This document shows, one piece after another, positions 1-64,000 of a DNA stretch of 64,000 nt (position 1 is its first letter; every line of letters starts with the position of its first letter). The position numbers and the translations under genes were made by a program. The notes below the pieces were generated by a model, which saw nothing but the letters and a program-made list of their open reading frames with translations, was not told the DNA's origin and did not search any database. Source of the stretch: Oikopleura dioica (lineage: Eukaryota > Animalia > Chordata); NCBI GenBank assembly GCA_907165135.1, contig OU015568.1:17028477-17092476 (forward strand), in the 5' to 3' direction.

Positions 1-1115
1 CCAAGGGAGTTCCTAAATACATTTTATTTCATTTTTCAGTAAAAAAAACATACCGAGAAGACTGACTTGTCTCGCATCAACAGAGACTAGCATCTCTTCC
101 ATCCTTCTTATTTTCTTGACCTTCGAACTTATCTTCGTGGTTGTTTCTTTGGTTTCTGAGCTGGAGAACGCGGAATCGACGAGGTGGCCGTTCCTAAAAT
201 TTAAAAAGTTATTTTTGGGAAGAAATGTCGAAATCATACCTGCCAGGACTTATCTCTCCGCCATTATGCAGCCACAACCACAGCCCGCATACGCTTCTGA
301 TATGAGCCTCGCGCGTAGATCTCCAGCAGCAGAAAAGGGATACAGATAAAGAGAAACAGATGTTTGGGCAGTAGAAGAGCTGAAAAAGACGATCTGTCAC
401 AAGCATACTAGGAAGAGAAATCATTGGGTTAGCAGGGCCAAACTCTCGATCTTGTTGCCATGTGTTTCTTAAATCATAATTATGTAAAATGACAGCAGAT
501 TGGCCCGAAACCGGGCAGCTCGAAGGCGGGACGAAGCTTCACAATTAAGTTATCAATTTTCGTACCGAAGCGCAGAAGTATGAAAAGCAAAAAGGGCCGC
601 GAGTGAGATCCATGAGAACCATCGATCTACCCCTTTTTGCTTCAACAGACGACCTTGCTTTTTCAAATTGAGAACTTAACTGCGACGCCAAGTACCGCTT
701 AGTCCCATCGAGAGCCGCTCCCTTCTGGGCAAACCGGCTCTCATCTTACTTATTATGATAAAAGAAACACATCGGAACAAAAGCAAGAGTTAGGCCCCGC
801 CAATTCAATAATTTCTCCACCAAAAAATGCGAGTTATAATTTCAAATTTGAACTTATGGAATTTGGCAGTGGGACAAATAAGTGACAAAATAATAAATGG
901 GCAGTGAAATTTAAATGATAAATAATTTAAAAAGACAATTTTGTAATGAAATTATAAATGGGCAGTGAAATTTTTATTATACAGAAATAAAAATAAATTT
1001 TCAGAAATAAATTAATTCGAGTAATTGACAAATAACTGAATAGTCGAAATCTTCTTTTTCTTCTTTGAGGAATAAGGGAAAATGCTTTGAGAAAAAGAGC
1101 CAGAGGGAGGTTGAC

Positions 1116-3146
1116 TCAGGCTTGAGGATCCCGAACCGACAAAGAGCCACGGTTCGCCTTGTAGCCTTCTGTTGTTCCACCCTCTAAATGAACCACCTGT
1201 TTAGCCTTGTCAAGAAGTTTTTGACACATGTTATTGATTTTGGACTGGTCAATCTGACTCCACACGAGATTTATGACTTCTCGCGCGTGCTCTAACGAGT
1301 CAAAATACAACTTCTTATTTCTCCCAAGCTCTTCACGAACTTTTGATTTCAAATGTGCCCAAAGGCTGAAATCGAGGGGATTAAGGTCGGGGCTATGGGG
1401 TGGCCACTCATGCATTCTCTTCTCCCGATGTGCCTGTCCCTGTATTTCTCCGCACGCGACGCCGGTGATGCACCGATCTAACGAGAAATGGGCATCGAGG
1501 AACTCCAGACTACTTGCGGAAGTATGCGAGCGAGCTCCGTCTTGTACGTAGACGCGACCGACGAGCTCGCTGGTTCCATCCTCACGGATATGTATGTGTC
1601 CATGGGCCGCGAGGTCCTCGTACCAAGGCTCGAGACAGATCTTCTGGTACCCAAGACTATTCTCTTTAATAGACTTGAGTTTCCCATTTGCTTGCTCCTC
1701 AACAAAAACGCGTAATGAAAGCTTTATATTGTGTCCGATACAACAAGCGATCATTATTTTTGCGTTAAACTTTTTGCTGAAGCTCAGCAAATGTTGAGGA
1801 GGAGCCTCGTTGTCTTTTACCCACCAGCCGAGATTTCGGCCAAATTTCTCTTCACGCATCGAAATTGAGCATTCATCCGTATGCAACAACTGTTGCAGGA
1901 AATCGGGTGTTCTCTCTACCTCTTCCAGCAGCCATTTGCAGAAGGCCAGCCGCTTCTGCTTCGCTTCTTTCGAGAGTTCGGGCTTGGCTTTTCCAAAACG
2001 CTCAAATGAGTAGCCATCTTTCGCAAGAAGCCTGAATACTCGCGAATAGTTGCTCCAGCCTGGCATTCCGAGTTCGGCTAGTGCTTTCCTCAGATTATTA
2101 CTCTGAGCGTAATGGGTTGGAGCCTGTTCGCGCATTTTGTCAACAACAAGCTGAACTTGCTGTTTCTCCTCATCGGTCAGTGGCTTATCATCTGGAATAG
2201 GTTCTTTTGGTCGAATAAAATTTGAAATAGCAAAAGGATTTTTTCTTATCCATTGCTTTTCCTGATTTTTGTCAAGGGAAAATGCTTTATAGCCGTTGTT
2301 CATTGCATCGACCAAGAGAGTGTACCTTTCGATGAATAAGCCTAATATAGCCGCGTTGAACTTTTTCTCGAATGTCACCGGTCCCAGAACAAAGTACTGG
2401 CTGAGATTTGTGCATAAGATTTGGAGATAGATGTACCCAAGATCACTGGATGCAAACTGTTTCCATGTTCGTGGAGATCTGATTACTGGAAGCTCCTCGA
2501 TTCGATCTACATTGATCAGCTTCACCTTATCCCGTACTGATTTTGTTATGTGTATAGGGAATCGGAAATTGAAGCTTTCCATGATTAAATCGAGGAGCCC
2601 TGCGAATTCTTCATCGTCGAGAAGATTCTCGTGGCCTACTACTACCGTTCCTCGCGGAATGAGTGGCCGATCGAGCTGATCGATCGCTTCATTCTGAGTG
2701 GCTTGTGGTTGTGATTGTAAGGCACTTTTTGCAAGCCGAACCATGCTATCTGGAGGTGTCTGTGGCGAGAGGCCGGGAACTAATTCAAGATCATAATGAT
2801 CTTGATTCAGTTGGATTGTTGAGGTGGCTGGTGTGGGGGTCGAGGTTGGGACTTTTGCTGGAGCAGTGCTCGTCTTCTGCTTTTTAGGGGGAGAATGATC
2901 TTCGTCATAGCATGTCTCCTGTGAGTGCTTTTCGACAGCTTTCCCATTAGGGAAATCTTTTGAAAAAGATTTCTGAATGAATCGGGTTTGTTTGGCCTTA
3001 GGGGAGAAAATACTGTATGTTATTTTATAACCCATGTCCTGCTGTAGGTCGATAATCTTCTTGAATGCTGTCTCTGCTTCTTTTAAGAGTTGAGCGATCA
3101 TTCGGTGCTTTTGGACTCGATTGAAAGAACTGCACATTCGTGACAT
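1116..3146 (-). CDS. IS630-Tc1-mariner superfamily DDD transposase (676 aa), DD55D spacing, long N-terminal extension
   Basis: Uninterrupted ORF. Motifs: HTH-like/KPELSKEAKQKRLAFC, LHTDE (D1), YVQDGARSH (D2, codon 1541-1539), WPPHSPDLNPLDFSLW (D3, codon 1373-1371). There are 55 residues between D2 and D3. No TIRs found. Confidence 0.9.
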   Translation of the reverse strand: MSRMCSSFNRVQKHRMIAQLLKEAETAFKKIIDLQQDMGYKITYSIFSPKAKQTRFIQKSFSKDFPNGKAVEKHSQETCYDEDHSPPKKQKTSTAPAKVPTSTPTPATSTIQLNQDHYDLELVPGLSPQTPPDSMVRLAKSALQSQPQATQNEAIDQLDRPLIPRGTVVVGHENLLDDEEFAGLLDLIMESFNFRFPIHITKSVRDKVKLINVDRIEELPVIRSPRTWKQFASSDLGYIYLQILCTNLSQYFVLGPVTFEKKFNAAILGLFIERYTLLVDAMNNGYKAFSLDKNQEKQWIRKNPFAISNFIRPKEPIPDDKPLTDEEKQQVQLVVDKMREQAPTHYAQSNNLRKALAELGMPGWSNYSRVFRLLAKDGYSFERFGKAKPELSKEAKQKRLAFCKWLLEEVERTPDFLQQLLHTDECSISMREEKFGRNLGWWVKDNEAPPQHLLSFSKKFNAKIMIACCIGHNIKLSLRVFVEEQANGKLKSIKENSLGYQKICLEPWYEDLAAHGHIHIREDGTSELVGRVYVQDGARSHTSASSLEFLDAHFSLDRCITGVACGEIQGQAHREKRMHEWPPHSPDLNPLDFSLWAHLKSKVREELGRNKKLYFDSLEHAREVINLVWSQIDQSKINNMCQKLLDKAKQVVHLEGGTTEGYKANRGSLSVRDPQA

Positions 3147-3252
3147 TGTACCTCGACTTCTCTCTATTCGTCTTTATGTGGATTATATAAATTTATTACT
3201 ATAACTCATTTTTTAGTCACGTGAGCTACCCAAAAATCGAAAAAAAAATTAA

Positions 3253-3452
3253 AATTTTTATCAAAGTTCTTCCAGTAAAATATGTTCTTCCACCAGAAAA
3301 AGTCCTCCAGGGGTCCTCCGAGGGTCACATGAAATAATGAAAACCGAAAACCTCCCCCTTAAATTTTTATCATCGGTCTTCCAGTTTTGGTTCTTCTTCC
3401 ACCTAAAGAGTCCTCCAGTTGGGTCCTCCATGAAGTCACGTGGAAAATAAAA
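3253..3452. repeat. Two diverged ~100-bp tandem units (aaatttttatca...cttccacc...gtcctcca...gtcac) between the transposase and the coiled-coil gene; partial third copy near 3715-3750
   Basis: Units starting near 3253 and 3361 align directly. Confidence 0.7.
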
Positions 3453-3624
3453 TTTTAAAAATTATTCTAATATAACCTAACTATTGTTATTTCTAATGAT
3501 AATAATAATAATAAAATAAAATAAGGGTGTCACTTTGCTAACTTATCTAATCCGCTCCTGAATTTCTCTGAAAAGTGAAATTTCAGGGCGGACTTAGGTA
3601 GACGTGCTCAAAAATCTAGAAGAG

Positions 3625-3663
3625 AAGTTAACTTTTGTAAGTTAACTTTCGAAAGTTAACTTT
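3625..3663. promoter_or_regulatory. Three copies of the palindrome AAGTTAACTT at 14-bp period; possible protein-binding array
   Basis: Copies at 3625, 3639 and 3653. Function is inferred only. Confidence 0.4.
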
Positions 3664-3796
3664 CGAGAACATAAGAATTGGTTTTTCTAGACATTCTCGC
3701 TCTTCCTGGTTGCGCGATTCTTCCACCAGGAGGAGGTCCTCCACTAGAGAGGTGTTATATAATTTTTACTGGCAAAAGCAAATCAGTCAGTCAGAT

Positions 3797-6700
3797 ATGC
3801 CAATCGCGGTAGATTGGGCAACAGAGGAGGAGTTTCAGCAAGAAGTACGATGGGCGATCCTCGACTGGCTTGATATTATTCGGCGAAATAGTGGCGGCAC
3901 CATCAAGGAGGAAAAGGAAGAAAATCTTCTTCAGATCGATTTCGCAGCTCGATCAGACCAATCTGCTATTCTCAAAAGAATATTACGACGACATAAAGAG
4001 GAGCGTCAGAAACAAATGGAGAACATCAAAAGAGGAAAAGCCATTGTGAACGCGTAAGTTAATAAGAAAATTCATGAAAAAATAACATACATACCTAGAG
4101 AATCCTCAGGTTCAGAAGACAATGAAAAAAACGCGGAAAGCTATGAGGGCTATGAAGACGCGGATTATCATGAAGAAGATGACGCGGCCAGCGATGCAGG
4201 AACTACAACCCTAGTAAATAGTGAACTTCCGCAGCTTAGTGACATCGAAGCTGAGAGCACCCAAAGAACAATTAACTGGCTTCAAAGCTGCCCAGAACCA
4301 CCAAGTCTGGATAACCTCCATACAAAGCATCAGGAAGAACAACAGAATGAACAGGAACAAGAAGGACGCAAAGCAGTTGAAATGATGGAAGGAAAAAACC
4401 GAGAACTGGAAAAAGAGAGAGATGAGCTAAAAGCCGCAACCGAAGAACTCGCAGCCAAAATTGAACAAAGTGAGGCTAGAAACAGGGCTTCCGAGGCAAA
4501 GAAAGAAATGCTTACTGAACTGCTAGAACAAAAACAGAAAGAAAAAGACCGTCTAATAAAGATGAACGCTGAAGAAGAGGCACTTGAAACAGAAAAAGAA
4601 CTTCTAGCAGACATAGAAAAAGAGCATCAGAGCAAGGCAGAACTACTCGCAATAAAGAAGAAAGAGTGTCAAGAATCGGAAGATAAACGACTTAGAGAAG
4701 AAGAAGATAAGCCACAGGCAGATGAAAAGTCCCAACAGGCAAAGAAATTTGTGAATACTGGAAGAGAAACAGAACAAGAAAAGGAAGATAAACAGCTAGA
4801 AACAGAAGAAGGCAACAAACGCGCAAATGATGAGCTACAACAGGCGGAGCAATTTCAGAAAACTGTCAATGAAGCGGAACAAAGACGTCTCCAAGATGAA
4901 ATCAAGGCAACAGAGGCTAATTATGAAAGGCTTACAAAACTTGCCGAACAAAGACAAGAAGAAAAAGACCGTCCAATAGAGATGGAACAGATGAAAGAAC
5001 TAAAATACGCTGAAGAGAAGAAACAAAGTCAAGAATCGGAAGATAAACAACTTAAAAAAAAAGAAGATAAGCCACAGGAAGATGAAATAACGAAAGAAAA
5101 AACGAAAAATGCGGACGCAGAACAATGCCAAGTCGCGGACAATACGAAGACAGGACAAGAAAGAAAAGATAAACAGCTGGAAACGGAAGAACGCGCTAAT
5201 GATGAGCTACAACAGGCGGAGGAATTTCAGGAAACTGACAATGAAACGGTTCAAAAAAATCTCCAGGACGAAGATAAAAATCATCGGCCAAATACAGATT
5301 ATCAACAAGTCAAGAACAACCAAGTAGAAGAAAAGAATGAAGATCGTGTTCAGCAAGATGTTCTCGATGCGAGGGAGAAAAAAAAGAAACAGCGGAAGGC
5401 AGCAAAACAGAAAAAAAAAGATATGAACCGTCAAGAAATCGAAAAGAAAAGGAAAGAAGAACAGCAAAAGGCAAAAGAAGAAAAAGAAAAAAGACAAAAA
5501 GAAGCAAGGGAAGCTCAGGAAAAAGAACAACAGAAGGCAAAAATGAGAAAGGAGAAGAATTTGCGCGATGAAGTAAAGAAAGAAGAAAAAAGGCGACGAA
5601 AAGCCGAGGAAAAAAACCAACAGCACAATCCAAGTATAAGTGAGAGGAATCAAGAAAAGCGAGCAATTGAATCGCATATCAGAGAGAGCGTCAATAAAAT
5701 AAAAAGTCTTAAGATGTCACTTGGTGAAATTAATGAGCAAGACAAGGCGAAAGAAGAACATAAAAATGATGACCTATTACCTCTTCTTTCTCAAGGTAAG
5801 ATAGAAGAAATTCTATGGAATTATAATTTTTCAGATGGACCTGAACTCGTCGGTCCCGGAGATTCGATGGAAATACAATCAAACGTCAGAAAATGGGTGA
5901 AAGGCATCATGAATCCAGACATGAAGCAACAAACCATCGACAAATATGGATATCGCCGCGAGGAATCTAAACAATCAACGAAGAGCGATCCCTCTGTCAA
6001 TTTAAAAGGCAAACCTCGATCTGAAGAGCCACAGTCAGGCAAAAAAATGGATCCACCTATTCCCGCATCCCTTCTTAGTAGCAAGCAGACCGACGACACC
6101 GAAGAAAACCGGCCAAGAGCACCCAAAGCCATCAGACTTCTCAACTCAGAAGAAGACAATACTGAATCACTGAGCGTAGCTGCCGAAAACAACACGTACC
6201 AAGAAAGCATGTACGAAAGACTCAGGCTCAAAAAATCGGTAAAACCAAAGGACACGTCCGTCAAACGAAAACCGTCCAACAAAGATGCAGCACAAAATGC
6301 CACCAAAAAAACAAAAACAGCTAGCAATGCGAAAGAAGATAAAGATAATCTCGACGCACAAGGGAATGAAGACAAAACCGAGCGATCAGCGAAACAAAAT
6401 AAAGCTCCCTCGGCAAAAACTAAAAGGTAACAAATAATTTCCGCGGTACAGAACATAATCATGATCAATAGGAAAAATTTACATGATCGATGCGAGGCAT
6501 TGGCTAAAAAAAAGCGAGAAGAATGGAACAAGAATAAACGAGCAGCTAAAGATCAATGTGGAGATGACGCTTACGATAGCCGAACAGTCAATCCAATAAA
6601 AACAAGCGTTAAGAAGATTGAAAATTTTAGACTCCCAAACCCAAATAATAGGATGACCACACGAGACAAATTAGCAAAAATTAGGAAAAGAGAAATGGAG

Positions 6701-6993
6701 AAAGAAAGTCAAAGACATGACACAAAACAACAGAGCAAAAAGCAAAGAGTCGAAACTCAGAAAGAAAACAAGCCAACAAACGGAAGCAAGTCAGTGCCTA
6801 ACGAATCCCCAGGAAAGATTTATATATAAATAGGGCCGACGACATCTAATTAAAACAAGATATATAAATCAACAAAACAGACGAACCGGGAAAATCAAAA
6901 TCCACAGAAAAGGACGAGCAAAGAACACAGTCAGTAGAGCCAAGCGATTCTTTTATGACCGAATATATGAAGAGTATTCGCAAAAAAAAATAA
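3797..6993 (+). CDS. Unknown ~1,000-aa E/K/Q-rich coiled-coil/low-complexity protein, 4 predicted exons, with an internal ~120-aa duplication
   Basis: ORFs 3710-4057, 4382-6430 and 6461-6829 join in frame through GT-AG introns 4054-4098 and 6427-6471. A GA-AG intron 6813-6880 leads to a last exon DEPGKSKS...SIRKKK*. The segment QESEDK..EDKPQ..DKQLETEE..RANDELQQAE is present twice. Confidence 0.65.
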
Positions 6994-8146
6994 ATTCTCC
7001 ATACACCTTGTACATATACAACTCATAAGTTCTTCAAGATCTTGAGTCAGATTGACCGAATAAATCATAATACACATGCGATATCAAAACGTCTGTAAAA
7101 ATGGGATAATTCACATCTTGGATTATCGCCATCGACTTATTTCTTGTAAGGAAGCGTTAATTGTACCCAGAGTAATCACGGAGCCTCGCCACTATCAGTC
7201 TCATGCCACGATAATAGTGCAGCAAGTCAAGAAGTTTTATTTTGCAGTAATTGGAGGTAACCACAGCTTGTAGCAGGACAAAACGATCAACGCATAAATA
7301 GAAATAAACTCACCGAGAGTGAGTGTTCAGAGAAAAACCGCGGAGTGATAAAGAAAGCCGCAAAAATAAATTAAGGATGAAAAAGGATGTGGAATGAAAA
7401 AATTTTTGGTTGACATAAAATGTCAACCAATTAATAAAAAAGAATTAAATTGCTGTGAAATTTCTAGATTATCGAAAATCATGTCATAATCGACGAAATT
7501 CTAAAAACCATAAAGGTAAATAAACCTGCGTCTTTATAATTAAATAAAACAAAAATTAATCGTTACAAAAAAATAATCTAAGGTGTTTAGCATCTTGTTG
7601 TCACACAGGTTAATAATTAGATTATTTACTTCATCAATTAAAATGGTCGGCATTAAAAATGCTTCATAAGTGCCAGTCATACCAACCAGCTGGCTATTTG
7701 TCGCGTCATTATGAATACTTAAGCGCCGCGGATAAACTAGTCACTGGGAAGACAATTCCAGGTGGTTCCACAAAGTTTGCAGCATTAATTTCCGCGGCAA
7801 TCATTTACACCAGGACAGCTGTTAGAGTTTTGCTGATGCAAGCAAAGTTAAACGTCGGAAATTCGATCTAAAAAAGATCAAATTTAAAAGTGAGAGCTTT
7901 TCCAAAGCTGGATAAAAGTTATAATAGGGCGCTAACTAGAGAATTGGTATTGGAAACAGTATAACAGAAACTTTTATTACTTTATCATAAGCTTTTAATT
8001 AAAATATTATATAAAATACAATTTCTTTCTTTTTTTTATGGTTTCCTTTATTTTGATCAATATGTTTACGCTTCTTATTTCCGCGACCGTAGCAGGCCAG
8101 CATAATTTAAAAACACAGCAATCAATCACTTTTACTGCAGTCTGGA

Positions 8147-8445
8147 CTATTTGACAAAGACAGCATTTACAAGTGCGGATTTACGTTTTCTTATCGATAA
8201 CCGATTATCTACCGCCGCATCTGTATGAAACAAGTGTCGGAACAGTCCGCTTCCAGCACTTAAAAATCCATTAATTCGTCCGTTAACTTGGTGCTTCAAA
8301 TACTTGATTTCATATCCAGCGTTGAGTTCTAGCTGCCGGCAAGAGTCCAGATCGCATTTGTGCACGATTCACGGGTAAAGCCTTTGATGGCGAAGTTGTT
8401 GGACTCGGTCGCGCCGCTCATAAAGATGATTTCTCGGGGATTCAT
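8147..8445 (-). pseudogene. Decayed cysteine desulfurase (NFS1/IscS family) fragment
   Basis: Translations PREIIFMSGATESNNFAIKG, HKCDLDSCRQLE and FHTDAA match NFS1/IscS motifs. There is a frameshift after AIKG, internal deletions, and the SGHK PLP-lysine motif is not retained. Confidence 0.75.
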
Positions 8446-8888
8446 TTGATAAAACGCAAATTTACACCGCACGCTCCTTTCTTCTAAGATTTCTTGACCT
8501 ACTCCCAAAAACAGTTTAATCCTTCAAATTTTGTAATAAATAAATAAAAAACTTAACAATCAGAAACCATAATTAATAAGAAAATTAATTATGTTTTAAA
8601 TTATGTTTTAATTGTCTTTTAGGATTGAAAACATAACTGAATTTCCTTCTTTTGATTATCAATTCCCTTTTTAAAGAGAATACAAACGCAAACACGTAGC
8701 GACCAAAGTGACCAAGTGACAGTCACGGAAAGTCACAACGCGTAACAAGACAGACATCAGCTAGTAAAACAGCACCCCGGTTCTAGTGCACAAGAATCCA
8801 CTATCCGATAAATACACCAATCTGCGTGGGCAAAAAGCGTAGGCAAACATATGACCCGTTAAAAAACATAACCTGTTAATAAGTAAAA

Positions 8889-11800
8889 ATGCAATTCGTT
8901 GAAACCATCAATATATGTGGCGTCGACGTGCGATTTCCATACAAACCTTATCCACAACAAATAGAGATGATGAGAAAGAGTATCGACTCACTCAAAAATA
9001 GGTAAATAAAAAAAAAATAATAGAAAATAAAAAAATCAATGAGGTCAAACGCGGCACTCGAATCACCAACTGGATCAGGAAAAACGATAACCTTACTGGC
9101 GTCGGTGCTTGCATTCAGAGAATATGCGGAGAAACAAAGTGACCTCAATGAAGAAGAAATCCCAGATATAATATATGCCTCAAGGAATGAATCAAATTAA
9201 ATATGACAATTTATATAGACGAATAATATAATCACTTCTAAAAAAGAACACATACACAGTTGTCGCAAGTTGTCGATGAACTGAAGAAGCTCCGAGATGT
9301 TTGCAATTATAAATTCAGTATGACAGTTATAGGAGGAAGAAAGAATTTATGTGTAAAAAATGATGTCAAAAATATAACAAACAATACGGAACAGCAGATG
9401 AGCTGCAGAAGAATGCGCCGGAACAATCTATGCCCATATAAAAGAGAAGCAGATAAACTAATCTCAATCGCAAAAGGAGAGAAAAAAACGGATCACATGA
9501 ATAATACATCAACTGACGCGGAAAAGGCTAAGAAGCACGATAAAGAAGAGTTAATAAACTCCATGGACCAAATTATGGACATAGAAGAGCTAGGATCTTG
9601 GTGTGGCAACCCACCAGAGCCCGTTAAAAAGTTTTTAGGAAAGGTTGACAGAAACTTAAAAAGCACAATTATATAAAGCGTCAACCACAAAAGCACACCA
9701 ATCAATCGAAGGAGAGAAAGTATGCGGTTATTATCTAACACGAGGAAAAGCAGATTCGGTCAATATATCCTTGATGCCATACAACTACATACTCGACAAA
9801 AAAATAAAAAACAACACGAAGATTAACACAACTCAGAAAATAGTCATTATTGACGAAGCTCACAATCTAGAAGCAGTCTGTGAGGAGAGCTCTTCGCACT
9901 ACCTGACAAGAAAAAACATAGCTTTAGCGCGGGAAGAGCTGAGAGAAGCAAAGATCAAATACGAGAAAGAAGAGAGTACAGTAGACTTATCATTGACTCC
10001 TGGGATAATGAACAAAGTCATTGAAGGTATCCAACTTCGGATAATTAACTGAATAAAACTCGTTTCTAGGAATAAAAAAACTTGAATATATCTACGCGCA
10101 AAACTTTGACAACATAGACAAAGAGAATGGAGAAACCTTTAATATATCGATGCTATTAAAAGACGCGGAAAAAACAGGATTGATGGGGATAACGACTGAA
10201 AACTGGATAAATCTTTCAAAAAACGTCATTCTATACTTTTCGAAAACAAAGCAAAAAACACCTCTGTCAGGTAAAAATCAAAAACATCACAAAAAAATTA
10301 TAATTAAGGAACAAATTTTGAAATATTCGCCTATATGATGGAGGAATTACATGCCATTCGCGACAACTACACGCAAAACGAGTAAGTATTAGATAATCAG
10401 TCTATACCACTTGATCAGCGGAACGATTATAGTTAACATGCTAAATTGACAGTAGAATAATAATTTCAGTTACAAAAGTCGATTATGCAGAGACGAAACC
10501 GACAGAAAAGGTTACAAACTGATGATATGGTGCTTCAACGCTAAATATGCGATAGAAGCTCTAACAAAAGTAATTTGTTGAATTAAAATGATTAAAATTA
10601 AATTTAATTAAGGAAGGAGAAGTCTACAATCTTATACTTACATCTGGGACACTTTCACCGCTTAAAACATACATCAAAACACTTGGACTCGACATAAAAA
10701 CAACTATCCAACTTCAAAACGATCACATCATCAATGCGGAACAACTTCTAGCGATTACAATAACCGGCTACGAAAACACAGAATTCAGAAATATTTATAA
10801 ACAAAGAGACAATCAAGACATGTTTATGAATTACGCGAAAATAATACGTAATAAAAAAAAATCAATTTAATCAATTTAACATATTTTAAGAAAAAATAAA
10901 AGAAGTTGCGCCCGGAGGATGCCTCGTTTTTCATCCAACATACAAATGCATGGAAAAATCGATGAAAATTTGGAAAATAAATACAACAAATGAAACATTT
11001 AATAATATGTTCAATCTCCCGGTATTTGCGGAACCAGTTAACAAAGAAGAAACCGAAAGAATCATTGAGAGCTACGAGCGCGAAATAGAACACAACGAAA
11101 AAAAGGGTGCGATAATGAATGGAGTATGCAGAGGAAAACTATCTGAAGGGATAGATTTTAAAGATGCACGCGCGAGAGTGGTAGTAGTGACAGGTAAATC
11201 TAAGCACAACACACATGAAAACACATGTAGGAATACCATATCCTCCAATGCAAGACCCCAAGATAAAAGAAAAGATGGCTTATTTGGACAAGAGACAACG
11301 AGAAGAAGATGATAACATAACCGGAAAAGAGTGGTATAAACAAGGAAAGTCTACATATTATAAGATGCAAGCGCAAGCTTTTTGCCAATGAGCATTTCAA
11401 ATATATAGACAAAACAGAAGCAAACAAAGCCATCAACCAAGCAGTAGGCAGAATTATACGACACAGAGATGACTTCGGAGCAATAATTTACCTAGACGCT
11501 AGGTTTACTAAGAAGGAGTCGGATAATTTCAAATATATGCCGGCATGGGTTAAAAGAAGCCACTACGTAACAGTAAGTATTAAAAAAATGCATTTTAAAC
11601 TCAAAGTTTGCAGACAAGCAAAAGGTCGATTGGAGAAGTACGAAAATTCTTCAATAAAATGGAAGCAAAACAAAGATGCGGCAAATTGGCAATGCCAAAA
11701 TCATTAAAAGAAGAACGAGAAAACAAAAAAAGAAAAAAAATTGTGATAAGGAAAGAAACAACAAAACAAAAAAACAGACGACTTGATCTAGAATGGGAAA

Positions 11801-11964
11801 CACTATACAAACCAATCTCCAATCCACCATCAGCATTACCCATCTTTACACAACCAGAAGCAACAACATTCATCAAGCACACGCCAAAAAAATCATCACG
11901 AAAATATGCCATAGAATTTGGACCGACAATAACAATGACGTGTGACCAAACTGCCATTGAATAA
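8889..11964 (+). CDS. RTEL1: RTEL1-type (XPD/DinG family) Fe-S DEAH helicase, multi-exon, reading frame intact
   Basis: Motifs: GVDVRFPYKPY, ESPTGSGKT, IIYASRTHTQL, four Fe-S Cys (NLC, SC, LCPY, CGYY), MPYNYILD, DEAHN, ILTSGTLSP, VCRGKLSEGIDF, NQAVGRIIRHRDDFGAI. YASRTH, MPYNY and CEES favour RTEL1 over FANCJ. Exons join in frame with GT-AG introns plus GA-AG introns 9185-9246, 11345-11417 and probably 9639-9678. Confidence 0.85.
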
Positions 11965-12656
11965 AATATCCAATTTAATCCTCAAGAATATTTGCCACTT
12001 CATATACATAAGCAGCTAAATGATGTAAACAGCAATCAAGATGTAATCGCGGTTTTGGTTGCAGGCTGGAGCACCAAAAGTGAGAGGCAGGAAGCCAAAA
12101 GGCATAAGTACACTCATTTCTCCGCAGGTAAATCTCTGCCCTACTATCAGTGATAAAATGCAACAAAGGGCCGGGTTAACTTACATAGCACTAAATAAGC
12201 ACATTGCTGGAACTCACCCTAATCGCGGAGTTTCTTTAGGCTCTGCCCAGAGCGCAGAAAACGATAATTTTCTTTTTATTTATTTATTGAAATGATTGCA
12301 TGGTCTCATAAACGATCGATGAGCTTTTTCCTCGTAAGTCGAATTTGATTTTCTCCTTGTTGTTTATGGCGATAAATTCCTGAAGCTGCCCAAGGAAAAA
12401 GAAAAACCAATCCACCTCTCTCTTTTCAAATTCTTGGGTTACCTAAAGTATAAGATCGTATTTCGTACCTGCTATCCGTGCTGTAGTGCCCCTTCATATC
12501 AGAACCATCGCAAAAAGTATGTCCAAAGGGTCCAGCAACAACTAATCCGTAAATTTCCATGGCAATTTACCCCACCACCATCAGAGCTCATCATATAAAC
12601 AACGAGATCAGACGAATTGTGTCCCCAAGTCATTCGCCAGCGCGCAATACTATCCT

Positions 12657-13730
12657 TTTTCCACCAAATAAAGCATTGACGATTCTGTATGCAGCCATCA
12701 AAGCAGTTAATGTTTCTAACACTCGTTAGAGAGCCAAAAAAGCCGCCTTTACAAAAACCATAATATTCTAAAAAAATGCTAGTTTAATACAATTAAAAAG
12801 TTGAAAAATGTTGACAAAAACATAGTATAACTTTAATAAATAGTTGAAATCAGTGAAGCCGCATAATAATTAATAATCCGCGCCCCATGCCACACAGACT
12901 TCAAAATTTTCGGCTCCCAGGCAGGCGGGCACCTAAGCGATTTTTAGAAAACACGATCTCTCGGCAACTTAATTATGTGAGAACACAGCGTGAAAAAGGA
13001 GAACGGCGTGAAACGCATGTTTGAGAAGCCGTATGAACTCACCGCAAATAATTCAAGAACATATAAATAAACCGCACCATAGTCCCAACAATATTTAATA
13101 GCCGTAGATCTTAAATTGCTGCGTGTCCATCATAATTCAAACACCATAAAAATATTAACTTTAGTAGTTGTTTAGTCTAAAACTTAAAATTTTAATAGAA
13201 CATTACTATCAACAAATTCAAATATATATACGGGATATTTGACAAAATATACATTCAATAACTAACCATACTTAATCTAAAGTTCCCTGGTTCCCTAAGC
13301 ACGAAATGAATCTCAAAATAACTTATGTGACAAACACTCCTCACGCTGGTTGGTGCGCGCAGCGAAACGTTCGAGCTTTATAATGACGCGGCACAACATG
13401 AATAAACACACCCAATAAGTTACCAATAAAACTAATCAAGCGTTTTGAATAGATTAAAACGGCCTACAAGGCAATAATCGACAGGGCACAAAACTATCAT
13501 TTTCCACCAAATAATGCATTTCCATTCTGTATACGAACCATCAAAGCAGTTTATATTTCTTACACTCGTTAAGTCGAAAATGCCGCCTTTACAAACACCA
13601 TAATATTCTAAAAAATGCTAGTTTTATACAATAATAAATTGAAATATGTTGATAAAAACTTAGTAAAACTGAAATAAATAGTTTAGATCCGTAAAGCGCA
13701 TCATGATTAAAAATCCGCGCAACTTGCCAC
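12657..13730 (-). repeat. Diverged direct duplication (~12657-12893 and ~13501-13730), probably decayed coding sequence on the minus strand
   Basis: The copies translate as EYYGFCKGGFFGSLTSVRNINCFDG..C.IWWK and EYYGVCKGGIFDLTSVRNINCFDG..C.IWWK, with several synonymous differences and a 3-nt indel, but also frameshifts. Confidence 0.55.
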
Positions 13731-14590
13731 AATATGAGGCCTTATATATTTAGCCACAGCGAATCATTGTCAAATATGCTAATCCGACAAACAGTCTTCA
13801 CGCTGGTTGGTCCGCGCATCATACGTTTTCAAGATTTCGACAAATCACATAACGATATGTTCTAAGACCAGATATAAATCGAGAGAACAACATACAATAA
13901 TTTTAAATTACTATTTTGATTGTAAAAAACAATAAGATCAAAGGAATGTCGGATTGGCCGAAAAAAGAAGAGATTTTACAAATAAAACAGCATTAATTAT
14001 GAGTAACTTATGGAGCATTAACCGCGAGGAAACATAATTCTCTACAAAAATCCCATACACGCGTAAATCAATATGATAAACAAGATAAAATCATATCATA
14101 ACCACCTAAAGACAAATTATGGTTTTTGAATAATTCCGAAAAAGGGGATTCTTCAAACTAGAACACAGCAAAAGCGTAGAAAGCGATAAAAACAAACAAA
14201 CCTGTCCACCAACATAATGACGCGGCAATAAATTAATGATAAACACACCCAATTATACAGATACTAAGCAAGAAGCGGTAAAGTAGCGGCCTGCCGGCCT
14301 AAGAAAACCCGTCTTTACGATTTTTTTTTCCAAATTATGATTTTGTTAATTTGGAATTATATTATTTTTTCCAATTTTTGTTATTTTTTTTTATGGAATT
14401 CTGTAAAGAACTGAAAAATAAAAATTTCCATAATGAGAAAATTCACTTACCAGAAAAAAAGTTCCATCCTAAGTAAAAAATTTATTTTTCGATCCATCCT
14501 TGATCAATCCTTTTAGTTACGTTCCATACTAACGATAAACTTTTTATTATGATCCATAGTAAAGAAAACCTTTTTGTTACGTTACATTCT

Positions 14591-17500
14591 TTATTTTTCC
14601 AAAATTAGATAATCGCCGTTGTAAACTTCTCCTTGAGGGCAGCAGTTTCCGGCGAGATCTTGAATCTCCCCTGGTTGACAGGGAGAAACGAATTGACATT
14701 CCGTTTCCGCATTAAAGTCGTTGTAAACAGATATTTGTCCATCTGGGCATTTCTCGCCGCATTGTCCGAGTGTTCCTTGATGGATGCAAATACACATGTT
14801 CCATTTTGAGCTCCATGTAGATCCGACAGGGCAGCACGCGAACGAACCGTCCTCGAAATTGATGACAACGTCGTTCGTCCTGCAAATCGAGGAAAGACAA
14901 ATACCATCGACGTTCGGATACTGGAAAGTGTCAGGGCAGAGACATGCCATTTTGCTAGATTGAGCGTACATGGCGTAGACAAGGCCATCCGGACACGATG
15001 AGGAACAAACTTGGTTGGCGTTTGGCTCGGAGCCATCGTTACAGATGCATCGTTCGTGAGCAGGGCTGTAATGAGCATCTTTGTGGCAGCACACCTGTCC
15101 ATTTTCGGTTTCAATTGGATGGAAATCGAAATTGCAATTAGATGGAGTTCCGGGACATTGCTCGTTTTTGCCGACGATATGTCCCTCTGGACAAAGGCAC
15201 GTATTTGAATCGGAGTTGTAAATCTGGCCTTGCTGGCAGAAGTCCTCACAGTTACCCCAACCACCGTCTTTGAAAAAAATTTGATGGGGCGGGCAAGCTG
15301 GCGAACAACCTGTATTTTCTTCAACAATCGTACTATCAAAGAAGCATTTGCATTGAAGCATACCCTGGTCAAAGTAAGAATTCTCGGGGCAGCAGCCAGC
15401 AGCATCATTGTAAACGTATGGAGTTTCTTGAGGAGCACACACTGGACAATCGCCATTAGGTGTTGGCAGTAAATCGCCCGTGCACACACACATGTCTCGA
15501 TCCTTTTTGAAATATGTGTTTTTCGGACAGCACATGATATCGCCGAAGCGATTGTTGTAAGCTGTTTCGCCATCTTGGCACGTGTTCGAATTGCATTCCC
15601 CGTCGACTGGAGCTTGTCCGTCCCAGCATTCGCATTCGCCCTTGTTGAAGTTGTATTGAAGATCTCCAGGACAGAGTGATTGTTCCGGCTGTATCAGCGG
15701 CGGGCAAGGAAGAGTTGTTGATCCTCCAGGACAAGCGCATTTGTTCATGGTTGGCAAGCTGTCAATCCAAATGAATCCTTCATCGCAACATTGAATCATG
15801 AAAGAGCTATCCAAATGTGGATTTTGCCCTGTCGGACAGACGGGACATTTACCATCGACCATAGGCTCATCAAACTTGCATTTGCATGTTTTTGTTTGAT
15901 TATCGTATTCTGCTCCGAGTGGACAGCAAATTGTTTTCGGGTCGGGACGCACGAAATATTCACCCTCTCCGCAATCATTCGGGCATTCTCCATACATCGA
16001 GTTGGTGAGATACAATGGCTGAGAACGATCTGCACAGAAACAACCAGGAGGTCCCGACATATCTTGCTCAAAATAAAACAAGTTTCGCTGACAGCATTGG
16101 ATATTTCCAAGAGAGTCGAAGATTGCTCGGTCCGGTTGTGCACAGTTTCCGCAAGCTCTGTCATCTGGCTCATCGCCATTGTCACACACGCATTTATTTA
16201 AATTGTAATTCCATTCGGAATTAAATGGACAGCATTGGACGTAAGGTTCGACAAATTGAATGACATGGTTCTCTTCGCAATCGATTTCACATTGTTGGTA
16301 AGTCGACCAATTCGACGCGTAAAAGGGTTCTGTTCGATTATCACAGAAGCACCCGCCTGGCCCAGTATCATCACCATCGTACCAGAATAAGTTTCTTTTA
16401 CAGCATTTGACGTTTCCGAATTCGTCCATATGAGCTCTTTGGTCTGTACTGCATTGACCACATGCAGTATCGTCGACTTCATTATTGTTAGGGCACTCGC
16501 ACTCATCCGTAATCGAGTTGTACTGAGTTCCGTAGGGGCAACATCCTAGAGTCGGATGATTAGGCCCGACGAAATACGTTCCTTCTTCACATTCGTCGCC
16601 ACATTGCGGGAAATATGATGGAGGTAAATTGATAGCTTCCGAGCCATCTTTACAGCGACAGTGACCACCAGCAGGATTATTCTCATCAGCAATCCAGATT
16701 TGGTTTCTCTCGCAACAACGAATAGCATCATTTTGATCCAATAAGGCTCTCATTCCTGGATCGCTGCATAAGCCACAGGCAGTATCATCAACAACCTCTC
16801 CGTTCGGGCACATGCATTCATCACCGATCGGATCATAAACGCTTCCGATTTCACAACAAATCGTCCTTGGGAAAGCTTGAATGAAAACTTTATCCTCGGG
16901 ACAATCGCCTGGACATTCTCCATTTGGCTCTGAATTGGATCCGTCTTTGCAGTAACATCCAGCAACCGTGTAGTCATCTTCGTCGAACCAGACCTTATTT
17001 TTCTCACAGCATTGCACGACGCCATATTGATCAAGATGAGTTCGTTGGCTGATTGAACAGTAGCCACAGCCAGTTTCATCAGGAATCTCAGCAGGGTCAT
17101 TTGGACAATAACATTTGCCATCTGTGTCACTCCAGTAAGAATTAAGCGGACAGCATTCAATTGTTGGATAGACACTTTGAAGCCAGTAACCATCTCCGTA
17201 GTCAATGCATTCGTTGCCACAAGAGCCCATCGGCCCATCAGGATAACTTCCATCTTCGCACATACAAGCGCCATAGGTTGTTACTACTTGGTTGATTTGA
17301 CAGCACTGTGTTTGATTATTACTATCTGTCTGCAAGACGGTCGGTGGTGGACAAGGCGGACAGCCAGTATCTGGATCGTAAATTCCACCATTATTGCAGA
17401 TACAGGAATTCATCCACGAATCGTAGCTTGAGTCATTAGGACAGCAAAGGACTTCGTCAATATTTGAGGCAAAAAAGAAGCCAGGTTCACAATCACCTGG

Positions 17501-20500
17501 GCATTCACCATTCTGCCATGGCGGAGAATTGTTCTCAGGACAGAGACACTCGTAAGGAGAATTGGAGAAGATTTGATTTGATTTACAGCAAATTATTGCA
17601 CCGTTGTCTTTATTAAATCCAACGATTTCGTTGTCCGAGCATTCGCCACAGCCAGTGCCATTAAGAGGCGCTCCGTTTGTGCAGTGACAGCCAAGATCGG
17701 AAGTCCACTTAGCTCCGATTTCGCAACACTCGAGAGGCTCAAACGATCCAAGCCATTCACCTTCATCACAATCATTTGGACAGTTCATGCTGTAGCCTGG
17801 AATGCTTCCGTCAGACTTGCAAATACACTGTTCAACTCCTTGGTCGAACATTTGATTCTTATGACAGCACCGGGGGTTCTGTGACGCGTCGAAATAAACA
17901 TCTTTGTGTTCAGGGCAATATGGGCAAGTATCATTTACTATAGCGAAACCACTGTTGCATTTGCAGAGTTTGTCGGCCATGTCATACCAGGAGTTCTCCG
18001 GGCAGCATTTGATGGGATCTAACGTGTCTGTTGGATCGACATATCCAAGAATCTGTCCAGGGTCGCAATCGCCGGGACAGCCTCCATATTGATCAAAAGG
18101 GTCGCCATTCGGGCATCTGCAGTCATCAATCTCCAGCGAGTATTGATGATTAATTTGGGGTTTCCTTACTTGGTAAAATTCCTTACTTGGTAAAATTCCT
18201 TACATGGTAAAATTCCTTACTTGGTAAAATTTTTTTTCTTTACCAAGTAAGGATTTTTACCAAGTAAGGAATTTTACCAAGTAAGGAAATTTCTATCGAG
18301 CAAATGTCAAAAACAAATAATGAACATATTCACTTTAGAAGATATCTAGTCGACCCCCCTCTGAACATAATTTTTTCAAGGATTATTTTTTTTTGAATTA
18401 TTTTTTTTTGAAAAAATTGAATAATCTTGATTCGAGCGCGTTCGAATTCGGGTTCATTTTCAAATTCGTGTTTGGAATCGTATTTGAATTTCGGATCCAT
18501 GACCCATGTCAAAGTGGACAATTTGACCGATGGCCCATCGGCGATGGGGGTTAATTGATAAATATATTATCTAAATGAGTTTTTAAATTCAAACTAAGTT
18601 CAAAACAATTATTTTAACAAGTGAAACTTATAAAAGAAACGTCATTTGAAAAATAAATGTCTCTTCTTAGGACCCTCCACTCACGGTTGGGTTCGCAAAA
18701 TCGCTTGTTCTAAAAAAAAATTTTTAAGGCTATAACGTCTCTTTTGGCCTCTCTGGAAAACGCACTTCCCTTGGTCGATTTCAAAAATTAAAAAGACTCA
18801 TATACTTAAAATCTATCGTAGATTTCAGAAATGCGATCAAAAATTTATTTTTCTTTTGAAATTTCGACTTTACAATCATTTAAAAAACGCCGATCGGTTT
18901 TCCGAATAATTTTACCATTACAGAGGTAGATTTTTTACGATCAATTTATAGACTAAAGCCTTCTCTACAATCCCCACGGAAAAAAACTTCGATATCTCTT
19001 CAAATTTTCATTCTAGGGCAGGGCTGGCAAATTAGGGTCCTAACAGCCGCACTACCGAAAAATTGTTAGGGTTCTAACTCAAAATTAGTGCAAATTAGTG
19101 CGGCATCCCCGTCCTACCCGTCCTATTTTTTTTCCTTGATATTTTTTCGTCCATTAGGACCGAATCGCCGCCCTAACCGCACTAATTTGGAGGCTCTTTT
19201 TCATCATCCAATCGGCGCGCGCTTCCCACCAGGCGCGGAGGACAAATTGGTGGAAGATTGAAAAAAGAATGCAGCTGAATGGATGAGAAAAACGAATGAC
19301 CCGCCATGATTGGCGGACCAATAAGCGCGCGCCTATTTTAGGACGATTTTAGTGCGGCTTTTCCAACTCTCGTACTACTCGCACTAAAAAGTTATAAAAT
19401 GAGAGTTAGGGCCCTAACAATAGGGTTCTAACTCAAATTAGTGCGGCTGGCGGGACCCTAATTTGCCAGCCCTGTTCTAGGGCCATGTTAGTGCTGGCAC
19501 CTGAGGAGAAAAAGGCGCGTGGACGCGCTGCGCGGAGTGCTATCCTCCAGCCCGAAAAGAGAGCGCTGTTGGCGAGCGTGTGAGTCAAGCGATTCATCGC
19601 GCTTTGATTGGCTGCGCGGAGCTCAAGCGTCAGTCTATAAACAAAAGAGACTTAAAAGAAGAGAGAACTAGAATCATAATTTTCACAATTTCTTGAAATT
19701 TTTTCCGTAGGGATCATAGAATATGCTTTTTTAAATAATATTGTCGGATTTATTTGACCTTAGAGCTTCCAGTTTTCTCGGAAAACCGATCGGCGATTTT
19801 TGAATGATTCTAGAGCAAAAAATTACCAGAGAAAATTATTTCTTGATGGCATTTTTGAATTTTTAAGGAGAAAACAAATATGTTTGCCCTTTAAATTTTT
19901 GAAATCGACCAAGGGAAGTCCGTTTTCCAGAGAGGCCAAAAGAGACGTTATAGCCTTAATTACTTGGCCAAATTATTTCTCTGTACTAGAGATTGAAGAT
20001 TAGGCCTCGGTCTATCTAAATCTAGTCGGAGATGATGTCTATCTAAGCCCGAATCGGCTGAATTTCGACTCAAAAATAGCCTAAAATGGCCTTTTTCGAA
20101 ATTCTCGAACTTTGGCCCCTCCTTGTAGTAGGTTTGCTTTGAACAAAAAACTTCTCTGTACTAGAGAATAGCGGATAGCACCTGAGCTTTACGTAGAGCT
20201 ATTGTTTGCCCAAATACATAAGCGCAAATCGGCTGAATTTCCAGTCGAAGATGGCCAAAACGAGGGGGATCCCTTAAATCTGATCAACAAAATCAAAATT
20301 TTCTTAACAAAATTTTCAAAAGTTTGGATAGATCTCTCCATATTTGAATCCAAATTTGAACGCAACGGCTAGAATAATTTTAAGAATGAAGATTATTCAA
20401 TTTTTTCAAAAAAAAAATAATTCAAAAAAAAAATAATCATTGAAAAAATTATGTTCAGAGGGGGGTCGACTAGATATCTTCTAAAGTGAATATGTTCATT

Positions 20501-23500
20501 ATTTGTTTTTGACATTTGCTCGATAGAAATTTCCTTACTTGGTAAAATTCCTTACTTGGTAAAAATCCTTACTTGGTAAAGAAAAAAAATTTTACCAAGT
20601 AAGGAATTTTACCATGTAAGGAATTTTACCAAGTAAGGAATTTTACCAAGTAAGGAAACCCCGATTAATTTTGCAGCATAAAATATCACCATTACTGTTT
20701 ATAGCGGGATTAAATACGCCATCATCGCCCACATTGATATCACAGTATCCACAAGCGTTGTTGTTTTGGTATGATTGTCCGTTCGGACATTTGCATTCCT
20801 GATCTACTTGATCGTAGTACTCTCCAGCTTTGCAGCATTTTAGCTCGGGATCCTGTTGGACGACAAACAGGTCAGCAGACACACAATCACCAGGGCATGC
20901 ACTCATGTAGCCGGGGAGACTATCATCCTTGCAAATACATTTGCCGGTGTCTTCTATGTACTTTTGGCTATTAAGACAGCATTCCAATAAATTCCCGGCA
21001 GTGTCGTAGAAGGGCGATCTATTTGGAGAGCAGGGAGGACAGGTATTATTAATGACAGGGCTGCCACTATTGCAAAGACATTCACCCGAGTCAAGATAAG
21101 CCCCATCAGGGCAACAAATAAGTGTGTTGTTCAGATCGATTCCAGCAGGATACATACCAGCATTGCAATCGCCAGGGCATGAGCCGAATGCCAATGGCAT
21201 CGATTCATCTTCGCAAACGCATCCCGTAGTACCGTTTACCCATTTTTGATTTCCAGGGCAGCACTTTGTCATTCCATTATCAAAGTCCAAGAATGCGTTT
21301 GAATTCTCGGGACATTGTCCGCAATAAGTCGAATCAAGAGGTCCTCCATCGCTGCATTTGCATTCGCCTTCCTCAAAGACTGATCCAAGTGGGCAGCACT
21401 GGAACGGATGTGGCTGAACAAGATATTCGCCTTGAGCGCAGGTATCCTCGCACATCATAAACGGACCCAAAAAGATCCATCGGAACATGCACAATCGTCG
21501 AGATCTTCCGACCACTCAGTATGGGCAAAGCAGCACTTTTCTTCTCCATTTGATGTCCAATGACTTGACATGTGTGTCGGACAAAGAGGGCAAGGACTAT
21601 CACCAGCTTCACTTCCATCTGGGCATTGACACTGCTCAAGAGCGGAATTGTAAGCACTTCCTAACGGGCAGCAAATAACCTCGGAGTATTCTCCAACGAA
21701 GAAAAATCCTGCTGCACAATCACCTGGGCAACTTCCATCCCCGTTTGGTGGTAACCCATTGCTACAGGTACAATCATTGGCATTTGGACTGTAGATCAAA
21801 TTGCTTGCACAACATTTGTGAGCGCTCCATTGCCCACCGGTCTGGAATGCGATTTGGTTTGAATTGCAAAGATTGCAGCCTGTCTCTACATCCGGCTCAT
21901 TGCCCGTCTGATCACAGATGCATGTGGCAGTTTGCACTCCGTTCATCATTTGCAATGATGATCCGACTGGACAGCAAATTAGCTCGCCGCCCAGAATATC
22001 CGAAAGATATTCTTCTTGAGGGCAATCGCCTGGGCATTGCATATTTTGATCAGGATTACTTCCGTCTTCACAAGTGCAAGAGTAATCTGTCAGGACCTGA
22101 TTTAATGTGCAGCACATTTTATTTCCATTAGGATCGGTCCATTCTTTCTCTCTGTTATTGTTACAGTATGGACATTTGTTATTTTCGTAATCATATGTTC
22201 CACCGTTTGGACAAGTACAAGTATCAGTAATTGCGGAATATCCAGTTTCTCCAGGACAGCAAACAATATCACCTTTATTGTCAAGAAAGAACCTCTGGCC
22301 GTATGGGCAATCTCCTGGGCATTCTTGTGGATGGGGATTGTAATCACCATTTCCACCTTGAGTGTTGTAGCTTGATCCAGGATTGGTTTTGTCTGGGCAT
22401 CTACAATTTCCCTCGTGCCAGATTTGATTTTTTGGACAGCATCGGACTCCGTCAGCAGTAATCAAAGCAATATCCATCTGTGCGCAATCATTAACTTCGC
22501 AACGGTTGTCGACCAGTGCGCCATTGAAACAGATGCATTCTTCTGCATTTGCATTCCAGTATGCTCCAATAGGGCAGCAAATTTTCTCGGGATAGAATTG
22601 CTCCATAACTTCTCCGAGCTCACAGTCTCCTGGACATTGCGAGTTATATGGGCGTGTACCATCCATACAGCGACACTCGTCCCAGGAGAGATCAAAGTAT
22701 TGATTTGTACGGCAACATCGGGTATTTCCACTGTTGTCGAAATATATTTGCTCGTCAACAGCACACATAGAGCAACCAGTGTCTGGATCGGCTTCATTTT
22801 GATCGGGGCACATGCACTTTTGAAAACTTACATCCCACCAAGAACCAATTGCGCAGCAAATCATCTCTCCGCTATCTTTGAACTGGATCCATTTCCCGAC
22901 TGGACAATCGCCTTTGCAAGTCGCTGGCGAGAATGTCGGGGTGAGTGGTTGACCCTCGCATTCGCACTGATCCGACTGGTAGTTGAACTTCATATTCTTT
23001 TGGCAGCAGATTTCGCTACCATCCCTTTTTCTGTATGCAATTTCTTTGTTTGAACAGAAACCACAGCCGGTCTCACTGTTTGGAGACGTTCCGCCGGGAC
23101 ATTTGCAAACATCTGCTGAGCCGTCCCACATCATACTTCCACCAACAGCGCAACACAGATCCTCGCTCCATTTGTACCAGCCTGGGCTACAGTCGCCTTC
23201 GCAGGCATTGTTGTAGCCGAGATATTCTCCATTGCACATGAACTCATTTCGCCAAGGATACCAGATTTTTCCTGGAGGACAGCAAGCAATCTGTTGATTG
23301 CCGTTGTAAGAATCATCCCAAGGTACTAGGCCGGGACCACATGGTGTTGGACAGCCATTGACAGGGTCTGGTGGGTTATTATCAAAACAGGTGCAAGTTA
23401 CATCATCATATCCATTGATAGTCGGGGTTGAGCCAACTGGGCAACAAAATTTTTCGTCCAGCGTCCTGTGAGCAAGGTATTCTCCTGCCGGACAATCACC

Positions 23501-26500
23501 TGGACATTGAGGAGGCCCATAATTGGTCGGCCATGACTGTGATCCGTCTGGACAGGTGCATCCGTCGTTAATTTCATCATAAACCATATTATTTGGGCAG
23601 CACATGGGACCATTTTTTCCTTCGTACATTGTATCGAAAGATCCACAATATGGACACAAATGTGTGTCTGGGTCTGGCGAAATTCCTGCATCCAAGAACA
23701 TTCCTGGCGGGTTGCAAATGCATTTCTCGCGATCTTGGTCGTAAAATGAGTTAGCTGGGCAGCAAAGAAGCTCTGGCGTATTTTTGGCGAAATTGAAGAG
23801 CCATGGACAGTCCCCGTTGCATTGGCCGTCTCCGAATGGGTATTGTCCATCAGAGCAGACGCAACCCATTTGATTGTCACTCCAGTGCTGATTCGCTGGA
23901 CAACATTGGATATTATCATACATATCGGTGAAGGAAGTTAAGCCATCGGGACATGGCGGACAGACGTAGTTTTCCATGTCAGCTTCGATTCCGTTTTCGC
24001 ACATGCAGATACCGTTCATGTTGTTGAAGCCGGTGAAACCATCGTTTGGACAGCAAATGACTCCGAATTCATTCGACTGGTACGTAGTTCCCGGTGGACA
24101 ATCACCATTGCATTCGCCATTAGCGCCGGGAGGGTCTCCGTTCTTACAAACGCAAGATTGTCCGTCGAATTGATGATTCTGACCGCAGCAGTGGATGTTC
24201 TTTCCGTTGTCGTAGTGGACAGTCATAGATTGAGGACAAATCCCACAAGTCGATTCACCGTTAACTATTTGTGGCTCCATATTAATGTAGTTCCCATTTT
24301 GGCAAATACATTTTTTCAGGTCATTGTCATAATCGGATCCGATAGGACAGCACTCTCTCTCTGGAGCTGGGCCGGCAAGATACCAACCAGCAGGACAGTC
24401 GCCATCACATCCCGTCCATCCGTGCGGCATCGATCCATCTGAACACTGACATCCGGCAAAATTGAAATATCTTCTGTTTTCTGGGCAGCAAGTTGTGTCG
24501 TCGTGATTCATCCAAAAGGGAACTTCATTTTGAGCGCAGCCGGTGCAAGAGTTCATTGATGTGGCTTCGTTACCACTGTTTGTGCAGAAGCAAACCAACG
24601 CAGGACTATTATACTGAAGCTCAGATCCAACAGGACAGCATGATTTAACGTTTTTGTAAATCGGGATTCCAGGTTTCCGATAGATAGAAGCCAGGATCGC
24701 ATTCACCGTAGCACTCTCCCCGAGGACCAGGCGGTTGTCCGTCTTGGCACAAGCAAACACTTCCTCCGAAGCTGTACTGACCTTCAGGACAGCAGATTGG
24801 TTCCGAACTACCAGGACTAACGAAAGGAACCAACTCTGACGAGCAGTAGTAACAGCCGCGTTCAGGATGAGGTGTATCTCCTGCATTCGGTTCCGGGCCA
24901 GTTCCACCATTCCATCCATAGTCGCATCTGCATCGTTGTTCACAAGGGCTGTTGTCAAACCACGAGCCAACGGGACAGCAAAGACTGTCACCGTCAAGAC
25001 TGTAGCCATAAAGATATTCTCCAGTAGGGCAATCTCCTGGGCAACCGTAGCCTTGGTCTTCCGCTCCATTTGGACAGGCACACTTTTGCATGATGTCACT
25101 CCACACGTGATTTTTTGGGCAACAAACTTCTACGCCGTTGTCTTTCTTTTGTTTGTGATGATTTGTTGCGCAAAATGGGCAGTTGCCGTCAACATCTGGT
25201 GCGGTCGGGGGAGAGAGGTTATCGCAAGCGCAGCCGACAAAGCCGTTGTTGTCAACGAAAGATGTTCCAGGAGGGCAGCAAGTGATTTCAGGATACAATG
25301 AGCCGAGAGTTGTTCCAGCTGGACAGTCTCCAGGACATTCGTTAGTGAACATGTCTGGCTTGTTGACCCCATCCTGGCAGAAACAAGTCCCAAGAGTCTC
25401 GTTGTACGTTGATTGCCCAGGGCAGCACTCGATTCCGTTGAAGACTTCGAATTCTCGGAAACCAGGGGGACAAACAGAACATTTTCCGATGCTTTTATAG
25501 GGTTGAAAATCTAAAGACGACTAGCGAAGAATGAAAAAAGAAATGTTAATTGATCATGTTATCATTTTTTTAAATAAAGACAACCGTAGCTTGAATCGAC
25601 TGTTTGCCAGTTTCCGAACTGATCCGGGCATTGAACTTGATCTCGGCAGGTGTTGGGGTCCCAATGGTATGACGCACCCTGGGGAAGACAGAACCAGCCT
25701 TCATCTTCTGACCAGTAGAGCTTTGTCCAATATGGACTCTTTGGGCAGTCCCCGGGACATTCGTTTGGCTCAAGACCATTCGCACCAGGAATTGTTAAAT
25801 CTTGACAAATGCACATTGAGAGTTTAGTGCTCCAAACTGTGTTGTGTGGGCAGCATTCTGTTCCGCTATTTTCCGTGTTCCAGAGACTACTCCCTTATTT
25901 ATGGTTTTCAGAATTCACGGTGTGCATTTACAATGTATCAAGCTATGATTCGTGAAAAACCATGCCTTTAGGACATTCCTTGCAAAATCCATCTTCATCA
26001 ACTTCTTGCCCGCCGCACATGCATGAGTGTGACTTTGAGTCGTAATACGCATTTTGGTGACAGCAAGTGATCGGATCGCTCAGAACTTGAACGAAATCAA
26101 TTGGGCAGTTGTTTCGAGGAGTTGCATCAGCCTCGGCAACTTCTGGCTCTGATTCGGGCTTGGTTAGACATCCTTTTTGATTTCCAATAGCTTGGCGAGT
26201 TCAAATAAATAAGATTGATTTTTAGAAAATGATTAAGGAAAACTGGCTTTTGATAAATTTATAAGACGTTTTTTTTTCTTCAAAATTCAAATTAAAATAT
26301 TCTCAAACGTTTGTGTTTGATTTGAACCTTTCATGAGATGCTGCTAGGATCACATTCACAGCATCCATTCGAGCCACATCTCAGTCCAGGTTGAAACGAC
26401 TCGCAGGATGCATCATCGCTGCAAGTTCCGAAGTAGCAGCTCTTAATTTACTCGTCTATATTTTTTCGCGATCATTTATTTAGCTATCTACCTCTCCGTC

Positions 26501-26860
26501 GCTCCCAGCTCCAGCTTTTTCCTCGCAACCGTCCATAGGATCGTTGTTTTTATCGACGAAGCCATCGGCACAGACACACTTATTTATCGAGAGATCACAA
26601 GTGAGTCGGGCTGCTCTACTGTCCTCAAAGCCCGGCTTCTGAGCAATCTTCCATATGGAACAGGCCTTGTCTGACTCGCAAGCAAGAACTGGCCAATAGT
26701 CGCCGTCGTCGGTGAAGAATCCTACGCCAGGTGACCCGGCAAGGGCAGCAGGGAGGAAAAGCGCAGACAGCTAAATTAATCGTTACATGATTTTTGAAAA
26801 ATCTCTGGCGATTCTCTTTATCTTGAATATAAATAAAATAAACTCAGAAAATACCTTCAT
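14591..26860 (-). CDS. Giant secreted cysteine-rich repeat protein (~3,100 aa when reassembled), interrupted by a nested transposon insertion
   Basis: Starts MK|LSALFLPAALA (signal-peptide-like; ATG at 26860). Introns 26854-26771, 26491-~26448, GA-AG 26332-26191, GC-AG 25965-25894, and one more ending at 25511. ORFs 24645-25352, 21455-24640, 20643-21515 and 14591-18148 share a CCP..CxC..DG..P..C.G.C repeat. Removing 18157-20662 plus one TSD restores CCKINHQYSLEIDDCRC in frame. Two 1-nt homopolymer frameshifts (24651-24655, 21469-21473). Confidence 0.85.
18728..19955. mobile_element. TTAA-flanked TIR element (Kolobok-like by TTAA TSD and 5'-GG terminus), nested in the foldback element
   Basis: TTAA at 18724-18727 and 19956-19959. 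TIR GGCTATAACGTCTCTTTTGGCCTCTCTGGAAAACG.ACTTCCCTTGGTCGATTTCAAAAATT at both ends. Confidence 0.8.
19019..19474. mobile_element. hAT-type MITE (456 bp) nested in the TTAA element
   Basis: TIR CAGGGCTGGCAAATTAGGGTCC; 8-bp TSD TTCTAGGG at 19011-19018 and 19475-19482. Confidence 0.9.
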
Positions 26861-28359
26861 CTCTTCGCCTACAAAAGATGAACCAAGCGGTCGGTTTTAA
26901 AGGCAGCCTGTCAGGATTTATTCGATATTTGTCAGAAGGCCGCATTTAGTCAAAAACAAAGTCATGAAGAAGGTGGGGCCGTCTGGCCTGTTGAGAAAAT
27001 CTGGGAATATCAAATTCAGCGCTGCCAAGTTATGACAAGTCAAAATAACTCGGGCAAGAAAATTCATCAACGAAAGTTTAGAGGTTGAATCGGAATGATT
27101 TTCTTCCATACGATTTGTTTATTATGCGAGCTAGAATAATATATTTTTATAACATTCGATTGAAGGATTTATATTTATGAAAATAAACAGGAAGATTTCT
27201 GAAAATGCACTTCAGCAGAATTTATTAATTGATAATCGAAATCAGCTGTCGAACACCCTCGATTGATTCAGCGATTCCAACAGCGCTTTGAAGAGTTACG
27301 CTGGAAATCTTCAGTATGGATTCAATCGTTTCAATTACTTAAAATAATTCAATTTAGTGAATTTCTTTTAAAATCTTACCTGCGTTTGCTTGTTCTTCAA
27401 GAATTCTCACAAGAATTTTACCAATCGAGGCCAAAAAGCCAGCGCTTTTGTCCATCGCCCACTTTTTAAAATCTTCTTTCGTTTTTAGAGACTTTTAAAA
27501 TTTCATTTTTAATAAAATTTTTCCTTCCTACTTTTGGAGAATAATCAATCAAATCAGGGATGAACTCAGCGATATTTCTGGAAGTAGTTTCGTTGAAGAA
27601 AATTCCCGTTAATTCCATTAGCTTGTAATCAAACTTGTAATTTGGTGGCAGAGACGCTTAAAAACTCGCTTTCTTTATAAATTATGAATTATTACCTTCC
27701 GAAAGAACGCCGTAAAAATGAATTTCAAACCCAAAGACGATATTTGCTACTTTCGCCCATTTAGCAATTAACTCTGCTTCTCCCCTCGCAGATTCTGGAA
27801 GCAGTTTTGCAAGACTTTCAAGAGTTCCAACGACGCTGTCTGTTAGGTACTCCTTGACTTCTATCTGCCGCATGAGTATTTGATATGTTTCGGAGAAGAT
27901 TTGAAGATTACCAGAAGAATTGCTAGAAATTTAAGTTTGATGCGAAAATAAGAAAATATTTACGAAGAAACATGAACAAAGTACTCGAGCATCTTCGTGA
28001 GAGGCTCGATCAAAGCGTCGACTGCATCAGTAACTGAGTTGGCCGGGATTTGAAGCAGTTCGAAAAATGCAGGTCTAAACATTTGTATTCTTTGATTTCC
28101 AGCATTTCTACTTGCCCAATAATAAGATTGACTCTTTCCAAGAGACTGTCAACTTCTAGGGATGCTCGATAATCTTCAAAAATAAACTCTTTGAGCGATT
28201 TGCAGAAGTCATTTTTGCATTCATCGCCTGAAAGCTCAACAAATCAATCTCTTTTTTTAGCGACAAGTTTTACCTTCGAAGAGTTTCAGCAGCTCATCTA
28301 AATGTTCAAAAATCTTTTCAACCGATCTTTTGTTTGCTTTAGCAGCTTCAGCTACCGCG

Positions 28360-28386
28360 AAAAAAAAAAAAAAAAAAAAAAAAAAA
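28360..28386. repeat. A27 homopolymer (T27 on the coding strand) inside an exon
   Basis: Breaks KAL(F)n|AVAEAAKANK out of frame. Confidence 0.9.
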
Positions 28387-29088
28387 TAGCGCTTTTCTTG
28401 TTGCTTCACCGATAGCTGTCAAAAATTTTGCTTCCTCGAGATTTTCGGTCGACAGCGAAGCCGCAGATTCAGCGATCCATTGAACTGTGCTCATGTAGAT
28501 TTCCGCAGCTTTTTTACTTATTTTTCCGGCAAGTTCAGTTGATTTTTCTTGATGAAAAAGCCCGATTTCAGCCAGTTCTTTTGCGTCATCAAAAAGCTCA
28601 AATGCTGGGTCGACAACAGTACTTTTGATTTTTTTCAGATTCAAATTTAATCCGATCAGCTCGGCCATGTTATTGTTCAAGAAGAGGTCCAAAACGGCCT
28701 GCAGAGCGGATTTCACAACGAAATCTTTCGCTTTGTCCCAATTATGAATACACTTTAATTCAGTTTCACTTCCGTCTTAAGGATTCTTCCTACAAATGTA
28801 TTCACTTTTCCTTGTTCTTGGAGCTCCCGTAGGAATGGAACGATTTCGTATTGAACGAAGTCTTCTATGTTTTCATCATTAATGAATGATGCTAGAAATT
28901 TCAAGTTTTAATTAATTTTTTCAATAAATAATCACCTCCGAAATCAACGATAGCGATGGCGATAGTGATCAAGTCCTCAGTCTGAAGTTGGTCAGCCGAT
29001 TCGATCGACGCAAAAACTTGCCAAATCGAAATTATTGAGTCTGATTGAGAAATAAACTTGATCGGCGACTGAGCGATTTCATCAAGAG

Positions 29089-30364
29089 CAGGGCTCTAAA
29101 TAGACTAGTCCGGGCTCGGACTTAGTCCGAAGTCCGTCCGGTCTAGTCCGGCCGGACGGACCAGACTTCTGATTTTTGGCTGAGAAAATTTTCGGACTAG
29201 ACCAGACCAGACTTGCCTTTTTCGCCGGACTTAGTCCGAAAAAGTCCGAAAAGTCCGAAAAGCTGGACCACTTTCAGACTTATGTTTTAGTCCGAAAAGT
29301 CCGAGAAGTCCGAGAAAGTCCGAGAAGACTTGACCACTTCCAGACTACTTACAGACTTATTTTCAGACCAATTAAGTCCGAAAAAGTCCGAAAAGTCTTC
29401 ATTTTTCTAAGTGAAACCCTTAAGATAACATCATACACTTGATGCGGTCCCCTTGAAAAGGGTCTTAGCTTAATTTTCATCATAAAAATATTGATCAGTT
29501 AAGGTGATCATAATGATATAAATGATTGAAAAATATTTTCACTTTAACTTATCGTTGTGACACCCTTAAGAGGGAGGGGGTCGAAATTATTCTGCATGCA
29601 GAACTATTCTGCAAAAAATAGAACTATTCTGCAAAAAGTAGAACTATTCCGCGTTTCGCAGAACTATTCTGCAATTGTAGAACTATTCTGCAAAATACAG
29701 AACTATTCTGCACAAGTGCAGAACTATTCTGCATTGTGTTGAAAAGAAGATCTTCATTTAGAGACAAAATTTCACTGTTTGGAAGCACGCTGCGGGCCTA
29801 CGGCCCTTGCGCGCAAATTCTGGTAGGGAACTCATTTCTGAAGGTGGCCAACTTTCTCTACTCTCGCGCCTCCTTTGATAAAAGTCGTTTTTCTTATATG
29901 CAGAACTATTCTGCATGCAGAATAGTTTCGAAGGTTTCCCCTTAAGAGGCCTGTGAGTTTGTTTTCCTTCTAGTGCCCTAGCAACTGTCGAGCTACGAAA
30001 GAATCAAAAATATCTCAAAAATCTTAAGGGGATCAACCCGATATCCGTTTTTGAAAAAGTCATTATCAATTGACGGAGGGGTCCTTAACCTTATCGACAA
30101 TATTTCGAAATTTATTCAAATTTTTTATCGAAAATTTTTCGAAAAATTTTCGGATTTTTCGGACTAGACCGGACTAGACCGGATTTTTGGCTTTTTCTCG
30201 GACCAGACTTTTTCGGACTTTTTCGGACTTTTCCCGGACTAGACCAGACTTAAAGTCCGAGTTTTCCAATTCGGACCAGACCAGACCAGACTTGTAAATT
30301 TCGCCCAAGTGCCCGGACCTGGACAGACCGGACTTTTGATTTTCGCCTCAGATTTAGAGCCCTG
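29089..30364. mobile_element. Non-autonomous hAT element (1,276 bp) with subterminal AGTCCG/GGACTAGACC repeats
   Basis: TIR CAGGGCTCTAAAT; 8-bp TSD ATCAAGAG at 29081-29088 and 30365-30372. Confidence 0.9.
29570..29941. mobile_element. TTAA-flanked MITE nested in the hAT element, carrying a 20-bp-period AGAACTATTCTGC array
   Basis: TTAA at 29566-29569 and 29942-29945. Imperfect TIR core TCGAAA.TATTCTGCATGCAGAA. Motif copies at 29600, 29620, 29640, 29660, 29679, 29699 and 29720. Confidence 0.6.
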
Positions 30365-31263
30365 ATCAAGAGCTGGGTTGTCCTCCATTTTCTCCAAGAA
30401 ATTCGCAAGAGTTTCAACCGCAAAAAGAGCCAAAGCCCCACCATCATCTTGTAGGTTTACATTCTGATAGGACCCGAAATCTTCTTTGAATCCAGTTAAA
30501 GTTTCTTAACCCAAAATCAAACCAGCAATTCATTTCAAAAATGGACCTTGTACCCATTCAACAGTAGGTAAAATCCAGAGGTCAGAAAAATCATCCAAGT
30601 CAAAATCAATGTCCTTCAAAAACGCTTCCTGAAAGGACAGTAAGACAAAAGCCAGTTTCGCACGAAAAAGATGCTCAATCGAGACAGTATTTCAAATACC
30701 TGTAACAAAGGGTCAGTCACTAAATCGTCAACAAGTTTTGTGACGTCTATCTTTTCCGATTCTTGTTCCACTGCTTCAGTTATCAGCGGAAACGCGACGT
30801 CCATCACATAGTCCAGTACTTTCTTTTTATCCAGTTTTTCTAACAGTAAATTTTTACACGAAATATTTTTCAGATAAACCTAGATATTCATTGACCGCCG
30901 AGTTATTTCCGTTTTTAAGACTGTTGAGCAGCGTGTCATAAATCAAGCAGGGAATAGAAACGATCGTGCAAGTGTACGCAGAACTCGAATTTGCCAAAAG
31001 GCGAAGAAAATTAATCGCAGAATCCATTTCTCTCGCATGTTCGAATCTGATTCTCGTGAAATGCGAATCCAAAGTACGAGGAGTTGTTAAGACAATTGTA
31101 GGATTTCAATATGGAGCTTAACAATGACTGGAGTGATTACAGAACCATCACTCCGGATGCTCGTCAGGAGTATTGTCCGACTTTGGGAGTCTGACGTTTG
31201 AGAGAAGTTTCGAAACGGAGAATATATTCTTCTCTCAACGATGCGCCTTGATAATGTTCTTAA

Positions 31264-31906
31264 GGGGTGGTGGTCAAGAAATTTTTTCGACTTTTTAAAA
31301 TTTTGATACTATTTTTAGATTCCTTGATAAAAAGGAGCATTTTTGGTCCCTAGCTTTTTGATTGGACCAACTTTCTTTAAGAAAATTTTCGATTTTATGC
31401 TATAAAATCGCCATTTTCGGCGATTTTGAAACGCGTTTTTCGCACTAAAACCAACTCAAAATTTATATTTTATTGCTAAATAATGTTAATTAATCATATT
31501 TTAATTATTATAATTTAAAAAATTACGATTATTGTGATGTTTTCCAAAATTTCATTAAAAAATGAGTGAAAATGAAGATTTTTCAGAAAACAAGATGTTT
31601 TCATTCAATTACTAGTTTCTTTTCTAACAAGGTGAACTTTGTTAAACTAAGCCGCCCACACGCTTAAGGGTTCAAACTTTCCCCGGTTAATTTTATTTTG
31701 AAAAAATGATAAGGGGATAGAGTTTTTAGGTCAAGAGATGGGTCTACTCTGAAGGAATTTTTCACCATTTTTTCGAAAAAATTTTTTCAAACATAGCCGC
31801 CCACATAAATTGGACTTATTTTTGACTTATTTTCAATTAGAGAAAAAAATTTTTTGAAAAATTGGAGTTTTTAGGTTGAAAAAGTCTTAGTCTCGACCAC
31901 CACCCC
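31264..31906. mobile_element. TTAA-flanked TIR MITE (Kolobok-like, 643 bp)
   Basis: TIR GGGGTGGTGGTC(A/G)AGA; TTAA at 31260-31263 and 31907-31910. Confidence 0.8.
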
Positions 31907-32124
31907 TTAAAGCCCGACTTATGAAAATTTTAAAAGTGTAGATGAAAGAGCATAAAAAGATTAGTTAGTGCACAAAAATCACGATAATCGAAATAATTAA
32001 ACCAGCTGAATAGTGAGAGTGAAAAAGAGCGAGAAGCGCGTGCGGACCTCGGTCGGCGGGGTAGAGTAGGATCCTTGCGCGCGCCCCTTTGACGCTATTT
32101 CTCATCCTCAGAGAATCTGATGGG

Positions 32125-32676
32125 ATGATTATGCACCAAAATTTCTTCTTGAAAGGTATACTCAAATTTTACAGGCTTTCTTCTCGTACAATTCATTTTC
32201 TCACTTATCTGGTTGAGCTGCAATTTACTCTCAATATTTTTCTTTCTTTTGCTATCTCCTCCTAGATTATGATAAACAGGTCATTGTCACTGGTACTGTT
32301 GGAAAGGATTTTCATAGGACTTTAATAAATGGCTAAAAGATTTTCAAATTTCCGCCTCAGTCACTAATTAGGTCCATAAATGACCTATTTATAGGGCGCG
32401 CGGCGCACTCCGGGATTAAAAATCGATCATGATTCGCGAGCGAGGTGGAAATTTGAAAATCTTTTAGCCATTTATTAAAGTCCTATGAAAATCCTTTCCA
32501 ACAGTACCAGTGACAATGACCTGTTTATCATAATCTAGGAGGAGATAGCAAAAGAAAGAAAAATATTGAGAGTAAATTGCAGCTCAACCAGATAAGTGAG
32601 AAAAATGAATTGTACGAGAAGAAAGCCTGTAAAATTTGAGTATACCTTTCAAGAAGAAATTTTGGTGCATAATCAT
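32125..32676. repeat. Long near-perfect inverted repeat: ~234-bp arms (32125-32358, 32442-32676) around an 83-bp GC-rich spacer
   Basis: The arms are reverse complements; I saw one 1-nt indel and one substitution. No TSD found. Confidence 0.9.
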
Positions 32677-33613
32677 TATTATAATTTATCGAGATTTTTG
32701 GGCCGTACTAAACGGCCGGTGGACATTTTCCAGGTGAGTGATTGAATTTAGCTGAAATTTATTTTCTGGGTTGATTTGAATTTCAAATTTTGTGTTTCAC
32801 AAACGCGCGAAGCAAACAAATACAGACAGCTGTTTTTGGAGGCTCCATTAGGTTTTGAAGAGAAGAAATTTTCACACAATTTCGCGGCCTCGCAAATTTT
32901 ATAGAGCTTTGACGATCGGTTTTGGGCGTACTCAAACAGCTTGAACCCGTAAAAGGGATTTCCTCTTGATTTCCGGAACACGATGAATCGTTTATCAAGG
33001 AAAAAATCTACAATTACAGTAATTTAACGAAGAAAGCCACACCTGCATCTTTGAAAAATATTCACGTTTCGGCGGACAAGCCAATTTTGCTCGGCTCATT
33101 GAATCAGAATTACATTCAAGGAAAAGGGGATTTTTCTTTGAACCTATTTATCTCGCCTTTGTTTTGGCTCTTTGACGGATGAGGCGACTGAATAGCCGCG
33201 GCTTAGCCCCAATTTTCATCCCTCTTTTTGTCGAAAATTGACGTCAAATGAAACAATTGGTTTCGAGCTGCGCGCGGAAATTAAACTCGTGGCGCACGCA
33301 CGTGCCTTGCTCAGAGGAGAAGGCTGACTTGTTTTCAAATTTGAAAGATTCAGAGGAGTTCTAGAGCCTCTCTGGGCGATATTTGAGCACGTGGGGGATG
33401 ATAAGCTTCCGTAAAATAATATTCTGAAGAAGGGCAACTCTAAAAAGGCAATCCGCAGAATTTTCTCGTGATATTCAGCCAATTTTTAAATTGATTTTTA
33501 AACTGATTGTCAATTAGGATAAAAGACAACATTTAATGATATTTGTTGCTATTTCAAAACATTTCTGGAAATTAAGGACATTCAGACATCCAAATACATT
33601 GGGGAACATTAAG

Positions 33614-33886
33614 GGGTGGCGGGCGCTGAGGTTATGCCATAACCAGGTTATGCATTTTCATGGATTTTGCATAACCTGGTTATGCATTCTCGATTTAAAT
33701 TGGAGCAATTTGAGGCTAAATTGGTTCCAAAAGACTTAAAAACGATGTTTTCTCTAAGATCAGGCGCGAAGCGCACTTGAACTATCTGTTACATATCAAT
33801 TAATATGATTTTTATTAAGAGTGCATAACCTGGTTATGCATTTGCATAACCTGGTTATGCATGCATAACCTCAGCGCCATACACCC
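33614..33886. mobile_element. 273-bp MITE with 8-bp TSD and GGG terminus (Merlin- or hAT-like), with internal GCATAACCTGGTTATGC palindromes
   Basis: TSD ACATTAAG at 33606-33613 and 33887-33894. TIR GGGTG...GGCGCTGAGGTTATGC. Confidence 0.75.
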
Positions 33887-34404
33887 ACATTAAGGAACAT
33901 GAAAGGACATCTCATGTCACATTTAAGAGCTTTCAGAAACATTCAGCGACATCGGGACATTTTTGTACAATTCACAACCGTTCCAAAATTATGCAAACGA
34001 ATCTTGACCTCTGAAGCTCTTTAGAGCTCCCTTTGTTTTCACTAATTGAGCCTCTTACTTTCGAATCTTGGAATTTCATTCCCACTCACCCACTCGAAAC
34101 AAACCCTCCATTAGAGGATAATTCGCGCTTCTTTCCGCGTCGGCCCCGTGTTTGATCCTTTTAACCGTATCGATTTGTTTACACTAAGACATGGGATGCA
34201 AAACATCGCCTTATACATTTTCCAACAAATATCCGAAAATCTACGCTGGTCGGTCGCCGTTTTTGATCAGTTTGGTTGGAAGAAGCGGCGACTGCTCGAG
34301 TTAATCCCTTTGAGCGCAGCCAACTGGATCAAGTGTATACTCCAGTTATCGGCGAAATGTAAGATTTCCGAAGAAACTCCTGCTTTCTTTGCTCGGTTAC
34401 TTGT

Positions 34405-34490
34405 GTAGAAAACCTGAGTCCGGGTCTGAAAGATCTTTGATGAAAAGTCGCGTGAAAAAAATCTTTTAGACCCTGACTCAGGTTTTCTAC
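34405..34490. mobile_element. Copy of a dispersed MITE family with TIR core AGAAAACCTGAGTCAGGGT
   Basis: Inverted pair at 34405-34427 and 34468-34490. Confidence 0.65.
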
Positions 34491-35167
34491 AGAGGTTTCT
34501 CAGAAAGAGAAATGTTTTTGGCGTCTTGCCGCATGAATTCCAGTACTTTTGATAATTTCTTTATCTCGGTCAAAAGCCGTAGCTCTTATTTTTGATTTCC
34601 ACTCAAAGTCGTCGCTGTAAAACCGTCAGATCTGATGCCACGGTGAATTATCTGTATATGCGTTTGTTTACAAGTACTCTTTTCTATTTTTCGCGTTGCT
34701 CTGATGCGCGCCAACTGAGCATAAAATTGGCCTCTGATTCTATTTTTCGAGAAGAGAACAAGGCAAACTCCGGTTCACGCATCATAAACCGTCTACTAAA
34801 TGAGCATGCTTTGATGTTCAAAGAAGGGCTGACGATTTGTCTATTCTCAGACAAATTAAGATGCCAAAAGGCTCGCAATTTGCATAAAATTAAACAACAT
34901 GATGATTAATTGTTTTTGGTATATTTGGTTGTATAAATAAGAATCTGCTGTTGAAGTTTCTTTCGGACAGGTTGGTGGGGCTACAGTAGTTTACATAAAT
35001 ACAGGAAATTTACATAAGATCAGTGTTTGTGTTGGAAAGAAAAAATGTGGGCTGTATCTGCTCCTTGTGTTTTTACATGTTGAATTTGCATACATCGGAA
35101 GGACTTTCCTGGGCAGATGAATTGGGAACTAAATGAAGCTATTTTTCTGGCTGAAGTACTCATTTCT

Positions 35168-37671
35168 TCAGGCAGAGGTTGGATTCCGGCCAGCCTTGAT
35201 CTCACGCAACTCCCTAAAAAGATAGTAAGAAATTTTGAATTTTGAAAAGTTGTTTAGAAATCCGGAAAATTCGATTTCCGGGCACGGCGCCGAGGATCTG
35301 ACCGCAGCCGGGCGGCTCAGCGGTCAAACTTGGCCCAGCGTAAAACAAGGTCAAAATACTTACATTAATAACTTTTCGTTTTTGAGCATCTCTTCTTTTA
35401 GAAGCTGCTGGAGTTGGGCGTTGATGTCGACTGGAGATTGAGGAGCAGCGAAGTGGGCGCAGATTTCTTTGGCGCTCGGTCGGGATTGGTAGACCGGACT
35501 CAACATTTTCAGGAGGAGGTTGTTGAGTGAATCGTCCACGCTCAAAATGCTCGGGATGCTGCCACTTCGGAGCTCGTGCCAGACCGGGCCGTTTTGAGGA
35601 AGTTCGATGAGGGAGATCGCCTCGTAGACGGACAATCCAAGTGCGAAAATATCGGCCTTGAACAAATCGGTCTTCTCGGAGTCGATCATTTCCTTGGACA
35701 TGTAGCGGCAGTCGCCCTCGTTGACCGATTTTACTGTAGATTGGGTGACGTGGCCCAGGTCGCCGATTTTGTACGTCACTGGGCCCGAGTGTTTGGTTTC
35801 TGGCATCTCGAGGGTGACGACGTCGGAGAAGGAGCGGAAGATGTTTGCTGGCTTGATGTCCAGGTGGGCGAGGTCTTGCTCGTGGATGAACTCGAGCCCG
35901 GAGGAGACCTGCTTGAGGAGGTCGTTGGCCATTTCGGTAGAGAAGCCGCCAAGTCGGTGCACTCGGTGATCCTGGATCACGTCCGCCACTGAGCCGCCGT
36001 TGCAGTATTCTGACTGGATGAACATTTGGCTTTGCTCGCACCATGCTGAGAAGTACCTAACCACGTTGACGTGACCCTTGCCCAGAACGGCGAGGGCGCA
36101 GACTTCGCGGATTGCAGATGCGTCGCCATATGCGCCGCCCTTGGCTGGTTTCTTGATCTTCTTGACGGCGTAGACGCAACCGTCGAATCGGTTGACCGCT
36201 TTGTAGACAGCGCCGAATTGGCCTTGGCCGAGGAGACCTGCTTCGTGGAACTCGACTCGGTAGCGGTAAGTGGCGGCGGCGCGGAGAGAGACGCGCGTTT
36301 TCGAGGTGTTGTTTCTGTTTCCGGGAGTGAAGGGGTTCACGGTCACGCCAGGGTCGATTTTGGGAGTTCCAGAGCGAGAGGCCGAAGGAGATTGGCGCCA
36401 GCGAGGGGATTCCGTCAAACGACGAGGGGCGATTCGAGGTGTTCTTGGAGTCAGGGGAGAAGCTCCAACGCTGGTGCTTGAGCAATCCATTCCGGATTTG
36501 TCGAAAAGCGCGAGTTGTCGAAGTCGTCTGGTGCCGATTGGAGAGCAGGGCGGGCTGGACTCTGAGTCTGGGTCTTGCCCGCAGGCGCGTTTGCTGAGCG
36601 GAGAATTGGCGAAAACTCGACGACGGCGGCGGGCCATCTTCAGCGGACTGGGAGATGTTTTCAGCGGCAATGGAAGTGGCTTGTCGTCGGAGCCCGAGCC
36701 GGAACCGGATAATCCTGAATTTAATGGGTTAATTTTCGGGGAAAAAGCGAGAAATGTGACGGTGACCTTTTGCTAGCGAAAATTCACGGCCATTTTTCTT
36801 GCAACCTTTACGAGTTAATTTGCCCACTAGCGAGGGGAATTACGAGCCACTTTGTTACGGCAAGTTCTTAGCTTTCGAGCAAAAATTTTTAAGAGCCCTT
36901 TTTAGGAAATAAAAATTTTTTACGGCTCACTTGCAATGAAAAAAAAATGTTCCCGCGCCCAGAGTTCGAAATCTATGGGAGTAAAATTGGGAGCTCCCAA
37001 AGGGAGCTCCCTTTTTTGGGAGCACGGAGGGAGCAGGAGCACGGAGGGAGCAGGAGCACAGGTTTTCAGGGCTGGGAGTAAATTGGGAGCTCCCAATTTG
37101 CTCCCAATTTCAAAAATTTTTTGAAAATCAACAATTTTTAGTCTAGAATCTAATCTGCGCACCGAAAAATGAGAAACGCTAACTTTATAGTATTTTTCTT
37201 AGAAGAGACGTTTTTTTGACGTTTATTTGAATTTTTATGTTTACCCACCTTTGAAGACTTCTTTTCAAAGTAAGAAAGCCCTCAAAAGTAAATTTGGAAG
37301 AGAAAAATAGATTGAAAATTTATGACGAGTCCGTTACTTTGGCCCGCCAAAATTGAGAAAAAAATTTTAGCTTTACGAATTCAAGAGCTGTGAAGATGCG
37401 CGGATTATCCGCATTAAATTCTGGCAGCTCGCGCGAGTTTTTATATCCAGCGTTTTTATGTTTCTAAGAAAGTGAGATCATCCGTTGGGTTTTAGACTTT
37501 TTCAAAAGCGAAATTCGAAAAGGTGTTGAATATAAGCGGTCGCTTACCGGAATCTGGTGTGGAATCGACGTCAGAGTCGTCTGAATCCATGATTTTCATC
37601 AATCCATCGAGGCATTTCGCGGCGGGTTGATTCAGAAGCGGCGAAGAGCATCTTCTTTTCAGCTGACGCAT
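35168..37671 (-). CDS. wee1: Wee1 family protein kinase, 3 predicted exons (37671-37548, 36714-35364, 35213-35168)
   Basis: Motifs: LGQGQFGAVYK, YAVKK, HVNVVRYFSAW, EYCNGGS, HLDIKPANIF, YKIGDLG and the Wee1-type EGDCRYM. GT-AG introns 37547-36715 and 35363-35214 join in frame. Confidence 0.92.
36975..37105. repeat. GGGAGC/GGAGCTCCC low-complexity repeat cluster in wee1 intron 1, possibly a MITE remnant
   Basis: GGGAGTAAA(A)TTGGGAGCTCCCAA twice and GGAGCACGGAGGGAGCA twice. Confidence 0.5.
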
Positions 37672-40600
37672 CGGAGGAAGATTTATCTAGTATTTGCTGT
37701 TAGTCAAACTGAATGAAAGAATATCAGAAAAAAACAAAGATCAGCTGATGTTCTAGAGACAGAGGTCTTTTTTGAATAATCGTCGATTTGAATGTTTTTT
37801 CGTTTTGAAAAAATAGTGGTTTTGATTTGTCAGAAGACTTCATAAGCGAGTTTTTATTGGTTGAAACAATCGAACATTTTTTATTTAGTTTTACCCGTAT
37901 TTGGAGTTTTTTTGTCTTTGAAAAGTTGCCAAGTTCAGGAAAGAGCTTGAAACTGTATCCGATGTTCACACTTGAGCCCTTTGTGGGATTTGATTCGGGA
38001 TTATGGGCCGCGCTAATATGGACTATTGTTTGGACAAAGTGAGCTGTAAGCGGGCGAACCCAAGAAGAGAGAGCTGGAGCGGCGCCAATCCCTTCTTCAA
38101 TCAAAAAACGGCGCCGATGCCATTGTGAGCGGGGCAGAGATTAGCGGCCCCAGCACTTCCGTTCTGCGCGAAAAAAGTGATTTCCGCCAATTTTAAAGAA
38201 CCCCGCTACCGGATTTAGAGCAAAGTACTATTTTGTTGCAAAATTTAAATCCGCTTTCAACTTCCGAAATTCGAGAAAACGGAACATTCTCTCCTGTGCT
38301 TTCGAAATTGAGGACCAGAATCATTCGAAAAATAAAGTCTCGATTCCCCTCAATAAAAAATGCTTTTTCAGAGCACTGATAGCCCCCATTAGCCGGCTAG
38401 GATAAGGGGCCATAAAAACACACTGGGGCCACGTGATGAGGTTGAACTGATGACCGAGATTCGTACCCGCCCGCCACAATGGCGGAGAAAATCACCCTCG
38501 GTCAGCTAAATATTTGTACAAGAGGTTGATTTTGAAAGTCAATCAATCCCAAAATCGAGGATTTAAAAAATTTCTGTTTTGAGCGGACAGGGTCAATAAA
38601 ACAAGGAGGAAAATGAACCCTAGCAACGAAAAACGAGGGTTTGTTTTTGCAAACAAAGGTAATAACAATATCGCACCCAGCTGAAGAAAATAAAACTGAA
38701 ACATGTTCGGGAACACGTGATGCGTGAAAAAGCACAGTTCTCCGGATGTTCATCCAAATTTCCTAAAAACTTCGCTTTGGGAAAGAATTATCAATTGTGT
38801 GTCTAGCCCGGAAATTCCTCACCAAAACGGGTTGACCTAAAATTGATGTGTTTAGTACAGAAATTTGGAGTTGACCCAAATCGCTGCCACTTAGAGATTG
38901 TAACTTGTCCTACTTAGTGCCGTAGCTCCTCCAATAAATATGAACATCTATTTGATTTACGATGTGGCGATGCCACCTACTTAGTACACGGAAGTTCTAT
39001 GGGTTTTTATGGGCGATAAAAATTGTTACGATTGGTGACTGAAGGGACCATGAACATCAACATTTTCTCATGGCATTTTTCAAGGAAGAAACTGGCAAAA
39101 AGAACATAATTTTTAATAGTTTCATTAAATATGACTCAATCAAGAGCATTTTAATGATAGATTTTCGGATTTTTGATTCGCCAAATATCGAGAACGAAAG
39201 CTTCTAAGTCGGCATCCACCGACAACACAAACTTGGACCTTGGCGCGAAAGTAGCAATTTATTGCATTAGTATACAAAATCTATGATAACAATTTTCACT
39301 GGCGCGGGATCAAAGAGACCGTTTTCGCCATAATCCATCGCTCAGTAGTTTTTTTCTCATTACCAAAAATGAAACTGGCGTTGGTTCAATATTTTGCCAA
39401 ATAGATCATAATTTAGACTCTCTTTTTTACTAAATTTGCGTGAAAAAGTACTCGATCTGGCGGCCTCGCTAATTGACTGTTTTCTGAACTTGCGCCAAAT
39501 TTTCGAATGTTTTTTGAGAGCAGAAAAAATAATGAAAAACTCGCTCTATATAATATTTAGACAGGAGTGTGACGGCTTTTTAAGGACCTGGCGATTATTC
39601 TTGTGATAAGGGTCAATTTGAAGCAAGAGGCGGCTCGTTTGAACTCGCCGATCAAATTTACAAAGTGCGTCTAAGACCGGGAGGGACAAGATAATCCGAT
39701 AATTTCGCCTCCTCCCTGCATGAACAAATCTGAGCATTTTGGAAGAAAATCACATTCGCGTGAAGGATTTTCTTTGATCCCAAGCTGCAATCGATTTCAA
39801 AATTGCCACTTTCTCAGAGTTAAAGATTTTTCTATCGAATTACGTTGATAGATACTGTGGTTTTTACTTAACTATTTTACACATTTTGACATGAAAATAA
39901 GCAAAAATGATCGAAATTTCTGACAAAATTCCACTGTTTTTAAGCTTCGGAATTAATAATTATTAAGAAAAATTGATTACTCTCGTCAAAATAATAAAGA
40001 AAAAAACTATTTTTATTTAACCAAATGCTTTTTAAACTAAAAAATAAAAAATTTACCTTTTCGGGAATTGTTTTGATGAAGTTTTCCGGCTTGAAAATCT
40101 CTGTTTTGTTGCTATCAAGCATCATTATTTTCTTTTGCGTTTTTCTGTTTCTGATTTTTTTTCTTTTCAAGAAAATCTCTGTTTTTCGTATTTTTGTAAA
40201 AATATTTCTTACTGACTCAATTTGTGAAAGAATGAGAGAGGATGGTGTGTCATTTTTTAGAGATGCGCGGTCCACGTCGATGGGGGCGCGCGCGAGCCCG
40301 ACGAGCAGCTTTTTTTGGCGCCAAACTCGAACTCCTGCGCCGCGCGCCATATGACTTGCGGTGGGCCGCTTGCGCAGGATTGCAGGAGACCGGATGTAGG
40401 CGAATCAAAAGGATTGCTGACGCTGGCTTCCGAACCGGATCAGAACTACGCGGTTAACTCATTCTCAAATAGTTTTCACACACTATAAAGCTCGAAAAAT
40501 GAATCATTTGAGAGCGAGCAAGTTCAAATTGAACTAAGGATTATCCTGTTCCCAAAAGAAAATAATCAATTTACAAGATTCGGATTTAAAACCTAAGAAT

Positions 40601-41670
40601 TTCAGTCTAAAGCTTTTTTCGACAAATTTAAGACCAATCAGATGCCTCCACTCGATCAAAAGACTAATCAAAAATAGTCCCAGAAATGCGAATTATTTGT
40701 CACTTTGGAAAAACTGCTAAAAAGGGCCAAACTTTTGGTCGCAACTGAGATTTTTTCTTAAAAAAACGAAACAAACAACCGCATTTTGGTTTATCATATC
40801 TCAAATTTCAGGAAAGTCAAATTTAGCTGATAAGAATCTCCAAATAGTCTGCCCCTAATTTAAACCAACTCTCAGGTTCATAGGAATCTCCCCAGGTGGC
40901 TCCAATAGAACACAGCGGGCTCCTCAATTCCAAGGTCATTTCTCAAAAGTCTCCCGCAACGAGTGTAAGCTTCCAAGAGTTAATTGAAGCTCGTTTAGCC
41001 GCTAACAAAGGGGGATGAAGAAGCAATCCCGAATCCCCGACCGGCGAAAATTTCAATTTCAAAGGCAGCTCCGGAAACAGATCCATCTCCGCGGCGAACT
41101 TGGAGTGAAATATCAAAAACGCGGGCGAATTCGGGCAGCGCCGTGTTAAAGACTCTGGATTTTCGGAAATTTTCGCCACCGACTTTGATTCTTTCAAATT
41201 TCTCAAGACGATCGATCAAAATTTAGCCCGAAAATCAACGAGATGGTGCTAAATCCACTTCAAAAACAGCTTTCGCGAGGAGGAATTCCGAACAAGTGCA
41301 AATCCCTGCGCGAACTGAGCTGGAAAACGAAGATTTCGTCGGAAAAAGAAAGATGCTGTCAGCCAGGGCTTAGCCGAAGTTTGGCCATTGATAATCTGTC
41401 TTGGCGGCTGAAAGTCAAATAGATTCACTTCCTCTGGGGAGGATCGTTTCGATGCCAAGATGAGATTTTAGCTGGAATTTTTGTGTTACCGTAGAATGTC
41501 GAGGGCGATCGGAAATAGCGTTATGGGATAATGTGGTGATTCGAAACTGCTCCCGTAAATTATGAATTCGAGGAGTATTTTTGGCAAATAGAGAGCTAGA
41601 AAATTGCTTAATTGTTAATTTACCATTGAATTTATTCAGTTCGAGGGCCTTACCAGCAGTATTTGGAGCT

Positions 41671-41815
41671 GGGCTCGGTCACACGTGCAGAAAACCTGAG
41701 TCAGGGTTATAGAAAAATGAAATTTTTGCGGCTTCCTTTATAGAAAACCCGCAGGTCCTTTTCGTTTCACTCTTTTGAACCCTGACTCAGGTTTTCTGCA
41801 CAGGTTGCCAAGCCC
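41671..41815. mobile_element. Best-preserved copy of the CCTGAGTCAGG MITE family (~38-bp TIRs)
   Basis: GGGCTCGGTCACACGTGCAGAAAACCTGAGTCAGGGTT versus the reverse complement of 41778-41815. Related halves or copies near 43720-43860, 45650-45690, 46165-46203, 47268-47305, 48170-48270, 62325-62410 and 63438-63480. Confidence 0.75.
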
Positions 41816-44800
41816 AAAGTTTGAGTCTTTATTTAAATTTGTCCAGGGACAAAACAGGAAATTCTAGCGCTAGTTGAAATCACCCCTTCACTTTGGAATG
41901 AAGATAGTTTTTCGCACAGTGATTCGTTCTCGTCGGGCTGGATGCCAGGAATTCCATTGTCGTGCGCGTCTGTCAGGTGGAAGTCGAAACAAGGAGAGAA
42001 GTTAACCCAAATCGTTATAGAACGCTGGCCAAATCCTAAACGCGCCTTTGAGAAGGCTCACCTTTGTCAAGGTTGCTCGTGATATTCATTCAACCCCTTT
42101 CTTATGGCGCAGGTGTGCCGTCCTTGCCTGGCAATTTTGAACTTGCAAGAAAGTGCACCTGACCGAGAGGAGCCGATTCCGGGAGCGATGAGACTGCTGC
42201 TAATTAGAAAATGCCATTCAGTTTCTGGGAAAAGTTAATTTGGATTTTCCGTCTCGAACAGAAACATCTGTAAAAATCCGATCACACTAGGATGCGAAAA
42301 AATTCCATCCGGAAGCAAACTCTTGTGAAAATTTCCCGGGAAGAGGGCACAAAAAAAATCAGGAAATGTTGAAAAAAGGTTGATTGAACGGCAACTCGAG
42401 TAAAAAAGCGTTAATCGAATTTGTTTTCAGCGATTTTTCTTTACAAAGCACAAATTACAAACACGAAGAGGTACAAGTATACATTACACATTGGAGAAGT
42501 GAAGTGTATCCAGCTGATGGGACAGGGGATGAGTGTAAACATCCCGCTGAGTCCATCAATGGATACAGCAGGAGACCAAACAGCCACCTTGCCAGCAGTG
42601 GACTCAGCAAACAAAGCTGACCCCCGTGATGTCAAAAAGTTACCTAATTTTGAAAGCACAAATCTCCCATGAAAATCGCTCGATTCATTAGCCCCAGAAG
42701 TCAACTTCAACAGTTGAAATTCAACCTGGAGGTATACAAGGGCCTCCTGTATTCTGAAGCACGGCAAAGGTCACTCTCCATTGATTTCGATTGAAGTAAT
42801 CAACAAGGTAGTCCAGGTCGGCATTTGCCCCCTTGATTTGAACAGTTGTAAACGCGGTCTGACCTAAATGGGCGCTTGAAATTCGGAGAAAAAGGAACAT
42901 ACCCGTTGAAAGTTCACTGAAGGAACGGAAGCGGAAATAGGCGGCCCGACTCCAATCAAGAGTGCTCACTCCGGCACTCCAGTAGCGTCTTGTAACATCG
43001 ATTTCCGATGTGATTTCGCACTCTTTACAAGAACACGGGCAAAAAAGAGTGGCTAAGGATCAGTGCACCAAGTCAGGAACAGTTTTTCATAATCAGGAAG
43101 GAATTTTCATCAATTTCTCCCACAATCAATATCTTCAGTACCTCAATTTATGGGCCGTAAATTTACTTCGATTAATTCTGTTCAAAATCGTAAAAGGGTA
43201 AAATTTGGCACTGAGCAACCGATAATCGTATTTTTCACTGAAACGAGATGAAATTTCACTGCTGACTCTTTTACGAGCTTCTTATCATACTTAGCGATAT
43301 CCGCTGTCATTCCCGCTCAGCGTGGAAAATCGAGATTTTCGGAAATGGCGGCTGATCCCATTTTTATCCGGATTTAAGCCCAACTTGGCGAGAAAACTTT
43401 TTGCTCAAAATTGAAGACTTCTTCTACTCGTTTATCAATAAACATAGCATCTTTGAAGAGTCAGTTATTTTTAATTCTTTCGGACACATTTCGCGCTTTG
43501 TCGGACCCATGTTCTCCAAATTTGAACTTGGCACGATTCCTCGACGCACTTGGGCCCGGATAAGTACCAAAAACGTAGACTTGGGTTAGAGTACTTATCA
43601 AAAGGCTCAATTTCTAGCGTCGAGTTGCGTCAGACGCACTCTTCAAGATTCAACAACCGAAAAAATGAAGCAAACTGTCTCTGCCAAATACGAGAGAGCC
43701 CTTCCCAAGATTATGGCTCCTGGGTCAGGGTCTGAGAGATCTTCAATAAAAAGCCGCTTCGTAAGGGGATCAAAATTGATAAAGAAGGTTTTATAAAAAG
43801 CTGGCTACGCGGCTTTTCATCAGAGTGATCTTTCAGACCCTGACTCAGGCTTTCAAGAGGGCCATGCCTGGCAGGGTTTGTAGAAATCTTTATTTGGAAG
43901 CTAAGCGTCAGATAAGAATTCTAGGGACAGAAATCAAAAGATAACGTCTCACGTTTATAAATAAATTTGCATTAATCTGGACAAATGCTGTTGCAGATAA
44001 CATTTTCCTAAATAAATAATCGCCTCCTTTGATCTTTCGAAGATAATCCAGATAAGCTTCTTAGCAAAATTAAAATTGAGTGATTTTTCGCCATGGCTAT
44101 TATAAGAATAACAATATTTTTTGATATTCGCCGCGCGAACTTGAAGTCCCACTTGTGGTTATTCAAGAAAATAAGGATCCTCCTCAGCAATTACTTGAGC
44201 ATCGAAAACCGTCATTTCAGCCGCGATAAGGTCCGATTTAGGCGCTAATTAGGCGGAACTATCGCTATCTACCTGTCAGTACCTCCATCCGTCAAAATTG
44301 CTTTTTGCTTCTTCAGACGAAAAATTTGCGAGAATTTTCTCAACCCGCAAGGTGCACAAAAATGATTGTCAAAGATCAAATAGGCTCTCCATCTGCTTCA
44401 ATTTGTCGAACTAGCCGCGGCGAGTGGTCATTACTTCGCCGAGCTGGTCGTGAAATTTCGCTACCTTTTTGCGTTTAGGGTCTCCTGTAAATAAACCTGC
44501 GGTGAAAACGAGTACTTACTAACTGATTAATTCACACATCGGCCCTGCTGTACAAACACTGCTTATCATCATCGGATAGCACCATTATCAGCATCGATAT
44601 GCAAACGATCGTCCAGGTGACTTTGGCGCCGATTTTCACGGGATTTGGGTGTCAACCCTTCCGGCCGCCCGTGTTTTACACTTGACTCGCTTCTTGGAAA
44701 CGCTCCAATTTCCATCTTCTCGATCCATGTTTCCAAGAAATTACGAGATTATCGGAGATGATTATATGCTTCAAATATATTTAACCAACTAAGGAACGCA

Positions 44801-47800
44801 ACACAAAAGGTATTGACTTTCTCAAAGCCGCGAGGGTCCTTTGCGCCTGGATTGAGGTTCAAGTTTCCCATAAGCCCTTGAACCCCTTTAATCCTTTGTA
44901 TAAGGACCGATCTCGCCATGGCCGACTTTCGCGAATGCTTTATTCGCTCGGCTGAGCGCGAAAAGGCCACCGAAAATGTCTCTCAGGAAGCCACCGATGT
45001 CGATAAAAAATGTTCTCGGAAAAATACACATCGGCTTATCCCAACATCTTGGAGCATTAAGCCTCACAAGGGTTTTGGAATGGCCAATTCCGGCCGTTGG
45101 GAAGCACTTAGAGCGCTCGAGTGTGATTTTTGGAAAATCCGGCTGTCGAGAAATTTCAGAGAATGAAATATTTGCATCGCTGCCAAAATTGAGGACCTTC
45201 CCAGAGACAGGGGATCGAGGGGGCTTTTGTCTGAAGTACATTGCAGAAAAATAATGGGGAATTATTGGATATTGAATTCGCTGGATGTTCTCCAGGCGAC
45301 TGATCCCTCAAGGGCTCATATTTTCAAGCGCAAGCGCCAAAATATCTTATTCAAACAATCTTTTAATCATTTTGGCGGGCGATCATAAGAAAAGCAACGG
45401 TCCAAGTTTCTCCCCTAGAGAGTCACCTACAGGACTTACAAAAGATATCATTGGCGATTTGCCTAATCGACCTGAAATCGCGCGTTTTCCATCATGATCT
45501 GCGCTTCATAAACATGTCAGCAGGTTCAACTTTTCCCTATTTTTTGACAGGGACTTTCTTCGACGCCAAAAAAGATATTGGCAGGAGAGTTGACAGTCCG
45601 ATTAGGAAACACTAAATATTTTCAAAGAATCCTGTCATGTCCTGGCCTGGCCAACCTTTGAAGAAAACCTAAGTCAGGGTACGGAAAGAGTAAAGCATAG
45701 CGGCTCTTGAAGAGCCTCTTCTGAAAAAAGCCACACAGCGGCTTCGCTTGTTGAAACAATTCATTGAGTTGGTAACTGTGGCTTCGCTTTTTTTAACTTC
45801 TCAATACACGGGGTCCAATCATTGGACCACGGCGACTTTGAACCCCTGTAATTCCCGTTGTACTAATCTGTTTTACCTGAGTTTTGTAATGTGAGCTGAC
45901 AGGACCAAAACGAACCACTGTGTGAAATTTCGGATGAAAACTCGAAAGTGGTGGCGTTTTGCGCCACATTTCTCTATCGCTCTCTGGTTGAAATTCGGAA
46001 CAGATTTTTCGATAAACAATAGTAAATCTTTAAAGAAGAAGGTTTAAGCTCTCTAACAATACATTAACGAGCTTTTTTACACAACGGAAACGTCAATTAG
46101 AGGCAAAAGTTCTGAGCGCCATTTTTCACACTATGAATTTGGCGCGCCGCGAGGGGCTGAATAAACCCTGACTCAGGTTTTCTTCCCAGGTTGTTGAGCC
46201 CTGGAAATGTCTCAAGCTCTAATGAAAAAACGAGGATTCAAGTTTATCAATTTCCAACTATTCTATCGTAATAACGAGACTATGTCGATAGGGAACCGGT
46301 GGCCACTCTTGGCCGCGATTATCAACCCTTGACCGATATTTAACGCACACCTTGGGCAACAAATCGGCGCAGAGGCGATAAGCAGGTTAAAAATCACCCC
46401 TGAAAGTGACCGAAATCGACGTTGACCGCGCACGAATAACGAGATTACAAGTCGCAGTTGTTCCGAACTTATCAATTTCCGAAACTAGTCATTTCTTGCG
46501 TTGATAATGTTTCTTGTTGATTTCGAATAATTTTAGGGGTTTGACAAAAAGAGCTAAAACGTCAGTGTATATTTCTTTATTTTCTACTGAAAAAATAAGG
46601 GTATCCAAATAATAACCTTATGAAAGTAGCCTTGTAAACAATGTTCACCCCCTTAATTGATCGATTCTCAACCTTGTTTGGCCTATTCTTCACTTTCTTC
46701 TGTCAATAGTCGCCAATTATGCAAATGATATCATATTTGTTGTCTGTCATTATACGCCGAGCGCGCACACTTACACTGTGTATCGATTTAAAAATGCCCC
46801 TGTCAACGAGATTTCGCGCGTGACCTCACTTCAAAAATTGTGTAAGGTCTTGTTTTGTGGCTAATTGGGGACGAGTTATTGTTGTTTTGGAGAGCATCCG
46901 CTGGAGCTCTTAGTTCCACAGGAATCAACATCAAGAGCGAATAACGAGCACTTCAAATTGGGGCGAGATCCACATGGATACCAAGGCCGGAAGCACACTC
47001 CGGAAAGGTGAAGATCGAGTGCCAGTTTCAAGGCCAATTCATGACAATTGCTTCATCCGTTGTTCGACTAATTGAGTCAACTTGAGCTTGAAGTTGCAGT
47101 AGAAAGACATCATAAAACGCATTCAAAGAGGTACGCACTAGAAATTTTATATTTGGAGATGAATTACAATTTTTGCATCAAAGATCGAATTTTTTTTACA
47201 GTCAAACAAATGAATAAGTTTATAAGTACAAGAGGCTACATCTGGTCTTAAATAGCAAAGATGAAAAGACCTGACTCAGGTTTTCTACGCGGGTTGCCGA
47301 GCCAAGGATGAGAATAAATTCAAGAAGAATATTAGTTAAATACTTTTTATCAAGAATATCTAAGATATTATATCTTCTTCAAGTTTTCTCCAACGAGAGA
47401 AACTCTATCAGCTGGCAGATGTTTATGGGTGAAAAGGGTGCACATAGTTGCCGTCTTATTTAGGTACACAATTATTTGTTTGGACATAAGTTGTCTCTTC
47501 ACCCCTCCAGCTGGGCTGTCTATTATCGAGCCCCTTGAGTGTTAAAATTGTTCCTCGCAAAAAGGTGCTCGAAAAAATGCACCAGGTTCAAAGCGCTTCG
47601 ATAACCTTGGAATTTGTTTTCTAATTATACTTTATAAACGGCTAAAATAAAGACGCAGGATCGGAGGGAGCTTTTGATCGGCGTTCTTTCCAAAATACAA
47701 AACGCTTTTCCTCCGTTCCAGGTCACGTGATCGGAAGAAAAAGGATGATAAGTTACTCGCGGCGGCTTTTGCAGTCTTTCCTCTATTGTAGTTGCTGGAA

Positions 47801-49525
47801 TGCACACCTGTTCGGGTTTAATTAAAAGCTGAAATTCCTGAGATAATTCACGAGCCATGGCGAATACACAAAGAATTCAAGAGTGCGAGCAAATCAACGG
47901 GAGATTTTATGTTATATATTTCAGGTGTCATTTCACGATTTGGATCTCTCTCGGTTCTTTTTGGAAATCAACTACTCAGAAAATGTTAAAGAAGTTTCAA
48001 GAATTTATAACGGCTATCTTTGTTACCGCACTGCGGTAACCGCAGAACAAGTGTTTCTAAAATCAACAATACAGTATTGTCAATACTGTAAATTTGAGGG
48101 CCTACGTGATACTACCGCGAAGCCAAGGATAAGTTAGAGTCTGCATAAGACTATTAGGCTCGTCAATTGGATAACCCTAACCTGAGGCAGGGTCTTGAAA
48201 GAGCTTGAATAAGAAACCACATTTCTGAACCCTGACTGAGGTTTTTAACACGAATTGACAAGCCTAAGTCTGTTTTAGACAAAAAATTTAGAACAAACGG
48301 TAAAACCTTATTCAAGGGATTGAGTGTATATAGTGAGTCATTATTAAATCGAGATTCTTTATATATAAGCCGGGCTTATTAAGCCCAGATAAAAAAATAC
48401 GCAAGAAATGAAAATGAAAATTTCTGCCCCGAAGAGATTGATTTTCGCGTCTTAAGTTGTTGTCAAAAATAAATGTCCGAAGACGACAAGTACTTAAATA
48501 TTTGATGTCGCGTGGACATGACCGTAGCCCGTGGCTTTGAACTTCCGGCGGAGGACATAAGACAAGCACGCCGGAGAAGATGAAGCTGTGGTTGATCGCA
48601 CATCGAGTACTCCGGCGCCGACCAAAGGCGCAACTTGTTTGCGCGGAGATGCTCAAAACTCCTGCCAAAATTTACTTTTGCCGAAATGCCTAATTTGCGC
48701 AGAATTAGGCGAAAATAAACTTGAAAGAGGAGACTCAATTTCAAAACAAGTCTCTTCTTTTTTAAACAATTCTTTATTATAATCTCGAATTCCCTTTTCA
48801 AAAAGGTTAAATTTCGATGTGCGCAGAGATTCTCTAGTTCAAGGTCTTTGGTTTACAACTTGAGGGTGTGAAAACAAGCTTTTGGAAATCTGGATTGTGG
48901 ATTTTTGATCTGACGGGCAGAGACTCAATCTGTGGTTTATTAGACTTGCGGTCAGCTCAGGATAAACCCAACCAAAAAATCTGAAACTTGGATTCAGAGA
49001 AGGTCGAAGTACCGCCGTCATACATTTATTATTGAAAGTTTCATTTCTAAATTTAAATGAACTTGCGTTTTCATTTTCACCTCAAATTCTTTAACGGCCA
49101 TCAAAACTTATGATTCATAAGACTTATTCTGTTAAAAAGATGTATTTCTAACGTGAGACAGGAGTGAGAAGATCTCACTGAGAACGAGAAAGATGCAGTT
49201 TATGGAGGTAATTGATTGTCGAAAACAAAATAGCAGCGAGCCTGTTCTCAGAAAAGCTTATTAGAGACTACGATTTTACGGAAATTATTTTTATGCATAT
49301 TGAACTTTGGCACAGTTACGAGCCCATCTTTCTGAAATCTAACAAAAATGATAATCATTCTTGAAACCTTCTTCTCTTTCATTATTAGTCCGCGAAAGTA
49401 CTTTCAGAACTCAAAAGTTTACGAAAGTACTGATTTTTTTTAATTTTCTTGAGCGCGGTGGGGGCGCTGTTCAGTTCATATCAGCAGAATGAGGATCCCA
49501 CCTCGGTACCACCGCCTCGCCCAGC

Positions 49526-52329
49526 ATGAATTTAACCCTGCCCAAGTCTGTTTTTCTAGCCCTGTCGATATGCTTTCTTCTTATCCTGCTGAAAGAAAAA
49601 GAGTACATTTTGAACTTGAAAAAAGAGAGCCACCACGAACGGGTGGAACGCCAAGAGATAAAATTTGAAACGAAGAAAGTTTTTACCACCGCCAAGAGTT
49701 CGGTTCTAGAGAACGCCACAGAAGATGATACCCTTCAAATGAAGTGGACGCCGAGTACTGACGAGTGCAAACCAGTAGGAGCGGGCGTCTTTTTTCGTTA
49801 CGATGTAAAAAATTGTAAAATTGCTAAAGCAAAAGATTGTTGTTGAAAAAGCTTGTATTGCGACCTTCAGTAACACTTAGAGCTTGTTTTTGCGATTTGA
49901 GCATCAACAACTCTCATATATTTACAAAACTTTTTCGCAGCTTCTTTAAGACAAGTTCTAATCTTTAGAATCTAAAGAAGTCAATTTTTATTCTCTCAAA
50001 TAAATATAGGGAATTTAAATTTTCTGAAAAGGAGAAGAATGTGCCTGAAAAAAGTGATGTTAAAGATCCCGCAAAAGACAATTTTGTATTTCTGAAAAAG
50101 CACAAAGTCGCGAGCACCACTTTCAAGGCGATTTTCCATAAATTCGCAAAATACAGACAGATTCCGATTGAACCAAGATTAATTGGACCGCAAGGTTAGG
50201 AAAAGAAAGATTAAAAAGTGCGATGTTCTGGCTTGTATTTCATAAATCCGCTGGATGTTCCGAAAATTAAATTTGAGAATTAGGGTAGCTAGAGCCGTTT
50301 GCAAATCTCTTTTGGTTATCCGAAAATTACTCATAATTTGTGGCCGACGAAGAAATTAAGTCGTTTTCAGGTGGATGTTATCCGGCGCGCATAAACGAGC
50401 ACTGCTGGCCAAGACGTCACTATCATCCGGCGAATGGATTGACTTATCACTTTCGCTGGAACATAGAACAAGCTCACAAGATCTTTGATTTGAAAAACAC
50501 GGCGATTTTCACGACAATCAGGAATCCAATGACGTGCTTCGAATCCGTCTACAACTATTTTTACTTCAAGCGATACGTAAGCACTCGGCATTTTAGCATC
50601 CCAGAACATTCTTCTAGTCCGAATTTTGTTGAGATTTTTTTTGTAATCCAATTTGTTTTTGACTCGGCGTAATTCTGAGAGCATTTTTTTTCGGAAAAGC
50701 TTTTTCTAACAGCTAATCTTGACCAGATTAGAGGTTTCTCGGCATAATTTTACGCTGAAAAAAGCCAAAATCTCTCACCTTAGCCACTTTTAAGGTCATG
50801 CATGGGTCCGCCTTTAATCCTCTTACCATAACGTTCTATGCACTGAATTTTCTCCAACGTTACTGTAGATCGAAATTTGTCGAATTTACATTGGCAATGC
50901 ATAAATCGATCAATAGAGCATAATTTTAGCATAACATTGTTCTCACTTCAAGCTCACTTTCAGAAAAACTTGGATCACCCGTGCGATTCGCCTTGCTGGA
51001 ACCGCCCGTTTTATCAATTCAACGGAAACAGACTGGGAATCTCGACCGGGGAGTTCTTGGATAATCTTCCCGAGAATTTCGACCCGAGGGCTTCGCAAAA
51101 TTTTCGGGCAAAGAACTTTCAATCCTTCGAGCTCGGGCTGGACCACCTAAACGACAACCCCGCCTACATCGAATCGCAGTTAGAGCGACTGGAGACACAA
51201 TTTGATCTCGTCATAATTCTCGAGCACTACATGGAGTCCATCGTGCTTCTAAAACATCGCCTCTGCGTCTCTTACGAGATTTTATACATCAAGGCGAAAA
51301 ACAAGGCGAGTTATACGCCAGAGCCGCTGAGCGAAAAACAAAAGGCCAACTTCGCCGAGTTCTTCAAGCAAGATCTCGAAATGTACAGATTCTTCAACGA
51401 GACTCTTCACAAGAAAATCGACGCCTTTGGACGGGATCGAATGAGAGAGGAGATCAAAGTCGCCAAGAAAATATTCGAACGTTGCGCAGAGCTTTCCGAC
51501 GGGCATAAAGACGGATGCAAAATTAAAAGGCCCGAAAGTGAACCACCGGTATGTTAGCTTCCGCAATTTTAAGTTGATAAGATCATCAGCTTCTTTTAAT
51601 AAGCCGAAAAAACAGTTCGGAAAAAGCAATTCTCAATACTATATTTTTTCAATAATAAATATTTGATCTTCTTTTTTTAAAAATATTTTTCAAAAGCCCG
51701 GATACACAATTAGCTCGTTATTTTCATGAACATATACCTGCCTTCTTTATGCTCTTAAATGAAATGTCCTACGTTTTTAATAGAAATAATTAATACTTTG
51801 ACGCATTTCAGAACCAGAATTAAAAACATTTTAATATTTGATGATTTTTGCAGTTTTTCAAAATGAAAACATGAAATCAACTTCTCGCCTCTTCTGGACC
51901 TTGGCGGTCTTGGTGTCGCGCACAGAAACCGCAAATTGAGGGTTCTTCGTATTTTAGAAGCGAGATAAGCTCGTCAAAAAAACTGAAATAAGGGCGGCAC
52001 TTGAAATCAAACGTGCAAGCAAAAAGTCTAGCCCGTGAACCAGATTTTCCGCCGGTAAATGTAACTTTCAGGCAAATATTACGAGCGAAATCGTGAGATA
52101 TCCGTCCCTGGATCCGAAAATCTACCTCAAATACATGGACGAAAACTTTGGTCACTGCTCTAATCCGTCTAGTTCTTATGGAAAAGTGAAATCGATTCAC
52201 GAAACTGGAGTGCTAAACAGTACCTGTCCATTTGTAGACAAGCCAATTAAATCAAACTTTGCCGATCATATTGAAATTACGCTAGAATCGGATGTTAAAT
52301 TCGACAATTCTACGGAAGAAGACTCGTAG
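49526..52329 (+). CDS. Galactose-3-O-sulfotransferase (Gal3ST) family type II membrane protein, multi-exon
   Basis: N-terminal hydrophobic anchor; FVFLKKHKVASTTF (5'-PSB-like), TTIRNPMTCFESVYNY (3'-PB-like), NFQSFELG, FDLVIILEHYMESIVLL..LC, DLEMYRFFNETL. The last exon is less certain. Confidence 0.85.
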
Positions 52330-54081
52330 TATTTATCAAAAATTCTAACTTGTTAAATGTGCGTTTTTGGCAGAAATTCTGATCAAGAGAAGTTTAACAA
52401 TTAGAATCTAATATTATATAATATTAGTAATATTTTTAACAAAATCGATTCAATTTCACTGTAAATAAATACCGAATGATGCTGAAAAAATTCGTTGTCG
52501 ACAGTTAGTAACTGCTTGCCATCAAAATTAAGCATGTGTATACAAAAAAAGAAGATTCCGAAGATTGAGATGAGAGAGCCAAACTCGATAGAAAATAAAT
52601 GAGAATTTTTAGCATTCATATTTTGGTCGAGATAGCTTTTTCTAAAAACAAAAGTGATCTTGATACAGAATGATGTAATAAAAATAACCCGCTGTGCAAG
52701 AGAAAGGATTCCAAACACAGAAACACAGAAATGGTTCCAGACACAATCCCAAATAAATGCAGGTCAATATTCTGTTGATTCTCCTTTCTGAATACGTATT
52801 CAATACCTGTTGAGCACGAGTTCAACCTGCATTAACTTCTAATAACAGTTCAACCCCCATTTCGCTTTATTCGCAGGTGTCGCCCTCAAGTCAAAAAAAC
52901 GCATCTACTATCTTTCTCCTTTTTCGAATTAAGAATTCTATGAGAGCAATAAATCCACAAAGTTACTTTTTCCCGCAATGTCAGGTTCTTCGAAGGTAAA
53001 AAAAAAGAAAGCCAGAATTTCTTATTTTCTTGAAATTTCTAGCTGCCAATAGATTCGTCGATAATCGGCGCAGCAGTGTTGTCATTTGCCATTCCAGTCA
53101 CTTTCTACATCCAAGGGTTTCAAAAACAAGTTCCGTGAAGAATTTTTAAGCAGTGTCCAGATAGGACCGTTTCAGGTTGCATAAGAACATCGTGGTTGTT
53201 TAAATACCGGATTTGTGGTGTTTTTGGAACCCGAGAAAAGAGTCTACTGCATTTTTGAGTACCGTGATTACAGATTGTTAAGGTCAGGATTAAACCTGTA
53301 TTTATGAGCTTGAACGGGGCGTAATTGAACATAACAAAAAATTAAAATATCTAAAAAGAAAAAAATTGTTCTTCCGAAGTGAAGATTCCGAATAAAACAT
53401 AATCCAAAAACAGTCTCATGCGGAGACATAGCGAAATAAAGGTCAGCCTCCTCAAACAGGTAAAAAACCACTCAGCTAGTCACATAAAACATCCTTATTT
53501 TTAGCAAACTCACTCGCCATCAAAAGTTATAGCGGCCTAATCAGCTCAATGGCGAATTCGAACGTTTTCTTCATTTAGGGAGATAAAAATTGAACGCATC
53601 ATGTATTTTTCTTCTTCGATGATATGTTTTAGTTTCTGTCGTTGTACTGTATATATATTTTTATCAAAGAATCCAAGAAGTTTTCCCGAAGTCCATTCTG
53701 ATCCGTTCTTCATTCAATCTTCTGTATAAACATTCCGATATACTGTTTTTCAAATAAATCATTATCCAAAAATATAAGAATATACGGTATATATTATATA
53801 CCTCGCATTTCAAAAAAAAAAAAATTCGCAAAATCGTCTAAAATATTGACAGAAACAAAAATGCTTTGATAACTAACTAATGAATCATTAGAAGTGATCA
53901 ATCTCTGTCAGAAAAAAAACGAAAAAATGGAGCTAGAGAATGTAAATGAAAATTCTTGAAGCAAAATTGTTGGAGGAAGGAGTTCGAAGCGCTGAGGGGC
54001 AAACCGCTGCCCGGTTATTTCAAAAATTACTTGAAAGATTTCCAGCTCGAAGAGACAGTAGAGGAGTCTTCAACTCGGAAA

Positions 54082-57000
54082 ATGGTGGTCATCAGGTCAT
54101 GCGTTCAAATTTCAAAATTTAAATTTCTTTTATTTCAATTTCAGCGTTAAAATGAGAATTCTAGCGTTTTCGGAATTTTTTTTAAAATAACTAAAATTGT
54201 GTCTTCTCCGAAATTGTGAACCCGTGATCAGGCCAGGTGATCACGTGTGGCTGACCAGCCATGGCGATCAAAAACTGCCCGTTGCAATCGGCGCTCAGGA
54301 CTGGCTCAGACAAGGGATCAATCAAAAATTAATTGAGCTGCTGCGAATCTCCATTATATACACGCGGCTTTATTAATTAGAAAATGTGCTCTCAGCCTCG
54401 CTAGATCAAAAAGTCAGAAGGTGGAAAGCTACTGCTCATCGACGATCAAGAAAATGGTTTTCGAAATGAATAATTCAAGTTTTTATTTAATTATTGACGA
54501 AAGTTGAACATTTTGAATTTGATAAATATTGAATCAAAAAATAGAGGGCTCTTGAAGTCAAAATTGGCATCTACTTGAAAAAATATTCAGCAGGAAGGGC
54601 ATGTCCATACTATGGACAGACCTAGATATTTATAGGCAATTTCGACCTTCGAAAACCAAGGCTAAGAACATGAAGTCTGGATCGAAATCGCCAAAGCGGG
54701 CAAACAAATCAAGGAAAGAGTTTAAAAGATGAACTTTGCCTAAGAGGCAATCACAGATCCGCCCCTTCGAGGGTTTAAAAGCGGATTTAAGGATAAACCA
54801 AAGCTGTTGACTTCGTCGACACAAGGTTTATTGTTTGAACTCGGGAAAGGCGATGCATCCGACTTCGCAAAGTGGCGTGGACGATATGATCCGACTTGGA
54901 GACCTCAACGAAGCGGGCATTTTGAGGAATCTTCATCTCAGATACAAGAACAACAAAATATACACTTTCACTGGCGCGATCTTAGTCGCAGTGAACCCTT
55001 ATCAAATTATAAAGGAACAAGGTCGACATTGAACAGTTTCTCCTAAGAATTACGGTAATGGAGGGGTTATAACTTGTAAGTCCCGAAGCCTAACCTAGGT
55101 GGCTACGCCCCTCGAGACCCCAAGCAAGTACTTTCAGTCCACCAACCCTAATCTTTTTTTTCGATCTTTGAAAGGGTATCTACGATCCGTCAGAAATCAA
55201 GCGATACACAAACAAGAAGATCGGAGAACTTCCCCCGCATATCTTCTCCATTGCCGACAATGGTTAGATTCAATCGACTCAATTTTAATTTTCAATCGCT
55301 CCGTTTTAGCCTACTACAATATGCAGAGGAACAATCGGGATCAATGTGTTGTGATTTCTGGAGAGTCTGGCGCAGGAACGTGTTAAAAGCAAAATAATCG
55401 TCTAAAGTAAGGGAACCTTAGTAACAAAACTATCCAAAAACGGTCAGCGGCAAGCAAGAATAGTTAACTGACAAGTGAGACATTTGGGTCAGCTTTGGGA
55501 GCACTTACTGTCAACACGCGAAACAGGAAAGACTGAATCTGCCAAATTACTGTTACAATTCTTGGCCGAAGCGTCTGGCCAGCAGAATATGGAACAAAGA
55601 ATCGAAAAGCAAATCCTAGACTCGAACCCAGTTCTCGAAGCCTTTGGAAACGCGAAAACTGTTAGAAATGATAATTCATCGCGTTTTGGAAAATTTATTG
55701 AGCTGCAATTCAACAGAAGAGGGGCGATTGATTCGGCAAGGTAAAGTCAAGAAAACCTAACCTATTTTGGAGTACGGTATAAATACCGTGGATACGTCTT
55801 TTCTTCCAAATTTAAAGCCTTAGATTTACTTGTAGTAAAAAAAAATTCAGAATCGAGCAGTATCTTCTGGAAAAATCGCGTCTCGTCCGCCAGAGCGAGC
55901 AAGAACGAAACTACCACATTTTCTACTACATGTTGGCTGGAATGAGCGGCGAGGAGAAGACGCGTCTGGGCCTGACCAAACCCTCAGACTATCAATACCT
56001 CTCCCAGGACAACGTGAACAAGGCACTGTCGAACAAGTGCTACGGAAAAGGGCACGGTTCGTGTCTCTTCGTTCAGGGCCACAACGACGCTGACGAGTAC
56101 CACAAGCTGATGGATGCGATGAAAACGCTGGGCTTCAAAGACGTCGAGTTGCGAGAAACGTTCAAATTGCTCGCAGCGCTTCTGCAAATTGGAAACTTCG
56201 AGTTCGAAGAAGCGATGATTGACAACCTCGATGCTTGCCATTTGATTTACAATTCCGGCGTGAAGCAAGTCTGCGCGCTGCTGGAAGTCATCGATGATGT
56301 CCTAATCAAGTCGATCACGCACCGAACTTTGAACATGAGAGGCGAAGCTGTTACCTCGCCGATGAATATGAACATGGCTAGGGACGTAAAAGATGCTCTT
56401 GTCAAGGGAATCTATGGAAGGCTTTTCGTCTGGATTGTGGAAAAGGTCAACTCTACCGTCAACAAAACTAAAGGTCTGTATTGAGGCCTATCCCAAGATT
56501 GTCCACTAGAATTCTGAAGAGCTCGTGTTCTGTATGTGTTATGTATTGTAATTACGAGACCGTAAGCCATCCGTGTTAGTATAGTGGTGAGTATTCCCGC
56601 CTGTCACGCGGGCGACCGGGGTTCGATTCCCCGACACGGAGACCTTTTTCTCTATCTCACCTTTTACCAACCCTTTAATTTAGATGGCGTCAAGCGAAAA
56701 AGAAAAGATGATCCCAACCGTGGTCACTCAATCGGTCTTCTCGATATTTTCGGCTTCGAGAACTTCGGCAAAAACTCTTTCGAGCAACTGTGCATCAACT
56801 TCGCAAATGAAAACTTGCAGCAGTTTTTCGTCCGACACGTTTTCAAAATGGAACAAGAAGAGTACGAGCGAGAAGGGATCCACTGGCGGAGCATCGAGTT
56901 CACTGATAACCAGGACATTCTGGACATGATCGCCGCCAGACCTATGAACATTTTGAGCTTGATCGATGAAGAATCTATGTTTCCGCGATCTACTGATAGA

Positions 57001-60000
57001 ACAATGTTGATCAAGCTGTCGCGAACGCATGGAAAGAACAGGTTGTTTGAAGCTCCACGAAATCAATCAGTCTCCAGCTTCTCTATCCGGCACTTTGCTG
57101 GTACTGTTTCTTACGACACGGCTGGTTTCCTCGAGCGAAACAGAGACACATTCCACGGCGATTTGATTCAGCTCATCCGAAGCTCGAAGAACAAATTCTT
57201 GCATTTCATTTTCCACAAAGATTTGAAGAACTCTTCGATTCATCAAAAAGAGCGCCCACTCTCTGCGAACAGTTCCGAAAATCACTGGATTCGCTGATGA
57301 GAACATTGATCAAATGCCAGCCTTTCTTCGTTCGATGCGTCAAACCAAACGACATCAAGCAGCCGGGACTGTTCGATCGGGAACTGGTCTGCCAGCAGCT
57401 TCGATATTCTGGAATGATGGAGACGATCCGAATTCGGCGTCAAGGCTATCCGATGCGATACGAATTCGCTGCCTTTATTGATAGGTACCGGGTTTGTATC
57501 GGCGCGATGCCTCGCTCAGCTGTCAACCAGAACTTGAAGGAATCTGCCTCGAAGATTTGTCGGCTTATCCTCAAGGACGATGAATGGCGAGTTGGATTGA
57601 CAAAGGTTTTCCTCAAGGACGAACACGATGTTGAAATGGAAGTTGGTCGAGAAAAAGCTCTCCTCAAATACGTCCTCGTTCTCCAACGAGCTATCCGGGG
57701 ATGGTACGCGAAAAGAACCTTCCAGCGTCTCAAAAGATCCGTTGTCAAGATTCAAGCGCTTTGGCGAGCATACAGAGCGAGGAAAGCTTACAGAGAGATG
57801 ATTCAAGGTTATGGTCGACTGCAAGCTCTCTGGAGGGCCAGAAGACTCGCTTTTAGATACAACTTTGCAAGAAAGCGTATTATCGGCTTACAGGAACGGA
57901 TTGAGCTGTTTTGAGGTCAACCGACCAAAAATCCAATTGATTTTTGGATCGTAATTATGACCTTTCCTCTCATCCGTGTTAGTATAGTGGTGAGTATTCC
58001 CGCCTGTCACGCGGGCGACCGGGGTTCGATTCCCCGACACGGAGAGTTTTTCCTTATCGTTACTCAGGGTGTGATCACTTTTTGCTCAATCCCCTGAAAG
58101 GCCTACATCAGAGGACATATGATGAGAAACCACATCGTCGCCAAGCGAGATGCCATTGTCACAATTCAAGCGTACACAAGAGGAATGATCGACAGAAAGA
58201 ACTATAGGAAGCTTCTGTTCCTCAGAGCTTGTGAAGAACTTCCAGCGAAGGAGAAGAAGAAAAGACTTGAGGAGTTTGAAACAGCAGAAAAGGCTACCTT
58301 ACAGTCTCTGATTGAGAAAAGAAAGAGATCGCAAGTCAAGACTTCGAAGAAGAAAGACAAGGAGAGAGAAAGAGAGCAGTATCAGGGACGGTCAGAAATG
58401 AAAAATGGCATCTTATTGTGTGTCTTCCATGCTATTTTTTGACCAAAGAAAGGATTATCATTTCGAAAAAGCCGCAGCGATGATGTCTGAATCAGAATCG
58501 GAAGAAGAAGATGCAGGAAGAGCTGCAATTGTAGAGGAAGTGGAAGAAGACTTGGCTGAATACTCGTTCCATAAATTCTCCTCGACCTACTTCGTGAGCG
58601 CTTCAACGTGTAACTTTTCGAAGCGCCAAATCAGAGAACCGCTGCTTCATATTGATGATGAACACTCACGCAAAGTGGCTCTCTGCATTTGGACAACGAT
58701 TCTTAGGTCAGTTAACAGATTATTTAAAGGCTCTAATTGCCCTATAAAGATTCATGGGAGAGTTACCCGAGTCCAAGTACAACAAGGCCGACATTGAGGA
58801 AATCGAAATTGTACCAGTCATGACGAAAATTTACGAAACGATGGGACTGTCCTACGCTCGAGGAAGAGGAGTGCTCGATGAGAAAGACAAGGAAAAGGAA
58901 GATAACAAGAACAAAATGATAAAAATCAAGCTTGGAAAAACAGCGACCACAGATCATGATCCTCGACGATTTGTTGACAAACCCTCGACAAATCTTGAAA
59001 AACTCCATTTTATAATAGGATCTGGTAAGAACTCGTCATTTTCTAGTCTCAAGCGGAATTTTAGGAATTCTCCGACCACATCTACGTGATGAAATCTACT
59101 GCCAAATAATGAAGCAACTCACCAATAACAGCTCGCGACCCTCTCACGCTCGAGGATGGCTTCTCATGTCTCTCTGTCTCGGTTGTTTTGCCCCGACTGA
59201 GCGGCTCACAAAAACTCTCAAGAACTTCCTTCGAAATGGCCCTGCCAGTTACGGGCCTTACTGCGAAGACAAACTTCGCCGAACACTTTTGAACGGGACC
59301 CGGCAGCAGCCCCCTAGCTGGATGGAACTTACAGCAGCAAAATCAAAGAAGCCGATCATGATTACTGTGACTTTCATGGATGGTACAACGAAGTCGCTTC
59401 TTTGTGACAGTGCAACTACTACACGAGAACTGACAAAGAGTTTATCTGACACGATTAATTTAACAGACACGTTCGGATTTTCCTTGTTCATCGCGCTTTT
59501 CGATCACGTCGAGTCTATCGGATCTGGCAACGACCACGTGATGGACGCGATCAGCAGATTCGAGCAAATCGTCAAGAAAGACGGCGCCCAGGAACGACAC
59601 GCGCCCTGGAGAATCTTCTTTAGAAAAGAAATCTTTAGCCCGTGGCATAAAGCTGAAGAAGACAAGGTCGCTACTAATTTAATCTACCACCAGATTTGCC
59701 GAGGCGTTAAATTCGGCGAATACAAGTTTGATTCTGACGAGAAAATGGCGGATCTAGCGGCGAAGCAGTACTACATCGAGTTTGGCAGTGACATTTCCGG
59801 GTCGAAAGTGATGCCAGTAGTGCCACAGTGGATTCCTGATCGAGTCCTGTCAAAGAAATCTCCATCCAAGTGGGCAGCTTTGATCGTCGACCGCCACAAA
59901 CAAGGAGAACACGTGCGAGGAAGATGGGAGCCAAAGATGGTAAAGGACCACATCGTCAATCGAGCTCGTTTTCACTGGTCGATTCTCTTCAGCAGATTCT

Positions 60001-63000
60001 ACGAAGTTATGCCGATGGGAAGCGATGCCGAATCGCTGCTAGGTCCGAAAACAAAGGGGATCGTGGCGATCAACTTTGCAGGAATTATGGTCTTCACTCA
60101 ATCAGAGCGACTACTGCTCAGAATCGATTTTGTCGAGCTGAGTGGAATCTCCGTCAGTAGAAACCTCGACGATGTAGCAATCGCCTTCATTGTAACGACG
60201 ATCCAAGGGAAGGACTATCAATTCGGCTCTCAAAACTGCGCCGATGTCCGAGAACTTGTAACGACATTCATGGAAGGGCTGAGAACAAGATCCAAGTACG
60301 TGGTCGCGATGCAGAAAAATCCCGATAAGGTGGCAAGTGGAGAAGATGGATCGAAGTTCTTGAAGTTCAAGAAAGGCGATTTGATCATGTTGGACGAGCC
60401 GGCGGGAAATAATCTGCTGACGTCTTCGTGGGCGTCTGGAACAAACTCGACTACGGCGGAATCAGGGGATTTCCCTGCGGATTGCGTTTGGGTACTACCG
60501 ACGCTAACGAAGCCTACTTCGGGGACCATTGATTTGTTCAAAATGTCGAAGTCTGAGTTGGAAAGCTTGAGCAGTCGAGCACCGCAGAATCAGGAAAAGC
60601 TTATATTTCTAGTTGCTGGACTCAAAGCTTGGTACAGTGGGTTGCGCAGGTAGTGCACTAATTGTGATTGAGGCGTTGGTGCACCCTTCGCCCGCACTTT
60701 TTCTATTGTTCTTTGTAGACTTGCTCAAAGTGATTGCATGAGTGGTGAACCCTCTGCCAGCTCTAGTTAGGGGGTAACCCTAAGGAGTGCACTACCTATT
60801 CAATCCACTGCAGTCTGGAGCTGTAATACATGATAATTGGAAATGGAAAGACTTGAGTCAGAGTCAAAGATCATTTTCGCAAGAAATTGGTCAATTTACG
60901 AAACACTCAAATTTGAGTCAAAAAAAAAACTCTAAAAGTTGGACATTCGGTTTGATTTCTTTTGGTTTGAGATATGTCTTGGTTGAAATTGTCGATGACA
61001 CAGTGTGACCTAAACTCACGCTCAGAGTTGCGGCCATAGCGAGTGTCCCCTATGATTTAAGATCTCTGGGAACGAGGTTCACGGGGACTGAAACACCCGA
61101 GGCCTAGCAAAAGAGACTATGGATTGTTAAGTAATTTTAACAGTCAAAAAATACACCATTCGTTCGAAAAAAAATATAGTTATGGTCTCCGAGAATTTTA
61201 CTCTCGAACTTCGCATAATTTCTTTTTATAACACTCACGACCGTATATACGTAATTTCTATAATACAAGCGAGTGACGAAAAGTTAGCTTCGAAAAGTTC
61301 AATGTAACGGACAACACGGACTGTATCTACACTTTGGAAGAATTCGCGATGGAGTTCTTCAACCCGATGCACCAGGAAACTGGCGGCGGTTTTTTCAACT
61401 TCTCCAAGAAAGAGCGCGAAATCGTCTGGGCAAAGACGCAAGAGCCTATTCGCACGTCACATTTGCGATCGGTGCCACATGACATCATCGACGCAGCGGT
61501 TATTATGTTCACGACTGTGCTCAAGTACTGCGGCGACTATCCGAGCAAGGAAGGGTTGAAATTATTTTCGAAAAACAGGATTTTATCCAGGTTTTATTTT
61601 ACCCTCAAAAAAGCGACCAAAACAGGGAAACGAGCTCACAGACGCGATCTTCAACATCCCCCTGAACAGCAACGGCCTCCGAGACGAGCTGTTCGTCCAG
61701 CTGATGCGCCAACTGACCAACAATCCGATCCCCTACTCGGAAGAACGCTGCTGGGAACTGATGTGGCTCGCGTGCGGAATCTTCTCGCCGACGGAAGAAG
61801 TGATGCCCTACTTGGTCAAGTTCTTTAATTCGAGAAAAGCAGTTTACCCGATCGCCGATGAGTGCTCCATCAGACTGCAAAAGACGATTCGGGCTGGTTG
61901 CAGAAAATATCCGCCGCATTTGGTCGAAGTTGAGGCGATTCAGAATAAAACTACTCAGGATAGGCGCAATTTCGTGCTTTCCGGATTCTTCGCAAGATTT
62001 GTTTTGAACTAGTAATGAAAAAAAACGCCTTGATAGATATTTCACAAAGTGTACTTCCCAGACGACACAGATGAAGCCTTCGAAGTCGAAAGCTCTACCA
62101 AAGCGCGCGACTTCTGCCAGAACATCGCGAATAGATTGAGATTGAAGAGCAGCGAGGGATTTTCGCTCTTCGTCAAGATCTCTGAGAAAGTCATTTCCGT
62201 CAAGGAGGATAACTTCTTCTTTGACTTCGTCAGGCAGCTGACCGAGTTGCTGAGGAAAAACAAGAGGACTTTTGAGAGCCCGCAGTTAACTTATCAAGGT
62301 GCAAATTCAGAAACTAAACTCGGCAACCTGCGCGGGAAACCTGACTCAGGGTCTTAGAGATCTTTTATAAAAAAGCCGCTTTGCTCTTGCATATCCTGAC
62401 TCAAGTTGTCGGGCTCAGTTCTGAAAAACAGTAAGAAAACTCTTCACCGAAATATTTTCAGTTTTCTTCATGCGAAAACTGTGGTCGATGTGCATTCCGG
62501 GCAAGGATCTGAACGCAGACTGCATCTTCCATTTCCATCAAGAACTGCCAAAGTACCTGCGCGGCTACCACAAGTGCACGAAGCTCGAGGCGGCGCAACT
62601 GGCGGCATTCGTTTACCGCGTCAAATTTGGGGAGGACAAATCTCAGTTTCCAGCGATTCCCAAAATGCTGCGCGAGCTCATTCCTCAGGACATGATCAAA
62701 GTATGCAGCCGCCTATTTATTCTCGTTTCGAATCTGTTTAGCGGACGGGACAGGACGAGTGGAAGCGCTTGATCGTCGCTGAGTTCAATAAAAATGCTGG
62801 AAAGGCGAAAGAAGACGCCAAACTGGCATTCTTGAAGGTGATCCAGAAGTGGCCGACGTTCGGCTCCGCCTTCTTCGACGTCAAACAGACCTTTGATCAG
62901 ACGCTGCCGATGGCGATCATTATAGCAATTAATAAATTAGGTGGATATACTCCATTCTTGAAAAATTAAAAAATTTGGACTTTTAGGCGTCTCGTTAATC

Positions 63001-63262
63001 GACCCAGGATCGAAGGAAATCTTGGTTACTCATAATTTCGCGAAAATCTCGGACTGGGACTGCGGCGATAACTATTTCACCATGTCGATCGGAGCTAATC
63101 ACGCTGGCTCGAAGCTCATGTGCGAGACGACTCTTGGGTAAGCATAAGTTTAGCAGAACTCGATTTATGTCGAATTCAAGGTATAAAATGGAGAACCTGC
63201 TCTCTTCCTACATCGACCAGATCCACAACAATTTGAAAAAGCAGCGCAGCCGAAAGCTTTAA
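54082..63262 (+). CDS. myo7a: Unconventional myosin VIIa (motor, IQ, MyTH4-FERM, SH3, MyTH4-FERM), ~21 exons
   Basis: [86 protein letters not shown] motifs, two MyTH4 ([16 protein letters not shown]), FERM ([10 protein letters not shown]), C-terminal [12 protein letters not shown]. One 1-nt shortfall in A5 at 57245-57249. Confidence 0.95.
56570..56641 (+). tRNA. tRNA-Asp(GTC), intronic in myo7a (intron 56474-56683)
   Basis: 72-nt cloverleaf: acceptor stem TCCGTGT/ACACGGA, anticodon loop CTGTCAC, GGTTCGATTCC T-arm, followed by a T5 Pol III terminator. Confidence 0.95.
57973..58044 (+). tRNA. tRNA-Asp(GTC), identical second copy, intronic in myo7a (intron 57894-58100)
   Basis: Sequence identical to 56570-56641, followed by a T5 terminator. 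Confidence 0.95.
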
Positions 63263-64000
63263 AGAAAAATGTTCTCAATTGAAAATTTTCTAGCGCGAAA
63301 AGTGATTCCGTATAACTTATACCAATAAATTACTTCACATATTCAGTAAAAACGCAGTGTGAAGCAGGCATAATGTGACTTTACAGTTTTTTATGAACTG
63401 TCAGACTCTGTAATTGGCTGATACGAAGAACGCTGATCTGGGTTCAATGACCTGTGTAGAATACCTGAGTCAGGGAAGCAAAAGAACTTTCACTGACCCA
63501 TTGAACTCAGAGTTGAAAATGTACAGTAGTAGGGTAGTAGCATAGTAATGTAGTAAATAACTAGGGCCGATATATATAGTTATTTTAAATAATAAAATAG
63601 TCTATATTTAACTAGATCGTAATACTACATTACTACATTCGATTTTTGAGATTGATCTATTTTGAGAACGTGGCCTTTTCTCGCTCATTTTTTTTCAAAA
63701 GAGACGTTTAATTTTTTTTGATGATAGCTACGTCTCTTTTCTGGGTTCTAAATACCCCGAGCCTTCCTCCGGAGAAGCCCTTCACTTATTCGCTGCCTAT
63801 CAACGATGGGTTCCGATTCTATCAGATCTCGCAAAAGAAAAGGAACGGGTCGATCTTCTTTTCAAACAGACGCCTTCGAATTTAAATATTTGAACTGAAA
63901 ACTCGCAGCGATCCCAAAAAACAGCTCTTCGCAGATTTTTTGCTGGATGATCCGCTAAACCAAAATCCGGAGAAAATTGAAGATCCAGAGCCCCGCCGAA

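What the first reader, a model, noticed from the sequence alone, without database searches (positions are those of the whole stretch)
18165..20646. The foldback insertion could be spliced out in frame: candidate intron gain in progress
Seen on the gene's strand: the entry TIR gives ACT TG|GTAAAA (GT at 20646) and the exit TIR gives TAAG|G AAA CCC CAA ATT AAT CAT (AG ending at 18165). Splicing 20646-18165 (2,482 nt) removes the stop and leaves KIN-RGFLTWKPQIN-HQY, an 11-aa in-frame footprint in a loop between cysteines. A second pair (G|GTTTCC with CCAAG|) is also in frame. GTAAAA is also the predicted donor of RTEL1 intron 10271. Inference: the 17-bp TIR unit supplies a donor in one orientation and an acceptor in the other, so this family could act as an introner. 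Caveat: a random donor/acceptor pair is in frame one time in three.
Basis: partly seen in the sequence, partly recalled or inferred. Interest (0 to 1): 0.75.

Follow-up and report, generated by a model that had tools for sequence, protein, structure and literature searches.

The report
Hairpin transposon splitting an Oikopleura exon
A 2.5-kb hairpin-ended jumping gene sits in the giant coding exon of a secreted cysteine-rich protein gene of the tunicate Oikopleura dioica; it could be spliced out in frame on paper, but chance would usually allow that and nothing shows that it happens.

Summary
A 2,506-bp foldback-type transposon (18157-20662) lies in the minus-strand giant exon of gene g13235 of O. 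dioica OKI2018_I69. It has 260-nt inverted ends built of 17-nt units and a perfect 9-bp target duplication. GT at 20646 and AG at 18165 remove 2,482 nt and leave an open 11-codon footprint.

This pair works in all three codon phases and in both orientations, because 16 + 8 + 9 nt = 33. That is weak evidence. Eight GT-AG pairs here are in frame and stop-free, and 17% of shuffled 22-nt ends give the same all-phase property.

The family has about 13 copies and looks Mutator-like. Only one to three copies lie in ORF-like sequence, so it is not an introner family by distribution.

The would-be intron is 50 times the species' median. Both splice sites pair with each other in a very stable stem. Identical competing sites lie 17 nt apart. 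The footprint would stretch a loop beyond the range seen in 49 sister modules.

The public gene model already bridges the element, using a different GT-AG pair. It also bridges two frameshifts with false introns, so it proves nothing. No RNA data or orthologue was reachable. The scan has reported many similar exonic foldback insertions elsewhere in this genome.

The parts
18157..20662 (.). Composite non-autonomous foldback-type (Mutator-like) transposon, 2,506 bp
   Evidence: Inverted repeat I1. Both termini read GGGGTTTCCTTACTTGGTAAAA. Flanked by a 9-bp duplication.
18148..18156 (.). Target-site duplication, copy 1 (GATTAATTT on the plus strand)
20663..20671 (.). Target-site duplication, copy 2, identical 9/9
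18157..18416 (.). Terminal inverted repeat arm at the gene's exit side. It is itself a hairpin of 17-nt units, three forward and four reverse on the gene strand.
   Evidence: I1, I4, D1, D2; local fold -89.8 kcal/mol, z -15.5
20403..20662 (.). Terminal inverted repeat arm at the gene's entry side, four forward and three reverse 17-nt units on the gene strand
   Evidence: I1, I6; local fold -82.7 kcal/mol, z -13.6
20641..20646 (-). It overlaps the in-frame stop TAA at 20645-20643.
   Evidence: Three identical GTAAAA copies follow at 20629, 20612 and 20595.
18165..18170 (-). The AG at 18170/18169 is the acceptor used by the public gene model.
20690..20695 (-). Exonic cryptic donor ACA|GTAATG, used by public model g13235.t1 with AG 18169. 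The modelled intron is 2,527 nt.
18724..19959 (.). Nested MITE, layer 2, with 182-nt arms and TA flanks
   Evidence: I2. The family has at least 20 copies of about 770 bp at 91-96% identity.
19013..19480 (.). Nested MITE, layer 3, inside layer 2
   Evidence: I11. The family has at least 20 copies of about 456 bp at 96-99% identity, so it is young.
14591..26860 (-). Host gene: a giant secreted Cys-rich modular protein (public model CAG5091767.1, g13235.t1, 2,843 aa, which maps to 25816-14594)
Evidence: ORFs. Model mapped to the window. Name and accession. 49 CC...CxC modules.
21469..21473 (-). T5 run where the reading frame shifts by 1 nt inside a module, either an assembly indel or a real lesion
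   Evidence: The public model hides it with a 53-nt 'intron' cut out of coding sequence.
24651..24655 (-). A5 run where the reading frame shifts by 1 nt inside a module
   Evidence: The public model compensates with a 40-nt 'intron' and about 45 out-of-frame codons.

Best explanation
This is an ordinary insertion allele that probably disrupts the gene. A non-autonomous Mutator/Foldback-type DNA transposon, which also carries two nested MITEs, cut-and-pasted into the giant exon of gene g13235 near the end of the pseudo-autosomal scaffold of Oikopleura dioica OKI2018_I69 and duplicated 9 bp of target. Shown: the element, its ends, the duplication, the family, the restored ORF and the stop six codons in. 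Inferred: most transcripts of this allele keep the stop. They would either retain the element, use one of the identical downstream GTAAAA or stronger GTAAGG sites, or end at an internal AATAAA. The likely products are a truncated protein of about 1,660 residues or mRNA decay. An in-frame spliced product is at best a minor by-product. The in-frame GT-AG pairs follow from the 17-nt unit, which contains GGTAA and CTTAC (read as GTAAG on the other strand). These units are most simply kept as transposase-binding repeats, not as splice signals.
For: The 9-bp duplication is perfect, and one 1,469-codon frame is restored when the element is removed. TAA follows six codons into the element. Ten of the other copies show the same ends, nine with an exact 9-bp duplication. 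The family has 24 termini, so about 13 copies. The 9.2-kb copy has a MULE-domain ORF at E 1e-4. Only this copy lies in a long ORF. In-frame pairs are expected by chance. On the gene strand there are four identical GTAAAA donors 17 nt apart, of which only the first avoids the stop, plus seven GTAAGG and two AATAAA. In the minimum-energy fold of the 2.6-kb pre-mRNA the donor and acceptor nucleotides pair with each other, in a stem running from 20662:18157 inwards. The candidate intron is 2,482 nt against a species median of 49 nt (PMC8008620). The footprint would make the CC-to-CxC loop 23 residues long, while 49 sister modules have 10-17 with a mode of 12.
Against: 1,188 codons downstream of the insertion are still open. 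That fits a very young insertion, but it also fits continued selection on a spliced product. In the centroid of the local entry hairpin the outermost unit, which carries the proposed donor, is unpaired, so U1 could reach it before the far arm is transcribed. Short candidate introns elsewhere in this genome, read by eye, use GTAAAA donors and TAAG acceptors. Oikopleura tolerates about 11% non-GT/AG introns and has introns up to a few kb. Earlier notes of this scan report many exonic foldback insertions in essential genes of this genome, one said to be cleanly spliced in RNA (not checked by me).
Confidence: 0.55

Rival explanations
1. Newborn intron. The element is removed from the pre-mRNA by the spliceosome at one of the in-frame pairs (20646/18165, or 20695/18169 as in the public model), and this happens often enough to keep the gene working. 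Pairing of the two ends would bring the splice sites within 8 bp of each other.
For: In-frame, stop-free pairs exist. The (16,8) pair works in any phase and either orientation. The downstream 1,188 codons are intact. The outermost donor unit is unpaired in the centroid local fold. The end-to-end stem juxtaposes the two sites. Transposon-derived introns with inverted ends and target duplications are documented in the sister larvacean Fritillaria borealis (Henriet 2019, as reviewed in PMC11282704). The AUGUSTUS model trained on this species accepts an intron across the element.
Against: There is no RNA evidence. The public model also invents 40-nt and 53-nt introns inside coding modules to bridge 1-nt frameshifts, so it is ab initio patching. 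Identical competing sites sit 17 nt apart. Both sites are buried in a stem in the minimum-energy fold. The length is 50 times the median. The footprint, or the loss of the CC pair in the annotated version, gives a module unlike its 49 sisters.
Confidence: 0.3
2. Introner family. The ends of this transposon family have been shaped so that any exonic insertion can be spliced out, always leaving a 33-nt open footprint. The family would then be a generator of new introns.
For: The 16 + 8 + 9 = 33 geometry is open in all three phases and in both orientations. The geometry is kept in three of four terminal sequence variants, including one where the sequence around the AG differs (CCTGG in place of CCTTAC, L046). 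Two further copies may lie in coding sequence: L048, an 88-bp copy in a GPCR N-terminus, and L046.
Against: There are only about 13 copies, most in non-coding sequence. No copy was found as an established intron. 17% of shuffled ends give the same property. The variant GGGGTGTCCCTTCCTGGTAAAA (L037, L044) leaves 34 or 38 nt, which is out of frame. Conservation of GGTA in the termini is expected for transposase binding. Known introners leave little or no footprint and occur in hundreds to thousands of genic copies (PMC11282704).
Confidence: 0.07
3. The host gene copy is already dead, so splicing is irrelevant. It carries two 1-nt frameshifts upstream of the insertion and lies in a transposon-rich chromosome end.
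For: Frameshifts at the T5 run 21469-21473 and the A5 run 24651-24655 fall inside otherwise regular modules. Nested transposons and neighbouring mobile elements are present.
Against: Both shifts are in homopolymers in a Nanopore-based assembly. A third shift of the same type (A5 at 57245-57249) lies inside a conserved myosin motor domain in the same window, which points to residual assembly errors. Apart from these the gene has no stop in about 2,900 codons.
Confidence: 0.15

Closest known systems
Foldback / Mutator-like (MULE) DNA transposons, e.g. Drosophila FB elements (my own knowledge of the class)
   Same: Long inverted ends built of short tandem subrepeats, each arm able to fold back on itself. 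A 9-bp target duplication. Mostly non-autonomous copies of very variable length (88 bp to 9.2 kb here). A MULE-like transposase ORF in the longest copy.
   Different: The MULE match is below Pfam's own cut-off (23.1 against 27.6 bits), and no catalytic residues were checked. The family is specific to this genome as far as searched.
Introners of Micromonas, Aureococcus, dinoflagellates and others (Huff, Zilberman and Roy 2016; Gozashti et al. 2022, as cited in PMC11282704 and PMC13326754)
   Same: A DNA transposon with inverted ends and a target duplication, whose ends could supply the splice sites when it lands in an exon.
   Different: Introners are high-copy, mostly genic, demonstrably spliced and usually leave no footprint, because the target duplication helps to build a splice site. 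This family has about 13 copies, mostly outside ORFs. Splicing is unproven, and the best pair leaves 11 codons.
MITE-derived non-canonical introns of the larvacean Fritillaria borealis (Henriet et al. 2019, summarised in PMC11282704)
   Same: Same animal class. Introns there have inverted ends and target duplications, showing that larvacean spliceosomes can neutralise transposon insertions.
   Different: The Fritillaria introns are short, numerous and mostly AG-AC or AG-AT. The candidate here is a single 2.5-kb GT-AG case in Oikopleura, where about 89% of introns are canonical.
Maize Ds, dSpm and Mu insertions in exons that are removed by splicing at sites in their termini, giving leaky alleles
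   Same: The closest mechanistic analogue. Cryptic donors and acceptors in repeated subterminal motifs, several alternative pairs, and small in-frame footprints left in the mRNA.
   Different: Shown by cDNA in maize. Here it rests on sequence alone.

Membership tests
Foldback/Mutator-like DNA transposon | Long terminal inverted repeats composed of tandem subrepeats | tested here: met
   260-nt arms, 97% complementary, 17-nt units
Foldback/Mutator-like DNA transposon | 9-bp target-site duplication | tested here: met
   Exact 9/9 here and in 9 of the 10 other copies with both ends mapped. L038 matches only 8 bp, offset by one position.
Foldback/Mutator-like DNA transposon | MULE-type transposase in autonomous members | tested here: inconclusive
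   ORF L052:3725-4222 matches PF10551 at E 1e-4 with 23.1 bits, below the 27.6-bit cut-off
Introner (transposon family that generates introns) | Many copies, most of them being introns of genes | tested here: not met
   24 termini, about 13 copies. Of 11 mapped copies, one lies in a long ORF and two are doubtful.
Introner (transposon family that generates introns) | Element and/or target duplication supplies both splice sites | tested here: met
   On paper only. GT after nt 16 and AG 8 nt before the end, valid in all phases, but not beyond chance.
Introner (transposon family that generates introns) | Removal from mRNA shown by transcripts | not testable with these tools
   No RNA reads were reachable. 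Protein-fragment and metagenome searches found nothing for this gene.
Functional spliceosomal intron of O. dioica | Length and signals typical of the species | tested here: inconclusive
   2,482 nt against a median of 49 nt, though introns of a few kb exist. No splice-site model for the species could be built from the DNA at hand.
Functional spliceosomal intron of O. dioica | Splice sites accessible in the pre-mRNA | tested here: inconclusive
   Both sites are paired in the global minimum-energy fold. The donor unit is free in the centroid of the local fold, and the acceptor is weakly paired.

The most novel reading that the evidence does not exclude
Oikopleura's permissive spliceosome may routinely remove hairpin-closed foldback insertions from exons. 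This family's ends (donor after nt 16, acceptor 8 nt before the end, 9-bp duplication) would then give a universal 33-nt open footprint in any phase and orientation. On that reading the copy in g13235 is an animal introner caught at birth, with only the outermost units left free by the arms' 4-versus-3 unit asymmetry to define the splice sites.
Probability: 0.1. Interest if true: 0.75.

Novelty: new member of a known kind. Interest (0 to 1): 0.3.

Why it matters
Larvaceans are the animals with the fastest known intron turnover, and in their relative Fritillaria most introns descend from transposons. A documented case in Oikopleura of a fresh exonic transposon being spliced out would show the first step of that process in an animal that can be cultured. 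This locus gives clear, testable junction predictions. As it stands it is one more unproven candidate among many similar ones the scan has noted in this genome. Its practical value is as a caution: the public gene model at this locus hides a transposon and two frameshifts behind predicted introns.

Tried and rejected
1. I tried three times to build a splice-site model for the species from the DNA at hand, using ORF-bridging candidates, an EM refinement and a codon-usage filter.

2. I looked for other individuals or transcripts. The upstream 240 aa found nothing. The downstream piece found only a 32% paralogue-like O. dioica protein. The metagenome scan found nothing. A full-length search with the public model found only itself. 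The exhaustive HMMER search found the public model plus three weak hits. So there is no empty-site orthologue and no transcript fragment.

3. I searched the assembly for a second allele or paralogue with the empty site. Both flanks are unique, and protein-level matches are only repeats within the gene plus one distant locus.

4. The pseudogene reading based on the two frameshifts is weakened by a third homopolymer shift inside a conserved myosin motor.

5. hAT, P and Merlin classifications were considered and set aside because of the consistent 9-bp duplication and the MULE-like ORF.

6. Dating the insertion from the 3% arm-to-arm divergence was rejected, because cut-and-paste moves arms together with any differences they already carry.

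7. The Denoeud 2010 genome paper could not be read under the id I recalled.

Flanks were searched apart by reference, and joined frames were only checked inside scripts.
Full report
**What is there.** On the minus strand a very long open frame is interrupted at 20662-18157 by a 2,506-bp element. The frame encodes a Cys-rich modular protein. The element's arms, 18157-18416 and 20403-20662, are 97% complementary over 260 nt. They are built of 17-nt units, and each arm is itself a hairpin. Both termini read GGGGTTTCCTTACTTGGTAAAA. The element is flanked by a perfect 9-bp duplication, AAATTAATC on the gene strand, at 18148-18156 and 20663-20671. Removing the element and one duplication copy restores a single frame of 1,469 codons across the site, reading ...ILCCKIN|HQYSLEIDDCRC.... 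With the element in place the frame ends at TAA 20645-20643, after RGFLTW.

Every item checks out. GT is at 20646/20645 and AG at 18166/18165. The removed stretch is 2,482 nt and the footprint is RGFLTWKPQIN. The second in-frame pair, GT 20659 with AG 18169, is also correct. The GTAAAA at 10271 is present and could start a short AT-rich intron ending in TTAAG.

**Whose genome.** The assembly has 64,281,565 bases in 19 contigs, and the window is the last 64 kb of a 17,092,476-bp contig. These figures match the O. dioica OKI2018_I69 assembly: 64.3 Mb, 19 scaffolds, longest 17.1 Mb. That assembly was made from Nanopore reads polished with Racon and Pilon, with haplotypes merged from one male of about 3.6% heterozygosity. 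Its median intron is 49 bp and 11% of its introns are non-GT/AG (PMC8008620). The exhaustive protein search returned a 2,843-aa protein that maps exactly onto this locus. It is CAG5091767.1, Oidioi.mRNA.OKI2018_I69.PAR.g13235.t1, on a contig of the same length. This settles the organism and the locus: the end of the pseudo-autosomal scaffold.

**The transposon family.** A search with the terminal 22-mer, allowing 2 mismatches, finds 24 termini and none in the reversed-pattern control. That corresponds to about 13 copies, from 88 bp to 9.2 kb. Ten other copies have both ends mapped, and nine of them show an exact 9-bp duplication of unrelated sequence. Copies share only the arms and a short internal piece of about 100 nt. 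The 9.2-kb copy (L052) has an ORF matching the MULE transposase domain at E 1e-4, below Pfam's cut-off. With the 9-bp duplication and subrepeat arms, this points to a Mutator/Foldback-type family. The window copy also holds two nested MITEs, at 18724-19959 and inside it at 19013-19480. Their families have at least 20 copies each, at 91-96% and 96-99% identity. No other copy of the outer family carries them.

**How special is the in-frame pair?** The donor lies after element nt 16 and the acceptor 8 nt before the element's end, so with the 9-bp duplication the residue is always 33 nt. I checked all three phases. This pair is in frame and stop-free in each, and in phase 0 it is the only pair internal to the element. 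Because the termini are symmetric, the same holds in the other orientation. At this site each of the four available GT donors has two in-frame, stop-free AG partners. That makes 8 GT-AG pairs, or 21 with G[ACG]-AG. Among 20,000 shuffles of the 22-nt terminus, 46% give some in-frame pair and 17% give one whose footprint is open in all phases. Of the four terminal sequence variants in the genome, three keep the geometry and one does not: L037 and L044 leave 34 or 38 nt.

**Is the family introner-like?** No, by distribution. Of 11 copies with mapped ends, only the window copy lies in a long ORF. The L046 copy lies in an open stretch of at least 220 codons of unknown nature. The 88-bp copy in L048 lies 33 codons into an N-terminal ORF of a GPCR gene that otherwise looks intact. 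An in-frame ATG just downstream means it may instead sit in the 5' UTR. The copy number is a dozen, not hundreds.

**Would the spliceosome do it?** Several points argue against.
- The candidate intron is 50 times the median length.
- The donor GTAAAA recurs identically 17, 34 and 51 nt downstream, and only the first copy avoids the stop.
- Seven GTAAGG sites and two AATAAA signals lie on the gene strand inside the element.
- In the minimum-energy fold of the 2.6-kb pre-mRNA, the first nucleotide of the element pairs with the last and the stem runs inwards. The donor and acceptor nucleotides are therefore base-paired to each other's arm.

Other points argue for it.
- The entry arm has four forward and three reverse units. 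In the centroid of the local fold the outermost unit, which carries the proposed donor, is single-stranded.
- The exit arm mirrors this, with its last unit only weakly paired.
- End-to-end pairing would place the two cut sites 8 bp apart.
- Short candidate introns that I read by eye use TAAG acceptors and one has a GTAAAA donor. These are my predictions, not transcript evidence.

I could not build a splice-site model for the species.

**The product.** The site lies in the loop between the CC pair and the CxC of a module. In 49 modules of this protein that loop has 10-17 residues, with 12 in 29 of them. The footprint would make it 23 residues. The public model's alternative deletes SNGDILCCKIN, including the CC pair, and adds IRKPQIN.

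**The public annotation.** Model g13235.t1 already treats the element as an intron, but from GT 20695 (exonic ACA|GTAATG) to AG 18169, a span of 2,527 nt. The same model bridges two 1-nt frame shifts with a 53-nt and a 40-nt 'intron' cut out of regular coding modules. After the 40-nt one it reads about 45 codons in the wrong frame. AUGUSTUS was run with RNA hints, but this behaviour shows patching to keep an ORF. I give the model no weight as evidence of splicing.

**Is the gene alive?** The two shifts lie in a T5 run (21469-21473) and an A5 run (24651-24655). A third shift of the same kind (A5 at 57245-57249) lies inside a conserved myosin motor domain in the same window. Residual Nanopore indels are therefore the simpler reading, and the gene is probably intact apart from the transposon. 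No Pfam family matches the protein. Its only relatives are O. dioica proteins, one of which UniRef names 'Silk-like'. It may be a house-matrix protein, but that is my inference and untested.

**External evidence.** None could be found. There is no allele or paralogue with the empty site in the assembly. No protein fragments, orthologues or metagenome contigs were found. Pieces were searched apart by reference.

**Context within the scan.** Earlier notes on this genome list many foldback or TIR insertions in coding exons (COQ8, RPB1, DMXL, POLA1, an ERM-like gene, a VWA gene and others). Nearly all lack RNA evidence. One, EBP2, is said to be cleanly spliced. I did not check these. They show that this locus is one of a class already noted on other DNA of the same genome.

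**Verdict.** The most likely reading (0.55) is a young, disruptive Mutator/Foldback insertion allele whose in-frame splice pairs are a by-product of its repeated end units. Real splicing as a newborn intron remains possible (0.3) and is easy to test with RNA from carriers. The introner-family reading is unlikely (0.07). The concept is known from introners, from Fritillaria and from maize Ds/dSpm, so this is a new member of a known kind.

Noticed in passing
window 14594-25816 (minus strand): Public gene model CAG5091767.1 (g13235.t1) hides three defects behind predicted introns: the transposon (2,527 nt) and two 1-nt frameshifts, bridged by 53-nt and 40-nt 'introns' cut out of coding modules. 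After the 40-nt one, about 45 codons are read in the wrong frame. The model also starts at 25816 and omits upstream exons, including a likely signal peptide near 26860.
   Followed up: yes
window 57245-57249: A 1-nt frame shift at an A5 run inside a conserved myosin motor domain ([14 protein letters not shown] / [13 protein letters not shown]). Together with the two shifts in g13235, this suggests residual homopolymer errors in this chromosome end of the Nanopore assembly.
   Followed up: partly
L052 (G000:C3:1610825-1620048): A 9.2-kb copy of the same family with duplication TAATTATGT. It holds a weak MULE-domain ORF (3725-4222), further ORFs without Pfam matches, and an antisense coiled-coil gene (5132-6563) in the middle. 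It may be the autonomous or cargo-carrying member.
   Followed up: partly
L048 3081-3168 (G000:C2:6302180-6302267): An 88-bp single-hairpin mini copy with duplication CATGAAGAC, 33 codons into the N-terminal ORF of a GPCR gene that otherwise looks intact (DRY-like, CWLP and NPLLY motifs downstream). An in-frame ATG just after it means it may lie in the 5' UTR. This is a better-sized test case for splicing than the 2.5-kb copy.
   Followed up: partly
window 19013-19480 and 18724-19959: Two nested MITE families. The inner one (about 456 bp) has at least 20 copies at 96-99% identity and looks recently active. The outer one (about 770 bp, TA flanks) has at least 20 copies at 91-96%.
   Followed up: partly
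L034 and L035 (G000:C3:74997 and 84329): Two copies of the family share the same left flank and duplication (AAATGGATC) 9.3 kb apart. This indicates a segmental duplication that includes the element.
   Followed up: no
window 56480-56720: An intron of the myosin gene contains a sequence that looks tRNA-derived and SINE-like; one frame translates as GSIPRHGD. The same motif recurs near 57950.
   Followed up: no
window 14407-14451 (minus strand): A textbook 45-nt GTAAGT...TTTTTCAG intron-like segment lies about 140 nt downstream of the stop codon of g13235. It suggests a 3' UTR intron or another small exon there.
   Followed up: no
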